Shown: positions 1-64,000 of the stretch, piece by piece
How the letters are laid out: the number at the start of each line of letters is the position of its first letter
Numbering within the stretch: the first letter of the stretch is position 1
Source: a virus
Lineage: Duplodnaviria > Heunggongvirae > Uroviricota > Caudoviricetes
Direction: 5' to 3' (one strand)
Length of the DNA stretch: 64,000 nt
IMG/VR virus record: IMGVR_UViG_2911215477_000001
Location: 38,486-102,485 of that record
The notes under the pieces: generated by a model
What the model was told of the DNA's origin: nothing
Databases searched by the model: none
Seen by the model: the letters and a program-made list of their open reading frames with translations, nothing else
Translations under genes and position numbers: made by a program

Positions 1-130
1 TTTCTTCCTATTTCGAGCCGGGTCTTCATTCCGGGATCAACGTAACTCTGAGCCGGGTATAATTCTCTACAGTAGCCCTTTAGTTATTAGTCCTGTAGAA
101 ACTAAAGAACTACGGTAAATAGAGGGAAAT

Positions 131-412
131 TCACGCCGGCTCCAGCGGTTCGATTCCCATAAGACGGAACCCTAGATCAGTGGGTTTCAGCAGTGACCGG
201 CTCCGGCTCCTGCGTATCTCCTTCCCATCCCGGATCACGTAGCCCTCTTCCAGCATGGGACGCAGCGTGCAGTGCATGCTCGCCTTCGACGTGACCCAGC
301 CGTACTGCACGACCAGGCTCTCAAGCAGCTGGTCGATGTCCAGGACGCTCCCATCGGGATTACCCCGGCACAGAAGCGTCATCACCTGTAGCTGCCGATT
401 CGTCATCTTCAT
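131..412 (-). CDS. small winged-HTH-like DNA-binding protein (start MKMTNRQ; ATGA overlap with upstream stop)
   Basis: ORF 131..454 trimmed to the ATG overlapping the upstream TGA; helix-rich, basic C-terminus; last gene of the coupled leftward operon. Confidence 0.45.
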   Translation of the reverse strand: MKMTNRQLQVMTLLCRGNPDGSVLDIDQLLESLVVQYGWVTSKASMHCTLRPMLEEGYVIRDGKEIRRSRSRSLLKPTDLGFRLMGIEPLEPA

Positions 413-1278
413 GGCAGGTTCTCCAATTTCAGCGGTTCGTCCGGACGCTGCCAATCGAAGGCTGCCAGAGGCAACCTGGTCGGGATCTCGCGTCCGTGAT
501 CAGGGTTTAGGTAGAAGCCATACATGGGCTGGGAGAACGCCAACTGGTTGAGGTTCTTCAGCAGCTCACGCGCCGGCATTGCGTCCACACGGGTCGTGCC
601 GTTCTCGCGGTTCTTGCCGGTCTTCTCCAGGCTGGAATGCTTGAAGTAGAACGTGCGCAGGTCGCTCAGGGCACGCTCCCTGTACGCTTCTGGCATCTTC
701 TCCAGCTCTTCGAGCAGTGCGACTTGATCGACAGGGTTGGAATCGAACCAGCGCGCATACAGACGCGATGCGGGGTCTTTCAGCTTCGGGGGTTCGGGCT
801 CGACGAACTGGAACCCAGCTCGATGAGCAAACTGGTTGAACTTCGACATGGACGACTGGATCTCGCACACACGCCGGCCATCAATGCGGGCAGCCAGGTT
901 GAGCATGCGGTATCCCACGCCCACGCCTCGGAACATGGTGTCGTTGACCGTGCGAGCGTTCAGCCCGAAGGTCCGGTTCAACCACTTGTAGCGGTAGGTG
1001 TTGGTGAGCTTGGTGTCCTGACCATCCGGTTTGATGTTCGGGAACGCCTTGTGACGGTCCCTGAGCAGCCCGCGTGGGTAGCACATGACGCACACACCCA
1101 CCAGGCGCGAGCCGATGCTCACGCGGTAGTAGCGAGCGCCCATGACGTGCCCTTCCGACTTGTAGTGGAACTCGTGCAGCTGAGCCCAGTCCTCGGCGGT
1201 GCCTGGCTCGATCACCATCTCGTGCAGCATCGGGAACGCGGGGCGTGCCGTGTCGTCGCGGGTTGCAATCCAGGTCAT
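409..1278 (-). CDS. GNAT-fold acyl-CoA N-acyltransferase-like protein with C-terminal extension
   Basis: Motif-A-like TVNDTMFRGVGVGYRML and preceding beta strands; start MTWIATR overlaps the upstream stop (gcATGAcc). Confidence 0.5.
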   Translation of the reverse strand: MTWIATRDDTARPAFPMLHEMVIEPGTAEDWAQLHEFHYKSEGHVMGARYYRVSIGSRLVGVCVMCYPRGLLRDRHKAFPNIKPDGQDTKLTNTYRYKWLNRTFGLNARTVNDTMFRGVGVGYRMLNLAARIDGRRVCEIQSSMSKFNQFAHRAGFQFVEPEPPKLKDPASRLYARWFDSNPVDQVALLEELEKMPEAYRERALSDLRTFYFKHSSLEKTGKNRENGTTRVDAMPARELLKNLNQLAFSQPMYGFYLNPDHGREIPTRLPLAAFDWQRPDEPLKLENLP

Positions 1279-1922
1279 GCCGGCAGCCACTCGTACTTGG
1301 TCAGGTCCACACGCTCGCCGTAGAGCTTCTCCACGGTGAGGGTCGGCCCGAGATACTTGGTCAGGTCCGTGTGCGTCGTCGCCACGACCAGGGTTGCACC
1401 ACGGGTGCGGGCAGCCTTGGAGATGTTGAACGCCACGATCTTGGCGGTCTCGCGGTCCAGCACGGCTGCGAACTCGTCAGCCACCCAGACATTCGCGCCC
1501 GACTCCAGCACTTTGGCTAGGCGGAAGCGGTAACGCTGACCATCGGACAGCTCAGAAGGCTTTCGCACCCATACGTAGGCGTCGTTCAAGCCGGCCTGGC
1601 TCATCAGCTCCAGTGCCTCGCGGGTGTCCGAGCCGATCTGATCAACCAGCGGGACATCCAGGAGGGGCACCTCGTCGATGGAGATGACGTTCTTGCCACC
1701 CTCGCGCAGCTGCTGGGCCACGTCGCGGAGCAACAGGGACTTGCCCGAGCCGGACTGGCCCGTGATGTAGAGGATGTCGCCGTCGTTGACCTCGATCTCC
1801 AGGTCTTCGTAGATCACAAAGCGCTTGTCGGAAAGACCGAGCCCAAAGGACTCGGCCACTTCCAACACGCGGCTGGATTTCTCAACGCGGGTGTCGAAGG
1901 ACTTGTTAACCCGCAGCAGCAT
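1275..1922 (-). CDS. soluble ABC-type ATPase (no TM domain)
   Basis: Walker A GQSGSGKS, ABC signature LSDGQRYR, Walker B VWVADEF, H-loop TTHTD; RBS GAGG. Confidence 0.6.
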   Translation of the reverse strand: MLLRVNKSFDTRVEKSSRVLEVAESFGLGLSDKRFVIYEDLEIEVNDGDILYITGQSGSGKSLLLRDVAQQLREGGKNVISIDEVPLLDVPLVDQIGSDTREALELMSQAGLNDAYVWVRKPSELSDGQRYRFRLAKVLESGANVWVADEFAAVLDRETAKIVAFNISKAARTRGATLVVATTHTDLTKYLGPTLTVEKLYGERVDLTKYEWLPA

Positions 1923-2601
1923 GGCCAGCCTCGATGTCCAGCATCAGCTCCTGGACGAACGCACCGAACGCTTCCCCACCCTTCTTGCCGGTCTTCATCT
2001 CGGCCTGGCCCTGGAATCGCGCCAGAGCACGCTCAAACGCGACAGGAAGCGCGCTGAAGCCCAGCACATGATTCACTGCGATGAACTGCGAGCGCTCTTC
2101 TGCGGGCTTCTCAGACGTGATGGTGACGGACGTGGTGCGGGCAGCTTCGATAGCGCCCACGAGGGACGAGGTATCGACTTCAGCCAGGTCGGTGAACAGG
2201 AACTCCAGCTCCTTGTCGTCGAAGCCGATGGTCTCCAGTTCGAAGCCTTCGTCCTTCAGCGAGTGCAGTTCGCTGTTGATCATGTCCACGTCGAAGTCAC
2301 CGAGGGCGACACGGTTGTCCGAGAGGCGCGCAGCCTTGGTCTGTGCCGGGGTCAGGTCACTGCGGACGATGACCGGGACTTCCTTCAGACCCAGATGGAT
2401 CGAAGCCAGGCGACGACCGTGGCCCTTGATGATCACGCCATCGGCGTCCACCACGATGGGCACGTCAAAGCCCTGGGTCTGGATGACCTTCGCCAGCGCC
2501 TCGACCTGGGCCGAGGTGTGGATCTTGGGGTTCTTGTCGTAGGGCTTGATGCGATCAATGGCCCACGATTCGATAGTTGGTTTGTACGGCTTCCCTGCCA
2601 T
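1906..2601 (-). CDS. ParB-like nuclease domain protein
   Basis: ParB N-terminal-domain motif IIKGHGRRLA, KP..K.H; start re-called at MAGKPYK with RBS CAGGAGC. Confidence 0.6.
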   Translation of the reverse strand: MAGKPYKPTIESWAIDRIKPYDKNPKIHTSAQVEALAKVIQTQGFDVPIVVDADGVIIKGHGRRLASIHLGLKEVPVIVRSDLTPAQTKAARLSDNRVALGDFDVDMINSELHSLKDEGFELETIGFDDKELEFLFTDLAEVDTSSLVGAIEAARTTSVTITSEKPAEERSQFIAVNHVLGFSALPVAFERALARFQGQAEMKTGKKGGEAFGAFVQELMLDIEAGHAAAG

Positions 2602-2614
2602 AACAGCTCCTGAG

Positions 2615-3274
2615 TTAATCCTTCTGGCTCCAGTTGGAGCAGAGATAGACGAGTGCGTCGCCGGCATTGGCCAGGGAGTCCTGTCCCGTAAAGCCCTGCC
2701 GCTTCATCACCGCCTCCATGATTCGGGTCACACGATCCGCGTCTTCGAGGGGAACCTTGAAGCGCATCATCTGGTGCGTCTGAGGTGCCGACGTCACCTC
2801 ATCCATCGGGCTGGGCTCCTCGGGTTTGGAGAAGCTCAGATCGAGTTCCAGGTCCAGCGAGTCCAGGTCGATGGAATCGCTCTGGAAGATCTCTTTGAGG
2901 TCGTTGTCGCTGAAGGGCATGAACTCGGTCACGTCGCCTTCGATGTCCTTGAGCAGGCTCGACAGCTTCAGCGTGTCTTCCAGCCCGTAGTGACGGTTAT
3001 CGACAACGGCAATCTCCTTCGCACGCTTGTCGTCAATCGGACCAAGGTTGTAGACGTCGATCTGGTCGTAGCCGATGGCAATCGCTGCGCGGGTCGTGTG
3101 CTCGCCGGCAATGACTTCCAGCTCGCCTGTCGGTAGCTCGCGCACAACGACGGGGCGGAACAGACCATTGCGGCGAATGCTCTCTTCCAGTCGTCGCTGG
3201 TTGTCCGGGGAGACGTGATTCGCGTTCCACGGACTGAATTGCAGATTTTTTGGATCAACGCACTGCGTTTTCAC
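2615..3274 (-). CDS. ParB-like N-terminal domain protein with acidic C-terminus
   Basis: EVIAGEHTTRAA ParB-like motif; first gene after the divergent promoter motif at 3285. Confidence 0.5.
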   Translation of the reverse strand: MKTQCVDPKNLQFSPWNANHVSPDNQRRLEESIRRNGLFRPVVVRELPTGELEVIAGEHTTRAAIAIGYDQIDVYNLGPIDDKRAKEIAVVDNRHYGLEDTLKLSSLLKDIEGDVTEFMPFSDNDLKEIFQSDSIDLDSLDLELDLSFSKPEEPSPMDEVTSAPQTHQMMRFKVPLEDADRVTRIMEAVMKRQGFTGQDSLANAGDALVYLCSNWSQKD

Positions 3275-3284
3275 TCAAACGTCC

Positions 3285-3308
3285 TGTATAATATGTATGT
3301 CCATACAT
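3285..3308. promoter_or_regulatory. family-A motif TGTATAATATGTATGTCCATACAT (extended -10 plus palindrome) in a divergent intergenic region
   Basis: TGTATAAT followed by a GTATG..CATAC inverted repeat; between minus gene 3274 and plus gene 3345. Confidence 0.5.
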
Positions 3309-3344
3309 AGTCTAAGGCTTATAGGGAAGCGCCACAAGGCAAAC

Positions 3345-4850
3345 ATGAACGTCAAGATCGCAATGAATGCGGTCGTCGCCAAGCTGATCACGGATGATCG
3401 CGAACTGAAGCTGGCTGTATCCGACCTCCTCTCCTACAACGTCGCGGGCGCTGAGCACTCTCAGTCGTTCCAGACGGGCGGTTGGTCGGGTCGTTCCACT
3501 CTCTTCAGCTATGGCACTTCGACCTTCCCTGCTGGCCTGGTCAGCATGGTCTACACCTGGCTGAAGCAGAAGGGCTACAACCCGCAGCTCATCCGGAAGC
3601 CTGCCCCTGAACCTCTGGGCAAGCCCGAACCCATCGTCAACGAGTTCGGCAAGTCCGAGGCATACGACTACCAGTACGAGGCTGTCCGGCAGCTCATCCG
3701 TCACCGCGCCATCATCGCCCAGGTCGCAACGGGCGGTGGTAAGTCGAACATCGCCTCCATCGCGGTGGGCTGGATCAAGCGCCCGACCCTCTTCCTGACG
3801 ACGCGCAAGGTGCTCATGCACCAGATGAAGCGCACGTTCCAGAAGTCGCTGAAGTGGCGCGCTCGCAACGGTGAGCCCGAGATGGCCGGCGTGAAGGTCG
3901 GTGTCATGGGCGACAGCGAGTTCAACCCTCGCAAGCACATCAACGTCGGCATGGTGCAGACCATCATGGCCAAGCTGACGTCGGACGACCCGAAGGTGGT
4001 CGCCCAGATGAAGGCAATCCTCGCCATGTTCGAATTCGTGATCCTCGAAGAGGCCCACGAGTCCAGCGGTGGCGGCTACTACGAGATCATGGGCAACTGC
4101 ACCAACGCCCACTATCGCCTGGCGCTGACGGCTACCCCGTTCATGCGTGAGGACGAAGAAGCGAACATGCGCTTGATGGCGTGTTCGGGACCGATCGCCA
4201 TCCACATCACGGAGAAGATGCTGATCGACCGTGGCGTGCTTGCCCGGCCCGAGTTCAAGTTCATCACGCCTCCGCAGAGCCAGAAGGTCCGTCGCAACAG
4301 CGACTGGCAGCGCTCCTACAACTACGGGATCGTCAACAACGAGGCTCGCAACGGGATCATCATCGCGGAATCGACGCGAGCTGCCCGTAACAGCCTGTCC
4401 GTGATGATTCTGGTGCAGCGCCAGGAGCACGGCAACAACCTGGAAGCCCAGCTCAAGGAAGCCGGTGTCCGCGCCCGCTTCATCTTCGGTAAGTCCGAGC
4501 AGGACGAGCGCGACGAAGCCCTCGCCTCCCTGATGTCCGGTGAGCTTCAGGTGCTGATCGGCTCGACCATCCTCGACGTGGGTGTGGACGTGCCGGCAGT
4601 GGGCATGGTGATCCTCGCAGGCGGTGGCAAGGCGGAAGTCGCCCTTCGTCAGCGCATCGGTCGAGGACTGCGAAAGAAGCCTGCTGGCATGCCGAACGTC
4701 GCCTACATCATCGACTTCATGGATGCCATCAACAAACACCTGGTCGGTCATGCCGCCCAGCGTCGTCAGATCATCGAATCCACCCCTGGATTCGCGGAAA
4801 ACATCCTGCCTTCTGGCAGGGACTTCAGCTTTACCTACAAACTCAAGTGA
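3345..4850 (+). CDS. SF2 DEAD/DEAH-box DNA helicase
   Basis: Walker A ATGGGKS, DEAH-like LEEAHE, SAT-like LTATP, motif VI QRIGRGLR. The ORF-track start MSIH is the promoter palindrome read as coding, so the start was moved to MNVKIAM. Confidence 0.8.
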   Translation: MNVKIAMNAVVAKLITDDRELKLAVSDLLSYNVAGAEHSQSFQTGGWSGRSTLFSYGTSTFPAGLVSMVYTWLKQKGYNPQLIRKPAPEPLGKPEPIVNEFGKSEAYDYQYEAVRQLIRHRAIIAQVATGGGKSNIASIAVGWIKRPTLFLTTRKVLMHQMKRTFQKSLKWRARNGEPEMAGVKVGVMGDSEFNPRKHINVGMVQTIMAKLTSDDPKVVAQMKAILAMFEFVILEEAHESSGGGYYEIMGNCTNAHYRLALTATPFMREDEEANMRLMACSGPIAIHITEKMLIDRGVLARPEFKFITPPQSQKVRRNSDWQRSYNYGIVNNEARNGIIIAESTRAARNSLSVMILVQRQEHGNNLEAQLKEAGVRARFIFGKSEQDERDEALASLMSGELQVLIGSTILDVGVDVPAVGMVILAGGGKAEVALRQRIGRGLRKKPAGMPNVAYIIDFMDAINKHLVGHAAQRRQIIESTPGFAENILPSGRDFSFTYKLK

Positions 4851-4858
4851 GGAAGAAC

Positions 4859-5170
4859 ATGGAACAGAAGATCGAGACCCAGAGCGAGCGCAAGACCCTG
4901 ATGGTGGACGAGAAGACCTACGACAAGGTGTCGGCGGCTGCCAAGCGTGGCGGTTCCGGTGTCACCCGTGGTGTCGTGGTCGCCGCCCTGATCGACCTGG
5001 TGGGTCAGGACCAGCTGGATCGCAAGCTGGCCGAAATCGCTGCCGAGGCGAAGGCTGCCCGCGAGAAGAAGTCCGAGCAGCGCTCCAAGCTGTCGGAGCT
5101 GGCCGAGGTGCTGAGCCCGGCTGAGATCGAAGCCCTGCTGCGCCAGGCGCGTCAGCGTCAGGGCAGTTAA
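4859..5170 (+). CDS. hypothetical coiled/Ala-rich small protein
   Basis: RBS GAGGAAG before ATG; charged helical composition. Confidence 0.4.
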   Translation: MEQKIETQSERKTLMVDEKTYDKVSAAAKRGGSGVTRGVVVAALIDLVGQDQLDRKLAEIAAEAKAAREKKSEQRSKLSELAEVLSPAEIEALLRQARQRQGS

Positions 5171-5200
5171 CGTCTCTTGAACTTGGGGTTTTGCGCGTGC

Positions 5201-5224
5201 TGTATAATATGTATGCGCATACAT
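5201..5224. promoter_or_regulatory. family-A motif TGTATAATATGTATGCGCATACAT
   Basis: Near-identical to the 3285 copy; upstream of the lysin gene. Confidence 0.5.
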
Positions 5225-5261
5225 CACGCGCATCACCCCAAGCAACAAGAGGCAATATGTT

Positions 5262-5744
5262 TTGGTATCTACACTCTCTTTCCTTCTACGGACTGCCGTA
5301 GCGCTCACCTCCCTCAATCCCCAACCTACGCAGGCTGAAATGCACTGCATGTCCGTCACCGCATACGCTGAAGCTCGCGGTGAAGGTGTTGAAGGGATGG
5401 CCCTGGTGGTCGAATCCCTCCTCCAACGAAAGCAGATGACCGGGCAGGACGCCTGCTCCATCGCCAATCGCTACTACGACGGCTTCAAACTGATGAAGCG
5501 TCGCCCCTCTCCAGCCAAAACGGATACCGAGAACTGGATCCGTGCAAGCGCAGTCACCGCGCTCACCGTCAATGGCGCCATCAACCTGGGCAGCTGCTCG
5601 GGCGCAACCCACTTCTATCGCAAGCTTCCAGGTCGCCGGGCACCCTACTGGGCCAAGCCGGAGCATCGCGTGTGCAAGTTGGGCAACCACATCGCCTATC
5701 GCTACGTCATGCGCCCCGCTGTGCAAGGTCAGGTTGCAGGGTGA
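5262..5744 (+). CDS. SleB-type cell wall hydrolase (putative endolysin), TTG start
   Basis: AYAEARGEGVEGMALV matches the cell-wall-hydrolase (SleB) family motif; RBS AAGAGG; N-terminal hydrophobic segment. Confidence 0.6.
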   Translation: MVSTLSFLLRTAVALTSLNPQPTQAEMHCMSVTAYAEARGEGVEGMALVVESLLQRKQMTGQDACSIANRYYDGFKLMKRRPSPAKTDTENWIRASAVTALTVNGAINLGSCSGATHFYRKLPGRRAPYWAKPEHRVCKLGNHIAYRYVMRPAVQGQVAG

Positions 5745-5807
5745 ACGCATAGGGAGGGGTAACACCCCTTCCTAGACTGCGCTTACCACAACAACGGAGA
5801 CACCCAG

Positions 5808-6302
5808 ATGCCAAGGAAGGCTAAGGGCAACAAGAAAGACCAGGCACCACCCAAGCCTGTCAGCATCATCACGCTCCGGTCGAGCAGTCGCGGGTATCAC
5901 ACCGAGGCTTTGCTGTGGGCCAGCCAGGAAGACATGATCCGCGCCCTCAGTGTCTACAGTGCAACGCCGGCCAACGTCGGGGCTGCGTTCGTAGGCTTCT
6001 CGCGCAAGGAGAAGAAGGCCAAGTGGGGCAAGCTGCCCTCCAGCGCTCTCCTGGGCGAGTTCCACTTCTACGTGGGCGGCTGGGACATCGAAATCGTTTC
6101 GCACGAAGTCACCCATTCCGCCATCCATCGCATGCGTGTGCTCGACCCCGATGGTGAGGATGTCCTGGACGATGGCGTTGCTGCTGACGGGGAGCCCCTG
6201 GAAGAAGTGATCGCCTACGAGTCGGGCTTCTGGACGAGCGACATCCATCGCTGGCTGTCTACGACTGATCCAACTGAACGCCCGGTTGATCACGGGCGCT
6301 AA
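5808..6302 (+). CDS. hypothetical protein
   Basis: RBS GGAGA; basic N-terminus; no recognisable domain. Confidence 0.45.
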   Translation: MPRKAKGNKKDQAPPKPVSIITLRSSSRGYHTEALLWASQEDMIRALSVYSATPANVGAAFVGFSRKEKKAKWGKLPSSALLGEFHFYVGGWDIEIVSHEVTHSAIHRMRVLDPDGEDVLDDGVAADGEPLEEVIAYESGFWTSDIHRWLSTTDPTERPVDHGR

Positions 6303-6356
6303 CGTAAGTATCCACATACGTATAATGTAAAGACACCAACAAGGAGCAACACCGCA

Positions 6357-6740
6357 ATGGAACTGCAGCATTACATCGGCGTCGCGATCTTCCTGATCGT
6401 GCTCATCCTCATCTTCCGTCCGAAGGTGGGCAAGCACGAAGAGAAGATCACCGTCGCCACCTACGACATCGCTGTGCCCGACGTCCCGGCATACGCCGAC
6501 TTCGAACAGTTCGCCTACGGTCGCAAGGCCGGCGAGTCCGAGAACCTGGGCGAAGTGGCCAGCATGTTCATCAACCTGATCGAGGAAGATCTGCCGGCAC
6601 GTCCGTCGCAGGACAACCCGATCCGCGTCCTGATCCGTCGCCACGGTGAAGACGTGAGTCCCGTGGAGCTGTTCATTGCTCCCACCCCGATGGGCGTGGG
6701 CGGTGGCATCGGTTTCCATCCGGTGAAGCAGATCCGCTAA
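6357..6740 (+). CDS. membrane protein (N-terminal TM helix)
   Basis: RBS AAGGAG; IGVAIFLIVLILIF hydrophobic helix. Confidence 0.45.
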   Translation: MELQHYIGVAIFLIVLILIFRPKVGKHEEKITVATYDIAVPDVPAYADFEQFAYGRKAGESENLGEVASMFINLIEEDLPARPSQDNPIRVLIRRHGEDVSPVELFIAPTPMGVGGGIGFHPVKQIR

Positions 6741-6762
6741 GCGTCAACCAAGACGCTCTATA

Positions 6763-6795
6763 GAAAAGGCCGGGAAATTCCCCGGCCTTTTTTGT
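6763..6795. terminator. bidirectional rho-independent terminator
   Basis: GGCCGGG-aaattc-CCCGGCC hairpin flanked by an A-tract and a T-tract, between convergent genes. Confidence 0.75.
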
Positions 6796-6798
6796 GGC

Positions 6799-7161
6799 TC
6801 ACAGACAGGCTTCTGCTTCGCCTCGTCGCTTGGAGAAGGAGCTGATCGAGGGAAGCGTGCGCATCGCAACCTCCGTGCCCGTAGCCGACTTCGTGGCAGA
6901 GAGCGTGCTCAGCACCTGGCCCTGCGCACCCGTGCCGGGATTGGGCATCACCAGCGTCCGGTCGTCACCGTTGGGCACGATATGCGCGAACGTGTTCTCT
7001 TCCATCCACTTGGGCTGGACGCACTCAAGATAGGTCTGGGGCGACTTGTCCGTGTGCGCAGTGAACAACGGCTTGCGCTGCTGGATCTCTCCGTAGGACA
7101 CGCAACCCGTCAGCAGGCTACCGATCACAGCGAACGCCACCAATCCCATCTTCAGCTTCAT
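6799..7161 (-). CDS. lipoprotein (signal peptide with LTGC lipobox)
   Basis: MKLKMGLVAFAVIGSLLTGC; RBS AGGAG 5 nt before ATG. Confidence 0.55.
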   Translation of the reverse strand: MKLKMGLVAFAVIGSLLTGCVSYGEIQQRKPLFTAHTDKSPQTYLECVQPKWMEENTFAHIVPNGDDRTLVMPNPGTGAQGQVLSTLSATKSATGTEVAMRTLPSISSFSKRRGEAEACL

Positions 7162-7234
7162 CACCACTCCTGAGTTCTGTTCTATGTAGTTCTATTTTAT
7201 CGACGCGGTGCATTGCCACCGGGTCGTTCCGTCT

Positions 7235-7260
7235 GTGTATGTACGCGCATACGTATAATC
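7235..7260. promoter_or_regulatory. family-A motif GTGTATGTACGCGCATACGTATAATC
   Basis: Palindrome GTATGTACGCGCATAC plus TATAAT, upstream of the XRE regulator. Confidence 0.5.
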
Positions 7261-7287
7261 AATACATACGAACGCACAGAGAGAGCC

Positions 7288-7659
7288 ATGACGGAAGAAG
7301 CCCCTACCCCGCGAAACAGCAAAGCCGATCAGGAGGCAGTAGCTGACGCCCTGGTCGATCAGCTGCACAACACGATTCGCACCCAGATCGCTCGACGCAA
7401 GATCCGAGTAGCCGACATCGCAAGAAATTATGGCTGCTCACAGGTCTATATCTTCAACCTGTTGAAGAACAAGGAAAACGTATCCCTGCGCGTCTTGGGC
7501 AAGCTCGCCCTGGCGATGGGACTGCAGGTGACGCTCGCCTTTGCACCCATCGAAGGCTGGGAAGACCGCGACAACGACATCCCCGGCACGTCGGGCCGAG
7601 ACCTCGACTCCATCGACCTGGACAACGAGATCCAGGAACTGCTCAGGAACTTCGCATGA
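7288..7659 (+). CDS. XRE-family HTH transcriptional regulator
   Basis: ADIARNYGCSQVYIFNLLKNKENVSLRVLGKLALAMG helix-turn-helix; start re-called at MTEEAP. Confidence 0.6.
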   Translation: MTEEAPTPRNSKADQEAVADALVDQLHNTIRTQIARRKIRVADIARNYGCSQVYIFNLLKNKENVSLRVLGKLALAMGLQVTLAFAPIEGWEDRDNDIPGTSGRDLDSIDLDNEIQELLRNFA

Positions 7660-8237
7660 TCACGCACATCACCATCGTCGTCGCCGTAGATCGCAAGATG
7701 GGCATCGGGAAGGACAACGCCCTGCCCTGGCCCCGTCTGTCCAACGACATGAAGCGATTCCGGGCTATCACGCAGGAGATCGGCACGGTCGTCATGGGCA
7801 AGAACACTGCCCTGTCGCTGGGCAAGCCTCTGGACGGTCGCATCAACTACGTCCTCTCGCGCACGAACCCCGAGCTGCCCGAGGGCTTCATCGTGGTCGA
7901 GTCGGTGGACGAGCTGGACGAGCTGCACCAGGGTCCGATTGCAGTGATCGGCGGCGCTCAGGTCTATGACGAGTTCTTGCCCGTTGCGGACGAGCTGAAG
8001 ATCACCTGGGTCCACGAGGAGTTCGACTGCGACACACGCCTGCACCTAGCTCCCGAGTTCCTGGAGCGCTTCCACATGACGGAGCAGGATCACCGGCCAC
8101 CGAATCCGGGTTCGACGATCCAGCTGACCTTCGAGAGCTACCGCTACGCCACCTCCCCCAATGCTGAGGGCGAGTTCGTGGATATGGGACCGCTCTCCGG
8201 AGATCCGGTCGAGTTGCTCAAGTCCTGGGCAGCATAG
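7656..8237 (+). CDS. folA: dihydrofolate reductase
   Basis: VAVDRKMGIGKDNALPW..L, VMGKNT, IGGAQVY DHFR motifs; ATGA coupling; C-terminus longer than typical. Confidence 0.75.
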   Translation: MITHITIVVAVDRKMGIGKDNALPWPRLSNDMKRFRAITQEIGTVVMGKNTALSLGKPLDGRINYVLSRTNPELPEGFIVVESVDELDELHQGPIAVIGGAQVYDEFLPVADELKITWVHEEFDCDTRLHLAPEFLERFHMTEQDHRPPNPGSTIQLTFESYRYATSPNAEGEFVDMGPLSGDPVELLKSWAA

Positions 8238-8575
8238 TCATCAGCGAGGTCTACCAGCTCCCGGACAAGCGCCGGGACTGGTGCCCTCTTGTAACGCTCT
8301 GGAAGCTCACGCCAGGTCCGTAGAAGCTCTCCGAGATCCAGATCCTCCCTAGGGAACACCAGCATCCCCCGACCGTCACAGACGGCGCACCGTCCGCCCT
8401 GCTCACCGTGGCATGGTCCACACGGGATGCACACCCAGAACCGTCTCCCGATGAAGACGCCCTTCCCACAGTGGAAGCACACGGCCCCTTCCTGATCCAT
8501 CGAGACACACCGCCCATAGCAGTTGTCGCAGAAGGCAGGTGGCCCCAGCAGGTAGTAGTTCACTCTCCGTCCCAT
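8144..8575 (-). CDS. Cys-rich protein with DnaJ-type CxxCxGxG zinc-finger repeats
   Basis: CFHCGKG, CAVCDGRG, CIPCGPC repeats; 3' end overlaps the DHFR 3' end by about 94 nt. Confidence 0.4.
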   Translation of the reverse strand: MGRRVNYYLLGPPAFCDNCYGRCVSMDQEGAVCFHCGKGVFIGRRFWVCIPCGPCHGEQGGRCAVCDGRGMLVFPREDLDLGELLRTWRELPERYKRAPVPALVRELVDLADDYAAQDLSNSTGSPESGPISTNSPSALGEVA

Positions 8576-8620
8576 GTGCGAAGGGTAAGCCTGCCCTGTC
8601 TCAATCTGCGAGCGTCACCT

Positions 8621-8755
8621 GGTCGCCTGTATAAGGACAGCCTGGTCGGTGGTCGCCAGCGGTAGGTCAGCCGGTCAATGGGTCGGTTGGTCTCCGGTCG
8701 CCTGTATAAGGACTGCCGGGAACCTGGTGCCGGGGTGCCTGTATAAGGTTACGTG
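8621..8755. repeat. three direct repeats of GCCTGTATAAGG (two as the 18-mer GGTCGCCTGTATAAGGAC)
   Basis: Copies at about 8624, 8698 and 8737 upstream of the Cys-rich gene. Confidence 0.6.
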
Positions 8756-8810
8756 GAAATCGTCGCACTTCGGAGGCATCCGGCTGGCGATGTTGCGCGA
8801 TTTCTAGGAC

Positions 8811-8850
8811 TTCGAAAACGAAAAAGTGAGCTAGATTTCTCTAGCTCACT
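8811..8850 (-). terminator. rho-independent terminator for gene 8874..9467
   Basis: AGTGAGCTAG-atttct-CTAGCTCACT perfect hairpin followed on the minus strand by TTTTTCGTTTTCG. Confidence 0.7.
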
Positions 8851-8873
8851 CTCTCATTGTTTGCTTTGTTCGC

Positions 8874-9467
8874 TTACGCTTCCAGTGCGAAGCGCTCCCA
8901 TTCTGCGCGCTTGCTGTCAAGCAAAGCGAAAGACTTGTCAGACACGTCAGAGCTGATCCAGTTGAGCGCACGCAGCGCCTTGAGACTGCTAGAGGCTTGC
9001 GTGGGAGCGGTCGAGCTGCCAATGGGGAGTTTCTTCAAAAGCGCATTGGTCACGCCTTTGGTCTGCAATTCGCCAGCATCACGCAGAATGCTGATCGAAG
9101 CGTAAAGCGTCACATTGGGCTTCTCACGCTGCAACACTTCGCGCCAATGGCAACCCTTGCCGAGTGCAGTCACGACAGCTTGCAGCTTGTCCTGCGCGTA
9201 GATAGCGGCGCGCATGGCGTAGGAGTGGTCAACGTGCGCAGTGTAGGCGGCGAGAATCTTCTCATCCTTCAGCATGCCGACCCACTTATCAGCGCGACGC
9301 TTTGCGTTCTTTGCGCTTGTCACTTCGTCGCTGCTCTTATTCTTGTCTGCAATGATCGCAGCAAGCTTGTCAGACTGCGCAGCGTAGTCTGCGCGGAAGT
9401 CGATAGCGTCAGCGACAGTAGCAGCGGCGACGGTCTTAGCAGCGGTCTTAGCGGTCTTAGCCATTTT
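8874..9467 (-). CDS. hypothetical Ala/Lys-rich protein (start MAKTAKTAAK)
   Basis: The ORF-track start lies upstream of the family-A motif at 9524, so the start was moved to the first ATG after the motif and a 5'UTR hairpin. Confidence 0.45.
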   Translation of the reverse strand, partial: KMAKTAKTAAKTVAAATVADAIDFRADYAAQSDKLAAIIADKNKSSDEVTSAKNAKRRADKWVGMLKDEKILAAYTAHVDHSYAMRAAIYAQDKLQAVVTALGKGCHWREVLQREKPNVTLYASISILRDAGELQTKGVTNALLKKLPIGSSTAPTQASSSLKALRALNWISSDVSDKSFALLDSKRAEWERFALEA

Positions 9468-9523
9468 AGTATTCCCTTTGGTTTGGTTTGGGTTAGTGCG
9501 GTCTTGCCCGACCGCACAAACAT

Positions 9524-9540
9524 AGTATGCGCATACATAC
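9524..9540. promoter_or_regulatory. family-A motif AGTATGCGCATACATAC
   Basis: Palindrome GTATGCGCATAC; followed on the sense strand by GTGCGGTC..GACCGCAC, a 5'UTR hairpin without a U-tract. Confidence 0.45.
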
Positions 9541-9977
9541 TTCCCGTCAACAGATTTATTCAACTTTTTTTGATGGAAAAAACATGGTGTATGTATTGAC
9601 ATACTATGCAAGTGCATGTTAGTCGCGTGCGCGCTTTCATTCTCTCTCAGTGCATGCTTTTTGCTGCGCTGCATATAGACGTCTATACGTCTGTGTGATA
9701 GTCGCGCACTCCTACGTGCGATGCTCCTATGCGACGCGCACGAGCAATCCATGGTTTTCCCACCGAGCACCGGTTTAACCAACGTCTTTCCACCGGGAGC
9801 AGGAAAGCCCTGGTGGCCGCCAAACCTAGAGGGAAACCTATGGGACGCCAACTTACCTATAGGGGCACCCATAGCCGGGTAATCCATGGGTCAACCTGCC
9901 CTATGCCCAAAAGAAAGCCCAGAGGTGATCTGGGCTTGCTGACTACGGTGGACAGGGCAACTGCAGGAGATTGAGAT

Positions 9978-10139
9978 TTAGCATGGGCTAAGGACGCTCT
10001 TTCGCTTCATGGTGCGTTGGGCGCGACGATCCAGGTTTCGGGCTTTCTCACGCTGTCGATGGCGGTGATGCGCTTCGACAAGTTCCAACGCAGAGTAGTT
10101 GGTCGTGTAACCACCATTGAATCGTTTGCTAGCTTTCAT
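9978..10139 (-). CDS. small basic protein (53 aa)
   Basis: RBS GGAGATGGAGAG before ATG; Arg/Lys-rich. Confidence 0.35.
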   Translation of the reverse strand: MKASKRFNGGYTTNYSALELVEAHHRHRQREKARNLDRRAQRTMKRKSVLSPC

Positions 10140-10510
10140 GCTATCTCTCCATCTCCATGTGTCTCTTATGTCGGGTGTCATCGCAGCTGTGAACTCGTTC
10201 AAAGTTCTTTGCGATGTGTGAATTTTGCGCTTATGCGCTATTTCCGAGAACAAATGGAACTAGGTAGAAGTCGATTTCCAGGAGAGACCCTATCAACGTA
10301 ACTCTAGGGCGAATGCCTGTCTGAAACGCCCTGTATCGAGCCCTAAGCGCCTCCTAGGGTTTCTCTATATCTGCGTCGCTCTGTAGGGCTGCGTGCGCTG
10401 TGTGACGCTGTAGGCCGCGTTTAGGAAGACCGTCCTAGGCCAGGTGTAGGAGAACCCATGGGTTAGCCGGCGACACAGTAGAAGAGCGCCCATAGGACGC
10501 TCTGTATCGC

Positions 10511-10855
10511 TCAGTATTGAACGCGCTGCAATGACAGCATCAGTTCACTGATTCGCTGCGCGAGCGCGTCGCGTGACTCGTACATCTCGCATGCAACGCG
10601 CTCTTTTTCGATGTCGTCGCTATTGCAGTAAGCGTGCAGATCACGAGTGTCGAGAAGTCCATCGGGTGATTTCTCACTCATCGAGTCGTAGACGTTCAGC
10701 GTATACATCGTTTCGTCGCTGTCGATCCACTGGTCATCAATCATCGTGTGCTGTGCTGCGATCACATGCACGACATAGCGTTCTTGAATCAGCATGAACG
10801 CGAAATTGTAAAAATCATCATGGTCTTGCACGTTTGCGACAGTGAAAGCTTTCAT
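10511..10855 (-). CDS. early-type small acidic protein (start MKAFTVANV)
   Basis: Preceded by the family-B cassette (CCATGG..GTGCCGATAGTCGG..CTCACTCACA); the ORF-track start MTTFNV lies inside the cassette. Confidence 0.5.
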   Translation of the reverse strand: MKAFTVANVQDHDDFYNFAFMLIQERYVVHVIAAQHTMIDDQWIDSDETMYTLNVYDSMSEKSPDGLLDTRDLHAYCNSDDIEKERVACEMYESRDALAQRISELMLSLQRVQY

Positions 10856-10939
10856 AGTTGCATGCTCTTGCGTTGTGAGTGAGCAAGCAGTGTCGCGTTG
10901 GATGCGAAACCCGACTATCGGCACGTTGAAGGTTGTCAT

Positions 10940-10975
10940 GCCGGAGTAACCATGGGTGATCTGCAGACAAGAGAA
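10940..10975 (-). terminator. hairpin terminator at the cassette boundary (GAGCGCC..GGCGCTC)
   Basis: Stem-loop followed by a T-rich tract on the minus strand. Confidence 0.45.
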
Positions 10976-11001
10976 AGCGCCTACAAGAGGCGCTCTCGCT
11001 A

Positions 11002-11277
11002 TCAGACGTCGAGGTCGATCTCAAAGTCAGACCATGAATCGCGCTTGTCGAACTCAGCGTAAGCCTGCATGAGGGCGCTCGATGCTTGCACGACATTCAG
11101 ACCCAGCTGTAGGCATGCGTTGCGACTGATCTGCACGTCGTAGAACAGGTCATTGAGGTCGTCATCTTCACGAACGAGGTCAAGCGTCGCGAAGCGAACA
11201 CCATCGCTCGTGACTTGAAAGGTCGTCGTATCGTTCGCTTCGTCGATGATGATTTCGAAAAGAACCTTGATCTGCAT
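11002..11277 (-). CDS. early-type small acidic protein (start MQIKVLF)
   Basis: Family-B cassette upstream; CACTCACTCACAGAGCAAAACGCT immediately 5' of the ATG. Confidence 0.5.
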   Translation of the reverse strand: MQIKVLFEIIIDEANDTTTFQVTSDGVRFATLDLVREDDDLNDLFYDVQISRNACLQLGLNVVQASSALMQAYAEFDKRDSWSDFEIDLDV

Positions 11278-11414
11278 AGCGTTTTGCTCTGTGAGTGAGT
11301 GTGTAAGCATCATCTGTGAGGTCGCAACGCCCGAGAATCGGCACGATGCCGGTGATTCCATGGGTTATCCATGCGCTCGATGCGAGAAGAGCGACGCTAG
11401 GTCGCTCTGTAGGT

Positions 11415-11741
11415 TCAGTCGTTCTCGCGATCAATAACCATGCGTTCGACGACGTGTTCCATCGCTGCTGCGATGCTGTCGTGCGTCTCATCGAGGAGCA
11501 CGCAGTTGACTTGAGAGAACACGTCAACACCTTGGTCGAACGAGAGCACGCGATACTGTCGCGTTTCGAGGTTCTGAAGGAGGAAATAGTGATTTCCTTC
11601 ATAGATCTTCGCTTGCACGCTGTAGGTTGTGTCAGCGTCATCGACGACCTCAGCGTTGAAATCTTGCGCGAGCAAGTAGCGAACCAGCGCGATGTGATTC
11701 GTGTCGATGTCGTTCGTGTCAATCTTCGCTGCAATCTTCAT
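11415..11741 (-). CDS. early-type small acidic protein
   Basis: Family-B cassette upstream (CCATGGATTCGCCGGCATG..CCGATTCTCGG..ACACTCACATGAG). Confidence 0.5.
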   Translation of the reverse strand: MKIAAKIDTNDIDTNHIALVRYLLAQDFNAEVVDDADTTYSVQAKIYEGNHYFLLQNLETRQYRVLSFDQGVDVFSQVNCVLLDETHDSIAAAMEHVVERMVIDREND

Positions 11742-11905
11742 ACGTAGGTCTCATGTGAGTGTGCGTCGCTGCATTGCGACGAGACACATGATCGAGTTGG
11801 ACGCGAGTTCCGAGAATCGGTGTGTTTGAGGACTCATGCCGGCGAATCCATGGGTTGCCCAGGAGGTGCGCATGAGAAGAGCGACACGAGGTCGCTCTAT
11901 AGGAC

Positions 11906-12187
11906 TCAGAGGGCTTCGAGCACGTCTTCGTCAACACCAGCTTCGCAACAGTTGAACTCGAAAACACCAGCTGCGAGAGACTTCATGTGCTCACGAGCGC
12001 GCTGTGCAAGTTCCAGCTGCTGCTCTTTAGGACGTTCTGCGATTGCTTCGCTGAGGTGATAGCTCAAGCGCACGAAGAGGTCATACTGCTCGCCCTCACT
12101 CTCTTGAAACGCGAAGAGCGCGAGGTCGTAATCGACGTAGACGAGAGTGTTGTTGAGGAACTTTTCGACGTACTGCTGAGCGTTCAT
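11906..12187 (-). CDS. early-type small acidic protein (start MNAQQYV)
   Basis: GACTCACTCACAGAGAAATAGACCT immediately 5' of the ATG; family-B cassette upstream. Confidence 0.5.
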   Translation of the reverse strand: MNAQQYVEKFLNNTLVYVDYDLALFAFQESEGEQYDLFVRLSYHLSEAIAERPKEQQLELAQRAREHMKSLAAGVFEFNCCEAGVDEDVLEAL

Positions 12188-12377
12188 AGGTCTATTTCTC
12201 TGTGAGTGAGTCGCTATCTGCGACACACGCATGATCGTGTTGGATCTGATTTCCGACTATCGGCACTCTTGAGGCCAGGATCACCCATGGTCTATCCATG
12301 GCTTGCCCTGACTCTCACCCAAAACAAAGGCCCGATGGCACTCACTCCATCGAGCCTCTGTCCCAGCTGACTTGTCT

Positions 12378-12409
12378 CCCCTACTGAGTCCTGGTCATTC
12401 TCAGTAGGG
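12378..12409 (-). terminator. hairpin CCCTACTGAG..CTCAGTAGGG downstream of gene 12453..12908
   Basis: 10-bp perfect stem; no clear U-tract. Confidence 0.35.
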
Positions 12410-12452
12410 CACAACTAATAAGGTGGTCATGTCCTTGTGGTCCCTTGGCCGC

Positions 12453-12908
12453 TTACAGGGCGACTGCGTGGATGCCGGCTTCACCGTTCATGGCGCGCTT
12501 CATCAGCTCAGCCACGAGTTCTTCGGTCGTCAGGGCGCTGACACTGGTGGTCGCTTCCACTGCCGGACCCTGGTTCGCATGGTCGTCGAAGGTCTCCAGG
12601 ACATCGAGGATCTCCTCCGCGATACCGTCGATGCGGGGCGTCACCAGGTCGTTCGGACGCTTGCTGGGCTGACCCATCACGATGGGACGCAGCAGATCCT
12701 GCAGCAGTGCCAGCTGGACGTTGCCTTCCTCGTCACCCTTGGCCTTGCGGAACTTGGCGAGCATCCCGGCGACCTGGTGGAGATACGCACCGTGCATCAG
12801 CACTTCCTCGGCGTGATGAGCCAGCTCCTGACGCAGCTCGTTCTCGGTCATGTTGCGGACCATCTCACCGTGCATCAACAACTGGTCTTTCTTCTGCTGC
12901 TCGTTCAT
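12453..12908 (-). CDS. hypothetical protein (start MNEQQKK)
   Basis: Start re-called downstream of the family-A motif at 12955-13000; RBS GAGAGAAACAGAGCC. Confidence 0.5.
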   Translation of the reverse strand: MNEQQKKDQLLMHGEMVRNMTENELRQELAHHAEEVLMHGAYLHQVAGMLAKFRKAKGDEEGNVQLALLQDLLRPIVMGQPSKRPNDLVTPRIDGIAEEILDVLETFDDHANQGPAVEATTSVSALTTEELVAELMKRAMNGEAGIHAVAL

Positions 12909-12954
12909 GGCTCTGTTTCTCTCTGTGCGCTGCGCGCTTTGTGTTTGTGTGCTT

Positions 12955-13000
12955 AGTGTATGTATGCGCTCACATATCGTCAAGCGCATACGTATGGGAT
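12955..13000. promoter_or_regulatory. family-A motif, extended palindrome GTATGTATGCGCTCACATATCGTCAAGCGCATACGTATGG
   Basis: Inverted repeat around the GCGC core. Confidence 0.5.
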
Positions 13001-13294
13001 CTACTTGGCAGTGCGTGACTCGTGGCGGTGCATGAAGACGATCAGGCCGATCCACATGACCAGGCCAATCACCCCACCCACGGCCATCATTGCATCGACC
13101 TCGCTGGTGTTCATCAGGACACAGAGGGCCAAGATGAGATAGAGGCTCAGCAGCACCACGTCCAACAGGTTGGCACCTCCCTTCTTGGCCGGCTTCCAAC
13201 CCTGTGCCATGCGGTAGACATCACCTGTGGCCTGAAAACGGGTCATGCCTGCCTCGATAGGAATGCCGGCGTACTGGTGTGCAATCACGTTCAT
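13001..13294 (-). CDS. small membrane protein (2 TM)
   Basis: The ORF-track start MTCR..MHIH includes the motif; start re-called at MNVIAHQ; hydrophobic LLSLYLILALCVL and VGGVIGLVMWIGLIVF. Confidence 0.45.
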   Translation of the reverse strand: MNVIAHQYAGIPIEAGMTRFQATGDVYRMAQGWKPAKKGGANLLDVVLLSLYLILALCVLMNTSEVDAMMAVGGVIGLVMWIGLIVFMHRHESRTAK

Positions 13295-13551
13295 AGCGTT
13301 TGCTCGCTGCGTTGTGTGTATGTGCATACATAGTAGCGCATCAGCAACAACCGACAATCGGCACGTCATAGGACTATTGGCGGCCCCTCCATGGGTTATC
13401 CATGGCTCACCCTAGGGCGGCTCCACCCAAAAAAGTGCCCCTGCGAGCGGGCAAGCTCCAGGGGCGTGGTCGAACAATAATCAGAGCCCAAAGGGAGGCC
13501 GAGGACGGGAGTCTTTGGCCCACCTACCCTGTTACTGCAGACAGGGTGATT

Positions 13552-14013
13552 TTAGTCGGTTTCGCGGAAGGGGGCCACCTTGTACTGGTCGTGGATCTGG
13601 ACGAACCAGGTCTCGGTGATGAAATCGAGGATGCTATGCACCAGGCGCAGGTCAAGCGTCCCCTGGTCCTCGTCCGTGGTCTCCTGGTGAATGCCCATCC
13701 AGTCGTTCCGGAAGGACAGAGGAAACAGGACTTTGGTGCCATTGATGGTCAGCTCCATCAGGACAATATCCGGGTCACGCATCAGATCACCATTGGACTC
13801 GCCGTAGCTGGCAATGGAGTACGTGGGCTGGCCATAGTGGTTGCTGATGACCTCGACCAACACATCCATCATGCCCTGGGACTTGAACCGCGTATTCCGG
13901 CGATGACCTTCCATCAGCAGATCGAACTGCTCATAGGCCCAGGTCATACGGCCAAAGGTTCTGTCTTGTGTGGCCAGCTGCTCGATGGCAGTGATCACTT
14001 TATGGTCCGTCAT
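13552..14013 (-). CDS. hypothetical protein
   Basis: Partial family-B cassette upstream (CCATGG x3, CAGATAGTCGG). Confidence 0.45.
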   Translation of the reverse strand: MTDHKVITAIEQLATQDRTFGRMTWAYEQFDLLMEGHRRNTRFKSQGMMDVLVEVISNHYGQPTYSIASYGESNGDLMRDPDIVLMELTINGTKVLFPLSFRNDWMGIHQETTDEDQGTLDLRLVHSILDFITETWFVQIHDQYKVAPFRETD

Positions 14014-14289
14014 GCTGTGCTCCGTTGTCAGTTGCTGCGATGAGCAAATGATGATTGTGGCGCATGACCCCGACTATCTGGGAGAGATCAGATACCTGCC
14101 CTAGGCTGGGCCATGGTTGTGCCATGGGCTCACCTGCGGTCTATCCATGGTCTGCTGATGGTTGGCCCACCGGCCCTATGGTTTGTGGCTGCTCTACGTG
14201 TATAGAGAGATAGAGATATGCACGCTTGTCCCTAGAGCCTATGGGAAAACCTATGGTCGGCCATCCATCAACCTATGGCACCTTGGCTG

Positions 14290-14560
14290 CTGGTCCACCC
14301 TAGTCCCAGTGATCATGTCCCTAGTTTTGATTAGTTATAGGGAAATATAGAACCCGTAGGCCGCCTATTTCCCAAGAATCACTGCTCAATAAACCTATTT
14401 GTTATGGCCGTCTAAATAGATACGTTTACTTTTGGCCATCCAGAACATGCTCAAAACAGCCAAAAACCATGTTGACGTACTGTTTGAGGGGTTAATGACT
14501 AATTTCCCTATGCTAATAAACATGAGGGAATGGCCAACCAGTGTGCCTAGTGCCAAGGCC
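14290..14560. other. AT-rich ORF-free tract with host-like promoter elements
   Basis: AT-rich tract, e.g. TTGACGTACTGTTTGAGGGGTTAATGACT; no coding signal. Confidence 0.4.
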
Positions 14561-14569
14561 AACCGCTCC

Positions 14570-14720
14570 CATGGTTCAACCATGGATAGACCTAGGGGAG
14601 AGTGACGGTTGGCTCATGGGATGGCCGGCTATGGGAGAGCCATGGTTGAGCAGAGGAGGTGCCAATACAGGGGAAACCATGGATAGACCATGGGCAAGCC
14701 TAGGGCCGGGTTGGCACCAC
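14570..14720. repeat. cluster of CCATGG / CCTAGG / ATCCATGG palindromic motifs
   Basis: At least 6 CCATGG and several CCTAGG within 150 nt; the same ATCCATGG motif heads the family-B cassettes. Confidence 0.5.
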
Positions 14721-15361
14721 TATCCCTATAGGGAACCAGGTCATCTGGAGCCGGGAGTATCTCTTTCTCTATGGAAGTGCCTATCTGATGCCGGAGCTAT
14801 CTGACTGACCTAGTACATGTGCTACGTAGGCCAGGATTAGGAAGACCGTGTTTGCTCCGGATGAGCGACAGCTCGGAAACTAGGCAATCTGAGAACTCAG
14901 GATATGACGCCCCCTACCCCGTGACGATGCACTGAGTAGGGACACATCCCGGCCTTCAGACTGCCTTGGGGAGTTTGACTCCCTCCCGGTGGTGATCCAC
15001 AGGGGCAACCTTCAACCTCATGCCATTGCGACAGTCACTGTTGTTCCTCGGTGCGCATGAGCCTGGGCAAGCCAGAACAGGTAACACCGTGTCACTCACC
15101 CGCCTCGCTGTCGCACCTATCGGTGACGCCCGAGTCCTGTCTGCGGGAAATCCTTCATCAGGGTCATTGCTACAAGAGCTGCCAGTGGCCGAACGTATGG
15201 GTGCCGATAAACCGCTAGCTGACCTGAGTATGTTAGCGCGTACATACCGTGGCGGGCAATGCTGGATAGAGCATGGGTCGGCCGGACTTGGGAGCGCCTG
15301 GACATGGAGGGGCCATGGGAAACCCTTGCAATATATGTGGCGCGGGCCGGCACCGTCATTT

Positions 15362-15560
15362 GCCCTTCCCTTCCACAGGCACCTCGGCTCTCCCATCCCT
15401 CTATACCCCGGCCTGTCTCTTCCCATACCCCTATGCGTAGGCCATCCCTACTGCTACTCCCCATAGCTCTCTCCCCTAGGGTGTGTGTGCTCCTCTATCC
15501 CTTCTTCCCTATACCCACAAGTCTTCTCCTGCATCCCTATAGCCGGACACAATACCGACC
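15362..15560. repeat. polypyrimidine (C/T-rich) tract with degenerate CCCTATAC-like repeats
   Basis: Roughly 200 nt of almost purely C/T plus strand. Confidence 0.5.
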
Positions 15561-15594
15561 TCGACCTGGTGCGATTCGTGTGTGTCTGTGTCGT

Positions 15595-15795
15595 TCTCTA
15601 TGCGTGGGATGAGCGCTCGTTCTTTGTATCGTTCGTGCTGCTTATCTCTATGCGAGAAACGCGCTAGATCGACGCGAGAGACATTTCCCTTATGCGAGCG
15701 CTGTGCTGCTACTCGTTCTATGCGGGGAACGTCACAGTGATCGTTTTAGCGTTCGACGATGTTGACGATATGGGTGTGTTTCTCATGCGGGAGTG
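15595..15795. repeat. five iteron-like direct repeats TCTATGCG(G/A)G
   Basis: Copies near 15598, 15656, 15690, 15720 and 15783 with 30-63 nt spacing. Confidence 0.55.
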
Positions 15796-15839
15796 TTGAT
15801 TTCGCGGAAAGCGTGTCAAGTTCCCTTTACATGTGTTGG

Positions 15840-15975
15840 CGATCGAGGCGTTTGCGAATTTAAGTTATTGATCCGGCAGGTTTATTTGGAATTTTGGTGG
15901 GTTCGATACAAATAATTTCTGTAACGGAGGGACTTAACAGATTCGTTGAGTGACCGCTTTGCAGGAATTGACCAA
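15840..15975. other. AT-rich tract (possible DNA unwinding element) next to the iterons
   Basis: gaatttaagttattgatcc..tttatttggaattttggtgggttcgatacaaataatttctg. Confidence 0.4.
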
Positions 15976-16011
15976 CTTGCGCCCTTACATCAACACCTAT
16001 AAGGCTTAAAC

Positions 16012-16386
16012 ATGAATCAACATTTCAGTAGTAACGACCCGAACCACCGCATCCAGATGGCACACGTCAAGGAGCTGTCCACCGACAAGCTCAGTGGCGA
16101 GTCCTTCAAGTACACCTTCCATGACGTGAAGAAGCTCTGGGAGGGACACTATGGCGGTCCATCGGGCTGGGCACAGAAGACCGCCAAGGAGCGCGACGAT
16201 TACCTTCAGGGATTGAAGGACTGTGCCAACGCAGTGAAGAAGATCGCGGAGATGGAGCCGGACATGGGACACAAGCGCAGCATGCTTGCTTGTTACCACG
16301 GGACCATCTGGATCTATGCCTGGATCAGCCACCTGACCGTCGACGGTCAGTTCTGCGATGACCTCTTGGACGCAGTTGGCTCCTAA
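16012..16386 (+). CDS. hypothetical protein
   Basis: Only plus-strand ORF in this region; followed by a bidirectional terminator. Confidence 0.4.
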   Translation: MNQHFSSNDPNHRIQMAHVKELSTDKLSGESFKYTFHDVKKLWEGHYGGPSGWAQKTAKERDDYLQGLKDCANAVKKIAEMEPDMGHKRSMLACYHGTIWIYAWISHLTVDGQFCDDLLDAVGS

Positions 16387-16425
16387 CCAAAAGAAAGCCC
16401 GGTCATGTGCCGGGCTTCTCTGTGT
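16387..16425. terminator. bidirectional rho-independent terminator
   Basis: AGCCCGG-tcatgtg-CCGGGCT hairpin with an A-tract 5' and TCTCTGTGT 3'; ends the long minus-strand gene array. Confidence 0.7.
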
Positions 16426-16437
16426 AAGGGTGGATGG

Positions 16438-16794
16438 TCAGTCGTAGTCTTGAACCTCGCACTGGATCGCCCTGTCGAGGATCAGTCGCATCTTGTCGCC
16501 TTCATCCCGCTCGCGGTCAGTGCCACCCTGTAGACGCTGGGAGATCAGCTTGAGCTTGTCGAAGTCCTCAGCCTCGATGCAGTAGTCGATGTAGATCCTG
16601 GTGGGTTCCCCGATTGTTGGCTCGGGTGCATCGAGTATCCGGCGAATGTCCTCGTTCGGGTCTGTCGAAAGCTCGCCCACCTTCAATAGTGCTGGGTCAT
16701 CCCAAACGCCTTGAATCCTCGCCCTGATGGCTTGAAGCTTCTCGTCCTGGCTCAGCGTCACTTGATGCTCCTTAGCTGCCCCTGTGTAAGGCAT
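16438..16794 (-). CDS. hypothetical protein
   Basis: ORF with a coupled arrangement. Confidence 0.4.
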   Translation of the reverse strand: MPYTGAAKEHQVTLSQDEKLQAIRARIQGVWDDPALLKVGELSTDPNEDIRRILDAPEPTIGEPTRIYIDYCIEAEDFDKLKLISQRLQGGTDRERDEGDKMRLILDRAIQCEVQDYD

Positions 16795-16997
16795 TCCATG
16801 TGCCCGCTCTTCCAGCCAGGCACTCCCTCTTTGTCTGCGTAGACCCGTTCGGTCCCCAGGTAGCCGTCGAACCGGACCCAGGGTGCTTCAGAGGTGCTCT
16901 GCACGACGGTTCCACACATGCCAGGTTCGATCCACTTGGGATCGTCCCGGTCGATGGACGCTACACAGACGCGATCACCTGCTTTGAACTTTACCAT
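16758..16997 (-). CDS. hypothetical small protein (KOW/SH3-like KFKAGDRVCV)
   Basis: Start ATG embedded in the upstream gene's EGRW-stop codons. Confidence 0.4.
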   Translation of the reverse strand: MVKFKAGDRVCVASIDRDDPKWIEPGMCGTVVQSTSEAPWVRFDGYLGTERVYADKEGVPGWKSGHMECLTQGQLRSIK

Positions 16998-17302
16998 CGC
17001 CCCTCCCCTGCCGCTGGCTTGAGCTTGGGAACACTGTCAGCGTCGCCATAGCTGACGTTGAGGTTCCTGACGATCTGCTCCACCACGCTGCGCTTGACCT
17101 CATGGCCGTTGGTTTTGTTGAACTCGCTGATGACCCGCTGGACGATCCAGTCGAGGTTCAACTCATGGGTCGTCTGACGAGCACGCTCCTGCACCGCCTC
17201 CTTGATCCACTCCTTCACCTCGGCCTTCGTGATGCCCAGGTCAGCAATGTGTTGGCGCAGGGCGAGCGTGATCTCCCGGCGTCCTACCTCGTCAGCCTTC
17301 AT
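16991..17302 (-). CDS. hypothetical protein ending ..GEGRW
   Basis: C-terminal tail shared with the 20.8-23.4 kb paralog family. Confidence 0.4.
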   Translation of the reverse strand: MKADEVGRREITLALRQHIADLGITKAEVKEWIKEAVQERARQTTHELNLDWIVQRVISEFNKTNGHEVKRSVVEQIVRNLNVSYGDADSVPKLKPAAGEGRW

Positions 17303-17535
17303 GCGTTCAGCGCCTTCTTGATTGCTGTCTGCACCTCACGACGGCCACGGTAGCTCGCCTCCCTGGCGATCTCCTTGAACAGTTCGGAGGCAGTGGGTGC
17401 CTTGAAGAACGTGTGGAACAGATCGTTCTCGTGCTTCCACCACGGTTCGGTGGGATTACCAGCTGGCCAGGTCTCCTTGAAACCGAGAGCCTTCATCACT
17501 TCCGGGCTGAGCTTGGGTTCGTTGGACTCACTCAT
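17299..17535 (-). CDS. hypothetical protein
   Basis: ATGA-coupled ORF. Confidence 0.4.
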   Translation of the reverse strand: MSESNEPKLSPEVMKALGFKETWPAGNPTEPWWKHENDLFHTFFKAPTASELFKEIAREASYRGRREVQTAIKKALNA

Positions 17536-18268
17536 GCTCGATCACCTGGTCATCATCGACGCGCTTGAGGATCTCGATCTTGGGCATCTCGACGGGATCG
17601 TAGGTCAGCGCGGTGTTCTTCAGCGCTTCCATGCCGGCACGTTGGATCGTCTGCACAACGTAGGCATCGACTTCCGATTTTGCGCTTTCGACCGTTTTCT
17701 CCATGTGTTCGTCGAACATGTCCGCGACGAACTTCATGTTGCCCGTCATCTGGGCGCGTGCAGTGGACGCCTTCAGCTGTAGGGCTGCCTTCTGTTTGAT
17801 GGGCAGCTTCAGCTCACCCAGCATCTTGTGCAGCTCATCCACCTCGCTGAGTGCGGTCTCCAGGCGCTTTCTGACCTCGCCCGCGAACTGCTTGGTTCGG
17901 GACTGTGGCGGTGCCAGCTCCGGGACATAGCCATTACCACCAGGCTCGCGATAGCGGAGCGTGCATTGGCTACCCATGCCTACGTTGGGGCTGGACACGA
18001 AATGCGCCCACTGGGCTTCGCTCAGATCCACCTCGATGTAGGGCTTGGTCGCTGCATGCACCCAATCGGTAGACAGGTCACGACGAATGGAGCTGCTCGC
18101 GATCCGAATACGGATGAAGTGCTGATGGTTGAAGTCCGACCCGTACAGATTGGTCATCCCACTGATGCGAGACGCTCCGATCTGCGCGTAGGCCGGGTGT
18201 TCGTAGATCAGCCCACCCATCGGGCCAGCCTCTTCACGAACGGTCGGTTCCAGGAAAATGCGCTTCAT
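17528..18268 (-). CDS. hypothetical protein
   Basis: 246-aa ORF, no recognisable motif. Confidence 0.45.
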   Translation of the reverse strand: MKRIFLEPTVREEAGPMGGLIYEHPAYAQIGASRISGMTNLYGSDFNHQHFIRIRIASSSIRRDLSTDWVHAATKPYIEVDLSEAQWAHFVSSPNVGMGSQCTLRYREPGGNGYVPELAPPQSRTKQFAGEVRKRLETALSEVDELHKMLGELKLPIKQKAALQLKASTARAQMTGNMKFVADMFDEHMEKTVESAKSEVDAYVVQTIQRAGMEALKNTALTYDPVEMPKIEILKRVDDDQVIEHE

Positions 18269-18271
18269 GGC

Positions 18272-18568
18272 TTATGCCTCTTTGCCATTGGTTTCGTTGT
18301 ACTTCGCGACACGCCAATTGACGTGCTCGGGCTGGATTTCGTCGGGGTTGGATCCGCACAGGTAGACCTGGGCCGGCTCAACCTCATTCAGGGCTTTGCC
18401 ACGCTGATGAACCAGGGTGATTTCGCTGGGCGGGAGATCCTCCACCACGTCGTCGTCGTAGTTGACGACCAGGACATCCATTGCTTCAGAGGTGGCGACA
18501 AACTGGACGACTCCAGCTTGGATCGTGACCACCACGGCGGGCAGCTTCTTCTCAGTGTCGGCGGGCAT
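18272..18568 (-). CDS. hypothetical protein (possible C-terminal half of a split vWA-like protein)
   Basis: Start MPADTEKK; see finding on 18272-18773. Confidence 0.3.
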   Translation of the reverse strand: MPADTEKKLPAVVVTIQAGVVQFVATSEAMDVLVVNYDDDVVEDLPPSEITLVHQRGKALNEVEPAQVYLCGSNPDEIQPEHVNWRVAKYNETNGKEA

Positions 18569-18773
18569 TCCAGTTCCTTCGTTGTTTCCCGCGATGCGGG
18601 TGCTTGTGTTGGTCGTTGAAATGGATCTTGGGCAGGCTGATGACCGAGTAGTCCGGCTTGCGAGGGACGACTTTGGAGAACTCGACGATCTCCACAGCTG
18701 CCTTGGCCATCGCTTCAGCAAGCCCCTTCATGGACCCGCTCAGGTCGTCGATGATCAGGATGCGGTGCTTCAC
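18552..18773 (-). CDS. hypothetical protein with MIDAS-like DxSGSM start (possible N-terminal half of a vWA-like protein)
   Basis: RILIIDDLSGSMKG. Confidence 0.3.
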   Translation of the reverse strand: MKHRILIIDDLSGSMKGLAEAMAKAAVEIVEFSKVVPRKPDYSVISLPKIHFNDQHKHPHRGKQRRNWNARRH

Positions 18774-18952
18774 TGCTCACCCCACTGCTTCTGCGGGCCG
18801 GCTTCGTCCCAGCGCATCACGAAGTTCTCCAGCCAGTCGCGCTGCTCCGAGGTCAGGTAGTCGAGCCACAGAAGCTCGTCAGCGCTGACCCAGGGGAGGC
18901 CCTGCTCCTCGCACCAGGCTTTGAACTCGTCGTAGAGGGATTGCCCGTCCAT
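18770..18952 (-). CDS. hypothetical small acidic protein
   Basis: ATGA coupling. Confidence 0.35.
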   Translation of the reverse strand: MDGQSLYDEFKAWCEEQGLPWVSADELLWLDYLTSEQRDWLENFVMRWDEAGPQKQWGEQ

Positions 18953-19212
18953 CAGTGAACCCTCACGAACTCGAAGGACTCACGGGCCGGGTTCAGCGGG
19001 CGACCCACGCGGTCATCGAAGCCATCGCAGTAGATGCGGTAGCACAGCTCACCCCGATAGTCCTTCTGGAACTCCCGGACGGTGAAGGTGAAGTCGCGGG
19101 CGATGGTGCCCATCTTCGGTTCCCAGTTCAGGTAGCGAAGCTTGCGACCTACGTTGTGCTTCATCTCCTCGGGCACGTCGTTCGGATCCACGTACAGCCC
19201 GAGATCCTTCAT
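18952..19212 (-). CDS. hypothetical protein
   Basis: Start re-called at MKDLGLY. Confidence 0.35.
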   Translation of the reverse strand: MKDLGLYVDPNDVPEEMKHNVGRKLRYLNWEPKMGTIARDFTFTVREFQKDYRGELCYRIYCDGFDDRVGRPLNPARESFEFVRVH

Positions 19213-19226
19213 CAGGGACTTGACGT

Positions 19227-19343
19227 TCACGACATGAACCTCTGGGCGACGATGTTGATGGACGCGGCGATCACGAGAGCGCTCGCGGAGTACAGGAGCA
19301 CGCACAGGGCGCGGACCAGGCGGGTTTCGTTCTGCTGGGACAT
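19227..19343 (-). CDS. small hydrophobic peptide (38 aa) missing from the ORF track
   Basis: RBS CAGGAGG 7 nt before ATG; MSQQNETRLVRALCVLLYSASALVIAASINIVAQRFMS. Confidence 0.35.
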   Translation of the reverse strand: MSQQNETRLVRALCVLLYSASALVIAASINIVAQRFMS

Positions 19344-19344
19344 G

Positions 19345-19773
19345 TCAATGAGCCTCCTGGGCGTTCGTGCGGTCTCGATAGAACTTCAGCAAGCTGTCCA
19401 CGACGTCCTCCACGTCACTCTCGGACACCTGCGGGCGCATGGATTCCACGACTTGCTCCAGCGCTTCGCGGAAGCCCTTGTCGTAGTTGTAGGCTTCGAT
19501 GGGTTCGTCCAGGTCGTCGTAGAGCGTCAGATCGAGGGGAATGGCGTCCTTGATCGCCTGCATGCAGTCGCGGGTCGTCTCGCCCTTCAGAATCGCCTGG
19601 ATGTAGTCGCAGTCTTCCTTCTCAGCGTCGCTGAGGAGATCCCATGCCACGCGCTCCCAGCTTTGATGGTTCACGGATCCATCCTTGAGCAAGGGAGTGA
19701 CCATCAGGGACTCTCCTTCATTGCTCGGACCCATCGCGTAAACCTTGCCTTCGGTGCGATAGAGGTTCTTCAT
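19345..19773 (-). CDS. hypothetical acidic protein
   Basis: Start MKNLYRTEG, ATGA coupled. Confidence 0.4.
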   Translation of the reverse strand: MKNLYRTEGKVYAMGPSNEGESLMVTPLLKDGSVNHQSWERVAWDLLSDAEKEDCDYIQAILKGETTRDCMQAIKDAIPLDLTLYDDLDEPIEAYNYDKGFREALEQVVESMRPQVSESDVEDVVDSLLKFYRDRTNAQEAH

Positions 19774-20489
19774 GCAACCTCCGGAACAAGCTTCGGACGA
19801 GCTGCGATGCGAGCTTCCTCGGCAGTGATCATTTCCATGCTCGGGGGTGCGGGGAAGCCAACGATGTCGTCCTGGAACACGCGACAGGCGATGCACGCGA
19901 GATTGGGATACTTCTCAAGCGTGGCGCGATCCTCGAAGGTGGAACGGCTGTAGACGTTCTCGATGGATTCGACTTCGCTGATCTGGTTCTTGGTCTTGAG
20001 GAAGAACGCAGAGCTACCCAGGTGGACTTCGTACTCACAGGTCTCGTCGTCGTAACCCACGATGCAGAGCTGCTGACCATTGGGAAGATCGGCGCGGACT
20101 TCGTAATCCACGACACGAGCCGGGTTGCTGTCGATGAACGAGTAGGACTTCAGCATTTCTTCCCACTGGGCATCAGTGAGAGGCGCGAACTTGGGATCCA
20201 GCAGGAACAGGAGGTCGCGGTCGAAGATCTCCTGAAGGTCGTCCTCGCAGATACCCCAGTCACGGATGTCCTGGCGGGTGTCGGCACCCTGGATGTTGAA
20301 CATGTCATCAACGTCTTCCGGAGCATCGACGGGCACGCAGTAGAGCTTCTGCTCGCCATCCACGGAGACGAGGAAGTAGTTGTAGCTCAGGCCCACGGTG
20401 CGGTAGCGGTCGGGCATCTCGACAAGGATGGCTTTGATCTTCATCGCTTGCTCGTGGACTTCTTTCACTGCTCGCTCGTACTTGGTCAT
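19770..20489 (-). CDS. hypothetical protein
   Basis: Partial family-B element (GTGCCGATAGTCGG) about 80 nt upstream. Confidence 0.45.
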   Translation of the reverse strand: MTKYERAVKEVHEQAMKIKAILVEMPDRYRTVGLSYNYFLVSVDGEQKLYCVPVDAPEDVDDMFNIQGADTRQDIRDWGICEDDLQEIFDRDLLFLLDPKFAPLTDAQWEEMLKSYSFIDSNPARVVDYEVRADLPNGQQLCIVGYDDETCEYEVHLGSSAFFLKTKNQISEVESIENVYSRSTFEDRATLEKYPNLACIACRVFQDDIVGFPAPPSMEMITAEEARIAARPKLVPEVA

Positions 20490-20784
20490 GTCTCTTCTCT
20501 CGTTGCGCGTCGTGCGCTTCTCAGTGCGAGCAGATTAAGAACGGCTCACACACCCGACTATCGGCACGTAATAGGCGCACGACGCTCTCTGTCTCGCTCT
20601 GCGCGTCGCGTGACGCTCAAGCTAGACAGTGATGTGATTTCTAGGGGAAGCGCTTAGCGCTCGTTCTACGCAGTCACAGACATCGCCCTGAAAGACGTGT
20701 CGCGCTGCGTCTCTTCTCTACCTGGTGAACCCAAGGCTGAACTGATCAGCCAATGTCACGTCATGGAAAACGTGACAAGTTGGC

Positions 20785-21459
20785 TTACCAGAGACCCTGC
20801 AGTGGGTTGACGATCACTTCGACCACCTCGGGCTCATTGAGGTAGCCAGGCCATGCCTTCCCACCCATGCTGTAGACCCGTTGGAGCACTGCTCGGGCGT
20901 CGCCATACCCAGTTGGGTTGCTCTCGACTTGCTTCATCAGTTTCTTGTTGTGGATCTGACGGGTCTCAAACTTGATGACGGGTGCCTCTACCACCGTGCA
21001 GAACGCAATGTCCTGGCCCGTGTGGTAATGCCGGTAGACCATCAGCCCACCGCCAGGGCTCGTGTAGACCGTATCGAACCCTCGACCGCGAATGTACTTC
21101 TCCAGGTTCAGCCACTTCGCCTCACCGAACTGGATCGTCACGTCGTCCGGCCTGGCCTTTGGGGCTCGGAGGAACGCTGGCATCGTCTGCCTGCCCAACT
21201 GGTAGACGCGAGCAAGCACAACACGGATGTCGTCGTGCTTCTCCGGGTCTCGCTCGATCAGGGACATGGTGTTCCCGTTGGCGACATCCCGGTGGTCGAA
21301 CTTCATCAGCGGGAAGTCGATCTTGAACCTGATCGCGAGACCCAGCTCAAGGTGACGATAGACGTTGGAGTCAATCGTCACTCCTTCCAGGGCGAACCCT
21401 TTCGCGGCAAGGAGCTTCTCGATCAGTGCCCACTCATCTTGGCCCAGGTGCAGCATCAC
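20785..21459 (-). CDS. tandem paralog family member (ends NPLQGLW)
   Basis: N-terminal W..L.EKL..GF.L block plus the C-terminal tail shared with neighbours. Confidence 0.5.
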   Translation of the reverse strand: MMLHLGQDEWALIEKLLAAKGFALEGVTIDSNVYRHLELGLAIRFKIDFPLMKFDHRDVANGNTMSLIERDPEKHDDIRVVLARVYQLGRQTMPAFLRAPKARPDDVTIQFGEAKWLNLEKYIRGRGFDTVYTSPGGGLMVYRHYHTGQDIAFCTVVEAPVIKFETRQIHNKKLMKQVESNPTGYGDARAVLQRVYSMGGKAWPGYLNEPEVVEVIVNPLQGLW

Positions 21460-21941
21460 CAGCGCCCCTCGCTCGGGTTGTCGGTCGGCTTGGGCTTCTT
21501 GAAGACGATCCTCTGGTTCTGCTCGCGATACATCCGACGTTTGTAGCGCTCCGCTTCCGTCAGCTTGGACTTGGGCTCATAGAGCGGCAGGAAGACATTC
21601 GGGTCAGCCTCCAGGAACTCCGGAATGGGCAGCTCAGCCTTGCCATACACCCAGCGCAAGGCAGCCTTGGGGTAAAGGAGCGTCTGCAGGCCGTGGGCGT
21701 CGTAGACAGCCTCAATAGCCTTGCCATTGGGACCGCCACTGGTGTCGAAGTAGACCGCGATTGAGTCCGCTGCGTCGATGCGGATCGACTTCAGCTGGAT
21801 CGTGATGTTGTCGTCCTCGTGAAAGTAGTCCTCGACCACCGACATGTTCGGGTGGATCTTGCTCTTCTTCAGGGCGAAGCCGTACTCAGCCAACTTCTCT
21901 GCGAGCTGCACCCAGTCGGCGCACATGAACTTGATTACCAT
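21456..21941 (-). CDS. tandem paralog family member (ends NPSEGRW)
   Basis: ADWVQLAEKLAEYGFAL; ATGA coupling. Confidence 0.5.
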   Translation of the reverse strand: MVIKFMCADWVQLAEKLAEYGFALKKSKIHPNMSVVEDYFHEDDNITIQLKSIRIDAADSIAVYFDTSGGPNGKAIEAVYDAHGLQTLLYPKAALRWVYGKAELPIPEFLEADPNVFLPLYEPKSKLTEAERYKRRMYREQNQRIVFKKPKPTDNPSEGRW

Positions 21942-22342
21942 TGCCCCTCCAGAGGGTTCGTCTCGACAGCCATCGACATCGTTGCGGTGGCGAATTTCAT
22001 ATCGGGTCCATCATCGAGACTGGACTCCCAGGTAGCTTCAAAGGCCAGGCGACGGACGACTTCAAAGAAGTCCTGGGCGAACTTGTCGTAGGTGTCGCGC
22101 TGCTGCGGGAACAGGAGCGTCAGATCGTGCCCGTTGATGCCATCGTTGTTGACGACCCGATGTATGACCTCAGCCGTCAGCGACACGCCTTTGAAGCTGC
22201 CGTGCTCACGCCGGAAGCTGATCGTTCCAGGCCAATCGGGGCTGGGCGCGCTCTTGAGGATCGCGAAGTGCGTGTCCTTGCAAGCAGCCTCCAGGTTCTT
22301 CCCGTTGATGCGGACTTGGAGCTTCTTGTACTTGATCACCAC
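21935..22342 (-). CDS. tandem paralog family member (ends NPLEGQW), GTG start
   Basis: Start GTG inside the upstream QW-stop codons (caGTGGTGAtc). Confidence 0.45.
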   Translation of the reverse strand: MVIKYKKLQVRINGKNLEAACKDTHFAILKSAPSPDWPGTISFRREHGSFKGVSLTAEVIHRVVNNDGINGHDLTLLFPQQRDTYDKFAQDFFEVVRRLAFEATWESSLDDGPDMKFATATMSMAVETNPLEGQW

Positions 22343-23058
22343 TGACCCTCCAGCGGGTTCGTCGGGCGTGCTGGTTCAGCAGGCTTCGCGAAGCCATAGC
22401 GCTCGCTGAACCGCTTGACCATTTCAGGGTTACGCTCCATCTGGTCCAGGCGGGCTTTCAGCTCCTCGACCTCGATCTTCTTCCTCAAGTCTTTCTCGTA
22501 AGCCGCCTTCTTGACCGCCTCAATCGAGCCCTCCTCGATCTCTCCGAACTCGTCGAAGATCATCGAGATACCCTTCATTCCACGGATCTCCGACTTCTTG
22601 CTCGGAAGGCCAATGGCTTTCGCAGCCTCTGCCAGCTCGTCGTAGATCTCCTTGGCCGGCTTGGGCTTGGGCAGATGGGTGGTCTCGTCCTTACCAGGCG
22701 AAGCCAGGCCCATCAGCTCGTGAATGCTCTTGCGCTTAGGCATAGGAATGCCGGGCGCACCGATCTTGATGAGGGCGTAATCATTCAGCGCCCTGCGCAG
22801 ATCCCTATCCGGACCCTCGTCGTAGATGTCCGGGTAGTGGATGTGCAGATCCCAGTGCTCTGTGTCTCCGCCCATCGCAGCCATTGCTGCCGAGTCGATC
22901 CGGATGTTCCGCTTGAACTCACCCGTGAACGTCGCGTAGCGCATCTGGATCTGGATGTAGCCGTCGCTCAGCTTCTCCTCCAGGATGTTGAACCCGCACT
23001 GATCAACCACAGCGCGCAGCTTCTCAAGGGAAATGTTGTATCGCGTGGTCATCACCAA
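22336..23058 (-). CDS. tandem paralog family member (ends NPLEGQW)
   Basis: SLEKLRAVVDQCGFNIL N-terminal block. Confidence 0.5.
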   Translation of the reverse strand: MVMTTRYNISLEKLRAVVDQCGFNILEEKLSDGYIQIQMRYATFTGEFKRNIRIDSAAMAAMGGDTEHWDLHIHYPDIYDEGPDRDLRRALNDYALIKIGAPGIPMPKRKSIHELMGLASPGKDETTHLPKPKPAKEIYDELAEAAKAIGLPSKKSEIRGMKGISMIFDEFGEIEEGSIEAVKKAAYEKDLRKKIEVEELKARLDQMERNPEMVKRFSERYGFAKPAEPARPTNPLEGQW

Positions 23059-23441
23059 CGTCCTGCGAGTGGGTTGGAAAGCATCTCCTGACGGGCGCGC
23101 TCAGCTGTCTCTTCCGCGAGCGCAGCAGCCTTCATCTGGAGGACTTCTCGGTTCGAATGACTGACGTCCTTCAACTTCGCGACGGCAGTGCGGTAACGGA
23201 TCGCGTTCGACTTGGGTCCGTCCAGCTCCATCGGGAGGTCAGCTTCAATGACGGTCTTGCCGTCGTACTCTTCGACGTTTGGCCAGCGGACGTCGATGTA
23301 CTTGCCGCCATGACTGCCGAAGTTGATGAGGATCTGTGTCGGATCGACGTGCTCGTACTGAACCTTGGCCCATCGCAGCACAGTGAGCAGCTGGTCATAG
23401 GTGCAGGTGACTGTCGTCCTTTGGTTATGTCGCGCCTTCAT
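23052..23441 (-). CDS. tandem paralog family member (ends NPLAGRW)
   Basis: Shared C-terminal tail. Confidence 0.45.
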   Translation of the reverse strand: MKARHNQRTTVTCTYDQLLTVLRWAKVQYEHVDPTQILINFGSHGGKYIDVRWPNVEEYDGKTVIEADLPMELDGPKSNAIRYRTAVAKLKDVSHSNREVLQMKAAALAEETAERARQEMLSNPLAGRW

Positions 23442-23623
23442 TTGCGAGGCGGAACGTATTTCTCGACCACTTCACCGATACGCTGCGTGGTCATGTTGAT
23501 TTCTACGATCACCCACGGGTATTCGCCCTTGCGCGGACGATAGGTGTGCTCGGCGGGTTGGATCCAAATGGGAGTGGCGGGACTCCGGACGGAGCTGCCG
23601 ATAAACATCGCGTGATGGTGCAT
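23438..23623 (-). CDS. hypothetical small protein (start MHHHAMF)
   Basis: RBS GGAGGAGAG; family-A motif at 23642-23659 just upstream. Confidence 0.4.
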   Translation of the reverse strand: MHHHAMFIGSSVRSPATPIWIQPAEHTYRPRKGEYPWVIVEINMTTQRIGEVVEKYVPPRK

Positions 23624-23681
23624 GTCTCTCTCCTCCGCAGGGAGCGCGCATGTATGCACATACGCACTCCCCAAGCCAGGT

Positions 23682-24113
23682 TTAGAACGCGGAGGCTTCG
23701 ATGCGACCACGCGACTCACGACGGATCACGTCGCCCAGGAGCGTCAGAACGTCCTTGTGCTTGGTGCCCTCGGCATCGTTGAAGTTGATCACTTCGTCCT
23801 GGCCGCCCTTCGTGAACTTGGCGACGGCCTTGTCCAGGATGGACTCGGCACCATTGGAGCTGTCAGCGTTGTCGCCATACAGTTCGAAGTCGGCGCGACG
23901 CAGTGCGCCCACGGTGCAGAAGCACTTCGCGTTCAGCGCTTCGGAGTGGACGCCGGTGCGACCATTGCCCTTCTTGTCGGTGGCGTAGGAGCCCTTGATC
24001 CAACGGGCCGGGTTCTTCAGGATCAGGAATGCGCCGACGAGAGCCTGGAGCTTGGCGTTCTTGAGCTTCTTCAGCTTGGCGATCTGTTCGGGCTTGAGGA
24101 TGTTCTTCGACAT
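23682..24113 (-). CDS. hypothetical protein
   Basis: 143-aa ORF. Confidence 0.4.
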   Translation of the reverse strand: MSKNILKPEQIAKLKKLKNAKLQALVGAFLILKNPARWIKGSYATDKKGNGRTGVHSEALNAKCFCTVGALRRADFELYGDNADSSNGAESILDKAVAKFTKGGQDEVINFNDAEGTKHKDVLTLLGDVIRRESRGRIEASAF

Positions 24114-24204
24114 GGTAAAACTCTCTTCTCTTCAGTGATTTATGGTTGATGGCTAGTTGAAGGACGCGACACGACCCGCCATCTGGGTCAGCGCGTTGCG
24201 GTGG

Positions 24205-24486
24205 TTACTGATACGCATGGCTGCACATCTGCTTGCCATCGGTGCCCAGGCGTGGTGTCAGGCTCTGTCCGGGGACGGAGATGTACTGGCAGCCGGTCTG
24301 CGGGTCGTTGACGATGCGAAAGCCCGCGATTTCGTTCTGGCGTTCAGCTCGTGCCTTAGCCTGGCGAGCTGCGAAGCCCTTCGGGTCTTTCCACTGCTGG
24401 TATTGCGGGATCGCAATGGCAGCCAGGATCGCGATGATCGCCACGACGATCATCAGCTCGATGAGGGTGAAGCCTTTCGCCTTCAT
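24205..24486 (-). CDS. type IV pilin-like / pseudopilin protein
   Basis: Prepilin leader and N-terminal methylation motif MKAKG|[22 protein letters not shown]; C-terminal Cys pair. Confidence 0.6.
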
Positions 24487-24815
24487 GCCTTCACCCGCTT
24501 GCCACGGTAGAAGCCAGCCGGGATGCGGCGAGCAACATTTGCGGGCTGCCAGTGGTATGCGATGCCGTCGATCACGCCGCTCTGACCAGGGAACAGCAGG
24601 CCACGGATCTTGTTGTCGTCAGCATCGAACCACTCGGGCGGCAGGTTGTAGATGCCCAGCTCGCTCTGTGCCGTCGCGATAGCCTGGTTCAGATCGACCC
24701 ACTCCTCCACCTCGGCGGGGGATTGGTCGCGATCAGCGAGCAAGTCCGCGATGTACTTGTTGCTCGCCTCGGCTGCCAGGATCAGGCGGATGGCGGTCTG
24801 CTTGGAAAGCCTCAC
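24483..24815 (-). CDS. hypothetical protein
   Basis: ATGA-coupled upstream of the pilin-like gene. Confidence 0.4.
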
Positions 24816-25009
24816 GAAGCGCTCTCCTCACTCAGGACGAAGGCTTCGACCAGCTCGTCCAGACCTTCCTGATTCGCCAGGAAGTTGATGAAGCGACCCG
24901 CGACACCATCGGTGCGCTGAATCACTGCCATCGTGCCAGCAACCTTGATCGCCTGGATCTCGGTCAGCTTCACGGTCTTGGTTGCACGAACGCCTTTCGG
25001 CATGTCCAT
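24812..25009 (-). CDS. hypothetical small protein
   Basis: Coupled ORF. Confidence 0.35.
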   Translation of the reverse strand: MDMPKGVRATKTVKLTEIQAIKVAGTMAVIQRTDGVAGRFINFLANQEGLDELVEAFVLSEESAS

Positions 25010-25017
25010 CTCCTCTC

Positions 25018-25219
25018 TCAGTTCAGGTGGTAGATCGTGTTGCGGGTCTCAGCGATCTTCTTGGCGAAGTCCACGGAGACAACGGTGCTCGTCCGGATCC
25101 ACGAGCCGCTGGGGAAGCGGTCGTCTTCGAAGACCCGTCCATGCAGAACGTGGTTGACACCGACCCGTTGAAGGGTCCAGTTCTTGATCGTGCGAACGGG
25201 CTTAGTGGAGCCGGTCACG
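25018..25219 (-). CDS. hypothetical small protein (GTG start, RBS AAGGAG)
   Basis: Start re-called from the RBS. Confidence 0.3.
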
Positions 25220-25489
25220 CTGGATCTCCTTGATGTAAAGCATCGCGTCGTCATAGGCGTCGAGGGCTTCCTCGCTCTTGTCAGCAGCGCGGGCACGACG
25301 CAGCGCCTGCAATGCCTGCTCCAGCGTGATCGTGTGCAGGTTCACTGCGCTCACGATGACCTGGTGGCGTCCGTAGAGGTTCAGCGCGCCAGTGATGACT
25401 GCGATGGTTTCGCTATCGAAGTCGCTGGTCTTGATCAGGTCGCGTGCGCTGTAGGTCGCGGTCTGTTCGAAGTTGTTTGGTAGGCTCAT
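25202..25489 (-). CDS. hypothetical protein
   Basis: Large family-A palindrome just upstream. Confidence 0.45.
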   Translation of the reverse strand: MSLPNNFEQTATYSARDLIKTSDFDSETIAVITGALNLYGRHQVIVSAVNLHTITLEQALQALRRARAADKSEEALDAYDDAMLYIKEIQRDRLH

Positions 25490-25504
25490 GTCAGGACTCG
25501 GGTT

Positions 25505-25554
25505 GTCGTATGTACGCGCTGCGATATGTCAGCGCGTACATACTATTAACGACG
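25505..25554. promoter_or_regulatory. family-A motif, long palindrome GTATGTACGCGCTG-cgatatgt-CAGCGCGTACATAC plus ACTATTAAC
   Basis: 13-bp perfect arms. Confidence 0.5.
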
Positions 25555-25585
25555 CAACAACCCTGCTATGCGTGGGTCGAGGGTC

Positions 25586-26194
25586 TTACGCGGCTTTCTT
25601 CGCGGACGCGGTGCGCTTTTCCTTCGCAGTCTTCACCGGGAGGTTCAGACGAGCGTTGAGGTCCGCGACCTTGCTGACCGGGAGCTGGCGATTGGCAGCC
25701 TCCGGAATCTCCACGAAGGGCTTCACTTCCGGCCAGGACTCCAGGAGTTGCTTGTAGGTGTTGAAGCCGGCCAACGCAGCTTCCACCTCCTGCAACGCCT
25801 TCGAGAAGTCCGTCTTGTAATCGCGGTCTTCAGCATCGAGGGCGTTGCAACGCGCCTCCAGCTTCGCCCCGATGCTCGTCTTCTCCAGGAAGCGGTGGCC
25901 GCTGCCATAGTGGGCGTTCACGTTGCCGGGCAAGTAGTCAGCCAGGGCGTAGTTGTGGGCGTAGCCATTGATGACCACAGACACGTTCGCGGAGACCGGC
26001 AGGAAGCCGCTCGGGAGCTGCGACATCAACTTGCGCGTCGCCTCGGGGTAGATCAGGTTGTAAAGGTCCAGCGCCAACGCATTGCGCTTCGCCTTCAGCT
26101 GCTTCGCCGTATCGCCAAAGCGATGGTCCAGCACCTTGCGAGCGATGTCCTTGCGGACGGAGATGCTCAGCTTGGCGTTCAAGTTCTTGGACAT
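25586..26194 (-). CDS. hypothetical protein
   Basis: 202-aa ORF. Confidence 0.45.
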   Translation of the reverse strand: MSKNLNAKLSISVRKDIARKVLDHRFGDTAKQLKAKRNALALDLYNLIYPEATRKLMSQLPSGFLPVSANVSVVINGYAHNYALADYLPGNVNAHYGSGHRFLEKTSIGAKLEARCNALDAEDRDYKTDFSKALQEVEAALAGFNTYKQLLESWPEVKPFVEIPEAANRQLPVSKVADLNARLNLPVKTAKEKRTASAKKAA

Positions 26195-26204
26195 AGGTCT
26201 CCCC

Positions 26205-26663
26205 TTAGTCGTGGTCGTATTCTTCGACTTCGACGCCTGCCGAGGTCACGGTGATCTTGGCGTGGCTGCCAAAGATGGCCTGGAGGGTGTCCTCCATCGG
26301 GCCGGACGTCAGCAGGTTCTCCAGCTCGTTGAGGGCCAGGTGGGTATCGGCGCTCACTTCCTCGCACTGGCGGTAGCTGGTCACTTCCAGCCAGCCTTCG
26401 CCGTAGTGATGGTTCTCGCGCTCGTCCACGACCGAGTAGTTGAGGCCGTTCACGCTGAACACGCACTCCTCGCCATCGTTGAAGTACGGCACATACTGGG
26501 TCCAGCACAGCGCCTTCACTTCCGGATGGTCAGCGAGGAAGCCCTGCAGGATGGGGCCGATGCGACCCTGGAGCTTCTCCTGGAGTTCGGCCTGCATGCG
26601 AGCCTGTTCGGCCACCAGTGCGCCCACTTCCTTCAGGGCTACAGTCTTGATTTCATCCAACAT
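26205..26663 (-). CDS. hypothetical protein
   Basis: 152-aa ORF. Confidence 0.45.
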   Translation of the reverse strand: MLDEIKTVALKEVGALVAEQARMQAELQEKLQGRIGPILQGFLADHPEVKALCWTQYVPYFNDGEECVFSVNGLNYSVVDERENHHYGEGWLEVTSYRQCEEVSADTHLALNELENLLTSGPMEDTLQAIFGSHAKITVTSAGVEVEEYDHD

Positions 26664-26668
26664 ATTCC

Positions 26669-27028
26669 TCAGTCCTCGTCGTGATTGAATGTGATCGCCA
26701 TGCGGCGCTTTTGTGTGCCACTCATCCAGCCCTCGATAGGCATGGTCTTGAGCCAGTCCTCCATCGTCGGGATGAAGCCGAGGTCTTGGATGATGTGTTC
26801 CTCTGCGATGTCGCGGGTGGACACCTTCTTGCCATCGGAATTCGTGATCAACGTGCCAAAGACACGTTCGACCAGGTAGCAGCCCCAGGCGCTGTGCAAC
26901 ATGGCACGATGCCGGACATCGGGGACTGCGATCTTGGAGCTGTCGATGAACTCATGGATGGGCATGTAGTCCTCGATCTGCCCGCCATACTTCTTCTGGG
27001 TGACGCGAGCGTGGAGATGCGGCTTCAC
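26669..27028 (-). CDS. hypothetical protein
   Basis: 119-aa ORF. Confidence 0.4.
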   Translation of the reverse strand: MKPHLHARVTQKKYGGQIEDYMPIHEFIDSSKIAVPDVRHRAMLHSAWGCYLVERVFGTLITNSDGKKVSTRDIAEEHIIQDLGFIPTMEDWLKTMPIEGWMSGTQKRRMAITFNHDED

Positions 27029-27240
27029 AGCGCCTCCTTCGGATCCAACTCGATTTCGTACAGGGTCTTGAGACTGCCTTCCGTCCTGCGACCCGAGAAG
27101 GACACCTTCATCCGCTTTGCGGGAGCGCCGGGAGGAAGATCAACGATCAGCGGGCGTGTCTTGCGAGGGCAAAGTCCCGCATCCATTCCAAGACCCTTGA
27201 ATACCTTCACCAGCTGCTTGCGGGTGACGAGGGTCTTCAT
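27025..27240 (-). CDS. hypothetical small protein
   Basis: ATGA coupled. Confidence 0.35.
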   Translation of the reverse strand: MKTLVTRKQLVKVFKGLGMDAGLCPRKTRPLIVDLPPGAPAKRMKVSFSGRRTEGSLKTLYEIELDPKEAL

Positions 27241-27497
27241 GCGCTCACCTGCTTGTTCAGCAGATCCTGCAGGACGCGGCTGCGACGCTTGCTGTAACGG
27301 ACAGCGATGCGCTGGGCGAACTCGTCAGCGTCCACGGTCTCGTTGTGCTTGATGAGGTGGCCGTAGTCGCCCAGGAGGAACTGGAGCGTGATCTTGTCCT
27401 GCTCCGGCATCTTGGGCAGACCGACCGTGTGGACGCCCTTGTGGACGCGAGTGATCTGGACCGTGGCCATTACTGCTGCCCCTGCGGGGTGAGCCAC
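27237..27497 (-). CDS. hypothetical small protein
   Basis: ATGA coupled. Confidence 0.4.
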   Translation of the reverse strand: MAHPAGAAVMATVQITRVHKGVHTVGLPKMPEQDKITLQFLLGDYGHLIKHNETVDADEFAQRIAVRYSKRRSRVLQDLLNKQVSA

Positions 27498-27703
27498 TGG
27501 TCAGCGATGCAGCTGATACCCTCGTTGTGGGCGTAGCAAGTCACGCCACGCTTCGTGTCGTGCCACACAGTCGGGGCACCCACGTTCCACTCGACCATGT
27601 TGACGTTGTAGGGAACGTCAGCGACTGCGCTCTGGGAGCAAGCAGTCAGAAACAGGCAATAACCCACCACGAGCGTCAGCGCTCGGCTCAGATAACGGTT
27701 CAT
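27470..27703 (-). CDS. small lipoprotein (LTAC lipobox)
   Basis: MNRYLSRALTLVVGYCLFLTAC; family-A motif at 27752 upstream. Confidence 0.45.
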   Translation of the reverse strand: MNRYLSRALTLVVGYCLFLTACSQSAVADVPYNVNMVEWNVGAPTVWHDTKRGVTCYAHNEGISCIADQWLTPQGQQ

Positions 27704-27807
27704 TCTCTTCTCTCTGGGTTGAAGCGCTAGCGCGCTTTCTCTATGTGCGCACAGTATGCGCATACATACTCGTAATTGCAACAGCTGGCACTAGGCACAA
27801 ACACTAT

Positions 27808-28134
27808 CTACCTACCCTCCAGAATCCGACGCGATTCGCTGATATTGGCCAACACACTCAGCTGGCCGAGGTAACGCTTGACGATCCGCTTGGCACGCTT
27901 GAGGTCGTTACCCTCCAGTGCCTCACCCTGCTCGATTCGCTCGGCATAGTGGGTGATGGGAAGCCTGTGGAAGTGTTCGATCACATCCGTTCGTGCTGCG
28001 TCCGGAATCATTTCCTTCCGGGCGTCACGACACAGTGCGAGCACTGCCCTTTCCACTGCCCTAGCGTTCGTCTCAAGAAGCTCCAGAACCTTAGCTCGGT
28101 CCCACATTTCTCGATCCTCTCTCACCCGCAGCAC
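27808..28134 (-). CDS. hypothetical protein
   Basis: 108-aa ORF. Confidence 0.4.
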   Translation of the reverse strand: MLRVREDREMWDRAKVLELLETNARAVERAVLALCRDARKEMIPDAARTDVIEHFHRLPITHYAERIEQGEALEGNDLKRAKRIVKRYLGQLSVLANISESRRILEGR

Positions 28135-28210
28135 TCTTGCTGCGTGCGATCAGTTTCGATGTGGTAGCTACTTCCGAGAACAGCTGGATCGAACGTGCCT
28201 GGTCACTGCC

Positions 28211-28636
28211 TCAGCCCTGCCCCACGTCGTACTTCTCAAGGAAGAGGTTGCAGTTGAAGGCCATCTTGATGAAATAGGCGTCGGTCTTCAGGCGGTTGAG
28301 GTGGCCTTCCCAGCGGGCGTCAGTCATCCAGCCAGGTCGTGCGGCTTCAAGGCCGGCGTGGAACTGCAGGTGCCAGCGCATGTGCTGGGCCAGGTCGAGG
28401 GGCTCACCACCATGATATTCGTGGTGATGCACGTCGAAGCGCCCCTTGTATTCCTCGCCATCGGCAAAGACCACGGTGAAATCGGTCTTGTCGTAGCTGC
28501 CGTCCTTGGGTGCGAAGCCGGCGATCTGACGCAGGCGGGCTTTCGCGTCCTCCCAAGACGTCACCGTCCACGACTTGCCCGCGTAGAAACCCTCGGCGGG
28601 TGCAATGACGATGGTCGCCATCTGAATCTTGCTCAC
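28211..28636 (-). CDS. hypothetical protein (GTG start, RBS GGAGG)
   Basis: Start re-called from the SD. Confidence 0.4.
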   Translation of the reverse strand: MSKIQMATIVIAPAEGFYAGKSWTVTSWEDAKARLRQIAGFAPKDGSYDKTDFTVVFADGEEYKGRFDVHHHEYHGGEPLDLAQHMRWHLQFHAGLEAARPGWMTDARWEGHLNRLKTDAYFIKMAFNCNLFLEKYDVGQG

Positions 28637-28974
28637 GTTACCTCCTTCCAGTCTGCTTTCCATTTGTCGTCCCAGGTCTTGTAGGGATGACGCTCATAGG
28701 TCTTACCTTCGAACTCGACCCGCTTGCCCTTCCCGAAAATCTTCGGGTGTGCCTGGTCGATCTTCTGGTTCAGAAGCTCCTGCTCCGTGTAGGGCAGCTT
28801 GCCCTCGCGCTTCAGACCCTCTTCGATGCTGTCCACGCGGCGCATAGCAGCACGGAGATCCGCCCTACCCTTGTTCGGGTTGTTGCCGTCATAGCGGTCG
28901 CAGAAGTCACTACAGGACTTCAGCTCAGCCTTGGCCTTCTCCAGCTCTTCCAGCGTGTAGTAGTTCGTCGTCAT
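28633..28974 (-). CDS. hypothetical protein (start MTTNYYT)
   Basis: RBS GGGAG. Confidence 0.4.
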   Translation of the reverse strand: MTTNYYTLEELEKAKAELKSCSDFCDRYDGNNPNKGRADLRAAMRRVDSIEEGLKREGKLPYTEQELLNQKIDQAHPKIFGKGKRVEFEGKTYERHPYKTWDDKWKADWKEVT

Positions 28975-29007
28975 GGGTTGCTCCCGTTGCTTCATGTCTA
29001 TTTTCTC

Positions 29008-29040
29008 AAGACACAGAAAAGCCAGCTAGCGCTGGCTCAA
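29008..29040 (-). terminator. rho-independent terminator
   Basis: GCCAGC-tagc-GCTGGC hairpin followed by TTTTCTGTGT on the minus strand. Confidence 0.6.
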
Positions 29041-29168
29041 GGGTCTCTGTTGGCTCTCTGTAGAGGGCGGTTCCTATCCACCGCCAAGTCACAGCTGTCA
29101 CCACCGCTGGCAACTTTCGAGAGTAGGGCGTGCCATTCACCCCTTCCCATCCTTGGGCAGAGAATTCG

Positions 29169-29501
29169 TTACTTGTTCTTGGTGGTCTTGGCTTCCTTCG
29201 CCTCGGGCTTCATGCACCAGTCGAAGTAGATGTCCGCAGTTTGGGTCGCAGACGCATCCGGGTTCTTGTAGACGACATCGACCAGGTTGGCCAGATGGTC
29301 ATAGGCGACCTGATCCTTCTCGGTGCCAGAGTTCTGCTTGTTGAGGCGATCAAGCATTTCAAACTTAGGCACGCCCTCGTCACGTTCCTTGGCGACGAAC
29401 TGCATGAAGCGGGCGATGCTCGTGCAGTAGTCGCGATCCGGCTTGGCGGCTACGTTGGTGACGGCGAGAGTGGCAATGAGGGCGATGATGAGGCGACGCA
29501 T
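29169..29501 (-). CDS. secreted protein (signal peptide)
   Basis: MRRLIIALIATLAVTNVAA signal peptide. Confidence 0.45.
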   Translation of the reverse strand: MRRLIIALIATLAVTNVAAKPDRDYCTSIARFMQFVAKERDEGVPKFEMLDRLNKQNSGTEKDQVAYDHLANLVDVVYKNPDASATQTADIYFDWCMKPEAKEAKTTKNK

Positions 29502-29514
29502 GTGTGTTCCTGAA

Positions 29515-29548
29515 ATTGGCTGAAGAGACCAGGGGCTTTCGCCCCTGG
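29515..29548 (-). terminator. rho-independent terminator
   Basis: CCAGGGGC-tttc-GCCCCTGG hairpin followed by TCTCTTC. Confidence 0.6.
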
Positions 29549-29566
29549 CGTCCGTTGGTGTGAGGG

Positions 29567-30289
29567 TTAGGCAGCAGCTGCGGTTGCGGCGGGGGTGCAG
29601 GCTTCGATGCACTGGACGATCATGCTGTCCGCGCGGATCTTGATCGCCTTGCCCACACGCTCCGCGACCTTCAGGACGGGGAACAGCTGCATGAGCTGAT
29701 TCGCCTGGCTGCGGGCGGTGCCGATGGTGTAGCCGTTCGCCTGGAGGTGCTCGGTCAGCTCCTTCGACGAGGCTTCGCCCTTCTGCATCAGGAACTCCAG
29801 GCCCAGGCGGGTGTAGACCTGCACCTTGTCCTTGTTGTTGCGGAAGCGCACCAGGTTCACGCCCTTGTCCGCGACCTTCTTCGCGAGCCCGTCCATGTCC
29901 TTCAGGGCCGTCTGGACCGCTTCGTCGCTGTCCTCGCCCACGGTCAGGGTCATCGCCGCCTTGAGCAGCTCCGGATCCTTGTTGAAGGCGTTGGTGAGGA
30001 TCTCGGAGGGCTTGTCGCCCGTGAGGCGCGGGGTGCGCTCAGCCTTCGCCTTCTTGACGGCCTCGATGGTCGTCACCTTGTCAGCGGGCTGTTCCTCGTA
30101 GTGCTTGCGCTGCTCTTCGGCAAGCTCGGCGTGCTCTTCGATGCGCTCCAGCTCCTCGATGGTGAGGTCAGCTTCCGGCGTCTTGGCTTCGACGACTTCG
30201 GTCGTCGTGGTCTTGTCGTCGTTGGTGCCCGTCACTTCTTCCAGGAGGGCTTCCAGCTCGGCGTCGAGCAGGCTCGGGTTGTTGCTCAT
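29567..30289 (-). CDS. hypothetical protein with acidic N-terminal region
   Basis: Start MSNNPSLLD; family-A motif at 30344 upstream. Confidence 0.45.
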   Translation of the reverse strand: MSNNPSLLDAELEALLEEVTGTNDDKTTTTEVVEAKTPEADLTIEELERIEEHAELAEEQRKHYEEQPADKVTTIEAVKKAKAERTPRLTGDKPSEILTNAFNKDPELLKAAMTLTVGEDSDEAVQTALKDMDGLAKKVADKGVNLVRFRNNKDKVQVYTRLGLEFLMQKGEASSKELTEHLQANGYTIGTARSQANQLMQLFPVLKVAERVGKAIKIRADSMIVQCIEACTPAATAAAA

Positions 30290-30466
30290 GGTTGAATCCT
30301 CTCTTCTCTCGTTTTGGGTGCGTCGCTCTCTGCGACAAGTGAATGATGTATGCAGATACATAGGGGCATCAACACTAAAACGCAGGCACGTTGTAGGGAC
30401 TGTGCCGACGCTCTGTAACGCTCTCTAAGCGCGTCGCGTCTCTTATGCGTGCGACGTGTCGCAATT

Positions 30467-30498
30467 GCAGCGCGTTACGCTAGCAGCGCGTTACGTGA
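30467..30498. repeat. tandem direct repeat GCAGCGCGTTACG x2
   Basis: Two copies 17 nt apart. Confidence 0.5.
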
Positions 30499-30500
30499 AG

Positions 30501-30545
30501 CGAGAAACAGAAAAGCCGACTGCAACGTCAAACGCTACAGTCGGC
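30501..30545 (-). terminator. rho-independent terminator
   Basis: GCCGACTG..CAGTCGGC hairpin followed by TTTTCTGTTTCTC. Confidence 0.6.
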
Positions 30546-30562
30546 TCATGGGAGAGAACTTC

Positions 30563-31108
30563 TCAGGCTGCGATGGGCAGCTTGTAGTAGCCGAGGTCGA
30601 TGCCCTTCCAGAGGCACTGCATCATGCAGTCCACGTCGTACATCGCCGCGTGAGCCTTGGACGGGTCATACGGGACGTTCAACGCCCAGCACAGCTCGCC
30701 CAGGTTAGGACTCTTGCCGGTCGGGGTTGCCCAGCGTCCGTTCTCCATCGTGCAGAAGGAGTCGATGTTCGGAACCTCCAGCCCGATGCGTGCCAGCTCC
30801 AGGCCAATGAACGGGCCGTCGAACATGACATTGTGTGCCACGAAGACCTTAGCCAGGCCCAGAGCCTTGGCAACGATGGGCGCAACCTTCTCCCAGGTGG
30901 GACACTCACGCAGATCTTCCAACACGATCCCGTGGACGGCAGTTGCTGCCGGTGGAATCGTGCGCAGCGGGTTGATGCGCTGCTCAATCTCCTTCACCTT
31001 TCGGCGGGTGTCGAAGTCCCAGATCTGGAAGGCGACTTCAATGATTCGGTCGCCCTTCTCGCTGTCGAAGCCAGTGGTTTCGACGTCACCTCCAACAATC
31101 AAACGCAT
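30563..31108 (-). CDS. DnaQ-like DEDDh 3'-5' exonuclease
   Basis: Exo I DVETTG, Exo II HNVMFDGPF, Exo III HAAMYD. Confidence 0.7.
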   Translation of the reverse strand: MRLIVGGDVETTGFDSEKGDRIIEVAFQIWDFDTRRKVKEIEQRINPLRTIPPAATAVHGIVLEDLRECPTWEKVAPIVAKALGLAKVFVAHNVMFDGPFIGLELARIGLEVPNIDSFCTMENGRWATPTGKSPNLGELCWALNVPYDPSKAHAAMYDVDCMMQCLWKGIDLGYYKLPIAA

Positions 31109-31560
31109 TAGTTCAGTTCCTTGTAGCCCAGGCGGGCAAACGATTCGATATAGCCATCGAAGCGACCGCGAGCCACTTCGTAGGGGTTGAGTTCTTCGGA
31201 GAAGTCCAAGACCTTCGTGCTACTCCAGGTCATGCGCGTCGTCTCCGACCAGTTCAGCTTGTGCAGCTTCACCACTGGCTCACCGAACGTGTACTCCAGG
31301 CAGTACAGGCACCCATCGCTGATGAACAGCCGGCGAGCAGTTGCCTCGCCGGTCTTGTCCGCGAACTCCTTGCTTGCCTCGGAGATCATGTCGAACAGAT
31401 CGTCGGTGATGAGGCCAGAAACAGCCTGGAAGAGCGTCTGAAGGCTGCTGCGAGCCTGCTCCACCGAGATAATGCCGGTCTGGTAATCGACGACGATCCG
31501 CTCAAGCGTGTCGAGCGCCTTACGGTTCAACTCGTCAACAAGCGTGTGGGATTCGCTCAC
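31108..31560 (-). CDS. hypothetical protein
   Basis: ATGA coupled. Confidence 0.45.
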   Translation of the reverse strand: MSESHTLVDELNRKALDTLERIVVDYQTGIISVEQARSSLQTLFQAVSGLITDDLFDMISEASKEFADKTGEATARRLFISDGCLYCLEYTFGEPVVKLHKLNWSETTRMTWSSTKVLDFSEELNPYEVARGRFDGYIESFARLGYKELN

Positions 31561-31570
31561 GTCCAGCTCC

Positions 31571-31807
31571 TTACAGGTAAGCGCCAGTCAGATCACCGGC
31601 ATCGGTAAGCACGCCCAGGCCGACACCGCACTTGAACACGCCTGACAGGAACTCCTCGTACTGGTCACGAGTGATCAGTTCCGCGAACTTGCTGTCAGCC
31701 TTGGCCATGTCGTCGTAGGTGACGTGCATGGAGATGGTGCTCAAGATGGTGGCCTCGACGGCACCGTCAGCAGTGATGGCGACGTTGGTGACTTTTCCTT
31801 TGATCAT
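31571..31807 (-). CDS. hypothetical small protein (start MIKGKV, RBS AGGAAGG)
   Basis: Start re-called. Confidence 0.4.
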   Translation of the reverse strand: MIKGKVTNVAITADGAVEATILSTISMHVTYDDMAKADSKFAELITRDQYEEFLSGVFKCGVGLGVLTDAGDLTGAYL

Positions 31808-31820
31808 GTCTCTAACCTTC

Positions 31821-32432
31821 CTAGTGCAACGTGTTCGAAGCCTTGGCTTCGATAGTGTCGAGGGCGTCTTCGATGACGCGAATGCAGATCGCAATGCGGC
31901 GGTCGTGGTCGATGACATGCTTGGCGATGCCATGCACGCGGATCGAATGCGGCAATGCACGCACGAGACCCTCGGCCACGTAGTCGAAATGACGGATGTA
32001 ATGCAGGCAGGACGGGGCCTTGCCTTCGGTCTCGGCAATCTCGATGCCGGGACGGACGTGGATCAGCTGCGCGAAGTAGAGCTGGGTCAGTTCGACAGCG
32101 CGCTGGAAATGGCGCTCGACGACGGATCGCTCCTCAATCGTGCCCAGGGTGGCACGCTGAATGTCGGTCAGCGTGTACGCAGCAACGTCCATCGGGGTGC
32201 GGTCGGCAATGAAGATGCCGGTCGCAGCTGCGTACTGACCCGCCAAGAATTCAAGAACGCTGTCTTGGATCTTGAGACGCGCCTGGAAGTCGAGGTTTTC
32301 CTTGGGGTCTACGCCCTGCTCTTTCAGGAAGCCGCTGACGTTGGTCTCCAGGAACTCAAGATCGAACTCCTTGGCCAGGTCTTTGGCGAGGGTGGTCTTG
32401 CCCACCCGATGTGCTCCAATGAAACCGATCAT
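31821..32432 (-). CDS. P-loop nucleotide kinase-like protein (putative dNMP kinase)
   Basis: Walker A GAHRVGKTTLA at the N-terminus; sits inside the nucleotide-metabolism module. Confidence 0.5.
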   Translation of the reverse strand: MIGFIGAHRVGKTTLAKDLAKEFDLEFLETNVSGFLKEQGVDPKENLDFQARLKIQDSVLEFLAGQYAAATGIFIADRTPMDVAAYTLTDIQRATLGTIEERSVVERHFQRAVELTQLYFAQLIHVRPGIEIAETEGKAPSCLHYIRHFDYVAEGLVRALPHSIRVHGIAKHVIDHDRRIAICIRVIEDALDTIEAKASNTLH

Positions 32433-32638
32433 GCGATTTCTACCTTTACTCGCTCGACGCTGAGGGTGCGGGGGTCGCGACCCTTAGCGATCATTTCGTC
32501 TCGTAGGTTGTTCACCCGGCTCTTCGTGCTCCACATGTCTTTCCCAGCGGCGGAATGCCACCGCTGGTGAAAGTCGTCCCAGAGCCGGAACTTGATGTCG
32601 ATGGCCCACTTGGAGCGCTTGACGGCGCTCTGGGTCAT
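32429..32638 (-). CDS. hypothetical small protein
   Basis: ATGA coupled. Confidence 0.35.
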
Positions 32639-33540
32639 ACCGCGACTTCGCCCTTGATCGCCGGGTGCGGGTCGTAACCCTCGAACTTGAAGTCCTCGAA
32701 GCGCATCTGTGCAGGATCCGTCACGACGTCACGGGTGATGCGGTTGATCGAGAGCTGCGGGTATGCCTTCGGGGCGCGGGTCAGCTGCTCCTTCACCTGC
32801 TCGATGTGGTTCGAATAGATGTGGGCGTCGCCAATGATATGTATGAACTTACCGACCTTGAGGCCCGTGATAAAGGCGATGATGTGGGTCAGCAGCGCAT
32901 ACGAGGCGATGTTGAACGGGATGCCCAGGAACATGTCACCGCTGCGCTGATACAGCTGGCAGCTCAGCTCGCCATTGCGAACGTAGAACTGGAACATGAC
33001 GTGGCACGGTGCCAGGGCCATCGCCGGAATGTCAGCAGGGTTCCAGGCGCTCACGACCAGGCGACGGCTGTTCGGGAACTCGCGGATCTCCTTGATCACA
33101 TTGGCGATCTGGTCGATGGGCGATGCCTCGACCGTGAAGAGCTTGCTGTTCTCGCGTGCCTCGTCCTCGTGGGCGTGGATCTCGGGCTTGCCAGCCCAAC
33201 GACGCCACTGCTTGCCATAGACCGGACCAAGCTCACCCGATTCGCTGGCCCACTCGTCCCAGATGGTGACGTCGTTCGCCTGGAGGTAGCCGACGTTCGT
33301 GTAGCCGTTGAGCATCCAGATCAGCTCATGGATGATCGACTTGAGGTGGAGCTTCTTGGTCGTGACCAGCGGGAAAGCCTTCGCCAGGTCGAACGACATG
33401 CGCAAGCCGAACTGACTGATGGTGCCGATGTTCGTGCGGTCTTCGGACTCGATGCCATTGGCAAGAACGAATGCCAGTGCGCGCTCGTACTCACCGGATT
33501 CGCTATCGAAGATGGCGGGATTGATGTGCAGATCCTTCAT
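32635..33540 (-). CDS. thyA: thymidylate synthase
   Basis: ELIWML, catalytic Cys context [12 protein letters not shown], typical length. Confidence 0.85.
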
Positions 33541-33549
33541 AACCCACCC

Positions 33550-34041
33550 TTAGTTCGCGCCAGTGGAACCGAAACCGCCGTTACCGCGATCCGTCGCCTC
33601 GTCGAAGTTCTCGACCTCGATCAGCTGCGGGCACACGACCGGCGTCAGCATGAACTGGGCGATACGGTCGCCACGGGCGATGTAGATGTCATTGTTGGAG
33701 CGGTTCAGCAGGGACACCTTGAGCGGCCCCTGGTAGTCGCTGTCGATCACGCCGACGCCGTTCGCCATCACCAGGCCACGGGTGCCGAGACCACTGCGGG
33801 GAACGATCAGACCCACGAAACCGGGGTTCTTGATCCAGATGTTGATGCCCGTGTCCATCATGTGCTGCTCGCCAGCGAGAAGCTCGATGTCCTCGGTCGC
33901 ACGCAGGTCGATGGCAGCGGCGCCATCGGAGCCACGAGCCGGCAGACCGAAGTCAGCGTAGAGCGCCTTGTCACGAACGATGGTCGAAATCGGGTGGGTG
34001 TAAACGCGGTCGAGGGCCGCGCCAAATGCGTGGTGATTCAC
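33550..34041 (-). CDS. dut: dUTP diphosphatase
   Basis: GLIVPRSGLG, GVIDSDYQG, GGFGSTG motifs; GTG start. Confidence 0.8.
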   Translation of the reverse strand: MNHHAFGAALDRVYTHPISTIVRDKALYADFGLPARGSDGAAAIDLRATEDIELLAGEQHMMDTGINIWIKNPGFVGLIVPRSGLGTRGLVMANGVGVIDSDYQGPLKVSLLNRSNNDIYIARGDRIAQFMLTPVVCPQLIEVENFDEATDRGNGGFGSTGAN

Positions 34042-34155
34042 TTCTCTTCTCTCCTGATATTGCAGGGGAGGTGGTCCCTCCCCTGCTGTCTTAGCGCTTA
34101 TGCTGCGCTTGTCTCGTCATTATACGTATGTTGATACATATTTTGACAGGGACGT

Positions 34156-35400
34156 TCAAAGTTCCCGGAGGTAAGCCCCGAGTTTGTCCGCCCCGCCTAC
34201 CAGCTTCCCGTTGTGAAGGATCTGGGGAACGCTGCGTGCGCCCGTCTGCTCGTAGAACTTGGCCCGTTCAGCGTCATCGTCCAGGCTGATTTCAGTCCAG
34301 GTGATGCCCTTCTGCTTGAGCATGTTCTTGGCCATCGTGCAATAGGGGCAGATGGTCTTCGTGTAGACGATCCACTCCGGCTTTGCCGAGACGACCGGCT
34401 CGTCCAGCTCCGCGAACACGTCGCCCCAGGTGCCCTGGGTGGCAGCCTTGGCATACTCGGTGCCACGCTGTTCGAAGAAGTTGACGTGCTCCACCGCGTT
34501 CAGCATTTCGTCCAGCCACGGCAGCGGGTTCTCCTTCACCTTGAAGATGCCCTTGTAGCCCAGCTGGATCAGGCGACGGTCTGCGATGTAGCGGATGTAC
34601 TGCTTGATTTCCTCGGCAGTCATGCCCTTCACGCCACCCATTTCGAACGCCAGGTCGATGAAGGCGTCCTCGTGGGCAACCACGTCACGGCATGCCTGCT
34701 CGATCTGAGCCCGCAGCTGTGCGTCGTTGACCTCGGGGTTCTCGCGCAGGACATCGTGGAACAGCCGGATGATGTTCTCGCAGTGGTGCGACTCGTCACG
34801 AACCGACCAGGTGATGATCTGGCCCATGCCCTTCATCTTGTTGAAGCGCGGGAAGTTCAGCAGCATGGCGAACGAGGCGAACAGCTGGAGACCCTCGGTG
34901 AAGGCACCGAAGACAGCCATCGACAGAGCCAGCTCACGCACGTCCTTCGGCTCGTAGAAGCCCTGGAGATACTCCCACTTCTCCTTCATTTCGCGATACT
35001 TGAGGAACGCCTCGTACTCCACTTCCGGCAGACCCAGCGTGTCGATCAGATGGGAGTAAGCCGCGATGTGAATCGTCTCCATGTTGTTGAAGGCGTTCAG
35101 CATCATCTGGATCTCGGTGGGCTTGAACCACTTCAGATACAGGCTGTGGTAGCTCTTGCTGATCTCCACGTCCGACTGCACGAAGAAACGGAAGATGTGG
35201 TTGAGCAGGTTCTGTTCGGACGGGCTCAGGTTGCGACGCCAGTCCTGCACGTCGTCAGCCATCGGCACCTCTTCGGGTAGCCAGTGCATCTTCTGCTGGG
35301 TGTGCCAAGCCTCGTAGGCCCACGGGAAGGAGAACGGCTTGTAGGCCGTCCTCTCAGTGAACAGGGTCTTCCCTGCAGGGATGGTGGGGTTGTAGGTCAC
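34156..35400 (-). CDS. nrdB: class I ribonucleotide reductase beta subunit fused to C-terminal glutaredoxin
   Basis: Di-iron ligand contexts (EE..H), C-terminal CPYC glutaredoxin (VYTKTICPYCTMAK); GTG start overlapping the upstream TGA. Confidence 0.8.
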   Translation of the reverse strand: MTYNPTIPAGKTLFTERTAYKPFSFPWAYEAWHTQQKMHWLPEEVPMADDVQDWRRNLSPSEQNLLNHIFRFFVQSDVEISKSYHSLYLKWFKPTEIQMMLNAFNNMETIHIAAYSHLIDTLGLPEVEYEAFLKYREMKEKWEYLQGFYEPKDVRELALSMAVFGAFTEGLQLFASFAMLLNFPRFNKMKGMGQIITWSVRDESHHCENIIRLFHDVLRENPEVNDAQLRAQIEQACRDVVAHEDAFIDLAFEMGGVKGMTAEEIKQYIRYIADRRLIQLGYKGIFKVKENPLPWLDEMLNAVEHVNFFEQRGTEYAKAATQGTWGDVFAELDEPVVSAKPEWIVYTKTICPYCTMAKNMLKQKGITWTEISLDDDAERAKFYEQTGARSVPQILHNGKLVGGADKLGAYLREL

Positions 35401-36032
35401 AGCGAGAACCTCAGAGCAGCGCGAGCCACAGCACGGAAGATGATGTCCTTCACCTTCTGCACTTCCGGAAGTTCGTCGTAGCTCACGAGGCACGGGTGCG
35501 TCTTCGCCTCAGAGTCCTTGACGGGGCCATAGACCCAGCCCTCAGCGATCTTCTGAGCGCTCCAACTCGCATGCAGCTCCACCGGGGACAGACCCGACTT
35601 CGCAGCGAGCACGCCATTGCGAGCGCTTTCCTTCTGCCAGGCGGGTGCGATGGACCAGGGCACCTGGCTCTCGTCACCGATGCTGATGCAGTATTCGCGA
35701 TTGGCTTCGTGTGCCATGCGCGCCGCGTTCTCGTACTGGAACGCCTGCTTGTTGCAGAGCTGATAGCCCTCCAGCGCCCAGATCTTCCGGATCGCATCCT
35801 TGCGTGCCAGCGTTCGGCCCAGGTCAGCGTCGAAGTTCGCAGGCGACGCGCATGCGCTCTCGCCCGTGACGGTGAAGCCGTTGCGCAGCTTCAGGGTGCA
35901 GATCGTCAGCGTAGTGCCCTCGGGGACGTAGTAGTCCTCCTTGGAGACCAAACCCTCGATATGCTTCTCAGTGACACGCGGGGCGTCCAAGCCCTTTGCT
36001 GCCAGATAGTCGTGAATTTCCTGCTCGTTCAT
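35397..36032 (-). CDS. Gp49-like (Phage_gp49_66) plus RyR-domain protein
   Basis: TICTLKLRNGFTVTGESACASPANFD..G..A...A..W.LEGY fits the family; C-terminal HASWSAQKIAEGWVYG..KTHPCLVSYDELPE is RyR-domain-like. Confidence 0.5.
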   Translation of the reverse strand: MNEQEIHDYLAAKGLDAPRVTEKHIEGLVSKEDYYVPEGTTLTICTLKLRNGFTVTGESACASPANFDADLGRTLARKDAIRKIWALEGYQLCNKQAFQYENAARMAHEANREYCISIGDESQVPWSIAPAWQKESARNGVLAAKSGLSPVELHASWSAQKIAEGWVYGPVKDSEAKTHPCLVSYDELPEVQKVKDIIFRAVARAALRFSL

Positions 36033-36045
36033 TTCTTCAACTTCC

Positions 36046-37860
36046 TTATTGGCAAGCCAAGCACTCGTCGTACTTGGTCTCTTCGGTGGTGGATTCGCTC
36101 TTCTGAGCGACCTTGACGTTCACTGCCTCGGCACGCTTCACAGCGGTCGAACGGCAGTAGTAGAGCGACTTCACGCCGGACTTCCATGCGTACATGTGCA
36201 GGTCGTGTAGCTCGCGCTTGTGGGTGTCGGCATGCAGGAACAGGTTCAGCGACTGCGACTGGCAGATGTAAGGCTGACGCTCTGCTGCGTGCTTGATCAT
36301 CCAGCGCTGGTCGATTTCGAACGCCGTGCGGAAGATCTTCTTCTCCTCATCGCTGAGGAAGTCCAGGTGCTGCACGCTGCCCTTGTTGGCAACGATCGAC
36401 TGCCAGGTGGCTTCATCGTTCTTGCCATGCAGGTCGAGGCGCTGGGCCAGATACGGGTTGCGGACGATGAAGCTGCCCGAGAGCGTCTTCTGGAGGAAGG
36501 CGTTCGTGCTGCGTGCCTCGGTGCTCGGGCTGGTCGTGCCAGCGATCACGCTGATCGAGGCAGTCGGGGCGTGGGCGAGCATGTTGGAGAAGCGACCGAC
36601 CATGCCGGCGTCCACAGCATCGGGGTTGGAGCCGCGCTCTTCAGCCAGCTTCAGGTTCGCAGCGTCAGCCTGCACCTTGATCCGCGAGTGCATCTCCTTG
36701 TTGATCAGGGATGCGAGGTCGCTCTCGATGGCGACACCCATCTTCTGCAGATAGGCGTGGAAGCCCATGACACCCAAGCCAACCGAGCGCTCACGCTTGG
36801 CAGCGTAGACGGCACGCGACATTTCGGGCGGGGCGTTCTGGATGAAGTCCTCCAGCACGTTGTCCAGGAAGCGCAGGATGTCTTCGATGAACTGCGGGTT
36901 GTCCTTCCACTCGTCCCACTTCTCCAGGTTCACAGACGACAGACAGCAGACCGCCGTGCGCATGTTGCCCAGGTGGTCCTTGCCAGTGAACAGGGTGATT
37001 TCGGCGCAGAGGTTCGACTGCTTGACGAACAAGCCCAACTTCTTGTGATGGGCCGGGATGGCACGGTTCACGTTGTCGATGAAGAGCATGTACGGCTCGC
37101 CCGTCTCCATACGGAGGTCGAGCATGCGGCTCCACAGATTGCGTGCCTTGATGGTGCGAACGGTATGACCGTCCTTCGGGCTCACCAGGTCGTAGTCCGT
37201 GCCCTTCTCCACCGCAAACATGAAGCCGTCGTCCACGACAGCGCCGTTGTGGATGTTGAGCGCCTTACGGTTGGGGTCGCCACCAGTCGGCTTGCGGATC
37301 TCCAGGAACTCGTCGATTTCGGGGTGCTTGGTCTGCAGGTAGACCGCTGCACTGCCACGACGCAGGCTGCCCTGGCTGATCGCGAGGGTCATCGAGTCCT
37401 GGACCTTGATGAACGGGATGATGCCGGTGGTCTGACCGTTGTGACCAACCTTCTCACCCATCGAGCGCACTTCGCCCCAATAGGTGCCAATGCCGCCGCC
37501 CTTGCTGGCCAGCCAGGCGTTCTCGTTGATCGAGTCCAGGATGCCCGGCATCGAGTCCTGCACGTCGTTGAGGAAGCAGCTGATCGGCATGCCACGGGTG
37601 GTGCCACCGTTGCTCAGCACGGGCGTCGCCGGCATGAACCACAGTTGGCTGATGTAGTCGTAGAGGCGCTGGGCGTGTGCTTCGTCGTCGGCGTAGTAGC
37701 CGGCCACACGGGCGAACAGTTCCTGGTAGGACTCGCCCTTCAGCAGGTAGGAGCGTTCCAGGGTCTCCTTGCCGAAGGCAGTCAGGAGTGCGTCGCGTAG
37801 GGGGTCAAGCTTGATCTTGGCGCGCATGTCCACGGCGCGCTGCTTAATTGGGGAATTCAT
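36046..37860 (-). CDS. nrdA: class I ribonucleotide reductase alpha subunit
   Basis: SNLCAEITLF active-site motif; the ORF-track start MHIH is the promoter palindrome, so the start was moved to MNSPIKQ. Confidence 0.85.
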   Translation of the reverse strand: MNSPIKQRAVDMRAKIKLDPLRDALLTAFGKETLERSYLLKGESYQELFARVAGYYADDEAHAQRLYDYISQLWFMPATPVLSNGGTTRGMPISCFLNDVQDSMPGILDSINENAWLASKGGGIGTYWGEVRSMGEKVGHNGQTTGIIPFIKVQDSMTLAISQGSLRRGSAAVYLQTKHPEIDEFLEIRKPTGGDPNRKALNIHNGAVVDDGFMFAVEKGTDYDLVSPKDGHTVRTIKARNLWSRMLDLRMETGEPYMLFIDNVNRAIPAHHKKLGLFVKQSNLCAEITLFTGKDHLGNMRTAVCCLSSVNLEKWDEWKDNPQFIEDILRFLDNVLEDFIQNAPPEMSRAVYAAKRERSVGLGVMGFHAYLQKMGVAIESDLASLINKEMHSRIKVQADAANLKLAEERGSNPDAVDAGMVGRFSNMLAHAPTASISVIAGTTSPSTEARSTNAFLQKTLSGSFIVRNPYLAQRLDLHGKNDEATWQSIVANKGSVQHLDFLSDEEKKIFRTAFEIDQRWMIKHAAERQPYICQSQSLNLFLHADTHKRELHDLHMYAWKSGVKSLYYCRSTAVKRAEAVNVKVAQKSESTTEETKYDECLACQ

Positions 37861-37893
37861 GTCTTTCCGTTTCGTCGTTGAAAGGGCTAGGGA

Positions 37894-37909
37894 GTGTATG
37901 TGCATACAT
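37894..37909. promoter_or_regulatory. family-A motif GTGTATGTGCATACAT
   Basis: Upstream of nrdA. Confidence 0.5.
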
Positions 37910-37953
37910 CTCCCTGCCCTGACAGTGGTTGAGCCATTTCTGGCCTTACAGTG

Positions 37954-38552
37954 CTAGCTCAGTCGGCCCGCAACGCTGCGATAGACAGCAGCCATGCGGT
38001 TGAACTCAGCGGTCTTGGTAGCTGCGTGAATGACCGCTACCGCGTCAGCCATGTGCTCGGCCTGCCCCACCGTGATCGACATCTGACCCTTCTTTTTGGA
38101 CATGGGCCAGTTGATCGTCGGGTATTTGCCGGAAGCCCAGGCGATGATTTCGTCCTTGTCGGCGTACTTGTCGCCCACTGCTTCCTTCACCTCGCGGGGC
38201 AACACCTGGATCAGGGGCTGGTCGATGGCAGCGAGCGTGCCCACCGCGATACCCAACGCCCAGGAGGCTCGTGCTGACTGCGTGCCCGTGGGGACTTCGC
38301 AGCAGACCAGGTGGATGCCGTGCTCTTCGACTGCCTGGCGAACGCCGGTCACAATCTCGCGGGCTCGTCGCAGATCGTCAGAGTTCTTGCGGACGACCTT
38401 CTTGCTCTCTTTGTCTGCCTCCGTCTTGATCAGCTCCACTCGCGTCACCGCGATGTGGGCGTCAGAAATGACAGTGCCCGACAGGTCAACTTCTGCAAAC
38501 GCCATCCCGGTGTGTGCAAAAGCCGCGTCGAGCCCCAATACCTTCAACTTCA
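37954..38552 (-). CDS. RuvC-like Holliday junction resolvase
   Basis: MKLKVLGLDAAFAHTGMAF N-terminus and acidic catalytic-residue spacing; RBS GGAGAGG. Confidence 0.55.
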
Positions 38553-38595
38553 TGTTGCCTCTCCGTGGTGTGTATGTCGTTACATACACTCTATG

Positions 38596-38844
38596 TTAGC
38601 GACCCTCTTTGATGAAGTAGCGCGGCTCGTACTCGGCAAATTCAGTCAGCTTGCGAAAGGCTTCCATTGCCTGCTCTGCCTGACCTCGATGCTTGAAACC
38701 GGCCATCTTGTGATCCTCCAAGAGCTTGCCCATGAACGTCGTCATGGGCGGTCGCTTCTCAAAGGTTCTCCACACTTCAAAGCGGTCGCGTTTGCTGGGG
38801 TTGTTGTGCCTGTCCCTGCTCCAGGCTGGTTCGCGCTGATACAT
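38596..38844 (-). CDS. hypothetical small protein
   Basis: 82-aa ORF. Confidence 0.4.
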   Translation of the reverse strand: MYQREPAWSRDRHNNPSKRDRFEVWRTFEKRPPMTTFMGKLLEDHKMAGFKHRGQAEQAMEAFRKLTEFAEYEPRYFIKEGR

Positions 38845-38896
38845 CGTTGGGACTAAAAGAAAGCGCCCCGAAGGGCGCTCTCTCGTGCCGTTCGTG

Positions 38897-39748
38897 TTAG
38901 TTCGGCAAGACCATCATCGTGTTGCTGTCCTTGCCGAGCTGGGTGACAGGCAACTTGCCGTCCCACTTCTCGATCCAGTTCAGCTGTGCGACGCCGGGGT
39001 TCTCACGCAGGGCCTTACCACGCAGGGCGATGGCTTGGGCTTCGGCTTCCGCCAACTTCAACCGGGACTGGGCCTGACCATCAGCGACAGCGACTTCCTT
39101 CTCGGCTTCGGCCTTTGCCTGGGCCACTTCGTTCTGACGCTGCTCGGCCATCTGGGTTGCCTGGATCTTGGCGTTGATCGAACCGACCACGTTCGGCGGC
39201 AGACGCAGCTCACCAATCCAGTAGACCTTCTCGACCACGATGCCGACCGGACCAACTTCGTTCTGCACGTCCGCTTGGACCGACTCGATCAGTGCCGTCT
39301 TGCCCTTGCCATAGACCGACTCGATGTCGAGGCTGCCCGCCTGTTTGACCAATGCGTCACGAACCATATTGCGCAGGTAGGTGTCCGTGATTTCGTCGAT
39401 GCCCTTCCGATACTTCTGGAAGATCGTCGTCACCTTGGTCGGGTCGATGTGGTAGGTGATGCCGACGTCGGCGTTGACCGTCAGACCCTGAGCCGTCTGG
39501 AAGCTGATCGACTCGTCCAGGTTCTCGCGCTGCTGCCACGTTGCGGTCTGGGTGAACGTCGGGAACGTGTAAAGCTCCTCGTTCCAGCCCACCCAGTAGC
39601 GACCCGGCTGGAGTTCCTGCATCTGCACGCCCTTGTCGGAGCCGTACAGGTTGAACTTCACACCCACGTTGCCAGCGGGAACCTTCGAACAGGCGGCGAC
39701 CAGGAGAACGAACGTCGCGACCATCAACTTCAGGAACATCTTCTTCAT
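38897..39748 (-). CDS. SPFH/band-7 (prohibitin/HflK-like) lipoprotein
   Basis: Signal peptide plus lipobox VAAC; SPFH core and a C-terminal coiled coil rich in AEAEKE. Confidence 0.6.
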   Translation of the reverse strand: MKKMFLKLMVATFVLLVAACSKVPAGNVGVKFNLYGSDKGVQMQELQPGRYWVGWNEELYTFPTFTQTATWQQRENLDESISFQTAQGLTVNADVGITYHIDPTKVTTIFQKYRKGIDEITDTYLRNMVRDALVKQAGSLDIESVYGKGKTALIESVQADVQNEVGPVGIVVEKVYWIGELRLPPNVVGSINAKIQATQMAEQRQNEVAQAKAEAEKEVAVADGQAQSRLKLAEAEAQAIALRGKALRENPGVAQLNWIEKWDGKLPVTQLGKDSNTMMVLPN

Positions 39749-39783
39749 TGAATTGCCTTGTGTATGTATGTGTTTACGTACTT

Positions 39784-39999
39784 TCAGAACCCGAAATAAG
39801 CGGCAGCGATGCGCTTGCCGAAACTCCGGACTCCCCAATAGATCATGCTGATGGAACCTACGACGCCCACGATCACTTCAGCGTCATCCTTGGCCGAGAC
39901 GAGTCCCGGCGCCACGAACAGGAACCAGATCACCAAAGTCCAGAAGTAAACGTGTCCGTTACGCCAGAACTTCAGCTTGTTGCCCTTTCCTTCCTGCAT
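39784..39999 (-). CDS. small membrane protein
   Basis: RBS GGAGAG; VYFWTLVIWFLFVAPGLV. Confidence 0.4.
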   Translation of the reverse strand: MQEGKGNKLKFWRNGHVYFWTLVIWFLFVAPGLVSAKDDAEVIVGVVGSISMIYWGVRSFGKRIAAAYFGF

Positions 40000-40000
40000 A

Positions 40001-40216
40001 TCACTCTCCAGGTTTGCTCTCCTTCTCTTTCAACCATCCGATGTCGCCTCGTGCGATAGCAGCCATGATTTCAACCACGAACCACTCGGTCGAATCGGCA
40101 TCCGGATCGCGCTTCGCCTGCCTGGCGAAGAACAGACCCACACTCTTTGCTTCTTCCTTCAGCTTGTCGCCCCTCGGGAGAGGCTCGTGCTCGTAAGGAT
40201 TGAAGTTGACGTTCAC
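40001..40216 (-). CDS. hypothetical small protein sharing a C-terminal domain with 40213..40707
   Basis: TEWFVVEIMAAIARGDIGWL versus TDWFVAEVIRAVADGRMGWL. Confidence 0.4.
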   Translation of the reverse strand: MNVNFNPYEHEPLPRGDKLKEEAKSVGLFFARQAKRDPDADSTEWFVVEIMAAIARGDIGWLKEKESKPGE

Positions 40217-40707
40217 AGCCAGCCCATACGACCGTCAGCGACTGCGCGAATGACTTCAGCCACGAACCAGTCCGTCTCGTTGATGTCCGGGAGGGCTTCC
40301 GTCTTCGCCTTCACGTAGCCCGATGCGAACGTGGCGTGCAGCTTCAGCGCTTCGCCTTTGGGGAGGCCCGTCACCATGTACGGGTTCTCGGCTACGTTCA
40401 GCGGCTTGAAGGTGATGGGCTCCGGCTTGGCATGTGCGACAAGCTTGGCGATCTTCACTTCAGCCTTCGCCTCAACGGCCTTGCGGGGAGCGGCGCGGAG
40501 ACAGCCGCAGGACTTCGTGTTGCCGCCACGCAGATTCTTGGCGAGGACGACGGTCTTGTTGCCACAGTCGCAGACGCAGTGCCATTTGCCACCGTAAGCG
40601 GGATGGATGTGCGACAGCGAGGTCACGACCAGTCGGCCAAAGCGCTGACCCGTCATGTTGATGACGTGGCGACCAGCGTGAGATACGGCAAAACGTGCGT
40701 GCTTCAT
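40213..40707 (-). CDS. zinc-ribbon protein (GRLVV..WHCVCDCGN..KSCGC) with a paralogous C-terminal domain
   Basis: Cys cluster; C-terminal domain paralogous to the neighbouring gene. Confidence 0.4.
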   Translation of the reverse strand: MKHARFAVSHAGRHVINMTGQRFGRLVVTSLSHIHPAYGGKWHCVCDCGNKTVVLAKNLRGGNTKSCGCLRAAPRKAVEAKAEVKIAKLVAHAKPEPITFKPLNVAENPYMVTGLPKGEALKLHATFASGYVKAKTEALPDINETDWFVAEVIRAVADGRMGWL

Positions 40708-40754
40708 TCCTTAGATCCTCTAGTTCTCGGTGTTCGTGTTGATGGTGGTCGTGG

Positions 40755-41018
40755 TCACAAATCGTCGCCTTCGTCGTAGAAGTGCCACATGTAGGGGATG
40801 TCGCAGACCGTTCCGATGTACTCGCCATCGGGAACGCTGTGACCAGTGCCGGCGCAGGCGATGTAGCGATTGACGGTCGGGTTATCCGTCTCGACTTCAG
40901 CCCAGAGGCAAGTCACACCGCTCGGGTCTTTGCCGACGTGCATGACTTGCGCGCCCTTGTGAATCAGCAGCGTCGTGCCATGTACGCTCAGCGGAAACTT
41001 GAAGATGGTCTTGCTCAC
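40755..41018 (-). CDS. hypothetical small protein
   Basis: ORF. Confidence 0.35.
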   Translation of the reverse strand: MSKTIFKFPLSVHGTTLLIHKGAQVMHVGKDPSGVTCLWAEVETDNPTVNRYIACAGTGHSVPDGEYIGTVCDIPYMWHFYDEGDDL

Positions 41019-41395
41019 TGCACATACCTCTTTTTCTTGTAGTCGTAGCCAATGGCCTTGTAGAACTTCCAGATCGAGTCGTGCTCCGCGATAGGCTTCA
41101 GCTCAGCAGGCGCTGGAATCTCAAGCCGCTTCGCAATCTCCTGGTCACGTTCCCAGCGGCTCATCGCGTCATCCATCGTGTGAACGCTGCACCACTCAAC
41201 CTTTGCAGCGCTCTCCTTGGTCCAGAGAGGGCGACAGTCTTTGTCCATCGGGAAGCGGCGATGCAGCTCACGACGACGAAAGGCGCTGATCGAGGTGATC
41301 TGCCGGTAGAACCCATCCTCGACAACTTCAGGCGTTGTGACGACGTGGTATTCCGACTCCCTGCCTGGTCGAACGTGCTCGATCCACCACTTCAT
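41015..41395 (-). CDS. hypothetical protein
   Basis: ATGA coupled. Confidence 0.4.
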   Translation of the reverse strand: MKWWIEHVRPGRESEYHVVTTPEVVEDGFYRQITSISAFRRRELHRRFPMDKDCRPLWTKESAAKVEWCSVHTMDDAMSRWERDQEIAKRLEIPAPAELKPIAEHDSIWKFYKAIGYDYKKKRYVQ

Positions 41396-41694
41396 TCCGT
41401 TTCCAGCCTGGTCAACGTCGCCTTGTTCTTCTCGTAGTAGGCGGGCGTCACGAAGTACACTTTCTCGGAGAACGTCGTGCCTCCAATGGTTGCCCCGATG
41501 CGCTCTCCTGCCCCACCTTCCAGCTTCCAGTCGGACATGTAGCCCAGCGTCCGGTCGTAGTCGTGACCGAAGATGCAGGGGTGGACGTTCAATTCACCCA
41601 CGTTGGAGAAGAACGATTCCCTCGTGACCGGGATAAGGCTCTTCAAGCGCTCGGGGAGAATCTGGAGAACCTCTTGTGCAGTCAGCTTGCTCAC
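41392..41694 (-). CDS. hypothetical protein
   Basis: ATGA coupled. Confidence 0.4.
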   Translation of the reverse strand: MSKLTAQEVLQILPERLKSLIPVTRESFFSNVGELNVHPCIFGHDYDRTLGYMSDWKLEGGAGERIGATIGGTTFSEKVYFVTPAYYEKNKATLTRLETE

Positions 41695-41891
41695 GTCCGC
41701 TCCTTTTCGCGTTCTTCCAAGCGCGTGACGCGCTCCAACAGGTCGATCAACAGTTCTTGCTTGGCGTATTCATCGACCGGGTGTTCGTGGTCGCATACCG
41801 GGCAGACGTGCGCATTGCGGATGATTTCTTCGGGCGTGGGACTTGCCATCCCGTTCTCACCCTTGCACTTCTCGCAGTAGCGATAGGTCAC
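41691..41891 (-). CDS. small zinc-ribbon protein (CEKCKG..CPVCDHEH)
   Basis: Two CxxC pairs. Confidence 0.4.
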   Translation of the reverse strand: MTYRYCEKCKGENGMASPTPEEIIRNAHVCPVCDHEHPVDEYAKQELLIDLLERVTRLEEREKERT

Positions 41892-43993
41892 GCAGCCTCC
41901 TCGATGATCGACTGACCGCCACTCTTTCGAACGGTGATGTGATCGCGCACCCAGTCACCAATGTCGTTGTGGCTGATCGTGAGCACGGTGCCGGTGGTTC
42001 GAGCCTTGTCTTCCAGGATGCCCATCAGACGTTCCAGACCCGACACGTCGAGTGCGTCGTCCACTTCGTCAGCCACGAACAGCTTCAGAGGCTTGTGGGC
42101 ACGACTCGCCACCAGGTCTTGCAGTGCCATCGCGGTCGCAATACGGACCTTGCGCTGCTCACCACCGGACAGACCCTCGAAGTCCTCGTCGCCGTGCTTG
42201 TTGTCAACGTCGATGTGGAACTTCTCGCGCAGCTCGCCCTTCTCGGTCTCACCCACGGTCAGCCAGGTCGCTTCGATGTTTCCATCCGACAGAGCGCCCA
42301 GATACGTGGCAGTCCGGTCGTTGAGGAACGGAGTCACGCTATCGAGCAGCTCGCCACGGATACCGTTGGGCGCGAACACTGCGACGGCAGCCTTGGCGAC
42401 CTCCACCGCTTCGTTCTTGAGATCCAGCTCCTCGCGGGTGGCTTTGCGAACGTCCAGAACCCGGTCGAGTTCCTCGCTGCGCTTCTCCACTTCCTTCTCC
42501 CACGGGTTCGTGGCAGCTTTCAGCTCCTCCACGCGCTCGCGGATCGTCTTCGCCAGGGTCAGGGTGGTCTTGATGTCCGCCACGACCGAATCGAACGCCG
42601 TCAGCTCGCTCTGTGCGACTGTGAGCGCTGCCAGTAGCTTCGACGTGTCGAGCTTCGCGATTGCTGCCCGATGCGCGTCTAGCGCTTTCTGATGCGTCTC
42701 ACGCGCTTCCTCGTATTCAGCGTCGAGTGACGCGCAGACAGCACGATGCTCATCCGCAGCGAGCGAGTTCTCCAGGTCAACTTCCTCGATCTGGCGCTTG
42801 TGCAGCTCTTCCAACTCCCGGATCGAGGCTTCGTCAGCTGCGATCAGGGAAATCAGGGTGTCGCGTTCCGTCTTCAGCTCACCCGCCTGCTTGGCGATGG
42901 TGGTCTTGCGAGCAGCCAGGTCGCCTTCCTCGTAGGTCTTGGAGCACTCACCACAGGCGGTGCCCACCTTGTCGTTGAGGTGCTTCAGCTCGTGAGCCAG
43001 GTTGCCCAGTTGCTTGGTGGCGTGTTCCAGCTTCACCTTGTTCTTGCCGACGTTCACAGCCAGCGCAGCAGAACCTGCAGGCGGGAGCGGACGGGGCTTG
43101 GGATAGGCAGCTGCCGGGTATGACGGGGCCACCGGAGCAATCGGAGCGGGTGGCGGGGAAGCCACTGACGCAATGTCCGCCTTGATGGACTCGATGCGAG
43201 CCTCCAGCCCTGCACGAGCTTCGGGGGTCGCCTTCTCCTTCAGACCCTTCGCCTTGGTCAGCGCGTCATTCACCGACTTCTCGGCTGTGGCGATCTGACC
43301 GGCGTTCTCGGATGCCCAGCCGGTGACGTTCTCGCGAGCCTCTTCAATCTGAAGCTCCAGAGCGCCCTGGGTGCGTTCCTGGGTCTCGTAGCGCGTCGCC
43401 ACTACCAGGGCAGCCTTCTCAGCCTCCTGGGCGCGTTTGCGGGCGATCTCGTAGGCAGCCTCAAGGGCTTTGCCACCCGCAGCCTCTTCGACAAGCTCCT
43501 TCAGCTCCTTGTCGGTCATCGCCGGGAGGTTGGGCATGCAGCCCTGCCCCGCGTAGATGGACGCCATGAAGACTTCCTGGCTACAGCCGAGAATCTTCTC
43601 CAGCTGTTCCTGGGTGAGCTTGTCGGTGCCGAGGGTCAGGTCGCTCTCGCCCTTGAACAGGTGCAGGCGGCTCTTGCCCTTCGTGTGCTTGCGGTAACGG
43701 GTGACGGTGTAGACGTCCTCACCCTCGCGAAACTTGACCTCGACGCGGCAGTTCTTCTTGGCGGTGCGATTGACCACCTTGTCGCCAGAGCGACCGCGTG
43801 CAGTGATTCCGTAGAGTGCCCAGCTCAGGGCATCAACGACGCTGGACTTGCCGGCACCGTTGCTGTTCGCGCTGGAATCGTCCTCGTTGATGCCCTGGAT
43901 CAGGAGCAGTCCACGATTCTCCAGATTCAGCGTGCCCTCTTTGATCGAAAGGAAGTTCTCGATCTGAAGGGTCTCAATGGTGATCTGACTCAC
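41888..43993 (-). CDS. SbcC/Rad50-like recombination ATPase (gp46-like)
   Basis: Walker A NGAGKSS, long coiled coils, C-terminal signature LSGGEQRKV and Walker B LFVADEVD; GTG start with RBS GAGGAGAGAG. Confidence 0.75.
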   Translation of the reverse strand: MSQITIETLQIENFLSIKEGTLNLENRGLLLIQGINEDDSSANSNGAGKSSVVDALSWALYGITARGRSGDKVVNRTAKKNCRVEVKFREGEDVYTVTRYRKHTKGKSRLHLFKGESDLTLGTDKLTQEQLEKILGCSQEVFMASIYAGQGCMPNLPAMTDKELKELVEEAAGGKALEAAYEIARKRAQEAEKAALVVATRYETQERTQGALELQIEEARENVTGWASENAGQIATAEKSVNDALTKAKGLKEKATPEARAGLEARIESIKADIASVASPPPAPIAPVAPSYPAAAYPKPRPLPPAGSAALAVNVGKNKVKLEHATKQLGNLAHELKHLNDKVGTACGECSKTYEEGDLAARKTTIAKQAGELKTERDTLISLIAADEASIRELEELHKRQIEEVDLENSLAADEHRAVCASLDAEYEEARETHQKALDAHRAAIAKLDTSKLLAALTVAQSELTAFDSVVADIKTTLTLAKTIRERVEELKAATNPWEKEVEKRSEELDRVLDVRKATREELDLKNEAVEVAKAAVAVFAPNGIRGELLDSVTPFLNDRTATYLGALSDGNIEATWLTVGETEKGELREKFHIDVDNKHGDEDFEGLSGGEQRKVRIATAMALQDLVASRAHKPLKLFVADEVDDALDVSGLERLMGILEDKARTTGTVLTISHNDIGDWVRDHITVRKSGGQSIIEEAA

Positions 43994-44004
43994 CGCTCTC
44001 TCCT

Positions 44005-44035
44005 CGTGCGTATGCGCTTACATACTATTATCGAC
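44005..44035. promoter_or_regulatory. family-A motif CGTGCGTATGCGCTTACATACTATTATCGAC
   Basis: On the sense strand reads ATAATAGTATGTAAGCGCATAC, then RBS and GTG. Confidence 0.5.
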
Positions 44036-44065
44036 AAAAGACGACTGCCGACTATCGGTGCATCT

Positions 44066-44178
44066 CTCAAGAAAGGGCTCTCGTCGGGGCTGCTAAGCCC
44101 CAGGGGCAAGAGGTCCAAACCAGGGTTCCGAGTGTTCAGCGCATCGGGTAGCGCAAGCACGAGAGCCCTTTCTTGATC
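44066..44178. other. nested inverted-repeat structured element (15-bp outer stem AAGAAAGGGCTCTCG / CGAGAGCCCTTTCTT around GGGGCT-gcta-AGCCCC)
   Basis: Perfect long-range complementarity; also holds a CCGACTATCGG family-B palindrome at 44048. Confidence 0.5.
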
Positions 44179-44212
44179 CCACTGATGCGCTCAGTGGGGA
44201 AGCGTATTGCCG

Positions 44213-44404
44213 TCAAGACCCCAGCTTGTGCAGGTATCGACGTTCCAGCTGGTCAGCGACTTCACGTAGGCGTTGGACGACCCACTGCATGCTGCTGACC
44301 TCTTTGCCCAGCGTGGCAAAATGAACTGCGTTCTTGATGACCCCATTGAACATGCTGTGGCTCATCCGACCGCGTGCTGGTCGAAGATCACGCTTGGGGT
44401 TCAT
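44213..44404 (-). CDS. hypothetical small protein
   Basis: ORF. Confidence 0.35.
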   Translation of the reverse strand: MNPKRDLRPARGRMSHSMFNGVIKNAVHFATLGKEVSSMQWVVQRLREVADQLERRYLHKLGS

Positions 44405-44646
44405 CAGTCATCCTCTCCATCATCGCGCTCTGGACCCGGATCTTGGAAGCAGTTGTACTGGTCATCCCAATCGCCAAAGTGCAGCTCGTCCGGGAAGATG
44501 TCGGTGCCCTGCTCCGCTTGCTCGACCCGGTATTGCAACGCAAAGCGGTCGATTCGTGCCTTCTCATCAGCGACCCACTCGTCAAGCGTTATGGGTCTAG
44601 GGCCAATGCTCTCTTCCATTCCTGCCATTCCTCGTATTGAGCGCAC
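44404..44646 (-). CDS. hypothetical small acidic protein
   Basis: ORF; start uncertain. Confidence 0.35.
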   Translation of the reverse strand: MRSIRGMAGMEESIGPRPITLDEWVADEKARIDRFALQYRVEQAEQGTDIFPDELHFGDWDDQYNCFQDPGPERDDGEDD

Positions 44647-44856
44647 CAGGTCATGTGGGGCTGCTCGGGGTCTCGCCCGTTCATGGAGGGAGCGAACCCG
44701 CCGCAGTTGCAGTAGTGCTTGAAGGACTTCAGCTGCTCAGCTTCTGTGCGGGTCACGTTCTTCTCTCCGTGCGTGCTTTGCTGCTACATGCTTATTATAT
44801 GTATGTTGATACTTATTTTGTCGTCCCCGCGAAAATAATTCGCAGGGACGTGTTGC

Positions 44857-45216
44857 TTACCAGCTCATGCGCACGACGTAGTGACCCTCGGGCAGGATGC
44901 CCTTGTTGCACAGGTCATTGAGGAAGATGCCCAGGTTGTAGCACTCGAAACCGCCCGACTCGACCGCTTCTGCGATGGTCTCTTCGTCCCACTGGTCCAG
45001 CTCCTCACGCTTGACGTCGTGGGCATAGTCCGTGTCGTTGGGCGACTCCAGCATCTCCAGCTTCTTGCCGTAGGCGAGTTCGAAGATACCCTCCATACCC
45101 AGCGTGCCCTTCTCGCGGTTGAACGAGTAGGTCAGCCAGCTACAGTCGATGGTGGTTTTGACGTCGTGAGCCAGCTTGTCGATGGTGACGGGCTTCTGCT
45201 CGGTGTTCTCGCTCAT
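44857..45216 (-). CDS. hypothetical protein (start MSENTEQ)
   Basis: ATGA coupling to the upstream gene. Confidence 0.4.
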   Translation of the reverse strand: MSENTEQKPVTIDKLAHDVKTTIDCSWLTYSFNREKGTLGMEGIFELAYGKKLEMLESPNDTDYAHDVKREELDQWDEETIAEAVESGGFECYNLGIFLNDLCNKGILPEGHYVVRMSW

Positions 45217-45452
45217 TGGGTTTCCTTTTCGACTACGTACTTGAGGGCTTCGCGCTGCACGAGGGTCTGTGCGAGCGTGAGGGATTGGTATTCGGAGACA
45301 CCCTGGAGGACTTCGGCAATCTCCCGGACGCGGCCATTGGGGAGGATCGAGGTCGTCGCCCATTCGATCAGCTCAGCGCATGCCTCACCCACATGCTCCT
45401 TCGCCATCGCCTGAGCCTTCGCCATCGCCTCGACGTACATATTGGTGCTCAT
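45213..45452 (-). CDS. hypothetical small protein
   Basis: ORF. Confidence 0.4.
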   Translation of the reverse strand: MSTNMYVEAMAKAQAMAKEHVGEACAELIEWATTSILPNGRVREIAEVLQGVSEYQSLTLAQTLVQREALKYVVEKETQ

Positions 45453-45652
45453 GCAGCCTGTGCCTCGTTGTATTTCAGGGCGGCGTTCCAGGCGATCCAG
45501 CGGTCATTGACCCGGAAGTCGCAGTAGCCGCCATCGAAGTTCTGACGGAAGGACATTGGCTTGCCCCGGAGCTTGCACGTCTTGTAGCCGCTCGTGGTCT
45601 GGAGCCAAGCCTCGAATGCCTCACGGCTGGGGTGGTCGAAGCGCTTAGCCAT
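45449..45652 (-). CDS. hypothetical small protein
   Basis: ATGA coupled. Confidence 0.4.
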   Translation of the reverse strand: MAKRFDHPSREAFEAWLQTTSGYKTCKLRGKPMSFRQNFDGGYCDFRVNDRWIAWNAALKYNEAQAA

Positions 45653-46055
45653 TGGGGTGAGTCCTGCGCCAGATTTCGTCAGCGCGGGTCAGCTCCTCAG
45701 TGCCCTTGCCCACCATGTCCACGACAGCCTCGGCCAACGAGGGGAATGACTTGCTCGCGGTGAAGCAGTGCCCGTCCGGCATGACCACCGACCAGAACCA
45801 GCGATCAGAGGGCGCAATCGAGCGGGTGACGCTCAGCTTGCACTGCGGGTGGAGGCGCTCGCAGCGCTCGACGCACTTTGCCTCCTGGCGATTGGCCAGG
45901 CGCACAGCAGACGCTGCCAACAGGGATCGACCGTGACCACCAACACCGTGAGGAACCAGGGCACCCGCGTCGTTGAGGTTGATCAGCGCCTTGATCGAAC
46001 GGACCAGGTGCGCGTCGTCGCCACGGAAGTCGTCAAAGATGGGCTGCTCAGTCAT
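45645..46055 (-). CDS. hypothetical protein
   Basis: ORF. Confidence 0.4.
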   Translation of the reverse strand: MTEQPIFDDFRGDDAHLVRSIKALINLNDAGALVPHGVGGHGRSLLAASAVRLANRQEAKCVERCERLHPQCKLSVTRSIAPSDRWFWSVVMPDGHCFTASKSFPSLAEAVVDMVGKGTEELTRADEIWRRTHPNG

Positions 46056-46419
46056 TGCCCTTCCCGTCTGCCAGTGCCAACAGCACTTCGGTCACGTTGT
46101 TGCCAAGCTTGTGATGATCCGGCGTGAGGACGTGGTTCCAGATGTGGTCGGACTTGGAGTGCTCCATCAGCGTCCGCCACATGAGAGCGTCATGGGCCAT
46201 CAGCTCGATGAAGTGGAGGAAGGCAGTGCCCTTGCCCAGACGTGCAGCGAAGACAGCGACCTCGCTCTTCGTGGCACCCGCTTCTGTGGAGACCAGTGGC
46301 GTGGGCTCGCGCTCTTGCTTCAGGGCGCGGAGCATTGCAGCAGCCTCACGACAGCAGCCGTAGGCGTCGAGCTTGCCCAAGCGGCGAGCCAGGGCTTCGA
46401 TTTCGTTATTCGTGATCAT
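46048..46419 (-). CDS. hypothetical protein
   Basis: ORF. Confidence 0.4.
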   Translation of the reverse strand: MITNNEIEALARRLGKLDAYGCCREAAAMLRALKQEREPTPLVSTEAGATKSEVAVFAARLGKGTAFLHFIELMAHDALMWRTLMEHSKSDHIWNHVLTPDHHKLGNNVTEVLLALADGKGND

Positions 46420-46822
46420 TGGAGATTGCCTTCAGTTCACCCTTCGAAAGGGCAAGAGCGACGTTGATCGTGTTGAACCAGTCGCAGTGAGTCCGGTCGT
46501 CAACCGTGTGGCCCTGTCCTACGACGCGAGCCTTGCTCATTTCGAGCCACACGCGATTGAGCTGGACATACCAGGACGGCGCTTCCAGCCAGTCGTAAGG
46601 CGGAATGGTTTCCTGCGTGGGAGCCAGCAGAGCCAGCAGGCGCTTGTTGGAGTCATCGAGCGCTTTGTTCATCGCCTTCAGCCACTCGACGTCTTCGATT
46701 GCCGGCTGCTTCAGGAATTCCTCAGCCTCGCGGGCCAGGCTGAAGTAGCTGTAGGTGTTGAAGGCTGCCTGCATGCGCTTGATGAACTTGCGCGGGACCA
46801 GCACGTTGTCGTTGTCAGCCAC
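46406..46822 (-). CDS. hypothetical protein
   Basis: ORF. Confidence 0.4.
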   Translation of the reverse strand: MADNDNVLVPRKFIKRMQAAFNTYSYFSLAREAEEFLKQPAIEDVEWLKAMNKALDDSNKRLLALLAPTQETIPPYDWLEAPSWYVQLNRVWLEMSKARVVGQGHTVDDRTHCDWFNTINVALALSKGELKAISNDHE

Positions 46823-47008
46823 GGATGGCCTCCAGGATGAAGTGAAGGATCGTGCAGAAGCCCATGCACATCAGTCGCTCCTTCCAGTGGTGGAGCTTGT
46901 GGGCGCGTTCGTCGGGCTTGCCCAGGTGGGTGTGATGCGGTTCGTCGCAGTGGTGGTCGTCGCCGGTCTGCGTGAACACGAAGCCATTGTCAGAGCGCGA
47001 GCCCATCA
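46815..47008 (-). CDS. hypothetical His-rich small protein (RBS CAGGAGG)
   Basis: Start re-called from the SD. Confidence 0.35.
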
Positions 47009-47347
47009 GACAGCCTCCTGTGCCGGCTTGTGGGCGTAGGCGCTGTGCTGGCAGAACATGTGGAAGAAGTACGCAGCTGCCATCACCGGATGCCCATACC
47101 AAGCCAGGAACGAGCAGATCGACAGGTCATAGACCACGTTCATCCACTCGGGGACGGACGGACCCTGCTTCGCCATCGCGACCTTGATCTCCGGCACGAA
47201 CACGAAGAGGGTCAGGATGACCGTCACCCAGAAGTAGAACTTGAAGAGGTATCGCGCCCCTTCGATGTCGTAGGTGTAGCCGGCGACCATCGCAGCAGCG
47301 AAGGCACCGTTCAGCAGGAACCACAGAATTGCGCGCTTAGCCTTCAT
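47006..47347 (-). CDS. membrane protein (start MKAKRAILWFLL)
   Basis: Multiple hydrophobic helices. Confidence 0.45.
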   Translation of the reverse strand: MKAKRAILWFLLNGAFAAAMVAGYTYDIEGARYLFKFYFWVTVILTLFVFVPEIKVAMAKQGPSVPEWMNVVYDLSICSFLAWYGHPVMAAAYFFHMFCQHSAYAHKPAQEAV

Positions 47348-47639
47348 TGGCCGTTTCCTTCTTGAAGTTGTGACGGCAGCCGAGGCAGCGCTTCGTCTCG
47401 TCGGAGTTGCCACAGCCGCCACAAGCGACCAAGCCAAGCTGCGCTTCCAGCTCTGTGACCCGACGTGCAATCGGGCGATGGGAACGCAGGAACTGGACTT
47501 CACGCTCCAGGAAGGACGTGCGGGCATCGAGCGACTTGCTCAGGTAGTCCGCCATCCAGTCCATACGCTCGTGGTGGGGCAAGTCGGTGGGACACAGCGC
47601 GTGCGCCTGGGAGACCATTCGTGCGGTGATGGCGCTCAT
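47337..47639 (-). CDS. hypothetical protein with C-terminal CGGCG..CLGC zinc ribbon
   Basis: ORF. Confidence 0.4.
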   Translation of the reverse strand: MSAITARMVSQAHALCPTDLPHHERMDWMADYLSKSLDARTSFLEREVQFLRSHRPIARRVTELEAQLGLVACGGCGNSDETKRCLGCRHNFKKETANEG

Positions 47640-48220
47640 TGCTTGAGTTCCTTCACCTGGTCGATCAGATGCGCGTGGCCACGGAACTGGACACCCTTCT
47701 TGCCACCGGACAGACCCAACACCGTCAGCCAGCGTTCGAAGTAGGCATTCAGCTCAGCCGAACGCTCATGCTTCCCGTCGTGATACGTGAGGAAGTCCTT
47801 GTAGTTCTGCACCTTGTCCGCGATCAGCATCTTTTTGACGTGGAGCAGCGGACCCGGATCGGGAGCACCGTTGAACATGATCCCGAGGGGCGACGAGAAC
47901 ACCTTGTCCGACAGCCAGGCGTTCGCCTTGTTGCGGTATTCCATCGCGACCGCCACGACCCGCAGCGAGTCCGTCATGGTCGTCAGCTCGCGAAGGTTGC
48001 CCTTCAGGGCTGCGTCTGACTGGAGCATCGGGTGCAGGCACCAGGCGCGCTGTGTGATCGCACTCGCCTTCAGTGCTTCGAGGATGATCAGACCCTCGTC
48101 GATGTGGTTGATCAGCGGAACACCGCTGCGCTCAGCCACCTTCTTGCCGTAGAAGCGCTTGACCGCCTTGTATTCCTTGAAGCTCATGCCGCCTGTGCCT
48201 CCTTCAGGATGTCCACGCAC
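47636..48220 (-). CDS. hypothetical protein
   Basis: 194-aa ORF, ATGA coupled. Confidence 0.4.
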   Translation of the reverse strand: MRGHPEGGTGGMSFKEYKAVKRFYGKKVAERSGVPLINHIDEGLIILEALKASAITQRAWCLHPMLQSDAALKGNLRELTTMTDSLRVVAVAMEYRNKANAWLSDKVFSSPLGIMFNGAPDPGPLLHVKKMLIADKVQNYKDFLTYHDGKHERSAELNAYFERWLTVLGLSGGKKGVQFRGHAHLIDQVKELKQ

Positions 48221-49260
48221 AGGGCATGGGCTGCTGCCGGGAGGCTGCGCTTCGTCACGAACTCCTTGATCGAGTTCTCGATGGAGTGTCCACCGCTCGG
48301 TGCCGGCGTGGTCGCACGGGTCATCACGGTCTTCTTCATGGCGTGAATCACGACGCCTGCGGCCCCGTAACCCAGCAAGCCCAGGCGGATCGTCTCCAGC
48401 TCGGACTCCGTAGCCACCTCGATCTTGACGCGGACGAAGTTGCCATTGACCTCCAGCAGCCCCTCCTCGTCCTCGACGTTATCCACGTCCATGAACTTGG
48501 GTGCCGTGGTCTCGTAGTGCTTCACCTGGTCGTCGGTGACGATCAGATAGCCAGCCTTCGAATTCACGTCGCCCCACGTCTGATGCGTGAGAGCGCCCAC
48601 GGAATACACCTCGTCGCCCATGTGTCGGTGATGGTGGTAGTGACCGCAGAACACGCGATTGAAGCCAGTGCCGGACAGACCCTCATGCGTCAGCCCGTGC
48701 TCGGGCAGATGGGGCAGCACGCCGTCGATGGGTGCATGGATGACGGCATCGAGCCAGGGCTCCTGGTCGAACTCACGCTCGTCGAAGGTCAGCTCGTCGC
48801 GCCAGGACATCATGGCTTCGATCAGATCCTTGGTCGTGGCATACCAGGGGAACAGGACGACCTTGTGGTCATCGCTGAGGTCCACGACCATCGGTTCGTG
48901 TGCGACCTTCACGCCCAGGGCTTCCAAGGCAGTGACGGCGTTGCCCACGCGCATGGACTCGTTGCGCTCCAGGTCGTGATTGCCGGGGATGACGTAGATT
49001 TCGAACCCTTCCGCAACCAGCTCGCGGAACAGATCCATGACCGGGTTCAGGACGCTTGGAGCGACCTCGCCCCGCTTGTGGAAGGTGTCACCCGCCAAGA
49101 ACAGCTTGTTGCCACCGGCTGCCTTGACCGCTGCTGCGTGCTCACGCATGGCGTCGAGGGTGGCTTGCAGACGACTGTTCACGCCCTTGTCGTTGACAGT
49201 GGCGAAAGCAGTGAACGAATGGAAATGGTGGTCTGACGATACCCCAAACGGCTTGCTCAT
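48184..49260 (-). CDS. SbcD/Mre11-like calcineurin-family nuclease (gp47-like)
   Basis: Phosphoesterase motifs DHHFH, LAGDTFH, GNHD. Confidence 0.75.
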   Translation of the reverse strand: MSKPFGVSSDHHFHSFTAFATVNDKGVNSRLQATLDAMREHAAAVKAAGGNKLFLAGDTFHKRGEVAPSVLNPVMDLFRELVAEGFEIYVIPGNHDLERNESMRVGNAVTALEALGVKVAHEPMVVDLSDDHKVVLFPWYATTKDLIEAMMSWRDELTFDEREFDQEPWLDAVIHAPIDGVLPHLPEHGLTHEGLSGTGFNRVFCGHYHHHRHMGDEVYSVGALTHQTWGDVNSKAGYLIVTDDQVKHYETTAPKFMDVDNVEDEEGLLEVNGNFVRVKIEVATESELETIRLGLLGYGAAGVVIHAMKKTVMTRATTPAPSGGHSIENSIKEFVTKRSLPAAAHALCVDILKEAQAA

Positions 49261-49275
49261 TCTCTTCTCTCCTGC

Positions 49276-49310
49276 GCTATGTATGCGCTTACGTACTATT
49301 GTACTTATAG
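49276..49310. promoter_or_regulatory. family-A motif upstream of sbcD
   Basis: GCTATGTATGCGCTTACGTACTATTGTAC. Confidence 0.5.
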
Positions 49311-49315
49311 AAACG

Positions 49316-49717
49316 TCAGCGTCTACGTCCCAGCTTCACTTCCCTGCTCAGTTGCCTGAAGTGATGCACTGGGAGATACCGCTGATCCGACCCGCCTCGC
49401 CCGCCGTAGTCCCGGCGCTGATACTTGGTGCGGTCGAAGAAATTCTCGATGGGCGTGATGAAGAGCCAGTTCAGCTTCCTCACCCACACCGCGATGCTTT
49501 TGCACCCTCGACGCCTGGCCATTTGGAGATGGTCGTCGTCGATGGCCCATGCAGCTGTCTCGTCTTTCAGAGCCTCACTGATGGACTTGAACTTGTTGGA
49601 CCCCTCGCGCACCGTTTTGAAGATGTCACCAGGGGTCCGAAACGCGCAGTAGACAGGAGCGCTCGACAGTTCGAAGAACGCTCCATAGACCCGCTTACCC
49701 TTACGAACCAGCTCCAC
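49316..49717 (-). CDS. hypothetical protein (GTG start)
   Basis: RBS GGAGAG. Confidence 0.35.
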   Translation of the reverse strand: MELVRKGKRVYGAFFELSSAPVYCAFRTPGDIFKTVREGSNKFKSISEALKDETAAWAIDDDHLQMARRRGCKSIAVWVRKLNWLFITPIENFFDRTKYQRRDYGGRGGSDQRYLPVHHFRQLSREVKLGRRR

Positions 49718-50237
49718 TTTCGATTCTCTCCATGTAGATCACCGTGCAGGTGGTCTCCCGGTTGAATCGGTGGGGTCCATAGTTCTTTCGCATCACCTCT
49801 TCCAGGTCGAGATCCTCGCCCTCGACAGCTGCTGCAATCGAAAGATGGTTATCGACGCCAAACTTCTCGTTCATCGCCGCAAAGGAGCCGGTGTGAACTT
49901 GCTTGACGACTGCCCTGCCGATTTCTTCACCGCCTGCCATGCTCAGCGCGACGGTTTGACCTTCGACCACCCTGGCTCCCCAGGCTGCTCCAACACGGAA
50001 CGTGTTGAAGTCGCCATGAAGCCCAGCTGGGTCGCGAAACTCGATCCTCACAAGGAAGCTCTCACATTCCAGGAGTCCGAGCTTCGCGCCCACCTTGTTC
50101 TCTTCCAGTCGTGTGAGGATGCCGCGAATGGAACACTCCACGTTGCCGCATCGCTCGCACAAGGATTCGAACTGCTCCAGCACCTGACGCCTCTCAAGCG
50201 TGTATTTGCCGGACTCCAACCTCTTCAATCGCTTCAT
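49701..50237 (-). CDS. hypothetical protein (possible ASCH/PUA-like fold)
   Basis: Weak pattern similarity only. Confidence 0.35.
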   Translation of the reverse strand: MKRLKRLESGKYTLERRQVLEQFESLCERCGNVECSIRGILTRLEENKVGAKLGLLECESFLVRIEFRDPAGLHGDFNTFRVGAAWGARVVEGQTVALSMAGGEEIGRAVVKQVHTGSFAAMNEKFGVDNHLSIAAAVEGEDLDLEEVMRKNYGPHRFNRETTCTVIYMERIESGAGS

Positions 50238-50300
50238 CAGGGACTCCCGTCTTGTGATGTTTCTAGTTCACAAAACGGGAGCTGATGGCGTCAAGGTTGG

Positions 50301-51350
50301 TTACGTCGCTTTTTTCGCTTTCGCTGCATCTTTCGCAGCGACGATCACGGCAACGAGTTCCTTGTACGTCATTTCCGCCTCCAACTTACGAGCCAGCGGG
50401 CCGACGTGGTAGCTCTTGCCTTCCCAGATGACATACGAGCCGGACGTCTCGATGTAGCCCTTGGCCTTCATGTACTCCAGGGTGCCTTCGAACACGTCGA
50501 ACTTGCCCGTGCCGTCTTCCATGAACTTGAAGTCCCACTCGGCGCTCAGGAACGGACGGTTGACCTTGTTCTTCTTGCAGACGGCGGTGATCGCCTGGCC
50601 CTCGACTTCCTTGGTCTTCTTGTCCTTCTCCACGCGACGCGAGAGCTGGATGCGAACCGAAGCGAAGAACTCGGGAGCGTTGCCACCCGGCGTCGTCGTG
50701 GGATCGCCGTATGCGACGCCCGGCTTCTGACGCTGCTGATTGAGGAAGATGAGGCAGATGTTCAGCTCGCTGGCGTGCTGCATCAGAGCCGGGAAGGACG
50801 TCGAAGTCGCCTTCGCGAGTGCCAGGTTGTCGTGCATGCCCATGCTGCTCGACTCGCGCATTTCACCCTTGTCGTCCATCAGCTTGGACTGCGGGACCAT
50901 CGAGGCGAGCGAATCGAAGACTGCCACGATGGGAGCCTCGTCGGGGATTGCCTTCTTCGCACGAATGGCACGGGCCAGCTTCACCGTGTCGTCGATGGAC
51001 TGTTCGAACGTGCGGGGCATCTTGTAGACCCAGCGACCCGGCGTCGGGTCGAGACCCAGCGCGACGCCCAGACCAATGTCGAAGGAGCGCTCGTGGTCGT
51101 TGAACATGGCGATGCCGCCCATCTGCTGCGCCGACTTCATCACGGCGGTTGCGATAGCGGTCTTGCCTGCGCTGGGCGGGCCGAAGATTTCGATCAGACG
51201 GCCACCCGGAAGACCCTTCTCCAGGTCTCCCGAGATAGCCTCATTCAGGGGAGCGTAGCCGGTGTCCAACCATACGGTGACTTCCTGCTGCTCGTCGTTT
51301 TCGCCAATTGCTGCGGCGACCAGGGACGCGAGATCCAATTCCTTGCTCAT
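50301..51350 (-). CDS. RecA/UvsX-family recombinase
   Basis: Walker A GPPSAGKTA, RecA core and L2-like loop. Confidence 0.8.
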   Translation of the reverse strand: MSKELDLASLVAAAIGENDEQQEVTVWLDTGYAPLNEAISGDLEKGLPGGRLIEIFGPPSAGKTAIATAVMKSAQQMGGIAMFNDHERSFDIGLGVALGLDPTPGRWVYKMPRTFEQSIDDTVKLARAIRAKKAIPDEAPIVAVFDSLASMVPQSKLMDDKGEMRESSSMGMHDNLALAKATSTSFPALMQHASELNICLIFLNQQRQKPGVAYGDPTTTPGGNAPEFFASVRIQLSRRVEKDKKTKEVEGQAITAVCKKNKVNRPFLSAEWDFKFMEDGTGKFDVFEGTLEYMKAKGYIETSGSYVIWEGKSYHVGPLARKLEAEMTYKELVAVIVAAKDAAKAKKAT

Positions 51351-51358
51351 GCTTTCTT

Positions 51359-52288
51359 CTACCGTTTGTTATTGAAGGGAGAGACGAACTCTTCGTACTT
51401 CTGGAGGATCGACATCAGGCCCATCTCCGCGCAGAACTCCTTGAAGGCGTCCTCGTCGTACATCGCAGGCAGGCTCCGCATCGCTTCACGCGGAATGTCC
51501 ACTTCCATCAGGTTCATCATTCGCTGGTTGCGTGCGAAGTTCGCCTGCTTCTCCTCGCTCTTGGTCAGCTCGGTGACGTGCTTGCGAACACGCGACAGTG
51601 GGGTGCTCTTGGGGATGGTCGGTTCGAACTCCGGCCAACGCTCCAGGAGATCCGCGTAGTCCTTGAACTCAGCGGTCAGAGCCTCTGCGCCCTTGTCGCC
51701 AATGCCACCGACGCCAGGGAGGTTGTCGCCCTTGTCACCACGCAGGCACTTGCCGAACAGGAAAGCGTTCGGGTCCGCGTAGCCAGTGAAGGTCTGGAAG
51801 TTCTCCAGGACGACCAACTTCTCTTTGTTGCGGTCGAACCAGTTGACGTTCTCGCTCACGAGCTGGAGCCAGTCCTGGTCGTTCGTGACGACCGTGACCT
51901 TGCCGGTCTTGCTGAGACGAGTAGCCAGGTAGCCGGCCATGTCATCAGCCTCGTAGCGCTTGGCGAACAACTGACGGATGCCAAGGAGCTGGAGAGCCTT
52001 CTGCACTTGCGGGCGCTGCGGCTTCAGTGCTTCCTTGATCTTGACCAGCTCGGCGTTGTCATCACGGGTGCCCTTGTATTCGGGGTATTCCTCGTGACGC
52101 CAGGTCGGACTGGAATCCCACAAGAACGTGGGCTTGGCGTTGGGGAAAGTCTTCTGCAGGTAGCGTGCGCTAGCCAGGGTGCCGAAGATCGCGGTTGTTT
52201 CGACGTCGCCGGACATCAGACGCCGTTCGCTTCCCGCCTGGGCTGCGAACATGACGTTGTTGGCGTCGATCAACAGATGGTGATCCAT
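51359..52288 (-). CDS. 5'-3' exonuclease / flap endonuclease (PIN-domain FEN, RNase H-like)
   Basis: LLIDANN, YKGTR, EADD motifs; RBS GGAGGAG. Confidence 0.75.
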   Translation of the reverse strand: MDHHLLIDANNVMFAAQAGSERRLMSGDVETTAIFGTLASARYLQKTFPNAKPTFLWDSSPTWRHEEYPEYKGTRDDNAELVKIKEALKPQRPQVQKALQLLGIRQLFAKRYEADDMAGYLATRLSKTGKVTVVTNDQDWLQLVSENVNWFDRNKEKLVVLENFQTFTGYADPNAFLFGKCLRGDKGDNLPGVGGIGDKGAEALTAEFKDYADLLERWPEFEPTIPKSTPLSRVRKHVTELTKSEEKQANFARNQRMMNLMEVDIPREAMRSLPAMYDEDAFKEFCAEMGLMSILQKYEEFVSPFNNKR

Positions 52289-52299
52289 GTTTCTCCTCC

Positions 52300-52330
52300 A
52301 GAGAGAAAGAACCCCGCGCTGGGCGGGGTT
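52300..52330 (-). terminator. rho-independent terminator after the SSB gene
   Basis: AACCCCGC-ccag-GCGGGGTT hairpin followed by CTTTCTCTCT. Confidence 0.55.
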
Positions 52331-52344
52331 CCTTCGTTCGGCTC

Positions 52345-53259
52345 TTAGGCCAGGCCGTTTTCCATCAGGAGAGCGTCCAGCTCGTCCAGCTCAGCGGATG
52401 CAGCACCCGTCGAGTCGATGGTCATCGGCTCCACCTTCGACAGGCTCGCAGCGCTGGCGTCGATCACACGCTCCGCTGCCGGGGCAGCAGTCGAGGTCTT
52501 GGCGGGCGACACGTCCTTCACTGCGCGGCTCGGTGCCGGGAGCAGCTCCTGGTTCGCGTGACCCAGGCGGGCGAAGTTGACACCAGTGACAGCACGCAGG
52601 TTGGTCAGCGCCTTCTGCAGACCCGCCTCGTACTCCTGAGCCGCGTAAGCATCCAGGTCACGGGCCTTCGACATCACCGAGGCATCCACCGGACGAGCCT
52701 TCGGGCTTGCCATCACGGTGTACTTCGTGTCGCGACCGCTGCCGGTCTTGGTGATCACGAAGTCGTAGCCCTCTTCCAGGCTGAAGACGTCGATGCTGTG
52801 CTGCTCGGCGTATTCCTCGGCAATCGCCAGGATCATGTCGAACACGGACGGCGGCAGTTCCATCAGCACCGGCTCGGTCTTCGCATTGGCATGCGAGCCG
52901 TTCAGGTAGATGGAGTTGATCAGCACGCGACGCGACGGACGGGCTTCGTCCAGGATCTTCGTGACGGTCTCGTCCAGGCCCGGCTGTGCAGCGGTTTCAG
53001 CCATCGCAGCGCAGACGTCGCACGGCTTGCCGAAGGTTTCCTGGGTGCAGATGTAGACCGCCTTGACGCTGCCGTCTTCCGCCTTGATGAAGTGCTGACC
53101 GAAGTCGTGGAAGAACTTGCCCACCGGGTCGCTGTTCCAGTTCGGGAGCACGCGCACAATGTTCTTGTCCGACGTCAGCTTTGCCGGCTTCTCGGTGTTG
53201 CCACCCTTCGCTGCCAGTGCCTGACGCTTCTTCTTGATGAGATCCAACAGTCCGCTCAT
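52345..53259 (-). CDS. gp32-like single-stranded DNA-binding protein
   Basis: RVLPNWNSD and YICTQETFGKPCDVC zinc-site context and EGYDFVITKTG resemble T4 gp32; acidic C-terminus. Confidence 0.55.
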   Translation of the reverse strand: MSGLLDLIKKKRQALAAKGGNTEKPAKLTSDKNIVRVLPNWNSDPVGKFFHDFGQHFIKAEDGSVKAVYICTQETFGKPCDVCAAMAETAAQPGLDETVTKILDEARPSRRVLINSIYLNGSHANAKTEPVLMELPPSVFDMILAIAEEYAEQHSIDVFSLEEGYDFVITKTGSGRDTKYTVMASPKARPVDASVMSKARDLDAYAAQEYEAGLQKALTNLRAVTGVNFARLGHANQELLPAPSRAVKDVSPAKTSTAAPAAERVIDASAASLSKVEPMTIDSTGAASAELDELDALLMENGLA

Positions 53260-53391
53260 TTGGGTATTTCCTTGTTGTAGTGTTTGAGTGTTTGCAGTGG
53301 CACTCGACTACGCGGGTTTTCGCTTCGTCGTCATGCTCGTGCATCGTATGCGTTTTGTATGTATCCGCATACGTATTTTTCTAGGCAGAGC

Positions 53392-53883
53392 TTAGGTGTG
53401 TGATCGCGACAGGGCTTCTGCCCGAGCCTGGCGCAATTCGCGTGCGGCGTCGGCACGAGAGTCGCCAAGAACGCGAACCTCGCCCTTCATCTCCTCACGC
53501 TTGTTGAAGGCTGCTTGAATCAGCATGTCCTTCCGATGCCGGAATGCTTCTGCATATCCCTTTGCGATCCCGGCGATCATCTTCGCCTCGTTGTACGCCA
53601 TGACCGCAGCTTTCATCTGCGTGTCCTGCGACACCTTGGCCTTGATCTGTCCTTCCGTGGCTTTCGTGCCCATCGCTGCGGCTTCGTCGCGATACTTGCG
53701 ATCCAGCTTGGCTTCGGTCACTTCGACGAGGTGCTCAAACTTGCTTGCCTGATGCTCTGCTCGGGCCGCCTGCTCCGCGTAGTACGCGAAGAGCCCTGCT
53801 TGACGCATCATTCCCGCATCCAGATCCAAGGGGTTGATGTTGAGGTCGCCCTTGGCGAGGTTGGGGTCAATGAACTTTTCCAC
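53392..53883 (-). CDS. hypothetical helical protein (possible UvsY-like recombination mediator), GTG start
   Basis: Sits next to the SSB and RecA genes; RBS GGAGAAG. Confidence 0.3.
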   Translation of the reverse strand: MEKFIDPNLAKGDLNINPLDLDAGMMRQAGLFAYYAEQAARAEHQASKFEHLVEVTEAKLDRKYRDEAAAMGTKATEGQIKAKVSQDTQMKAAVMAYNEAKMIAGIAKGYAEAFRHRKDMLIQAAFNKREEMKGEVRVLGDSRADAARELRQARAEALSRSHT

Positions 53884-53951
53884 TTTGCTTCTCCATTCGT
53901 TCCATCATGTGAGCACATCGTTTGTATGTATGTGCTCACATATTATACCCG

Positions 53952-56900
53952 TTACGAAATTAGCTCGGCGGCCCGGATGAAGATTGCGTCGAGAGTTTCT
54001 TGTTTCGCAGGGTCGAACGCGACCATGCCGGGATTGATGCCAAGGATGATGCTCGCGTCCAGCTTGCGGTCGAACACCACCTTCCCAGCCAGGTCCATGA
54101 TGGATCCACGTTCGTCAGGGCATAGCGTGCGCGAGACGTTCGAACCCAAGGCGATGATCAGCCCCGGCTTGAGGATCTCGATCTCCTTGTCCAGCCAGGG
54201 CCGTGACGCGGAAATCTCCTCGTTCGTGATCGTCTTGTCCTTCTTCGGCACCTTGAGGAACGAGGTGATGTAGAGGTCGTTCGTGGTCAGCCCAGCTGCC
54301 TTGATCGCCTCCTTCACCGGCAGTGCCGAGTCAGATTCGAACAGCTTGCCCTTCTTCTCGTCCTTCGACGATGGAGCCTCCAGGATCACCATGATCTTGG
54401 GTTTGGAGCCGAGCTTAGGCAGCGGTGGCGCTCCCAGTGCGTCTCGCATCTCCAGCAGCGTCCGTTTGAGGATGTCCAACACCGGCCCGTCACAGACGAT
54501 GGGTCGATCCACCCTGACAGACGCCGCGATCAGACCAGGTAGGCGCTCCAGCTGAGCCTTCACGCGATCAGGGTGCCTGGCTGGCAAAGCTCCAGGCGTG
54601 ATCGAAGCGAACGCTCCCACCTCCTCCAGGAACTCCCGTTGGCGCTTGTTGCACTTGCCAGGCACATGCTTGTCGAAGTGAGCCCGGTCAATGAACTTGC
54701 CGCCCGCAAGCTCCCTGCCATCCAGCACCGCCTTCTCGGAGATCTCCGACAGCCCCTTCACTCGGGAGATGGGCGCTACGAGAGCGTCACCCACCCGCTT
54801 GAAGCCATAGGTCGATTCGTTGACGTCGGGCGGGAGGATTTCAATGCCCCGCTTGGCTGCATCCGCAACCAGGCCAGCCAGCTTGTCCTCCTTGTGGATT
54901 TCCAGTGACGCAGCGTAAAAGGCGTGGGGGTAGTGAACCTTCAGATACATCGTCCAGACGGAGATGATCGAGTAGGCAACCGAGTGGCTCTTGTTGAAGG
55001 CGTAGCCCGCGAACAGCACGATCTTGTCCCACAGCTCCTTAGCCTGGTCTTCACCCATGCCGGCGACATCGACGCAGCCTCGGACGAACTTGTCGCCCTG
55101 CTCTGCCATCTTGTCCTTGTCCTTCTTGCCGATGGCCTTACGGACGTTATCTGCTTCCGCGAGGGTGAATCCCGCAAGGTCGCGGGTGAGCTGCATAACC
55201 TGTTCCTGGTAGACGATGACGCCCTTGGTCGCCTTGAGCGCGGGCTCCATCGCTGGATGCTCGTAGTGCTCCATGACGATGCCCTGGCGGACGTTCACGT
55301 AGTCGTCCAGCAGCCCTGAGTCCAAGGGGCCAGGTCGGAACAACGCAGTCGCAGCAGCAAGCTCTTCGAAGGTCAGGGGCTCGTACTTCGCCATGTCCTT
55401 GAGCAGCTTTCGCATGCCGCCCGATTCGAACTGGAAGACGCCGACAGTCTCGCCCCGCCCGAAGGCAGCCATCGTCTTCTCGTCGTCCAGGTGGAGATCG
55501 AGCAGGTTTATCCGCTCGCCATAGTCATGGAAGATCTTGTCGATCGCTCGACGCAGGATGTCCAGGTTGGAGAGGCCCAGCACGTCGATCTTGACCAGCC
55601 CCTGCTCCTCGACCACGCGCTTGTCCCAGTTGACCACAGTGTCTTCCCCGCGATCCTCGACGACAGCCATGCCCTTGATGGGTCGGCCAGCCACGATCAC
55701 ACCGGCAGCATGCGTGCCCATACTTCGCATCGTGCCCTCGACACGCTGGGCGATGTCGAACGCCTGCGGGTGTTTCTTCTGGTAGGTCTGAAGCTCGGGC
55801 ATCTTGTCCAGGGCTTCAGCCAGGCTCATCGACTGCCCGTGCTCCTTCGGGATGTAGGAGCTGCAGGCGTAGTCCCGGTCAGGGATGTCCAGAGCCTTGC
55901 CCACCTCACGCAGCGCAGACGGGGCACCCAGCGTGTTGTAGTTGGAGATCGACGCTACAGCCGCCTTCCCGTAGGTCTCGCGGAGGTAGGTGATGATTTC
56001 GTGCCGGCGCTCAGACATGAAGTCCAGGTCGGCGTCGGGAAGATCGAGACGGCTCGGGTTGATGAAGCGTTCGAACAGGAGGTCGAAGCGGATCGGGTCC
56101 ACCTCAGTAATACCGATCACGTAGGCGATAAGACTGCCGCCCACAGATCCTCGACCAGGACCGACCGCGATCCCGTTGTCCTTGGCCCAGCGACAGATGT
56201 CTGCCACGAGCAGGAAGTAGCCACAGAAGCCCAGCTCCTTCAGGACCATCAGCTCGGTCTTGAGGCGTGCCTGGTAGACGGGCAGCAGCGAAGGATCGGG
56301 CTTGTAGCCCAGCACAGGCTTGTCGATGCGGTCGCTCCAGTATTTCTTGCACTGCCTGACCAGCTCGACAAACTCGTCCTCTGCCATCTTCGGGATGGAG
56401 ATGTCCGCCTTGGTCCAGCGATACGAGAGCATGGGTGTCGGGTCGATGGGTAGCACCGTTCCCCAAGCCAGACCCATCTCAGTAGCCAGGTCGAGACTTC
56501 CCATCACCCCTTCCATCAGGGTGTCGAAGTCGCGGATGTGGAGTCCGGCGATCTGCTTCGGGGTCGCACCGTGGGAGTAGCGAAGGTTCCTAGTGATGGC
56601 GTTCACCACGTCACGAGCTTTCGCGTCCTCCTCGGTCGCATACATCGCCATGCCGTTGATGATGACGCCATCGCTGCCGACAATCGTATGCTCCAGGACT
56701 CGTGCGTTCTGTCGAGCGAATACCGGGGACGCTACTGCGACAAGCTCTAGCACAAGCTGAGACGCGCTTACGTCGTCGCGCATACGCTCAATGAATGCTG
56801 TCACGTCGTCGTCAGACATGACGCTAGAAAACGCGCTCAGAGCGTCGCCCGTGGTGACGACGAAGTTGCCCGTCTGCACAAGGCGACGGAAGGCGAACCA

Positions 56901-57224
56901 GTCGAAGAATCGACCGATCTTCTTGGCGCTCTCGCACTCGGACAGCGCAGCCAGGAGATCCACGAAGCCCTGAGCCTCTTTCACGTAGACCTTCGGGTAG
57001 AAGAACTTGCCCTCGTGATCCCAATGCTGGACTCGGAGGGTGCAGCCGGTGATCACTTCCACACCAGCTTTCTTGGACGACTTAGCTAGGTCGATGACTG
57101 CGGACACGGACATCGTGTCTGCGATGGCGACGTGGGTATAACCCACCTCCTTGGCCTGCTTGAGCAGATCGTCCGGCTGGAGAATCGACTCGCCTACTGA
57201 GAAGTGGGTGCGAGCGCCCCACAT
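53952..57224 (-). CDS. dnaE: DNA polymerase III alpha subunit (DnaE-type, PHP domain)
   Basis: N-terminal PHP domain, polymerase core and fingers region; start re-called at MWGARTHFS to avoid overlapping the upstream gene (uncertain). Confidence 0.8.
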   Translation of the reverse strand: MWGARTHFSVGESILQPDDLLKQAKEVGYTHVAIADTMSVSAVIDLAKSSKKAGVEVITGCTLRVQHWDHEGKFFYPKVYVKEAQGFVDLLAALSECESAKKIGRFFDWFAFRRLVQTGNFVVTTGDALSAFSSVMSDDDVTAFIERMRDDVSASQLVLELVAVASPVFARQNARVLEHTIVGSDGVIINGMAMYATEEDAKARDVVNAITRNLRYSHGATPKQIAGLHIRDFDTLMEGVMGSLDLATEMGLAWGTVLPIDPTPMLSYRWTKADISIPKMAEDEFVELVRQCKKYWSDRIDKPVLGYKPDPSLLPVYQARLKTELMVLKELGFCGYFLLVADICRWAKDNGIAVGPGRGSVGGSLIAYVIGITEVDPIRFDLLFERFINPSRLDLPDADLDFMSERRHEIITYLRETYGKAAVASISNYNTLGAPSALREVGKALDIPDRDYACSSYIPKEHGQSMSLAEALDKMPELQTYQKKHPQAFDIAQRVEGTMRSMGTHAAGVIVAGRPIKGMAVVEDRGEDTVVNWDKRVVEEQGLVKIDVLGLSNLDILRRAIDKIFHDYGERINLLDLHLDDEKTMAAFGRGETVGVFQFESGGMRKLLKDMAKYEPLTFEELAAATALFRPGPLDSGLLDDYVNVRQGIVMEHYEHPAMEPALKATKGVIVYQEQVMQLTRDLAGFTLAEADNVRKAIGKKDKDKMAEQGDKFVRGCVDVAGMGEDQAKELWDKIVLFAGYAFNKSHSVAYSIISVWTMYLKVHYPHAFYAASLEIHKEDKLAGLVADAAKRGIEILPPDVNESTYGFKRVGDALVAPISRVKGLSEISEKAVLDGRELAGGKFIDRAHFDKHVPGKCNKRQREFLEEVGAFASITPGALPARHPDRVKAQLERLPGLIAASVRVDRPIVCDGPVLDILKRTLLEMRDALGAPPLPKLGSKPKIMVILEAPSSKDEKKGKLFESDSALPVKEAIKAAGLTTNDLYITSFLKVPKKDKTITNEEISASRPWLDKEIEILKPGLIIALGSNVSRTLCPDERGSIMDLAGKVVFDRKLDASIILGINPGMVAFDPAKQETLDAIFIRAAELIS

Positions 57225-57232
57225 GGTCTTAT

Positions 57233-57826
57233 TCACGGGGACACCATATTCACGCCCACGAACTCCAGGGCGTCCTTTGTCAGTTTGTAGTTGGAGGTCA
57301 GCGATGCGACCGACCATTCCGCGCCGTCAGCGGTTCGGAGCAGCTCGTTCACACGACTGATGTGTTCCTTACGTGGGACCAGGTGCGATCCCAGGGTCTC
57401 GCGCAGCTCGTGGTAAGCCTGCACAAACATCGCCGGGAACTTCACCTCACCCTTGAACGGGTTCGCACCTGAAACGATGCTGCCCAGGTCAAAGCCCTTC
57501 TTGTTCCAGCGATCAACAGCTTCCGCAGCCTTCTTCGCAAGGGTCACGGTCTCGCCCGTGCTCGTGAGCACGATGGTCGGGGTGATCTTGGCTTCAGTCT
57601 TGGCGGGCTTCTTGGTCGCGAGCTTGCGAGTCGTGCGGACATGAGCAATGGCCATATCGAGCGCGGTCTTGGGCTTCGCTTCACCTTCAGCACGGAGAGC
57701 TGCGATTTCTTTACGAACTTCCTCCACCTTTTCCGAACATGCTTTGAAGAACTGGCAGTTGGAGCAGTAAGCGTCAGCGGCGTCGTGGAGGACTACGCTT
57801 CCGAAGCAATCAAGTTGGTCAGACAT
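57233..57826 (-). CDS. hypothetical protein with N-terminal Cys cluster
   Basis: CSNCQFFKAC. Confidence 0.4.
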   Translation of the reverse strand: MSDQLDCFGSVVLHDAADAYCSNCQFFKACSEKVEEVRKEIAALRAEGEAKPKTALDMAIAHVRTTRKLATKKPAKTEAKITPTIVLTSTGETVTLAKKAAEAVDRWNKKGFDLGSIVSGANPFKGEVKFPAMFVQAYHELRETLGSHLVPRKEHISRVNELLRTADGAEWSVASLTSNYKLTKDALEFVGVNMVSP

Positions 57827-57832
57827 TTACAC

Positions 57833-58516
57833 CTAGCCCAGAAACAGTTGTGCCTTGCGCTCGATTTCGTGGCGGCTACGACGCGCCACGCTCGGGTGAA
57901 TTTCCATGAGGGAAGCAACGAAACTCAGGGTCAGCTCCTTTCTGGCTCGGGTGGCATAGCCGGCGTTACGACGCAGCTGTGCCCCACGTTGGTATTTGTC
58001 GAACTGGTTCAGGACCACTTCGGGCGGGTTGATCACGCACTCCAGGAGCTGACGGGCGTCGGCACTCAATGCCTTCACCAACTTGTCCGTGGAATCCGCA
58101 TAGGTCACAAGCTCTTCCGGCGTCAGCTCGTCCGAAGCGATCACTGCCCAGAGGCTTTCGCCTTCTTCGTCGTCAGCACGCTGATCCGGATGGAGCACGG
58201 AGCCATGAAGGACGGCCTGCTCGTCTCGCGTGACCAGGCGCTGCAAGTTCTTCCAGCTGGCCTGAATGAAGAAGTTGATGAAGGACGCACCCTTCTCGTC
58301 GTCGTAGGACTGGTCGCAACGGACGAAGGTCAGAGCCAGCTCTTGCTCGATGTCGTCCAGGTCGTAGGGGGCACCAGTGGCCATCACACGAACCATGAAC
58401 TTGTTGGCGAGCTTGTTGATGAGCGGGTAATACTGCTCGACCGTCCTCTTCTCGGAGTGGTGGGTCTTGCGGACCCACACCTCCGACGTTGCTTGGACGT
58501 TTGTCTGCTCGGTCAT
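57833..58516 (-). CDS. sigma-70 family RNA polymerase sigma factor
   Basis: Region 2-like DLDDIEQELALTFVRCDQSYDDEKGASFINFFIQASWKNLQR; start MTEQT with RBS GAGGT. Confidence 0.6.
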   Translation of the reverse strand: MTEQTNVQATSEVWVRKTHHSEKRTVEQYYPLINKLANKFMVRVMATGAPYDLDDIEQELALTFVRCDQSYDDEKGASFINFFIQASWKNLQRLVTRDEQAVLHGSVLHPDQRADDEEGESLWAVIASDELTPEELVTYADSTDKLVKALSADARQLLECVINPPEVVLNQFDKYQRGAQLRRNAGYATRARKELTLSFVASLMEIHPSVARRSRHEIERKAQLFLG

Positions 58517-58526
58517 GGTTTCGACC

Positions 58527-59660
58527 TCAGCCGAACATGCGCTGCATGACGCTGGTCGCGAACGCTGCCGACTGGGGCGGCAGACGATTGATGTAGGCAC
58601 AGGTGATGCCGTACTTGTAGTCGCTGCGAGCCAGGCCCAAGCGGGCTGCAAACTGGAGCGAACGCGGGGACAGCGGGTTCGTGACCTCGCGGCGGTCGAA
58701 CGAGTTGCGCATCATCTTGGCGAACTCGACCAGCTTCTGTGCGACTTCCTTCGCCACGGTGGTCTTGCCCATGAGAAGAGCGATTTCCTGCTTCTCTTCC
58801 ATGTAGTCCTTCTTCATCACGATGCCAAAGCGCTCGTAGTTCGCCGCGTTCTGGATCTGGGTGCCGGCGTACAGACCCGACTCGTCACCCGAGCCGTTCG
58901 TGTTTCCCGTCGCAACGAAGCGGAAGTCGGGGTGGGGTTTGACCACCTTGTTCGCTGCCTTGATACGCAGGGGCTTGCCTTCCAGCACAGCCTGGTAGAT
59001 CGAGCAGACCATCGGGGAGGCGAAGTCGTACTCGTCGGCGTTGTAGATCAGACCGTGTTCCATCGCGAACGGAAGCGGGCCGTCTTCCCAGACCATCTCG
59101 CCGTTCTTGACGCGCCACTGGCCTTCGATGTCGGCTTCTTCGGTGTTCGCGGTGTGCTGGACGCGGAGGTAGCCACGACCCGTGCGGGCTGCGCACTCTT
59201 CGAACAGGGAGGACTTGCCCACGCCCGAGTGACCCCACATGAGGATCGGGATGTTCATCTCCAAGGCCATCATCACCGTCTTGGTGTCGGCAATGTCGAA
59301 GACGTACTTGGAGTCGGCGTCGGGGACGTGAGCCTCGATCTCCGGACGATGACACAGCGAAACCTTGATGGCTTCGCCCAGAGCGTTCATGGCAGCCTTC
59401 GCGGTCGCGGGGAAGCCGAACAGCTCATGGAGAGCGCCGGTCTTCTTCTCGGGGCCAGCAGTGGTGGGAGCGACGGTCACGGACTTCGCAGCCGCGCCCT
59501 TCTTCATGTCGATCTGAGCCTGGGCTTCCGGGGAGAGCGTCGGGGCCAAGGGATACTTCTCCTTGTACGCCTCCAGGGTCATCTCCGGATGGTCTTTCGA
59601 CAGGTGAACTGCGATTGCGTGGGTGGTAGCACCGCACTCCTGGCAAGTGATAGCAGCCAT
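58527..59660 (-). CDS. CobS-like / MoxR-type AAA+ ATPase
   Basis: Walker A GHSGVGKSSL, AAA_5-like core. Confidence 0.65.
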   Translation of the reverse strand: MAAITCQECGATTHAIAVHLSKDHPEMTLEAYKEKYPLAPTLSPEAQAQIDMKKGAAAKSVTVAPTTAGPEKKTGALHELFGFPATAKAAMNALGEAIKVSLCHRPEIEAHVPDADSKYVFDIADTKTVMMALEMNIPILMWGHSGVGKSSLFEECAARTGRGYLRVQHTANTEEADIEGQWRVKNGEMVWEDGPLPFAMEHGLIYNADEYDFASPMVCSIYQAVLEGKPLRIKAANKVVKPHPDFRFVATGNTNGSGDESGLYAGTQIQNAANYERFGIVMKKDYMEEKQEIALLMGKTTVAKEVAQKLVEFAKMMRNSFDRREVTNPLSPRSLQFAARLGLARSDYKYGITCAYINRLPPQSAAFATSVMQRMFG

Positions 59661-59761
59661 TGGGTCTCTCCTCTCTTCTCTCTGAATTGTTCGCGCTGCG
59701 CGCTTTATGTATGTACGTACATACTCTAAGCGTCGCAGCGCGGGGTTTCAATACTGGTTCG

Positions 59762-61870
59762 TCAGGTAACAACGATTTTCTTGAGCAGTGCCAGGATGCG
59801 CTCCGGGATCTCCTCGACGCGACCGATGACCTCGGCGTTCTTGTAGAACTCCTTGACGGAGTGATCCATCAAGCCAAGGCCGTAGATCTCCAGTCCAGCA
59901 CGCTCCATCTCCTTGATGACCTTCTTCAGGTGGGAGCCGAGACCGTGCGCGCAGTAAGCAGCGGGTGCGCCATCGGACATGACGATCATCACCTTTCGTG
60001 CTTCCTTCTGGGCAACCAGGCGAGTCGCTGCCTGTTCGATAGATTCACCATCGACGTTGTTGCGGAGGATGCCGTAAAGCTCGGGCATGTATGCCAGCGC
60101 TTTCTTCTGGGAGTCGTTGAAGCGCTCCTTGAACTCCTTCAGGACGTAGAGTGCGAGCGGTTCCACGCGACCGTATTTGAAGCCACCTGTGCCGCCTTCC
60201 CAGATCGCCTTGTAGACCTCGCCTGCTCGTTTGAAGCCCAGCGAGTCCGCAATGCGGTCGTCGAGCGTGGAGAACGCCACGATTTCACAAGCCACGCCGA
60301 TGCGTTGCAGCAGGGTCGCGAAGATATAGGCAGCGACGCACGCAGCTTCGATCTTGCCACCGGACATTGAGCCCGAAGCGTCGATGACCAGCTGCACTGC
60401 GACCGACTTGGTAGTGGTCTCTAGCTTCGTGCGGAACACGCGGTCGTCGCCAGAGATCAGCTTGTGCAGTCCAGCTCGATGGAGCTTGCCCTTCTTCTGG
60501 GCAGGCAACCAACGGGCAGCACTGCGGGCGCGGAACACACGCTCGACCTCGGACTGAAGACCCGGCGACATGCTTTCCGCCTGGCGGGGAATCTTGCTTC
60601 CGGAGAGGGTCTTCCCGTCCCACTGGTTCGGGTAGGGCAGCCTGCCGACGTAATCCCCGTCTCGACTGTAGGGCAGATACTTGCTGGGCGACTTCGAAAG
60701 GTGCGCAGCCAGGTCAGACGAGATTGCCTCGGACATGGTGTCATCCATGTCCTTCACATCATCGGTGTCGAACGCTGCGACGGCGGACTCTTCACGCGAA
60801 TGTCCACCAAGACCGCCCGTGCCTTCGTTCGGCTCGTCGTCCTCTTCCTCTTCTTCGTCCTCGTCGTCGTAGTCGTCAGCACCCGTGCCGCCGTCTCCGT
60901 CACCCTCGCCGTCACCGCCCTCGCCTTCCCTGGAGTCCTCACCCTCTTCGGACTCGTCCTTCTTTTCCTCGGACTCTTCCTCGTCACCACCCTCACCCTC
61001 TTCGGACTCTTCGGGCTTCTCTTCGGGCTTGGGCTTTTCCTTCTTCTCGGGCTTGGACTTCTCGCCCTCTTCCTCTTCGGATTTCTTTGCGGGCTTGCCG
61101 GACTTGGTGCCGGAGCTGGACGACTTACCACCGCCCTTGCCCGACGCAGACTTTTTCTTCCCACCGCCACCGGAGTCACCCGGCTCGCCTTCACCCTCGG
61201 ACTCTTCGGACTCTTCGTGCATGGCATCGAAGATCGCCTGGGCGACGCTGACAGCGGTCGTGGTGGAGTTGACGGACTTGATCTCCTTCTCCATCGACTG
61301 CAGCACGGTTCCGACCTTCCCCATCAACGGCCACTTGCCGTCCATGAAGTTCGCGAACTCGGTGTAGCCATAGAGCGCACGGATCGCAGCTGCAATGAGG
61401 ATGCCGGCGAACTTGTACTGATCGGCACCTGCTGCGACTGCCTTCTCGTAGGTGGGAGCGATCATGCGGCTGATCGCGAAGATGCGCGTGTCGCCCAGGT
61501 TGCGGCCCGACCCGTAGAACTTGTCGGCCATGCGCTTCTCGATCATGCAGTCTTCGAGAATGTTCCAATAGGCGTGCTTCTCTTCGCTCTTGCCCTTCTT
61601 GTGCAGCTCCTTGATGACGTAAGCCATGTCGGTGAAGAGCAGATGCGCGACCTCGTGATCCAAGAAGCCCTGGATCGCAATCATCAGATCGCGGGGTGCA
61701 TCATCGGGAAGCGACGGCAGGGTCACGCACTGCGGCTGACCGTCTTTGTTGTACGCGACGTGGGCCTTCAGACCCTCCTGGCGGACTTCGATGTTCGAAT
61801 CCGTCAGGGCGCGAGTGACTCGCCCAATCGTCTCGCGCAGATACTGCACATCCTGCAAACCAGTGGCCAT
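59762..61870 (-). CDS. CobT-like vWA-domain protein with long acidic low-complexity linker
   Basis: MIDAS motif VIDASGSM; E/D/G-rich region of about 150 aa. Confidence 0.6.
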   Translation of the reverse strand: MATGLQDVQYLRETIGRVTRALTDSNIEVRQEGLKAHVAYNKDGQPQCVTLPSLPDDAPRDLMIAIQGFLDHEVAHLLFTDMAYVIKELHKKGKSEEKHAYWNILEDCMIEKRMADKFYGSGRNLGDTRIFAISRMIAPTYEKAVAAGADQYKFAGILIAAAIRALYGYTEFANFMDGKWPLMGKVGTVLQSMEKEIKSVNSTTTAVSVAQAIFDAMHEESEESEGEGEPGDSGGGGKKKSASGKGGGKSSSSGTKSGKPAKKSEEEEGEKSKPEKKEKPKPEEKPEESEEGEGGDEEESEEKKDESEEGEDSREGEGGDGEGDGDGGTGADDYDDEDEEEEEDDEPNEGTGGLGGHSREESAVAAFDTDDVKDMDDTMSEAISSDLAAHLSKSPSKYLPYSRDGDYVGRLPYPNQWDGKTLSGSKIPRQAESMSPGLQSEVERVFRARSAARWLPAQKKGKLHRAGLHKLISGDDRVFRTKLETTTKSVAVQLVIDASGSMSGGKIEAACVAAYIFATLLQRIGVACEIVAFSTLDDRIADSLGFKRAGEVYKAIWEGGTGGFKYGRVEPLALYVLKEFKERFNDSQKKALAYMPELYGILRNNVDGESIEQAATRLVAQKEARKVMIVMSDGAPAAYCAHGLGSHLKKVIKEMERAGLEIYGLGLMDHSVKEFYKNAEVIGRVEEIPERILALLKKIVVT

Positions 61871-61933
61871 TCTCTCTTCTCTCCGTTATGCGTCGCGCTC
61901 GCATTGAATATGTATGCGCGTACATACGAGTAT

Positions 61934-61968
61934 AACGAGAGACAAGCAGGGGCATCTAGTCCCCTGCT
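61934..61968 (-). terminator. rho-independent terminator
   Basis: GCAGGGG-catctagt-CCCCTGC hairpin followed by TTGTCTCTCGTT. Confidence 0.55.
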
Positions 61969-61990
61969 CACATTGCCTACCGATTGCCTG

Positions 61991-62299
61991 TTACAGGACT
62001 TTCGTAGCGAGAGGGATCAGCAACGAGAACGCAGCGGTCAGCGCGTGCGCTCCCAGCAAGCGGACGTGAGGCGTCAACGCATGGGTTGCAAAGAGAACTA
62101 CTGCCGAGGTGCTCTGGACGATATACATCAGTCCGACCTTCGGGTGCTTCGCGACGGTGAGCATCAGCCCATCCATGTCGCGGCTTTGAATCTGGGTGCT
62201 TTCGGAGAGAACTTCCTCCAGGGCGTCCGTAGACAATTCCCACGGCTGCATCTGCTGGTTGGGCAAAGCGTCCATCGTGTCCCACTTCAACTGCTTCAT
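61991..62299 (-). CDS. hypothetical protein
   Basis: RBS GAAGGAAG. Confidence 0.4.
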   Translation of the reverse strand: MKQLKWDTMDALPNQQMQPWELSTDALEEVLSESTQIQSRDMDGLMLTVAKHPKVGLMYIVQSTSAVVLFATHALTPHVRLLGAHALTAAFSLLIPLATKVL

Positions 62300-62454
62300 A
62301 TTTTTCTTCCTTCAGGGGTCAACCAAGTTTCTTGTTATGCGTTGCGTAAGAAATTGTAGGAAGCTTGTCGTAAGGAAGGTATTGGCATTTCATGCAGTAG
62401 GAAAAGGACTACAAGCTCCCATACGGTGACGTAGTTGGTCACTTTTCAGCCGAG

Positions 62455-63177
62455 TCACATGGTCGCGAGTTCGATCAACCCAAGAGCGACGGACACGGCA
62501 CATAGGGCGGCTTTGTTTCGCACCCCTAATCGGTCACTGGCCATGTTGAGGTGCGCATTGACGGTGCGCATGGAAATCCCAAGGCGTTCAGCAACTTCCT
62601 CGGCAGTGAGTCCTTGGGCGGATAACTCAACGACCGCAACCTGCTGAGGCGTCAAAATTTCGACGCTCGATTTCACTCCGTCATCCTCTCGACTGAGGGC
62701 GTAGTGCATGTGCCCAAAAAAGGCATACATGTCGTTCTCCCTCTGCATCGCGTGCCAGAGAGGAATGTCAGCTTTCGTGGCAAGACACATGATCATCCAG
62801 TTCCGAGCGGTGTGTCGGTCCTGGAGGATGACGCCGGAATGGATCCCGTTCTGTCTCCACAGATTTATCGCGCACGGTTCTTCGGTGAGGACTTGCAGCG
62901 CTGTGTTGTAGACAGCCTGCCCGTCATCACGCCATGCGGTTACAGGAGCAGTGCTCCAGAGAATGTCGTAAGCATCTTTGCCTCGATTCTCTTTCCATAT
63001 CTGGATGCGCTGTTCCCAGGCACCCGTAGGCATGTTGTCGAACGTATAGATATGACCGGAAGCGCGGCGGCCTATCACCGCCAGAAACTCATAACCGAGG
63101 TTCGTTGCGATCCGATAAGCGTGTTCCCTAAGCCGATTTCCATCCTCGGAAGCCAGTCCGGAGATGTCCCTAGGCAT
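62455..63177 (-). CDS. LuxR-family transcriptional regulator (autoinducer-binding N-domain plus GerE/LuxR HTH)
   Basis: C-terminal LTPQQVAVVELSAQGLTAEEVAERLGISMRTVNAHL; the N-terminal 170 aa have Trp/Tyr/Asp spacing like an autoinducer-binding domain. Confidence 0.6.
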   Translation of the reverse strand: MPRDISGLASEDGNRLREHAYRIATNLGYEFLAVIGRRASGHIYTFDNMPTGAWEQRIQIWKENRGKDAYDILWSTAPVTAWRDDGQAVYNTALQVLTEEPCAINLWRQNGIHSGVILQDRHTARNWMIMCLATKADIPLWHAMQRENDMYAFFGHMHYALSREDDGVKSSVEILTPQQVAVVELSAQGLTAEEVAERLGISMRTVNAHLNMASDRLGVRNKAALCAVSVALGLIELATM

Positions 63178-63303
63178 GGGGCAGCCCTCCGTAAGAACCG
63201 GAAATTGTGAGGCTTTTCTCTTGTATAAGTCTTTTGGGACGGGGCGAAAAGTCTTGCGATTTACTCGTTGTTAAGCGAACTAACTATTGGTAACGTAGTC
63301 CCC

Positions 63304-63328
63304 GCATATAATCAGTACGTACATACAT
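63304..63328. promoter_or_regulatory. family-A motif CATATAATCAGTACGTACATACATC
   Basis: TATAAT plus palindrome GTACGTAC. Confidence 0.45.
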
Positions 63329-63350
63329 CGTCACACGGAGAGAAGATTTC

Positions 63351-63761
63351 ATGCCTGCGAACCCGGTATCCAACTACCTGAAAGCGAAGATCGAAGCGAC
63401 CGGCAAGACGCTCAAGGAGTTGGGAGCGGAAGCCGGCTTCAAGCAAGCGAACGCTTTCGTCCTCCTCAAGAGCGGCGACATGCGTCTGCCGATGGACCGC
63501 ATCCCTGGCGTTGCGAAGGCCATCGAGGCTGACGAGAAGGAACTCTTCGAACTCGCCCTGAAGCACTACGAGCCCACCGTCTACAAGATGATGCAGAAGC
63601 ACTACGCAGCCGGCGCAGTCGATCCTGAAGAGGTGAAGCTCCTGGCTGAGATAAAGCGCGCCATCGGCGGCAAGAGCATCAAGCACGATGCCAAGACGCG
63701 CTCTCTCATCCAGGAGGTTGTGAAGAACGTCTACGTCGGCGCAGCGCTCAAGAAGGCTTAA
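63351..63761 (+). CDS. HTH DNA-binding protein
   Basis: RBS GGAGAGAAG; helix-turn-helix-like LKELGAEAGFKQANAFVLLKSGD. Confidence 0.45.
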   Translation: MPANPVSNYLKAKIEATGKTLKELGAEAGFKQANAFVLLKSGDMRLPMDRIPGVAKAIEADEKELFELALKHYEPTVYKMMQKHYAAGAVDPEEVKLLAEIKRAIGGKSIKHDAKTRSLIQEVVKNVYVGAALKKA

Positions 63762-64000
63762 TTGATCGTCTTCTGGCGATGCTTGCGAAACCAATCTAGC
63801 GTCGCTCCCAACTCGTAACGAACGATTCGGCCCGTCTGGATAAAAGGCGGGCCTTTTCTTTGCCAGCGGTTGTTGATGAACCACTTCTCGCTCAGTCCGA
63901 GCAGTGCGGCAATCTCTTCGGTCGTCAAAGGCATGTCAGGCGCAGTCCTGGCCATGCGCTCCACACGCTCGTCCAGCGTGAGCGTTCTCAGTGCTCCCAT
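63758..64000 (-). CDS. AlpA/excisionase-like HTH protein; start may lie beyond the window edge
   Basis: LTTEEIAALLGLSEKWFINNRWQRKGPPFIQTGRIVRY, an AlpA/MerR-type motif. Confidence 0.45.
   Translation of the reverse strand: MGALRTLTLDERVERMARTAPDMPLTTEEIAALLGLSEKWFINNRWQRKGPPFIQTGRIVRYELGATLDWFRKHRQKTIN

What the first reader, a model, noticed from the sequence alone, without database searches (positions are those of the whole stretch)
14160..16010. About 1.85-kb ORF-free control region with iteron-like repeats, AT-rich tracts and a 200-nt polypyrimidine tract: candidate replication origin or early promoter hub
No ORF in this stretch has RBS or start support. It contains an AT-rich block (14290-14560), a dense cluster of CCATGG/CCTAGG palindromes (14570-14720), a strongly strand-asymmetric C/T-only tract (15362-15560), five direct repeats TCTATGCG(G/A)G spaced 30-63 nt apart (15595-15795), and a second AT-rich block (15840-15975). 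The region lies exactly where the leftward early array and the long leftward replication array both originate or terminate. Iterons next to an AT-rich unwinding element is the classic origin architecture. The polypyrimidine tract could alternatively encode a structured ncRNA.
Basis: partly seen in the sequence, partly recalled or inferred. Interest (0 to 1): 0.65.

Follow-up and report, generated by a model that had tools for sequence, protein, structure and literature searches.

The report
Gene-free early control region of prophage
A 2-kb stretch without genes inside a 110-kb virus integrated in a Dyella soil bacterium is a conserved control region, packed with evenly spaced short palindromes that also sit in front of every early viral gene; it is more likely a transcription-control hub than a classic replication origin.

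Summary
The window is part of a ~110-kb temperate siphophage integrated next to tRNA-Lys in Dyella telluris CP060412.1. Region 14014-16011 is non-coding: every ORF has negative codon-usage score, none has a family hit, and reading frames are not kept in a close relative. The "polypyrimidine" tract is 71% pyrimidine. The "iterons" are an 8-nt core at irregular spacing, and two of five are lost in the relative.

The dominant feature is a lattice of CCATGG/CCTAGG palindromes spaced exactly 11 bp apart. All 19 CCATGG sites of the 64-kb window lie in 9749-15313, in a genome that lacks 28 of the 64 palindromic hexamers. Nine lie in this region; most of the others lie upstream of the six early promoters. 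In the relative the hexamers are kept or swapped within class while the spacers diverge.

The region also holds the first early promoter, one copy of a palindrome found at many phage promoters, and a 96%-conserved block. That block carries a leftward promoter-like site, followed by a conserved strand-specific 85-nt RNA hairpin.

Best reading: an early-transcription control region whose binding protein is unknown. An origin, most plausibly transcript-primed, is not excluded.

The parts
14048..14076 (-). Promoter of the first early gene g6 (13552-14013): -35 TAGTCG (14076-14071), 17-nt spacer, -10 CATCAT (14053-14048). The inferred start is near 14041.
   Evidence: The same -35 TWSTCG / 16-17 nt / -10 pattern occurs at all six early cassettes (17 nt at five, 16 nt at g5) and at 44054; the underlying CCGATAGTCGG palindrome also occurs at 20564. 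The block is 75% identical in the relative. Promoter assignment is by sequence pattern only.
14100..14150 (.). Left array of 11-bp-phased palindromes: CCTAGG 14100, CCATGG 14111, CCATGG 14122, degenerate CCTGCG 14133, CCATGG 14145. Centres lie at about -61.5 to -106.5 from the g6 start.
   Evidence: In the relative, the three CCATGG are kept while the spacers differ.
14175..14278 (+). Block of four same-orientation 7-bp variants CCTATGG (14175, 14238, 14250, 14272).
   Evidence: 4 of the 5 CCTATGG in the window lie here. The relative lacks exactly 22 nt (2 x 11) of this block.
14290..14560 (.). AT-rich core (GC 0.44; 14321-14520 has GC 0.38, the lowest in the 64 kb). It is flanked by the two palindrome arrays, which are in inverted orientation to each other.
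   Evidence: (inverted repeats I1, I2). It is conserved in long identical blocks in the relative (82-94%). No clear sigma-70 promoter was found.
14569..14705 (.). Right, G-rich array: triplet 14569/14580/14591, single site 14640, triplet 14677/14688/14699. The two triplets are 108 nt apart.
   Evidence: In the relative, 14569 and 14688 change CCATGG to CCTAGG, and 14591 and 14699 change CCTAGG to CCATAGG. The site class is kept while spacers diverge.
14733..14881 (.). Conserved non-coding block (86-92% identical in the relative). It includes a 24-nt repeat (14826-14849) shared with the second gene-poor region at 10410-10433.
   Evidence: (D13).
14882..14966 (-). Long imperfect hairpin that is stable only on the minus strand, because of G-U pairs. 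It is a candidate RNA element: terminator, processing site or antitermination element of a leftward transcript.
   Evidence: Minus strand: dG -49.9 kcal/mol, z -5.8, 0 of 200 shuffles as stable. Plus strand: z -1.1. The relative gives dG -63.3, z -5.5. All 30 pairs are kept, with 2 one-sided pair-preserving changes and a diverged loop.
15000..15390 (-). Best-conserved block of the region (86-98% identical per 50-nt bin; about 96% overall). It is non-coding and has no excess RNA structure. Inferred to be the body of a leftward non-coding transcript or leader.
   Evidence: Two 1-nt indels are present, substitutions are not 3-periodic, and ORFs are not kept in frame. Folding z-scores range from -1.1 to +2.5.
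15202..15247 (+). Degenerate copy of the early-promoter -35 palindrome (GTGCCGATAAACCG, 15202-15215), followed by a 20-nt palindrome GTATGTTAGCGCGTACATAC (15228-15247). The palindrome belongs to the family found at many promoters of this phage.
   Evidence: The family matches 14 times in the window against 0.34 in shuffles. The 15228-15247 copy is 100% conserved in the relative.
15330..15359 (-). Leftward sigma-70-like promoter: ATGACG, 18 nt, TATATT. A CCATGG lies just downstream at 15313.
   Evidence: The sequence is identical in the relative. The downstream CCATGG is replaced there by CCTAGG. This is a pattern match only.
15362..15560 (+). C-rich tract (71% pyrimidine). It consists of degenerate palindrome-type motifs (CTCTCCCCTAGG, CCCTATA) in inverted orientation relative to the G-rich array at 14586-14740.
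   Evidence: Inverted repeats I10, I12, I17, I24; composition. Identity to the relative falls to 52-63% over 15400-15549 (72% at 15550-15599); pyrimidine richness is retained by eye.
15597..15790 (+). Five same-orientation (T)CTATGCG-type repeats. They resemble one half of the promoter palindrome GTATGCGCATAC.
   Evidence: In the relative, two are kept, one carries a core change and two are lost.
15826..16011 (+). Second AT-rich block and upstream region of the rightward orphan gene 16012-16386. TATAAGG lies at 15998, 7 nt before the ATG, and there is no SD.
   Evidence: It is poorly conserved (46-58%), as is the gene itself.

Best explanation
The region is the non-coding control region at the head of the early-gene array of an integrated temperate phage.

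Shown by the sequence:
- It carries the promoter-like site of the first early gene.
- It holds about 13 exact and many degenerate CCWWGG palindromes set on an 11-bp lattice (GG-N5-CCWWGG-N5-CC), that is, on one face of the helix. The same lattice sits 58-107 bp upstream of each of the six early promoters and in a second gene-poor region at 9465-10510, and nowhere else in the window.
- It has one copy of the palindrome found at many promoters of this phage.
- It has a highly conserved block with a leftward promoter-like site, followed by a conserved strand-specific hairpin.

Inferred:
- A sequence-specific dimeric protein, not identified, binds cooperatively along these lattices and co-regulates the early promoters. 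These promoters have a non-canonical -35 and so probably need help or are tightly controlled.
- The 2-kb region, with its three inverted blocks of sites around an AT-rich core, is the main loading or anchoring site of that protein.
- A leftward non-coding transcript of about 0.45 kb, or a long leader, starts near 15323. It either ends at the hairpin or is processed there.
For: Site distribution:
- All 19 CCATGG sites of the window lie in 9749-15313. None occurs in the other ~56 kb, where about 15 are expected. The window as a whole lacks 28 of the 64 palindromic hexamers, so these sites are an exception to that avoidance.
- Site-to-site distances are 11 nt (9 times) and 22 nt (5 times).
- The pattern GG-N5-CCWWGG-N5-CC matches 14 times against 0.32 expected, and all matches lie in 9877-15325.

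Link to the early promoters:
- Six early cassettes share one layout: terminator, lattice, CCGATWSTCGG/-35, a 16-17-nt spacer (17 in five, 16 in g5), -10.

Comparison with the close relative (77% identical over the region):
- Hexamers are kept or swapped within class (CCATGG to CCTAGG, or CCTAGG to CCATAGG) while spacers diverge.
- One indel is exactly 22 nt, which is two lattice units.
- CCATGG and CCTAGG are again concentrated in the two gene-poor regions of that phage: 14 of 15 sites within about 200 nt of them.

Other elements:
- Block 15000-15390 is about 96% identical yet non-coding.
- The hairpin is significant and conserved on one strand only.
- No homologous triplet arrays were found in one representative genome for each of 185,579 species. 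This argues against a site for a widespread host factor.
Against: - No binding protein was identified. The flanking orphan gene and the small basic ORF at 9978-10139 have no homologues. The latter models as a single helix.
- The promoter-proximal lattice position varies from -58.5 to -70.5, so it is not at one fixed phase.
- All promoters are pattern matches without transcript data.
- About 1.5 kb of the region is not needed for the two flanking promoters, so some other cis function (origin, DNA entry) may coexist.
- The relative's genome is mosaic, with other stretches of 98-99% identity. The 96% block could therefore partly reflect recent exchange rather than constraint.
Confidence: 0.5

Rival explanations
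1. It is the lytic replication origin. One version: initiator-binding arrays flank an AT-rich unwinding element. The more plausible version for a phage with a T4-like replication set: a transcript-primed (R-loop) origin, in which the conserved leftward promoter sends RNA into the AT-rich core.
For: - The two lowest-GC stretches of the 64 kb lie here.
- Inverted palindrome arrays flank the 270-bp AT-rich core, which is itself conserved.
- The phage encodes homologues of UvsW, UvsX, gp32, SbcCD and a DnaE polymerase, and no recognisable initiator was found.
- The region lies between the replication and early modules.
- Distant relatives are related to phage-plasmids (PMC7969092).
Against: - The same palindromes sit at six promoters, which fits regulation better than initiation.
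- The proposed iterons are irregular and not conserved.
- There is no DnaA-box or IHF-site excess.
- There is no cumulative GC-skew extremum at the region.
- The AT-rich core lies about 760-1030 nt downstream of the candidate promoter. This is far more than I recall for T4 origins and somewhat more than the roughly 555 nt I recall for ColE1 (from memory, not checked here).
Confidence: 0.22
2. It is mostly a graveyard of decayed early cassettes. Promoter and operator modules were left behind after genes were lost, and only the edges still function.
For: - The -35-type palindrome at 15202-15215 sits only 12 nt from the nearest -10-like hexamer, instead of the 16-17 nt seen in working promoters.
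- The sequence after the 14677 triplet resembles the g6 promoter in inverted orientation but with a 15-nt spacer.
- The C-rich tract is a degenerate inverted copy of the G-rich array and evolves fast.
- Cassettes are clearly gained and lost: g1-g4 are absent from the relative, which carries a Phd/YoeB pair instead.
Against: - Three exact triplets persist, and the site class is preserved in the relative.
- Block 15000-15390 is about 96% identical and the hairpin is kept.
- Avoided palindromes other than CCATGG are still absent here, so the DNA is under the same selection as the rest of the phage.
Confidence: 0.13
3. Its main product is a regulatory non-coding RNA of about 0.45 kb, transcribed leftward from about 15323 and ending at the hairpin. 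It might be an antisense or immunity RNA, or a cis-acting antitermination element that lets polymerase read through the terminators that follow early genes.
For: - The promoter-like site is conserved.
- The body is 96% conserved and non-coding.
- The hairpin is strand-specific, conserved, and followed by UGUUUUC in the relative.
- Terminator hairpins precede most early cassettes (seen upstream of g1-g5).
Against: - There is no Rfam match.
- The body shows no excess structure.
- No compensatory changes were seen, with only two sequences available.
- The U-tract is weak in this phage (UAGUUUCC).
- This reading explains only about 450 of the 2000 nt.
Confidence: 0.1
4. It is a cis-acting DNA-entry or end-related site comparable to the injection-stop region of phage T5, or a packaging site.
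For: [quoted passage not shown] It also has a second, smaller repeat region carrying inverted copies (10.1101/866236).
- Here two repeat-laden gene-poor regions bracket a variable set of early genes and share inverted and direct repeats.
Against: - There are no paired DnaA boxes.
- The element is temperate and integrated.
- The terminase genes lie about 16 kb away.
- The phage's physical ends are unknown.
- The early proteins are 91-196 aa with no family hits except DUF6908 in g6.
Confidence: 0.05

Closest known systems
Dispersed-operator regulons of large temperate phages and plasmids (P1 C1 operators, mycobacteriophage L5 stoperators, RK2 KorB operators). Comparison from my own knowledge.
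   Same: One short motif recurs at many promoters of one element. This holds for the CCWWGG lattice (six early promoters plus two gene-poor regions) and for the GTATGCGCATAC-type palindrome (14 matches in 64 kb).
   Different: The lattice sites are 6-bp palindromes in phased arrays of 1-4 units lying upstream of the promoters, not single 13-17-bp operators over them. They are concentrated in a 2-kb gene-free region. No cognate protein is known.
Ribbon-helix-helix or ParR-type arrays (R1 parC 11-bp iterons, CopG, omega heptads). Comparison from my own knowledge.
   Same: Short sites repeat at one helical turn next to promoters, which suggests cooperative binding of dimers on one DNA face.
   Different: No ribbon-helix-helix or ParR-like protein was found. 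The only small basic candidate models as a single helix. The arrays are short and scattered over 5.5 kb rather than forming one centromere.
Phage T5 injection-stop / Repeat Region 3 (10.1101/866236)
   Same: [quoted passage not shown] A second repeat region lies on the other side.
   Different: There are no DnaA-box pairs. No long terminal repeat is known. The phage is temperate with a DnaE-type replisome. No A1/A2-like proteins were recognised.
Iteron origins (lambda ori, plasmid RepA origins) and transcript-primed origins (T4 ori(uvsY), T7, ColE1). Comparison from my own knowledge.
   Same: Repeated sites flank an AT-rich stretch. There is a conserved promoter upstream, and T4-like replication proteins are present.
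   Different: The repeats are not 17-22-bp iterons at regular spacing. No initiator gene, DnaA boxes or skew signal were found. The distance from promoter to AT-rich core is long.

Membership tests
Iteron-type replication origin | Three or more direct repeats of about 17-22 bp at regular spacing | tested here: not met
   The TCTATGCG repeats share only an 8-nt core (about 13 nt loosely). Spacings are 50, 42, 28 and 65 nt. Two of five are lost and one is altered in the relative.
Iteron-type replication origin | Adjacent AT-rich unwinding element | tested here: met
   14321-14520 has GC 0.38 and 15826-16025 has GC 0.405. These are the lowest in the window.
Iteron-type replication origin | Initiator gene overlapping or next to the repeats | tested here: not met
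   The flanking genes are a DUF6908 protein and an orphan with no homologue. No Rep-like hit appeared among the replication-module proteins scanned. The scan was not exhaustive.
Iteron-type replication origin | Host factor sites (DnaA boxes, IHF) | tested here: not met
   Only one one-mismatch DnaA box lies in the region, and the window is below shuffle expectation. There are no IHF consensus sites.
Iteron-type replication origin | Replication starts here (marker frequency, autonomous replication, skew switch) | tested here: inconclusive
   There is no cumulative GC-skew extremum at the region. 
T5-type injection-stop region | Large untranslated region dense in repeats and palindromes beside early genes | tested here: met
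   The T5 description comes from 10.1101/866236.
T5-type injection-stop region | Paired DnaA boxes in inverted-repeat modules | tested here: not met
T5-type injection-stop region | Location inside a long terminal repeat; A1/A2 pre-early genes | not testable with these tools
   Only the integrated form is available and no virion ends are known. The early proteins are 91-196 aa with no family hits except DUF6908 in g6. No direct A1/A2 comparison was run.
Multi-site operator regulon | The same motif at several promoters of one element, far above chance | tested here: met
Multi-site operator regulon | Motif kept in relatives while flanks and spacers change | tested here: met
   Class-preserving swaps occur at 14569, 14591, 14688, 14699 and 15313. 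CCATGG is conserved at 14111, 14122, 14145, 14580, 14640 and 14677. This rests on one relative only.
Multi-site operator regulon | Cognate DNA-binding protein | tested here: inconclusive
   Helix-turn-helix proteins exist at 7213-7659, 62455-63177 and 63351-63761, but none could be linked to the motif. No protein is shared with unrelated contigs that carry similar arrays.
Structured non-coding RNA | Match to a curated RNA family | tested here: not met
   No Rfam match at E up to 1 over 13000-17000. No tRNA or tmRNA.
Structured non-coding RNA | Stability beyond shuffled controls, and covariation | tested here: inconclusive
   Only the hairpin at 14882-14966 (-) stands out (z -5.8; relative z -5.5). 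All 30 pairs are kept, with 2 one-sided changes and 0 compensatory changes, from two sequences.
Protein-coding gene | Codon usage, conserved frame, synonymous bias | tested here: not met

The most novel reading that the evidence does not exclude
The two repeat-laden, gene-poor regions (14014-16011 and 9465-10510) bracket the exchangeable early-gene cassettes. An unknown protein reads an 11-bp lattice of CCWWGG palindromes and, through these regions, organises the whole early array as one looped or insulated domain. That domain would be silenced in the lysogen and fired as a unit on infection. The lattice sites would be held by selection against a genome-wide purge of palindromes. This would be a new regulatory architecture for large temperate phages, and possibly the functional counterpart of the unexplained repeat regions of T5.
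Probability: 0.15. Interest if true: 0.75.

Novelty: new variant of a known kind. Interest (0 to 1): 0.5.

Why it matters
Phage genomes are tightly packed, so 2 kb without genes, partly conserved at 96%, signals an important cis-acting function.

The locus gives a clean, testable case of a short palindrome being kept in one place while the rest of the genome purges it. It also gives defined promoter cassettes for early genes in a poorly studied group of ~110-kb DnaE-encoding phages of Xanthomonadales, some of whose relatives are related to phage-plasmids.

Finding the lattice-binding protein would explain how a set of small acidic early proteins is switched. It could also shed light on similar unexplained repeat regions such as the T5 injection-stop region.

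Tried and rejected
- DNA similarity of the region to phage and plasmid collections, near and distant modes: no match.
- Relatives of the flanking proteins in IMG/VR, GenBank phages and species-representative genomes: none.
- Scanning public collections for the triplet pattern gave one viral, six genomic and 24 metagenomic hits. Many have 11-bp CCATGG arrays, but they have unrelated sequence and no shared proteins, so they were not usable as homologues.
- Distant relatives ANB28 and JGB6 have the same gene order. They have smaller gene-free patches with other repeats (GCTGAACG; GGGATGG at 10-bp spacing), no alignable DNA, no CCATGG clustering and no GTATG...CATAC palindromes. They did not help with function.
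- Whole-block RNA folding of 14740-15360: not significant on either strand.
- The small basic ORF 9978-10139 as a ribbon-helix-helix candidate: the single-sequence model is one long helix.
- The excisionase-like protein as lattice binder: the attachment-site repeats beside tRNA-Lys are GGGCTACAG, not CCWWGG.
- Minus-strand ORF 15359-15117, which has an SD-like sequence: rejected as a gene.
- PDB sequence searches and defence-system models for early proteins: nothing.
- Literature search for CCATGG operators in phages: nothing relevant.
Full report
**Context**

The window comes from the chromosome of Dyella telluris (CP060412.1); window coordinate w equals record coordinate w + 103258. It is part of a prophage of roughly 110 kb.
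- To the right, the phage ends beside a host tRNA cluster (tRNA-Lys), followed by ftsH.
- To the left of the window lie terminase, portal and tail genes.
- The window itself carries a DnaE-type polymerase, ribonucleotide reductase, and homologues of UvsX, gp32, UvsW, SbcCD and RuvC.
- The nearest described phages are Stenotrophomonas ANB28 (50% amino-acid identity in DnaE), Xanthomonas JGB6, Rhizobium RHEph10 and Pseudomonas nickie. Some members of that wider group are related to phage-plasmids (PMC7969092).

The gene map is:
- a 46-kb leftward replication and nucleotide-metabolism array, ending at 16438 with a terminator at 16394-16418;
- one rightward orphan gene (16012-16386);
- the gene-free region 14014-16011;
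- a leftward array of small genes (g6 13552-14013, down to g0 8874-9464).

Most of these early proteins are acidic (pI 4.0-5.0) and have no known family.

**Is the region non-coding?**

Yes.
- The GC frame plot is flat.
- Every ORF of 33-156 aa has negative codon-usage log-odds (one is +0.015 per codon), whereas the neighbouring genes are positive.
- There are no Pfam or PHROG hits.
- NCBI annotated no protein between the flanking genes.
- In a close relative, two 1-nt indels and non-periodic substitutions break all frames. In the only ORF with an SD-like sequence (15359-15117, minus strand), every substitution changes the amino acid.

**The dominant feature: an 11-bp palindrome lattice**

CCATGG occurs 19 times in the window, and all 19 lie in 9749-15313, 9 of them in the region. 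It does not occur at all in the other ~56 kb, where about 15 are expected.

This stands out because the phage avoids palindromes to an extreme degree. 28 of the 64 palindromic hexamers are absent from the whole 64 kb, including from the early region. CCATGG is the single exception, and only here.

The spacing is regular:
- Distances between CCATGG/CCTAGG sites are 11 nt (nine times) and 22 nt (five times).
- Four exact triplets occur against none in shuffles.
- The extended pattern GG-N5-CCWWGG-N5-CC matches 14 times against 0.32 expected, always within 9877-15325.

Inside the region the sites form three blocks:
- a left array (14100-14150), followed by four CCTATGG variants up to 14278;
- a right, G-rich array (14569-14705), in inverted orientation to the left one, across a 270-bp AT-rich core;

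**Link to the early promoters**

Each of six early cassettes (g1-g6) has the same layout on the minus strand:
- the terminator of the previous gene (seen upstream of g1-g5);
- one to three (four at g6) lattice sites;
- a palindrome CCGATWSTCGG whose TWSTCG serves as the -35;
- a 16-17-nt spacer (17 in five cassettes, 16 in g5);
- a -10 of the form GATSAT, CATCAT, GACACT or TACTAT;
- a leader of roughly 25-40 nt.

The lattice centres lie 58-107 bp upstream of the inferred starts. The same promoter type occurs at 44054 without a lattice, and the CCGATAGTCGG palindrome also occurs at 20564.

A second palindrome family, GTATG(..)GCGC(..)CATAC, sits at or just after the -10 of many promoters across the window. 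It matches 14 times against 0.34 in shuffles. One copy lies in the region at 15228-15247.

**Comparative evidence**

The early protein g0 has a 93%-identical homologue on a 63.6-kb contig assembled from run SRR11658448. That contig is a close relative of this phage. Window 15848-13427 aligns to it at 77% identity.

Lattice sites:
- CCATGG is kept at 14111, 14122, 14145, 14580, 14640 and 14677.
- CCATGG becomes CCTAGG at 14569, 14688 and 15313.
- CCTAGG becomes CCATAGG at 14591 and 14699.
- The 5-nt spacers differ freely.
- One indel is exactly 22 nt, which is two lattice units.
- In the relative, CCATGG and CCTAGG are again concentrated in the two gene-poor regions (14 of 15 sites within about 200 nt of them).

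This is the pattern expected of binding sites.

Conservation elsewhere in the region:
- The AT-rich core is conserved in long identical blocks (82-94%).
- Block 15000-15390 is about 96% identical.
- The C-rich tract is only 52-63% identical.
- Of the five TCTATGCG repeats, two are kept, one is altered and two are lost.

The relative lacks cassettes g1-g4 and carries a Phd/YoeB pair instead. The early cassettes are therefore exchangeable, while the bracketing gene-poor regions persist.

One caution: the two genomes are mosaic, with other stretches at 98-99% identity. The 96% block is notable but not unique.

**A candidate leftward transcript**

The conserved block contains a sigma-70-like site on the minus strand (ATGACG, 18 nt, TATATT, at 15359-15330) that is identical in the relative.

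About 360 nt downstream lies an 85-nt imperfect hairpin (14966-14882):
- On the minus strand it is very stable: dG -49.9 kcal/mol, z -5.8, and none of 200 shuffles is as stable. On the plus strand z is -1.1.
- The relative keeps it: dG -63.3, z -5.5.
- All 30 pairs are retained, with two one-sided pair-preserving changes and a diverged loop. In the relative it is followed by UGUUUUC.

The 320-nt body has no excess structure, and there is no Rfam match.

I infer a leftward non-coding RNA or leader. I cannot decide whether the hairpin terminates it, is a processing site, or modifies polymerase.

**Origin hypothesis**

For:
- the AT-rich minima;
- the arrays flanking them;
- the position between the replication and early modules;
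- a T4-like protein set with no recognisable initiator.

Against:
- irregular, unconserved "iterons";
- no DnaA or IHF sites;
- no cumulative GC-skew extremum, only a broad local plateau at 12-15 kb;
- use of the same sites at six promoters.

A transcript-primed origin remains possible and needs experiments.

**Comparison with known systems**

The logic resembles multi-operator regulons and phased-repeat binding by small dimeric regulators. The gross anatomy resembles the untranslated repeat region of T5. No defining feature of an iteron origin, other than AT-richness, is met. The T5-specific DnaA-box pairs are absent. No cognate protein was found, so I do not file the region as a member of any named family.

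**Verdict**

This is a real, conserved, non-coding early-control region with an unusual palindrome lattice. Its mechanism is only partly resolved. I put confidence at about 0.5 for the regulatory reading, 0.2-0.25 for an origin role (the two could coexist), and smaller weights on the decay, RNA-only and entry-site readings.

Noticed in passing
window 1-64000: Extreme palindrome avoidance. 28 of the 64 palindromic hexamers are absent from the whole 64 kb (for example CCCGGG, CCGCGG and GGGCCC, each about 41 expected from base composition), and 7 more occur once. This suggests long exposure to many restriction systems.
   Followed up: partly
window 3295, 5211, 7237, 9525, 12958-12991, 13318, 23652, 25508-25543, 27754, 37896, 38572, 44010, 49281, 53357, 59709, 61912: A palindrome family, GTATG(TA)(C)GCGC(A)TAC(ATAC), sits at or just after -10-like elements of many promoters in all modules. 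The strict GTATG-N0-8-CATAC pattern matches 14 times against 0.34 in shuffles; some listed sites are looser variants. It is essentially absent from the lytic relatives ANB28 and JGB6 (0 or 1 match in the parts examined). It is therefore a candidate operator of the prophage repressor, analogous to the dispersed C1 operators of P1.
   Followed up: partly
window 10917, 11337, 11816, 12259, 13357, 14076, 20564, 44054 (all minus strand): A promoter class in which the -35 is embedded in the palindrome CCGATWSTCGG, followed by a 16-17-nt spacer and a GATSAT-like -10. The 20564 copy has the palindrome but did not match the full promoter pattern.
   Followed up: partly
window 8613-8748 and 15998: Three direct repeats of GGTCGCCTGTATAAGG lie in the gap after the DHFR gene. 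The only other TATAAGG in the window lies 7 nt before the start codon of orf 16012-16386. This may be a distinct promoter class.
   Followed up: no
window 9465-10510: A second gene-poor region of about 1 kb has the same motif vocabulary (CCATGG x3, CCTAGG x2, CCTATGG) and repeats shared with the studied region. It contains an unannotated 53-aa basic ORF (9978-10139, minus strand) that is intact and the same length in the relative. That ORF has no homologues and models as a single helix.
   Followed up: partly
window 10464-12316 versus L041 7214-8062: Early cassettes g1-g4 are absent from the close relative. The relative carries a Phd/YoeB toxin-antitoxin pair at a different junction. The early array is a site of cassette exchange.
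   Followed up: partly
window 53952-57317 (minus strand): The DnaE-type polymerase carries a C-terminal uracil-DNA-glycosylase-superfamily domain (residues 971-1072).
   Followed up: no
L011 8732-9120 (just right of the window): The prophage end abuts tRNA-Lys(ctt) and carries about eight GGGCTACAG / CTGTAGCCC repeats. These are likely integrase or excisionase arm sites. Next to them are an AlpA/excisionase-like gene (window 63758-63955, minus strand) and an HTH-like gene, XRE-type by eye only, with no family scan run (63351-63761).
   Followed up: partly
L017, L018, L019, L023, L024/L027/L028, L037, L038, L001/L020: Unrelated metagenomic and viral contigs (GC 0.38-0.71) also carry arrays of CCATGG/CCTAGG at 11-bp spacing. 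In L023 the array lies in about 870 bp with no ORF called ahead of a run of small genes. No proteins are shared with this phage. This may be convergent use of the same lattice.
   Followed up: partly
L003 17383-18081 (ANB28 105382-106080); L040 about 21500-22460 (JGB6): The distant relatives have smaller gene-free patches at the syntenic position. These hold ten or more GCTGAACG repeats in both orientations, and GGGATGG repeats at 10-bp spacing. A related string, CATGGGATGGCC, occurs at window 14614-14625.
   Followed up: partly
window 9907-9937 and 16387-16417: Two similar terminators (CCAAAAGAAAGCCC...GGGCTT; 77% identical over 31 nt). The 16387-16419 copy is 100% identical in the relative, although the gene beside it is only about 40% identical.
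   Followed up: no

What the first reader, a model, noticed from the sequence alone, without database searches (positions are those of the whole stretch)
16991..23441. Tandem paralog family (at least 6 genes) with a conserved C-terminal tail ..NP(L)EG(Q/R)W whose codons embed the next gene's SD and start
Genes 20785..21459, 21456..21941, 21935..22342, 22336..23058 and 23052..23441 end with NPLQGLW, NPSEGRW, NPLEGQW, NPLEGQW and NPLAGRW; 16991..17302 ends GEGRW. Three of them also share an N-terminal block (ADWVQLAEKLAEYGFAL / DEWALIEKLLAAKGFAL / SLEKLRAVVDQCGFNIL), so they are true paralogs arrayed head-to-tail. In most copies the tail codons CTGGAGGG(T/G)CA(A/G)TGGT(A/G)A contain a GGAGG Shine-Dalgarno and the ATG/GTG of the next cistron (QW* overlapping MV), which is an elegant translational-coupling device. 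The last copy (20785) keeps the tail with no downstream gene. This suggests the peptide itself is also functional, perhaps a C-terminal tag for packaging, localisation or proteolysis. Diversified tandem paralog arrays in phages are often anti-defence or host-range determinants.
Basis: seen in the sequence. Interest (0 to 1): 0.75.

Follow-up and report, generated by a model that had tools for sequence, protein, structure and literature searches.

The report
Shared C-terminal tail in phage gene array
Five neighbouring small genes of unknown function in a phage-like region of the Dyella telluris chromosome all end in the same seven-residue tail (N-P-L/S-x-G-x-W), whose codons also carry the ribosome-binding site and start codon of the next gene; comparison with the one known relative suggests the tail peptide itself is under selection, but its function is untested.

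Summary
Five contiguous minus-strand genes (23441 to 20785) end in NPLAGRW, NPLEGQW, NPLEGQW, NPSEGRW and NPLQGLW. No other open frame in the window ends this way.

- **Dual use of the tail.** The tail codons carry GGAGG plus an overlapping ATG or GTG for the next gene at most junctions.
- **The sixth gene (16991).** It shares only GEGRW and the junction layout, so it is not a full member.
- **Paralogy is shown only in part.** g20785 is an internal duplication, and g21456 is related to its two halves. g21935, g22336 and g23052 share nothing significant beyond the tail.
- **The family is very rare.** Among about 15 billion proteins it occurs in only two genomes.
- **Evidence from the relative (L004).** The array and all tails are conserved. 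All four nucleotide differences within the five tails are synonymous. The terminal gene has no downstream cistron and its upstream segment is not alignable, yet it keeps the tail. In g22336 the tail ends a region evolving almost neutrally (dN/dS 0.9).

The ribosome-binding site and start codon therefore do not fully explain N, P, L, G and W. My best reading is a junction cassette inherited by duplication that also encodes a C-terminal docking peptide. The function of the proteins and of the tail is unknown. Interest is moderate.

The parts
23052..23441 (-). Gene 1 of the array (129 aa), ending SNPLAGRW. Its tail codons carry a weak Shine-Dalgarno sequence (GCAGGA) and the TTG/GTG/ATG start cluster of gene 2.
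   Evidence: The L004 ortholog is 98% identical, dN/dS 0.08.
22336..23058 (-). Gene 2 (238-240 aa depending on the start), ending ARPTNPLEGQW. The C-terminal half evolves fast, but the last 11 codons are invariant at the protein level.
   Evidence: dN/dS is 0.36 for codons 1-100 and 0.90 for codons 101-226; the last 11 codons have dN 0 and dS 0.29.
21935..22342 (-). Gene 3 (134-135 aa), ending ETNPLEGQW.
   Evidence: The ortholog is 87% identical, dN/dS 0.16.
21456..21941 (-). Gene 4 (161 aa), ending TDNPSEGRW. Its N-terminal ~112 residues are homologous to the domains of gene 5.
   Evidence: z 4.9; independent profile, E 0.0078, end-to-end alignment. dN/dS 0.15.
20785..21459 (-). Gene 5 (224 aa), the terminal gene, ending VNPLQGLW. 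It consists of two tandem copies of the ~105-aa domain (21148-21459 and 20812-21147). No cistron follows it.
   Evidence: Internal duplication z 28. The L004 ortholog has one domain (121 aa) and the same tail.
22328..22362 (-). Junction cassette between genes 2 and 3: ACGAACCCGCTGGAGGGTCAGTGGTGATCAAGTAC. It reads TNPLEGQW-stop in the upstream frame and contains GGAGG plus GTG GTG ATC AAG (MVIK) for the next gene.
21927..21961 (-). Junction cassette between genes 3 and 4: ACGAACCCTCTGGAGGGGCAATGGTAATCAAGTTC. It matches the cassette at 22328-22362 at 30 of 35 positions, although the gene bodies are unrelated in sequence.
20788..20808 (-). Terminal tail codons AAC CCA CTG CAG GGT CTC TGG. The Shine-Dalgarno sequence is lost (CAGGG) and no start codon overlaps. 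N, P, L, G and W are kept.
   Evidence: Two synonymous differences from L004. The flanks on both sides are not alignable, and the indel breakpoint lies at C|AACCC.
16991..17302 (-). Outlying gene (103 aa) ending GEGRW. Its junction GGAGGGGCGATGGTAA is nearly identical to the one at 21941, but it lacks the N-P part of the tail.
16758..16997 (-). Downstream partner of the 16997 junction (79 aa, MVKFKAGDRV...). It is not called in the NCBI annotation.
   Evidence: It is conserved in L004 at 7451-7705, dN/dS 0.13.
20742..20791 (-). Strong hairpin beginning at the stop codon of gene 5. It probably marks the end of the transcription unit.
   Evidence: A hairpin with the same GTCACG/CGTGAC core, but a much longer stem, is present in L004.

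Best explanation
**What it is.** The five genes form the distal end of a long minus-strand block of replication and nucleotide-metabolism genes in a phage-like region of Dyella telluris. They are small genes confined to this lineage, packed with 1-7-nt overlaps. They share a 24-35-nt junction cassette that most likely spread by tandem duplication of a gene unit.

**How the cassette works.** It has two uses.
- As mRNA, it supplies GGAGG and an ATG or GTG that overlaps the upstream stop codon. A ribosome finishing one gene is therefore placed on the next start (translational coupling, inferred from the layout).
- Read in the upstream frame, it encodes the extreme C-terminus N-P-(L/S)-x-G-x-W.

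**Which residues are explained by what.** The Glu (GAG) and the residue before Trp follow from the Shine-Dalgarno sequence and the start codon. N, P, L, G and W appear to be kept for the peptide's own sake.

**Most likely function.** The tail is a short C-terminal docking motif. N-P-x-E fits a helix N-capping box and Gly fits a C-cap, which would present the terminal Trp and the carboxylate. This would tether five otherwise different proteins to one common host or phage partner, for recruitment, localisation or timed turnover.

**Shown versus inferred.**
- Shown: the tails, the overlaps, partial paralogy, and the conservation pattern.
- Inferred: coupling, duplication as the origin of all five genes, and any docking function.
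For: **Uniqueness and layout**
- The tails and junctions are unique to the array.
- Other GGAGG ribosome-binding sites in the window have no AACCC upstream.

**Real, related genes**
- g20785 is a duplicated domain and g21456 is its homolog.
- The genes are under purifying selection, dN/dS 0.08-0.16.

**Conservation pattern in the relative L004**
- It keeps all five tails.
- The five tails differ at 4 nucleotides, all synonymous. Tail dS is about 0.25 (pooled over six tails), similar to the gene bodies at 0.14-0.56, while dN within the five NP tails is 0.
- In g22336 the last 11 codons are invariant, although the preceding 126 codons have dN/dS 0.90.

**The terminal gene**
- It has no downstream cistron and has lost the Shine-Dalgarno sequence, yet it keeps NPLxGxW in both genomes.
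- W and L004 differ there by a 346-nt versus 37-nt replacement whose right breakpoint is exactly the first tail codon.

**Variation among copies**
- Among paralogs and orthologs the Pro and Gly wobble bases vary freely. Leu is CTG, CTC or TTG.

**Against an RNA structure**
- No junction folds better than shuffled sequence.
- The small CCC/GGG hairpin is not conserved in L004.
Against: - Only two genomes exist, so the counts are small: 4 synonymous versus 0 nonsynonymous differences.
- An RNA- or DNA-level site (AACCC...GG...TGGTRA) would leave the same wobble pattern, because its constrained bases fall on first and second codon positions.
- In the terminal copy, the TGG codon may pair in the base of the downstream hairpin in both genomes. 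This gives Trp a possible non-peptide reason to persist there.
- The cassette also conserves the first codons of the next gene (MVIK), which a peptide tag does not explain.
- No partner, no known motif and no confident structure is available.
- Common descent of three of the five genes is not demonstrable.
Confidence: 0.5

Rival explanations
1. The cassette works only at the nucleotide level. It would be an extended translation-initiation or coupling element, or the binding site of a translational regulator that co-controls the array. The conserved peptide would be a by-product of dual coding and shared ancestry. This is functionally similar to the start-associated sequences of Cluster K mycobacteriophages.
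For: - GGAGG and the start codon lie inside the tail at four junctions.
- Conservation runs past the stop codon into the first 4-5 codons of the next gene (ATCAAGT).
- The invariant bases AACCC, GG and TGGTRA are compatible with a nucleic-acid site.
- SAS elements likewise contain a Shine-Dalgarno core plus conserved positions that 16S rRNA pairing does not explain (PMC3203893).
Against: - The terminal copy has no gene to regulate and has lost the Shine-Dalgarno sequence, yet it is preserved in both genomes with only synonymous changes.
- The Leu codon changes at all three positions (CTG, CTC, TTG) while staying Leu.
- No RNA structure is detected.
- The motif is absent from other ribosome-binding sites of the same genome.
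Confidence: 0.3
2. The repeated junction is mainly a recombination substrate. It would be a short portable boundary that lets gene cassettes be gained, lost or swapped while keeping expression signals, like the PeSL cassettes of T4-type phages.
For: - The only structural difference between the two arrays (346 nt versus 37 nt in the terminal gene) has one breakpoint exactly at the 5' edge of the tail.
- Two junctions are 30/35 identical between otherwise unrelated gene bodies.
- PeSL elements flank variable genes of unknown function and mark indel endpoints (PMC2839356).
Against: - Only one breakpoint has been observed, and the other end of that event is not at a repeat.
- 24-35 nt with mismatches is short for homologous recombination.
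- Gene order and content of the array are otherwise identical in the two genomes.
- There is no promoter or stem-loop component.
- This explains persistence less well than selection does, and it is not exclusive of the other readings.
Confidence: 0.1
3. The tail acts as a nascent peptide inside the ribosome. It would slow termination at the overlapping stop codon and so promote re-initiation on the next start, in the manner of TnaC-, SecM- or 2A-like peptides.
For: - The conserved residues are the last seven, which lie in the tunnel next to the peptidyl-transferase centre at termination.
- There is a superficial likeness to ExNPG in 2A peptides.
- Stop and start codons overlap.
Against: - No known arrest or StopGo consensus is present: no NPGP, and no Pro at the stop codon.
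- The terminal gene keeps the tail without anything to re-initiate.
- This is speculative.
Confidence: 0.05

Closest known systems
Start-associated sequences (SAS) of Cluster K mycobacteriophages (Pope et al. 2011, PMC3203893)
   Same: Both are short, asymmetric repeats specific to one phage lineage. Both sit just upstream of start codons of non-structural genes from different protein families. Both contain the Shine-Dalgarno core plus conserved positions that 16S rRNA pairing does not explain, and both sometimes overlap the upstream stop codon.
   Different: - The consensus differs: GGGATAGGAGCCC versus AACCCNCTGGAGGGNCARTGGTRA.
- SAS occur 11-19 times, dispersed over half a genome. This motif is confined to five adjacent gene ends.
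- This motif is read as a conserved C-terminal peptide, and it persists where no start codon follows.
PeSL mobile regulatory cassettes of T4-type phages (Arbiol et al. 2010, PMC2839356)
   Same: Both are repeated boundary elements that flank small variable genes of unknown function and coincide with indel endpoints between close relatives.
   Different: - PeSLs are intergenic units made of an early promoter and a stem-loop. Here there is no promoter-like site and no stable structure.
- This element lies inside coding sequence.
C-terminal docking tails of phage and bacterial replication proteins (SSB C-terminal tip DDDIPF; acidic tails of T7 gp2.5 and gp4 ending in Phe). From my own knowledge, not tested here.
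   Same: In both cases a very short peptide at the extreme C-terminus ends in an aromatic residue and, in some members, follows a flexible linker (the Pro/Lys-rich stretches in g21456 and g22336). The genes lie in a replication-gene neighbourhood.
   Different: - There is no sequence resemblance: this tail is not acidic and has the N-P...G...W pattern.
- The partner is unknown.
- The tail is carried by five different proteins of unknown function rather than by a hub protein.
Ordinary translationally coupled operon junctions (ATGA, TGATG overlaps with the Shine-Dalgarno sequence inside the upstream gene)
   Same: The Shine-Dalgarno sequence is embedded in the upstream 3' coding end and the stop and start codons overlap. 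This is known to bias C-terminal residues toward G, E and R.
   Different: - The 7-nt RTGGTRA overlap is used repeatedly and only here in the window.
- Conservation extends 9-14 nt upstream of the Shine-Dalgarno sequence, and it remains at a gene end with no downstream gene.

Membership tests
   - Met only for g20785 N-half versus C-half (z 28), g20785N versus g21456 (z 4.9), and a profile built without g21456 that retrieves it at E 0.0078.
- g22336, g21935, g23052 and g16991 against that family give hhalign probabilities of 0.2%, 0.7%, 0.3% and 0.05%.
- phmmer finds nothing at E below 0.3.
   - The AlphaFold2 models have pLDDT 55.6 (g21456) and 45.8 (g22336).
- Both begin with a helix at about residues 7-19 followed by three strands at about 22-55.
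- This is suggestive, but the confidence is too low to rely on.
   Five contiguous co-oriented genes share the NP..G.W tail and junction.
Start-associated sequences (Cluster K mycobacteriophages) | 13-bp consensus GGGATAGGAGCCC | tested here: not met
   The junction sequences are AACCCNCTGGAGGGNCARTGGTRA. The SAS consensus is taken from PMC3203893.
Start-associated sequences (Cluster K mycobacteriophages) | Many dispersed copies (11-19) upstream of genes across the non-structural half of the genome | tested here: not met
   The other GGAGG-type ribosome-binding sites listed for the 64-kb window show no conserved upstream flank. The motif is confined to the array.
Start-associated sequences (Cluster K mycobacteriophages) | Placed 3-7 bp upstream of the start codon and containing the Shine-Dalgarno core | tested here: met
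   GGAGG lies 4-7 nt before the ATG or GTG at 22342, 21941 and 16997.
PeSL cassettes (T4-type phages) | Early promoter plus stem-loop terminator unit between genes | tested here: not met
   There are no promoter-like sites in 15500-25500. The junctions fold no better than shuffles.
2A/StopGo or known arrest peptides | D(V/I)ExNPGP, or a TnaC/SecM-type consensus ending in Pro at the stall site | tested here: not met
   The tails read NP(L/S)xGxW followed by a stop codon, with no NPGP and no terminal Pro. The consensus sequences are from my own knowledge.
C-terminal docking tails (SSB-Ct type) | Demonstrated binding of the tail to a partner pocket | not testable with these tools
   This needs pull-downs or complex prediction against the host proteome.
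Any curated protein family (Pfam, PHROGs, NCBIfam, PADLOC) | A profile hit above threshold | tested here: not met
   The array proteins have no qualifying hits. A Csp-like match at 16 bits against a cutoff of 147 was disregarded.

The most novel reading that the evidence does not exclude
The 24-35-nt junction is a portable dual-purpose module. In one short stretch it gives any upstream open reading frame a C-terminal targeting peptide (NPxxGxW-COOH) recognised by a single host or phage receptor, and it gives the downstream frame its ribosome-binding site and start codon. The phage could then assemble and diversify a set of unrelated effector proteins that are automatically co-expressed and sent to the same target. 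This way of building tagged effector arrays has not been described for phages.
Probability: 0.25. Interest if true: 0.75.

Novelty: new variant of a known kind. Interest (0 to 1): 0.5.

Why it matters
**If the tail is a docking or turnover signal.** It would be a new short linear motif in phage biology. It would also give a practical handle: a seven-residue peptide could be used to fish out the shared partner of five otherwise uncharacterisable proteins of unknown function.

**As a case of dual coding.** It is a clean natural example in which the constraints of a ribosome-binding site and start codon can be separated from the constraints on a peptide. One copy, the terminal gene, carries only the peptide constraint.

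**If the tail is only a junction element.** It is then a local curiosity of one rare phage lineage. Its main use would be as a caution that ribosome-binding sites embedded in coding sequence can mimic conserved protein motifs.

Tried and rejected
**Structural and recoding ideas**
- *Small hairpin (ACCC-N6-GGGU) hiding the Shine-Dalgarno sequence.* None of the six junctions folds better than shuffled sequence (z from -0.3 to +1.2). The pairing is not kept in L004.
- *Frameshift fusion of neighbouring genes.* No X XXY YYZ slippery site precedes the stop codons (read directly).
- *A genome-wide motif like the start-associated sequences.* Rejected.

**Searches for more relatives**
- No match in INPHARED phages, by DNA or tblastn.
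- No match in IMG/VR, by DNA motif or two protein profiles. A neighbour-gene search returned two non-syntenic loci.
- No match in GTDB genomes.
- A motif scan of JGI metagenomes gave one hit that does not end an open frame of at least 60 aa, so it is a chance match.
- In the 5.8-billion-protein word-index search, g20785 and g23052 returned only their own 90%-identity clusters, and g22336 returned one homolog, from the L004 contig.
- An exhaustive HMMER search of 1.84 billion representatives gave only two hits, both from this lineage.
- Cluster look-up confirms only two source genomes.

**Structure route to function**
- Both AlphaFold2 models are of low confidence.
- Foldseek against viral and PDB libraries gave nothing below E 0.06. 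The Ugi and DsbG entries in those lists are noise.

**Other**
- A weak cold-shock-domain match to the second half of g20785 (16 bits against a cutoff of 147) was rejected.
- Other frames ending G.W (6948, 8251, 34197) look like non-coding frames by their composition and have no junction likeness.

Full report
**Source and setting**

The window matches Dyella telluris chromosome CP060412.1, positions about 103-167 kb. The minus strand carries a long phage-type block: DNA polymerase, SbcCD-like nuclease, a UvsX-like recombinase, both ribonucleotide reductase subunits, thymidylate synthase and an Nmad5 protein.

This block runs down into a stretch of small genes of unknown function. A strong terminator-like hairpin lies at 16418-16394. 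The nearest isolated phages, Stenotrophomonas phages ANB28 and BUCTxx99, share only 67% amino-acid identity in the reductase. They have no DNA or protein match to the region of the finding.

**Checking the observation**

The six gene ends are exactly as reported:

| Gene (stop coordinate) | C-terminal residues | Tail codons and stop |
|---|---|---|
| g23052 | ...SNPLAGRW | AAC CCA CTC GCA GGA CGT TGG TGA |
| g22336 | ...TNPLEGQW | AAC CCG CTG GAG GGT CAG TGG TGA |
| g21935 | ...TNPLEGQW | AAC CCT CTG GAG GGG CAA TGG TAA |
| g21456 | ...DNPSEGRW | AAC CCG AGC GAG GGG CGC TGG TGA |
| g20785 | ...VNPLQGLW | AAC CCA CTG CAG GGT CTC TGG TAA |
| g16991 | ...AAGEGRW | (no N-P) |

- Among 927 stop-to-stop frames of at least 40 aa, NP....W or G.W at the end occurs in these genes plus four frames that look like non-coding frames.
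- The DNA consensus has no match in 100 shuffles.
- The 7-nt stop/start overlap RTGGTRA between two long frames occurs only at 23058, 22342, 21941 and 16997.
- GGAGG lies 4-7 nt before the start at 22342, 21941 and 16997. The junction at 21459 has GAGGGG with a GTGA or TGATG overlap. The junction at 23058 has only GCAGGA.
- Other GGAGG ribosome-binding sites in the window show no conserved flank.
- DNA similarity between junctions is limited to about 24-35 nt. Two junctions (22362-22328 and 21961-21927) match at 30 of 35 positions, including the first codons of the next gene (MVIK). The gene bodies do not align.

**Are they paralogs?**

With the last eight residues removed, shuffle-calibrated local alignment gives these results:
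- The two halves of g20785 are clearly related (z 28).
- The N-terminal half of g20785 and g21456 are related (z 4.9).
- No other pair, including the unrelated neighbour genes used as controls, exceeds z 2.8.

Further tests agree:
- A profile built without g21456 retrieves it as the best non-self hit, aligned end to end, at E 0.0078.
- Profile-profile comparison of that family with g22336, g21935, g23052 and g16991 (each paired with its ortholog) gives probabilities below 1%.
- phmmer finds nothing.
- AlphaFold2 models of g21456 and g22336 are poor (pLDDT 55.6 and 45.8). They show the same opening order, a helix at about 7-19 followed by three strands.
- Fold searches returned nothing significant.

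Paralogy is therefore demonstrated for two genes (three domain copies). It is plausible but unproven for the rest. g16991 is not a member of the NP-tail set.

**Distribution**

The proteins have no Pfam, PHROG, NCBIfam or PADLOC family.

- The word-index search of 5.8 billion proteins returned only the proteins themselves and one homolog of g22336 (68% identity).
- An exhaustive HMMER scan of 1.84 billion representatives with the domain profile found only two proteins, both from this lineage.
- Cluster look-up shows just two sources: the Dyella genome and a 63.6-kb contig from the Logan assembly of run SRR11658448.
- Scans of IMG/VR, GTDB genomes and JGI metagenomes found no further relative. 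The single metagenome hit to the motif does not end a gene.

**What the relative shows**

Locus L004 carries the same array in the same order, with proteins of 129, 239, 133, 161 and 121 aa, and all five tails.

- **Real genes.** dN/dS is 0.08 for g23052, 0.16 for g21935 and 0.15 for g21456.
- **Tail substitutions.** Inside the five tails (35 codons) there are four nucleotide differences, all synonymous: GGT/GGG, CTG/TTG, GGT/GGC and CTC/CTT. Tail dS is about 0.25 (pooled over the six tails), like the gene bodies at 0.14-0.56, while dN within the five NP tails is 0.
- **g22336.** Codons 101-226 evolve almost neutrally (dN/dS 0.90). The last 11 codons (ARPTNPLEGQW) have no amino-acid change, although eight consecutive replaced codons lie just upstream. 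The Shine-Dalgarno sequence and start codon account for GAG-GGN-CAR-TGG but not for ARPTNPL.
- **The terminal gene.** In L004 it has one domain; in the window it has two. The sequences align up to ...APK, then 346 nt in the window face 37 unrelated nt in L004. Alignment resumes exactly at C|AACCC, the first tail codon, and runs through the stop codon plus GCC.
- **No cistron to couple.** The terminal gene has CAGGG instead of GGAGG and no overlapping start. The next gene is 296 nt away, beyond a strong hairpin.

A tail that survives a rearrangement and drifts only at synonymous sites, with nothing to couple, argues that the peptide is selected. This is roughly 0 observed against about 4 expected nonsynonymous differences at the neutral rate. 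That estimate is my own inference from small numbers.

**Limits of that argument**

- There are only two genomes.
- The invariant bases (AACCC, GG, TGGTRA) fall on first and second codon positions, so a nucleic-acid site would look the same.
- In both genomes the terminal UGGU can pair at the base of the downstream hairpin, with a G-U to G-C change in the partner. This could protect the Trp codon for RNA reasons.
- The cassette also conserves the head of the next gene.
- I found no RNA structure at the junctions, and the CCC/GGG mini-hairpin is not kept in L004.

**Mechanism I commit to**

A gene unit that began with a VIKF-type strand and ended in ...NPLEGQW was duplicated in tandem. The gene bodies diverged, some beyond recognition and one almost neutrally. 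The junction was held by two overlapping constraints:

- The mRNA constraint (GGAGG, spacer, RTG, stop codon) gives tight translational coupling of the five cistrons. This is inferred from the layout.
- The peptide constraint keeps N-P-(L/S)-x-G-x-W at the free C-terminus.

N-P-x-E is a classical helix N-cap pattern and Gly is a C-cap, so the tail may form one capped turn that presents Trp and the carboxylate. Pro/Lys-rich linkers precede it in g21456 and g22336. I therefore favour a shared docking motif that brings all five proteins to one partner, for recruitment or timed turnover. My confidence is about 0.5.

**Rival explanations**
- A purely nucleotide-level initiation or regulatory element: 0.3.
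- A recombination boundary similar to the T4-type PeSL cassettes: 0.1, and not exclusive of the others.
- A nascent-peptide effect on termination: 0.05.

**Comparison with known systems**

- **Start-associated sequences of Cluster K mycobacteriophages.** This is the closest described element: a repeat containing a Shine-Dalgarno core, with extra conserved bases, placed before the starts of unrelated non-structural genes (PMC3203893). This motif fails the SAS consensus and the dispersed-copy criterion, and it is read as protein.
- **PeSL cassettes** (PMC2839356). They share the boundary and indel association but are promoter plus stem-loop units, which are absent here.
- **C-terminal docking tails such as the SSB tip.** They are a functional analogy only.

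I rate the finding a new variant of a known kind, with moderate interest (0.5). It is real, tidy and testable, but it is confined to one rare lineage and has no functional evidence.

Noticed in passing
window 16758-16997 (-): A 79-aa open reading frame (MVKFKAGDRVCVASIDRDDPKW...) starts in the 7-nt overlap with g16991. It is absent from the NCBI gene calls for this record. It is conserved in L004 (7451-7705) with dN/dS 0.13, so it is probably a missed gene.
   Followed up: partly
window 20490-20791 (-): The 296-nt spacer after the array starts with a strong hairpin at the stop codon. The next ~250 nt are about 95% identical to L004, more conserved than some of the neighbouring genes. The spacer folds far better than shuffled sequence (z -4.9) and has no Rfam match. 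It may be a structured 5' leader, a regulatory RNA or a promoter region for the next operon.
   Followed up: partly
L004 3350-3440 (+): At the position of the window's short hairpin, the relative has an AT-rich insertion that forms a perfect ~25-bp stem flanked by the same GTCACG/CGTGAC core (z -7.2). It could be a small mobile palindromic element or an extended terminator.
   Followed up: partly
window 20785-21459 (-) versus L004 2984-3349: The terminal gene has two ~105-aa domain copies in the window, about 30% identical to each other, but one copy in the relative. The copies are far more diverged than the two genomes are from each other. The difference is therefore a later loss, gain or replacement, not a recent duplication.
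   Followed up: yes
window 22336-22756 (-), C-terminal half of g22336: This half evolves at dN/dS about 0.9 between the two genomes, against 0.36 for the N-terminal 100 codons. Selection is either relaxed or diversifying.
   Followed up: yes
window 24205-24486 (-): A 93-aa protein has a prepilin-type N-terminal methylation motif ([27 protein letters not shown]; PF07963 in the precomputed hits). This is a pilin-like protein encoded among the phage's small early genes.
   Followed up: no
window 25586-26194 (-): An Nmad5 (nucleotide modification associated domain 5) protein lies next to ribonucleotide reductase and thymidylate synthase genes. This hints that the phage may modify its DNA bases.
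   Followed up: no
window ~10000-16000: G+C is lower here (0.53 against about 0.59-0.60). Between about 15000 and 16000 the open frames look non-coding. No tRNA genes were found anywhere in the window.
   Followed up: no
L004 10961-11580 (+): The relative carries a YefM/YoeB-type antitoxin-toxin pair (PF02604, PF06769) downstream of the region it shares with the window. I did not check whether the window has it.
   Followed up: no

What the first reader, a model, noticed from the sequence alone, without database searches (positions are those of the whole stretch)
62455..63177. Phage-borne LuxR-type receptor homologue (autoinducer-binding domain plus LuxR HTH)
The 240-aa protein has the GerE/LuxR C-terminal HTH and an N-terminal domain of the right size and aromatic/acidic pattern for acyl-homoserine-lactone binding. 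It is divergently arranged with an HTH regulator (63351..63761) and adjacent to an AlpA-like protein. Phage-encoded LuxR solos that eavesdrop on host quorum signals are known but rare. Here it could link lysis or early-gene decisions, or control of the family-A regulon, to host cell density.
Basis: partly seen in the sequence, partly recalled or inferred. Interest (0 to 1): 0.6.

Follow-up and report, generated by a model that had tools for sequence, protein, structure and literature searches.

The report
Divergent LuxR-type regulator on Dyella prophage
A large virus integrated in the chromosome of the soil bacterium Dyella telluris carries a real, conserved regulator gene with a certain LuxR DNA-binding end and an almost unique sensor-like front half that only faintly resembles quorum-signal receptors, so calling it a signal-eavesdropping receptor is plausible but unproven.

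Summary
The 240-aa ORF at 62455-63177 (-) is real. It has a strong RBS, NCBI annotates the same protein (WP_187057233.1), and a 90%-identical copy in a sister phage gives dN/dS of 0.08. Residues 174-226 are a clear GerE/LuxR HTH. An exhaustive search of 1.84 billion proteins found only the sister copy. Weaker evidence still points to a very divergent autoinducer-binding-like domain. The full-length profile alignment is collinear and beats 400/400 shuffles. An unbiased but low-confidence AF2 model returns AHL receptors as its top 24 Foldseek hits. W54, D68 and W82 align with TraR W57, D70 and W85, but that coincidence arises in 10% of shuffles, and both Tyr contacts are lost. The context also changes. 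The "phage" is a prophage of at least 73 kb integrated beside tRNA-Lys in Dyella telluris, and the gene lies about 2 kb from the att junction, divergent from a 136-aa orphan gene. That layout recalls the phage TF-smORF induction modules. No lux box was found and the ligand is unknown. Verdict: partly supported; a new variant of a known kind; moderate interest.

The parts
62455..63177 (-). LuxR-like gene, 240 aa (WP_187057233.1 / QNK01774.1 of Dyella telluris)
   Evidence: ORF; identical protein on CP060412.1; 90%-identical syntenic copy P0001; dN/dS 0.08
62674..63177 (-). N-terminal domain, residues 1-168. It is a sensor-like alpha/beta domain and a two-member orphan by sequence, probably a very divergent relative of the LuxR autoinducer-binding domain.
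   Evidence: No Pfam or PDB sequence hit; only the sister copy in 1.84e9 representatives; -1.3 bits against my own LuxR profile; collinear full-length hhalign, 0/400 shuffles reach the score; Foldseek top 24 are AHL receptors; dN/dS 0.11
62500..62658 (-). GerE/LuxR-type helix-turn-helix, residues 174-226
63185..63190 (-). Shine-Dalgarno sequence GGAGGG, 7 nt upstream of the ATG
   Evidence: Read from the sequence; identical in the sister phage
63178..63350 (.). 173-bp divergent intergenic region between the LuxR-like gene and the 136-aa gene; presumed control region
   Evidence: 94% identical to the sister phage although luxR dS is about 0.6; no sigma-70 consensus promoter; no conserved dyad with half-sites of 6 or more
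63307..63329 (+). TATAAT (63307-63312) abutting a degenerate copy of the phage palindrome (63312-63329), 22 nt upstream of the 136-aa gene's ATG
63351..63761 (+). Counter-oriented 136-aa orphan gene (WP_187057234.1); candidate regulated partner or effector of the module
   Evidence: ORF; two-member cluster, 'XRE family' only by UniRef name; no Pfam or PDB hit; dN/dS 0.04
63758..64000 (-). 80-aa gene with a weak HTH_17/excisionase-like match, next to the att junction; candidate Xis/AlpA-type protein
   Evidence: HTH_17 21.7 bits and TIGR01764 weak; phrog_668 and phrog_57; arm-type repeats and tRNA-Lys lie just beyond it
61991..62299 (-). 102-aa orphan gene immediately downstream of the LuxR-like gene
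   Evidence: ORF; two-member cluster; no Pfam, PHROG or PADLOC hit; dN/dS 0.13
63190..63208 (-). Motif ACAATTTC-N6-TTACG just upstream of the luxR RBS; a related copy (CTACAATTTCTTACG, 62345-62359) precedes the 102-aa gene
   Evidence: these are the only two good copies in the window
61909..61926 (.). Nearest full copy of the 18-bp phage palindrome TATGTATG-NN-CRTACATA, upstream of the CobT-like gene. It is one of about 25 in the window and a possible, untested target of the LuxR-like protein.

Best explanation
The gene encodes a two-domain transcription factor of the LuxR superfamily, carried in the att-proximal regulatory module of a large temperate siphophage integrated next to tRNA-Lys in Dyella telluris. 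The C-terminal GerE/LuxR helix-turn-helix binds DNA, presumably as a dimer. The N-terminal 168 residues form a selectively maintained alpha/beta sensor-type domain. It is most likely an extremely diverged relative of the LuxR autoinducer-binding (GAF/PAS-like) domain, so diverged that no profile recognises it.

By analogy with the phage TF-smORF modules (VqmA-Qtip; XRE-LuxR-smORF of ARM81ld and Apop), I infer that a small-molecule or protein cue sensed by the N-terminal domain changes the protein's folding, dimerisation or DNA binding. That would in turn change transcription from the 173-bp divergent control region: the counter-oriented 136-aa orphan gene, the gene itself, and/or the downstream 102-aa gene. 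This would feed into the prophage's lysogeny-lysis decision.

Shown: the gene is real and under purifying selection; the HTH; the orphan status of the N-terminal domain; integration and temperate context; the divergent architecture.
Inferred: homology of the N-terminal domain to Autoind_bind; ligand responsiveness; the regulatory targets.
The ligand is unknown, and an AHL is only one possibility.
For: - Real gene.
- HTH.
- N-terminal domain maintained: dN/dS 0.11 at dS 0.56.
- Weak but specific similarity to LuxR receptors. phmmer alignments to TraR (110-232 to 108-231, E=6.6e-4) and SdiA extend past the HTH. The NCBIfam TraR model aligns 111-235. The tblastn hit covering the most of the query in plasmids (104-240) is a LuxR next to an AHL synthase. 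The full-length hhalign is collinear over 3-240, and its score is reached by 3/100 and 0/400 N-terminal shuffles, while a response-regulator control shows no signal at z=-0.4.
- MAFFT independently places W54, D68, W82, G111 and G115 in invariant family columns.
- The unbiased AF2 model has the secondary-structure order of a LuxR ligand-binding domain, and its top 24 Foldseek hits are all AHL receptors, ahead of PAS-HTH, GerE-only and response-regulator hits.
- Temperate context: the exact protein lies on the Dyella telluris chromosome with host genes and a tRNA cluster beyond it. The sister contig ends in the same tRNA-Lys 3' segment and shares arm-type repeats. Terminase, portal and tail genes lie on the other side.
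- Architectural parallel to TF-smORF modules: PMC10432266, PMC9894119.
Against: - Pfam Autoind_bind: no hit at E<=1.
- My own LuxR-receptor HMM gives -1.3 bits for the N-terminal domain with all filters off.
- hhalign of the N-terminal domain alone: E=0.27. No PDB sequence hit at E<=10.
- Genuine family members find each other over their full length by plain phmmer at E=1e-6 to 1e-20, so this protein lies far outside normal family divergence.
- Both AF2 models are low-confidence in the N-terminal domain (pLDDT 35-56 unbiased; 50-74 with a family MSA, and below 50 for residues 66-84, which hold D68 and W82).
- Hallmark-residue matches are not statistically meaningful.
- No dyad operator was found in the control region, so the DNA target is unknown.
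- The 136-aa gene is larger than the described smORFs, and the xre-luxR operon arrangement of ARM81ld is not reproduced here.
Confidence: 0.5

Rival explanations
1. It is a genuine AHL receptor. The N-terminal domain binds an acyl-homoserine lactone made by the host or by neighbouring bacteria, using W54 and D68 for hydrogen bonds and W82 for stacking on the lactone. This would couple prophage decisions to cell density.
For: W54, D68, W82 and G111 align with TraR W57, D70, W85 and G113 in three independent alignments, and the W54-to-W82 spacing equals the TraR W57-to-W85 spacing at 28 residues. AHL receptors are the best Foldseek hits. Phage LuxRs that bind host AHLs are established (PMC6456758, PMC9894119, PMC13345283).
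Against: The profile tests fail. The two Tyr contacts (TraR Y53 and Y61) are M49 and I58, and P71 is A69. The W/D/W match arises in 40/400 shuffles. The pocket segment 66-84 has pLDDT below 50 even in the guided model. No lux box was found. I found no evidence that Dyella produces AHLs. Known phage LuxRs are about 48% identical to host receptors (PMC6456758), whereas this protein has no detectable bacterial relative.
Confidence: 0.17
2. It is a LuxR-family regulator whose N-terminal domain is not a quorum-signal receptor at all. The domain would be a novel or PAS/GAF-like oligomerisation or protein-interaction domain, and the protein would act as a constitutive prophage transcription factor or as a lysogenic-conversion regulator of host genes (a moron).
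Against: The collinear full-length similarity is specific to LuxR receptors and absent for the response-regulator control. AHL receptors consistently rank first. The sequence matches extending to residues 104-126 are all to autoinducer-type LuxRs.
Confidence: 0.25
3. It is the repressor that binds the 18-bp palindrome TATGTATG-NN-CRTACATA found at about 25 promoters of the prophage. It would act as an EsaR-like LuxR that holds lytic genes off until a ligand releases it.
For: The motif is an 8-2-8 dyad, the same size class as the 18-bp tra box bound by LuxR-type dimers (own knowledge). There are about 25 sites against 0.12 expected. The sites abut -10-like hexamers, so they cover the transcription start, which is an operator position. 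The motif and the gene co-occur in both sister phages and both are absent from ANB28. The luxR promoter itself lacks a full site.
Against: The co-occurrence amounts to a single phylogenetic event. There are other DNA-binding candidates: a Cro/C1-type HTH_26 protein at 7213-7659 in a divergent, switch-like arrangement with palindromes between the genes, the 136-aa protein, and a sigma-like factor. The palindrome could also act as a 5' RNA hairpin. No half-site similarity to the tra or lux boxes (inspection of the consensus). A viral-collection scan for the motif was uninformative.
Confidence: 0.1
4. It is a NarL/FixJ-type response regulator, as NCBI names it, with a phosphorylatable receiver domain.
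For: NCBI product name. The closest HTH sequences belong to NarL/FixJ response regulators.
Against: No Response_reg (PF00072) hit. hhalign against a response-regulator profile shows no N-terminal signal (z=-0.4). The N-terminal domain is 168 aa, against about 120 for a receiver domain (own knowledge). The predicted secondary-structure order is not the alternating beta-alpha pattern of a receiver domain. Response regulators rank below the LuxR receptors in Foldseek.
Confidence: 0.02

Closest known systems
Phage-encoded LuxR-type quorum-sensing receptors LuxR(ARM81ld) and LuxR(Apop) within XRE-LuxR-smORF modules (PMC6456758, PMC9894119, PMC10432266)
   Same: A LuxR-family two-domain regulator encoded by a temperate phage. 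It lies in a regulatory module with a counter-oriented small gene across an intergenic region of about 150-170 bp and with a putative XRE-type neighbour. The expected output is an SOS-independent route into the lysis-lysogeny decision.
   Different: - Those proteins are recognised by the InterPro autoinducer-binding superfamily, are about 48% identical to the host receptor AhyR, and bind C4-HSL. This one fails all such profiles and has no bacterial relative.
- Those phages are about 47-kb linear plasmid-like prophages of Aeromonas. This one is a chromosomally integrated siphophage of at least 73 kb in Dyella.
- There, xre and luxR form an operon opposite a smORF of about 50 aa. Here the putative XRE-like gene (136 aa) is itself the counter-oriented gene.
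Bacterial AHL receptors TraR, SdiA, RhlR, QscR, LasR (Pfam Autoind_bind PF03472 + GerE PF00196)
   Same: Length and domain order; the GerE HTH; a collinear weak alignment; Trp, Asp, Trp and Gly at the positions of TraR W57, D70, W85 and G113; the predicted order of secondary-structure elements; best Foldseek matches.
   Different: The N-terminal domain is not significant with any sequence or profile method. TraR Y53, Y61 and P71 are replaced. Of the HTH hallmarks E178, L182 and G188, only the Gly is identical (Q179, V183, G189). No cognate LuxI gene is nearby and no lux box was found.
LuxR solos with altered pockets, e.g. the plant-associated-bacteria solos XccR and OryR of Xanthomonas (PMC10134790)
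   Same: No adjacent synthase gene; substitutions at canonical pocket positions, which suggest a non-AHL ligand; occurrence in the Xanthomonadales lineage.
   Different: Those solos carry the specific W57M/Y61W pair and are still recognised as Autoind_bind proteins. This protein keeps the Trp (W54), has Ile at the Y61 position, and is not recognised. Those are chromosomal host genes, not prophage genes.
VqmA(Phage)-Qtip of vibriophage VP882 and other TF-smORF modules (PMC10432266)
   Same: A phage sensor-HTH transcription factor divergent from a small orphan gene. PAS/GAF-like sensor plus LuxR-type HTH architecture. VqmA appears among the Foldseek hits.
   Different: VqmA has a PAS domain that binds DPO, and it ranks below the AHL receptors here. 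There is no sequence similarity outside the HTH.

Membership tests
LuxR-type AHL quorum-sensing receptors (Autoind_bind + GerE) | C-terminal GerE/LuxR-type helix-turn-helix (PF00196) | tested here: met
LuxR-type AHL quorum-sensing receptors (Autoind_bind + GerE) | N-terminal domain matches the autoinducer-binding profile (Pfam PF03472 / InterPro IPR036693) | tested here: not met
   No PF03472 hit at E<=1; -1.3 bits against an HMM of 28 Autoind_bind receptors with filters off; hhalign of the N-terminal domain alone E=0.27; no PDB chain at E<=10. Positive control: a true LuxR finds RhlR, TraR, SdiA, LasR and CviR over full length at E=1e-20 to 1e-6. IPR036693 itself could not be run.
LuxR-type AHL quorum-sensing receptors (Autoind_bind + GerE) | Six conserved ligand-domain residues W57, Y61, D70, P71, W85, G113 (TraR numbering; PMC10134790) | tested here: inconclusive
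   W54, D68, W82 and G111/G115 align with W57, D70, W85 and G113. Y61 aligns with I58 (Q59 or W61 in other alignments) and P71 with A69. However, 4 or more of 7 hallmark identities arise in 22% of composition-matched shuffles, and the W/D/W trio in 10%.
LuxR-type AHL quorum-sensing receptors (Autoind_bind + GerE) | Three conserved HTH residues E178, L182, G188 | tested here: inconclusive
   By alignment with SdiA and TraR these are Q179, V183 and G189: one identical and two conservative replacements
LuxR-type AHL quorum-sensing receptors (Autoind_bind + GerE) | Alpha/beta/alpha sandwich fold of the ligand-binding domain | tested here: inconclusive
LuxR-type AHL quorum-sensing receptors (Autoind_bind + GerE) | Binds an acyl-homoserine lactone (ligand-dependent folding or solubility) | not testable with these tools
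   Needs protein biochemistry.
LuxR-type AHL quorum-sensing receptors (Autoind_bind + GerE) | Acts at an 18-20-bp dyad 'lux box' (CTG-N10-CAG type) near target promoters | tested here: not met
   No 20-bp CTG-N10-CAG palindrome with 8 or more of 10 pairs in the window. The four weaker sites are all inside coding sequence and close to the chance count. No conserved dyad in either flanking intergenic region.
NarL/FixJ response regulators (NCBI's product name) | N-terminal receiver (REC, PF00072) domain with a phospho-acceptor Asp | tested here: not met
   No PF00072 hit; hhalign against a response-regulator profile adds nothing over shuffles (z=-0.4); the order of secondary-structure elements is not receiver-like
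Phage TF-smORF induction modules (PMC10432266) | Phage transcription-factor gene with a counter-oriented small orphan gene across a short intergenic region, on a temperate phage | tested here: met
   luxR-like (-) and the 136-aa orphan (+) are separated by 173 bp. Integration at tRNA-Lys with arm-type repeats. Caveat: 136 aa is larger than the roughly 50-80-aa smORFs described.
Phage TF-smORF induction modules (PMC10432266) | The TF activates the small gene, whose product inactivates the cI repressor and triggers lysis | not testable with these tools
   Requires reporter, EMSA and induction experiments
Plant-associated-bacteria LuxR solos (XccR/OryR type) | W57M and Y61W substitutions in an otherwise recognisable Autoind_bind domain (PMC10134790) | tested here: not met
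   The W57 position is Trp (W54). The Y61 position is I58 in the SdiA- and TraR-anchored alignments, and W61 only in one hhalign variant. The domain is not recognised by Pfam.

The most novel reading that the evidence does not exclude
The LuxR-like protein is a ligand-gated master repressor of this temperate siphophage of roughly 100 kb. As an EsaR-like dimer it would occupy the 18-bp palindromes that overlap the transcription start of about 25 early and middle promoters. An as yet unknown small molecule, sensed by a new and highly diverged branch of the autoinducer-binding fold, would release it and induce the prophage. That would be chemical induction acting directly at the global repressor, rather than through an antirepressor.
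Probability: 0.08. Interest if true: 0.8.

Novelty: new variant of a known kind. Interest (0 to 1): 0.4.

Why it matters
Phage-encoded LuxR receptors let prophages time induction by listening to bacterial signals. The known examples were all found through recognisable autoinducer-binding domains that closely resemble the host's own receptors. This protein would extend the idea in three ways.
- To a sensor domain so diverged that domain-based surveys miss it.
- To a large chromosomally integrated siphophage related to the ANB28 / nickie / RHEph10 group.
- To the Xanthomonadales, where AHL signalling is not the default (own knowledge), so the ligand may be new.

If the N-terminal domain binds a small molecule, it defines a new receptor subgroup and a testable induction pathway in Dyella. 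If it does not, the case is a useful warning that "LuxR HTH plus a 170-aa aromatic-rich N-terminus" is not enough to call a quorum-sensing receptor.

Tried and rejected
- Homologue searches for the N-terminal domain. The word-indexed search at E<=1e-3 and E<=10, exhaustive phmmer of residues 1-168 against 1.84e9 representatives, tblastn against phages and plasmids, and scans of viral, metagenome and genome contigs found only the sister copy.
- P0002-P0004 are repeat-protein artefacts. L004 is a spurious short match.
- Megablast of the region against phage records: no match.
- Response-regulator reading: rejected.
- Defence-system component: PADLOC matches only the HTH segment.
- Footprinting against the sister phage: the intergenic regions are 92-94% identical, too close to resolve sites.
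- Sigma-70 promoter and terminator scan around the gene: nothing above chance.
- Lux-box and general dyad scans: negative.
- The ACAATTTC...TTACG motif is not a regulon; only two copies exist.
- Scanning IMG/VR for the palindrome, to find phages that use it without the LuxR-like gene, returned only single chance-level hits.
- Integrase hunt among ten proteins spread over 3.3-14 kb of the window: none found. Only 10 kb beyond the left end could be viewed.
- Literature on AHL production by Dyella: nothing usable.
- Pocket modelling: not possible, because model coordinates are not exposed to the scripting tool.
Full report
**1. The observation**

An ATG-to-TGA ORF of 240 codons lies at 62455-63177 on the minus strand. 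A GGAGGG Shine-Dalgarno sequence sits 7 nt upstream of the ATG and is conserved in a sister phage. The identical protein is annotated by NCBI as WP_187057233.1, named 'response regulator transcription factor / LuxR C-terminal-related transcriptional regulator'. A 90%-identical copy lies in the same gene order on a 29.8-kb metagenomic contig (P0001/L001). Between the two copies dN/dS is 0.11 for residues 1-168 and 0.04 for residues 169-240, at dS of about 0.6. Both halves are therefore maintained by selection. The gene is real.

**2. The C-terminal domain**

**3. The N-terminal domain: negative results**

- Pfam Autoind_bind does not appear even at E<=1.
- NCBIfam gives only a sub-threshold TraR match (22.5 bits against a cutoff of 250) over residues 111-235.
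- Residues 1-168 alone hit no PDB chain at E<=10.
- An exhaustive phmmer against 1.84 billion representative proteins returned only the sister copy plus three repeat-protein artefacts.
- Scans of viral, metagenome and species-representative genome contigs added nothing.
- An HMM I built from 28 bona fide Autoind_bind+GerE receptors scores the HTH at about 50 bits and the N-terminal domain at -1.3 bits with all filters off.
- hhalign of the N-terminal domain alone is not significant (E=0.27).
- As a positive control, a normal LuxR (Sphingopyxis, next to a LuxI gene) finds RhlR, TraR, SdiA, LasR, QscR and CviR over its full length by plain phmmer at E=1e-20 to 1e-6.

So this protein lies far outside ordinary family divergence.

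**4. The N-terminal domain: positive but weak results**

(a) The PDB phmmer alignments to TraR (110-232 to 108-231) and SdiA (126-235 to 131-240) run well past the HTH and are in register. Among plasmid records, the tblastn hit that covers the most of the query (104-240) is a LuxR adjacent to an AHL synthase.

(b) Full-length hhalign against LuxR-receptor profiles is collinear over 3-240. I shuffled alignment columns 1-168 while keeping the HTH. The observed score was reached by 3/100 shuffles with one profile and 0/400 with another. The same test against a NarL-type response-regulator profile gave z=-0.4.

(c) MAFFT with 26 receptors independently puts W54, D68, W82, G111 and G115 into columns that are invariant in the family.

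(d) An AF2 model made from only the two phage sequences is poor (pLDDT 48). Its secondary-structure order, alpha-beta-(beta)-alpha x4-beta-beta-alpha-beta followed by a 4-helix HTH, is that of a LuxR receptor. Its 24 best Foldseek PDB hits are all AHL receptors (RhlR, SdiA, QscR, TraR, CviR) aligned over about 230-270 columns at E=2e-5 to 7e-4. They rank ahead of VqmA, 3clo and EL222 (about 1e-3), GerE alone (3e-3) and response regulators (1e-2).

My reading: the domain is probably (about 60%) a very diverged member of the autoinducer-binding (GAF/PAS-like) fold class, but membership of the family as defined by its profile is not met.

**5. Ligand-contact residues**

In SdiA- and TraR-anchored alignments the mapping is as follows.

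| TraR / SdiA residue | Phage protein |
|---|---|
| W57 / W67 | W54 |
| D70 / D80 | D68 |
| W85 / W95 | W82 |
| G113 (TraR) | G111 or G115 |
| P71 | A69 |
| Y61 / Y71 | I58 |
| Y53 / Y63 | M49 |

MAFFT offers Y44 for Y53 across a 5-residue insertion. W54 to W82 is 28 residues, as in TraR. However, the domain has seven Trp, and in composition-matched shuffles the aligner produces the same W/D/W trio in 10% of cases and at least 4 of 7 hallmark identities in 22%. The residue pattern is thus compatible with AHL binding but is not evidence for it. Loss of both Tyr contacts resembles what is seen in LuxR solos that respond to non-AHL ligands (PMC10134790), although the specific W57M/Y61W signature of the Xanthomonas-type solos is absent. 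AHL binding gets about 0.17 probability.

**6. Context: a prophage, not a free phage**

- The exact protein maps to the 4.99-Mb chromosome of Dyella telluris (CP060412.1; window coordinate w corresponds to record w+103258).
- The window's neighbours are phage genes: CobT-like VWA protein, CobS-like AAA ATPase, a sigma-like protein, a DnaE-type polymerase about 50% identical to those of Stenotrophomonas phage ANB28, and a gp32-like protein.
- Terminase, portal, capsid-like and tail-terminator genes lie just left of the window, so the element spans at least 73 kb.
- Just right of the window come the 80-aa gene, an array of GGGCTACAG/CTGTAGCCC repeats in both orientations, a tRNA cluster ending in tRNA-Lys(CTT), and then host ftsH, ftsJ, yhbY, an nlpD-like gene, pcm and surE.
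- The sister contig ends inside the same 3' segment of tRNA-Lys and shares the repeats. These look like the att core and arm-type recombinase sites.

The element is therefore a temperate phage integrated at tRNA-Lys, and the LuxR-like gene lies about 2 kb from the junction. ANB28 keeps the CobT-CobS-sigma-DnaE order but has a guanylate kinase and a helicase where the LuxR-like gene sits, and no phage record has a relative of the N-terminal domain. The gene's GC3 (0.63, against about 0.8 for its neighbours) and its dS, 2-3 times that of flanking genes, suggest separately acquired cargo.

**7. Neighbours and regulatory DNA**

The counter-oriented 136-aa gene is a two-member orphan under strong constraint (dN/dS 0.04). 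It has no Pfam or PDB match, and only UniRef calls it XRE. The 80-aa gene has sub-threshold HTH_17/excisionase-like matches, which fits a Xis/AlpA role given its position. The downstream 102-aa gene is also an orphan. The 173-bp divergent region is 94% identical between the two phages. It holds no consensus sigma-70 promoter, no lux-box-type palindrome and no conserved dyad. A short motif, ACAATTTC...TTACG, occurs only upstream of the LuxR-like gene and the 102-aa gene.

**8. The recurrent palindrome**

An 18-bp dyad, TATGTATG-NN-CRTACATA, occurs at about 25 places in the window against 0.12 expected and at 7 places in 12 kb of the sister phage. It is absent from 43 kb of ANB28. Strong sites are intergenic and centred about 45-55 bp upstream of start codons. 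They directly abut a -10-like hexamer (TATAAT, TACAAT, TATACT and similar), so transcription would start inside the palindrome. That is an operator (or 5'-RNA hairpin) position, not the -42.5 position of a LuxR activator box. A degenerate copy follows the TATAAT in front of the 136-aa gene (63307-63329), and two copies precede the 80-aa gene. The LuxR-like and 102-aa genes lack one. The LuxR-like dimer is one candidate binder, since the dyad has the size class of the tra box. A Cro/C1-type protein at 7213-7659, set in a divergent switch-like arrangement with palindromes between the genes, is at least as good a candidate.

**9. Most likely mechanism**

The closest characterised systems are the phage TF-smORF modules. 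In these a phage sensor-transcription factor (VqmA of VP882; XRE plus LuxR of ARM81ld and Apop) activates a counter-oriented small gene about 150 nt away, and that gene's product inactivates cI and triggers SOS-independent lysis (PMC10432266, PMC9894119). The Dyella module has the same logic on paper: a LuxR-type sensor-TF, a counter-oriented constrained orphan gene 173 bp away, a temperate phage, and a location in a regulatory module. I therefore favour (0.5) a cue-responsive LuxR-superfamily regulator that controls the divergent region and thereby influences induction, with the ligand unknown. The rivals are a non-receptor LuxR-family regulator or moron (0.25), a true AHL receptor (0.17), a palindrome-binding master repressor (0.1) and a response regulator (0.02). 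These readings partly overlap.

**10. Novelty and score**

Phage and prophage LuxR receptors are established and are now reported as widespread in Alphaproteobacteria (PMC6456758, PMC13345283). This case differs in four ways: the extreme divergence and orphan status of the sensor domain, the type of phage, the host lineage, and the module layout. I class it as a new variant of a known kind. Interest is 0.4. It is a worthwhile experimental lead, but the headline claim of an AHL-sensing phage receptor is not established by sequence.

Noticed in passing
window 3292, 5208, 6305, 7238, 9522, 12959, 13315, 15229, 23649, 25525, 27751, 30345, 32838, 34123, 37893, 38569, 39763, 44007, 44798, 49278, 53358, 53925, 59706, 61909, 63312 (each 18 bp); L001 345-378, 1070, 2475, 4678, 10449, 11016: The 18-bp palindrome TATGTATG-NN-CRTACATA has about 25 sites against 0.12 expected. 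Most are intergenic and abut a -10-like hexamer, so the transcription start would fall inside the palindrome. It is present in the sister phage and absent from ANB28.
   Followed up: partly
L006 8181-8807 (tRNAs) and about 8870-8990 (repeats); equivalent to window coordinates 64188-64446, just outside the window: The prophage-host junction. A tRNA-Arg, Pro, Arg, His, Lys(CTT) cluster lies after ftsH. It is followed by an array of GGGCTACAG/CTGTAGCCC direct and inverted repeats, which look like arm-type integrase/Xis sites. The sister contig ends inside the same 3' part of tRNA-Lys.
   Followed up: partly
window 6799-7167 (-) and 7213-7659 (+), palindromes at 7234-7255: A divergent gene pair, one member a Cro/C1-type HTH_26 protein (148 aa), with overlapping copies of the phage palindrome between or at the start of the genes. 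This is a canonical-looking lysis-lysogeny switch and an alternative binder of the palindrome.
   Followed up: no
window 62455-63177 compared with its neighbours: The LuxR-like gene has GC3 of 0.63, against about 0.75-0.85 for most prophage genes. Its synonymous divergence from the sister phage (dS 0.64) is 2-3 times that of the flanking genes (0.22-0.29). The flanking intergenic DNA is 92-94% identical. This suggests separately acquired or recombining cargo and constrained regulatory DNA.
   Followed up: partly
window 57833-58537 (-): A phage-encoded sigma-like protein (Sigma70_r2 at 23.4 bits, just under the cutoff; phrog_3741 and phrog_351), conserved in position in ANB28 between the CobS-like gene and a 197-aa gene upstream of DnaE.
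   Followed up: no
window 59762-61870 (-): The CobT-like VWA protein has a long acidic, low-complexity Glu/Asp/Gly/Lys-rich insert. Its dN/dS against the sister phage (0.31) is the highest among the genes compared.
   Followed up: no
whole window; L005 (ANB28), L025: The prophage's closest relatives in the phage database (Stenotrophomonas ANB28, Xanthomonas JGB6, Rhizobium RHEph10, Pseudomonas nickie; DnaE about 40-50% identical) are genomes of about 106-122 kb from isolated phages. Here a member of this lineage is chromosomally integrated. The lineage also carries DHFR, a UvsW-like helicase, two ParB_N proteins and a gp32-like protein.
   Followed up: partly
window 62420-62436: The inverted repeat GTGAC-N7-GTCAC lies right after the LuxR-like gene's stop codon, and its arms are conserved in the sister phage. 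It has no T-run, so it is not a typical intrinsic terminator.
   Followed up: no
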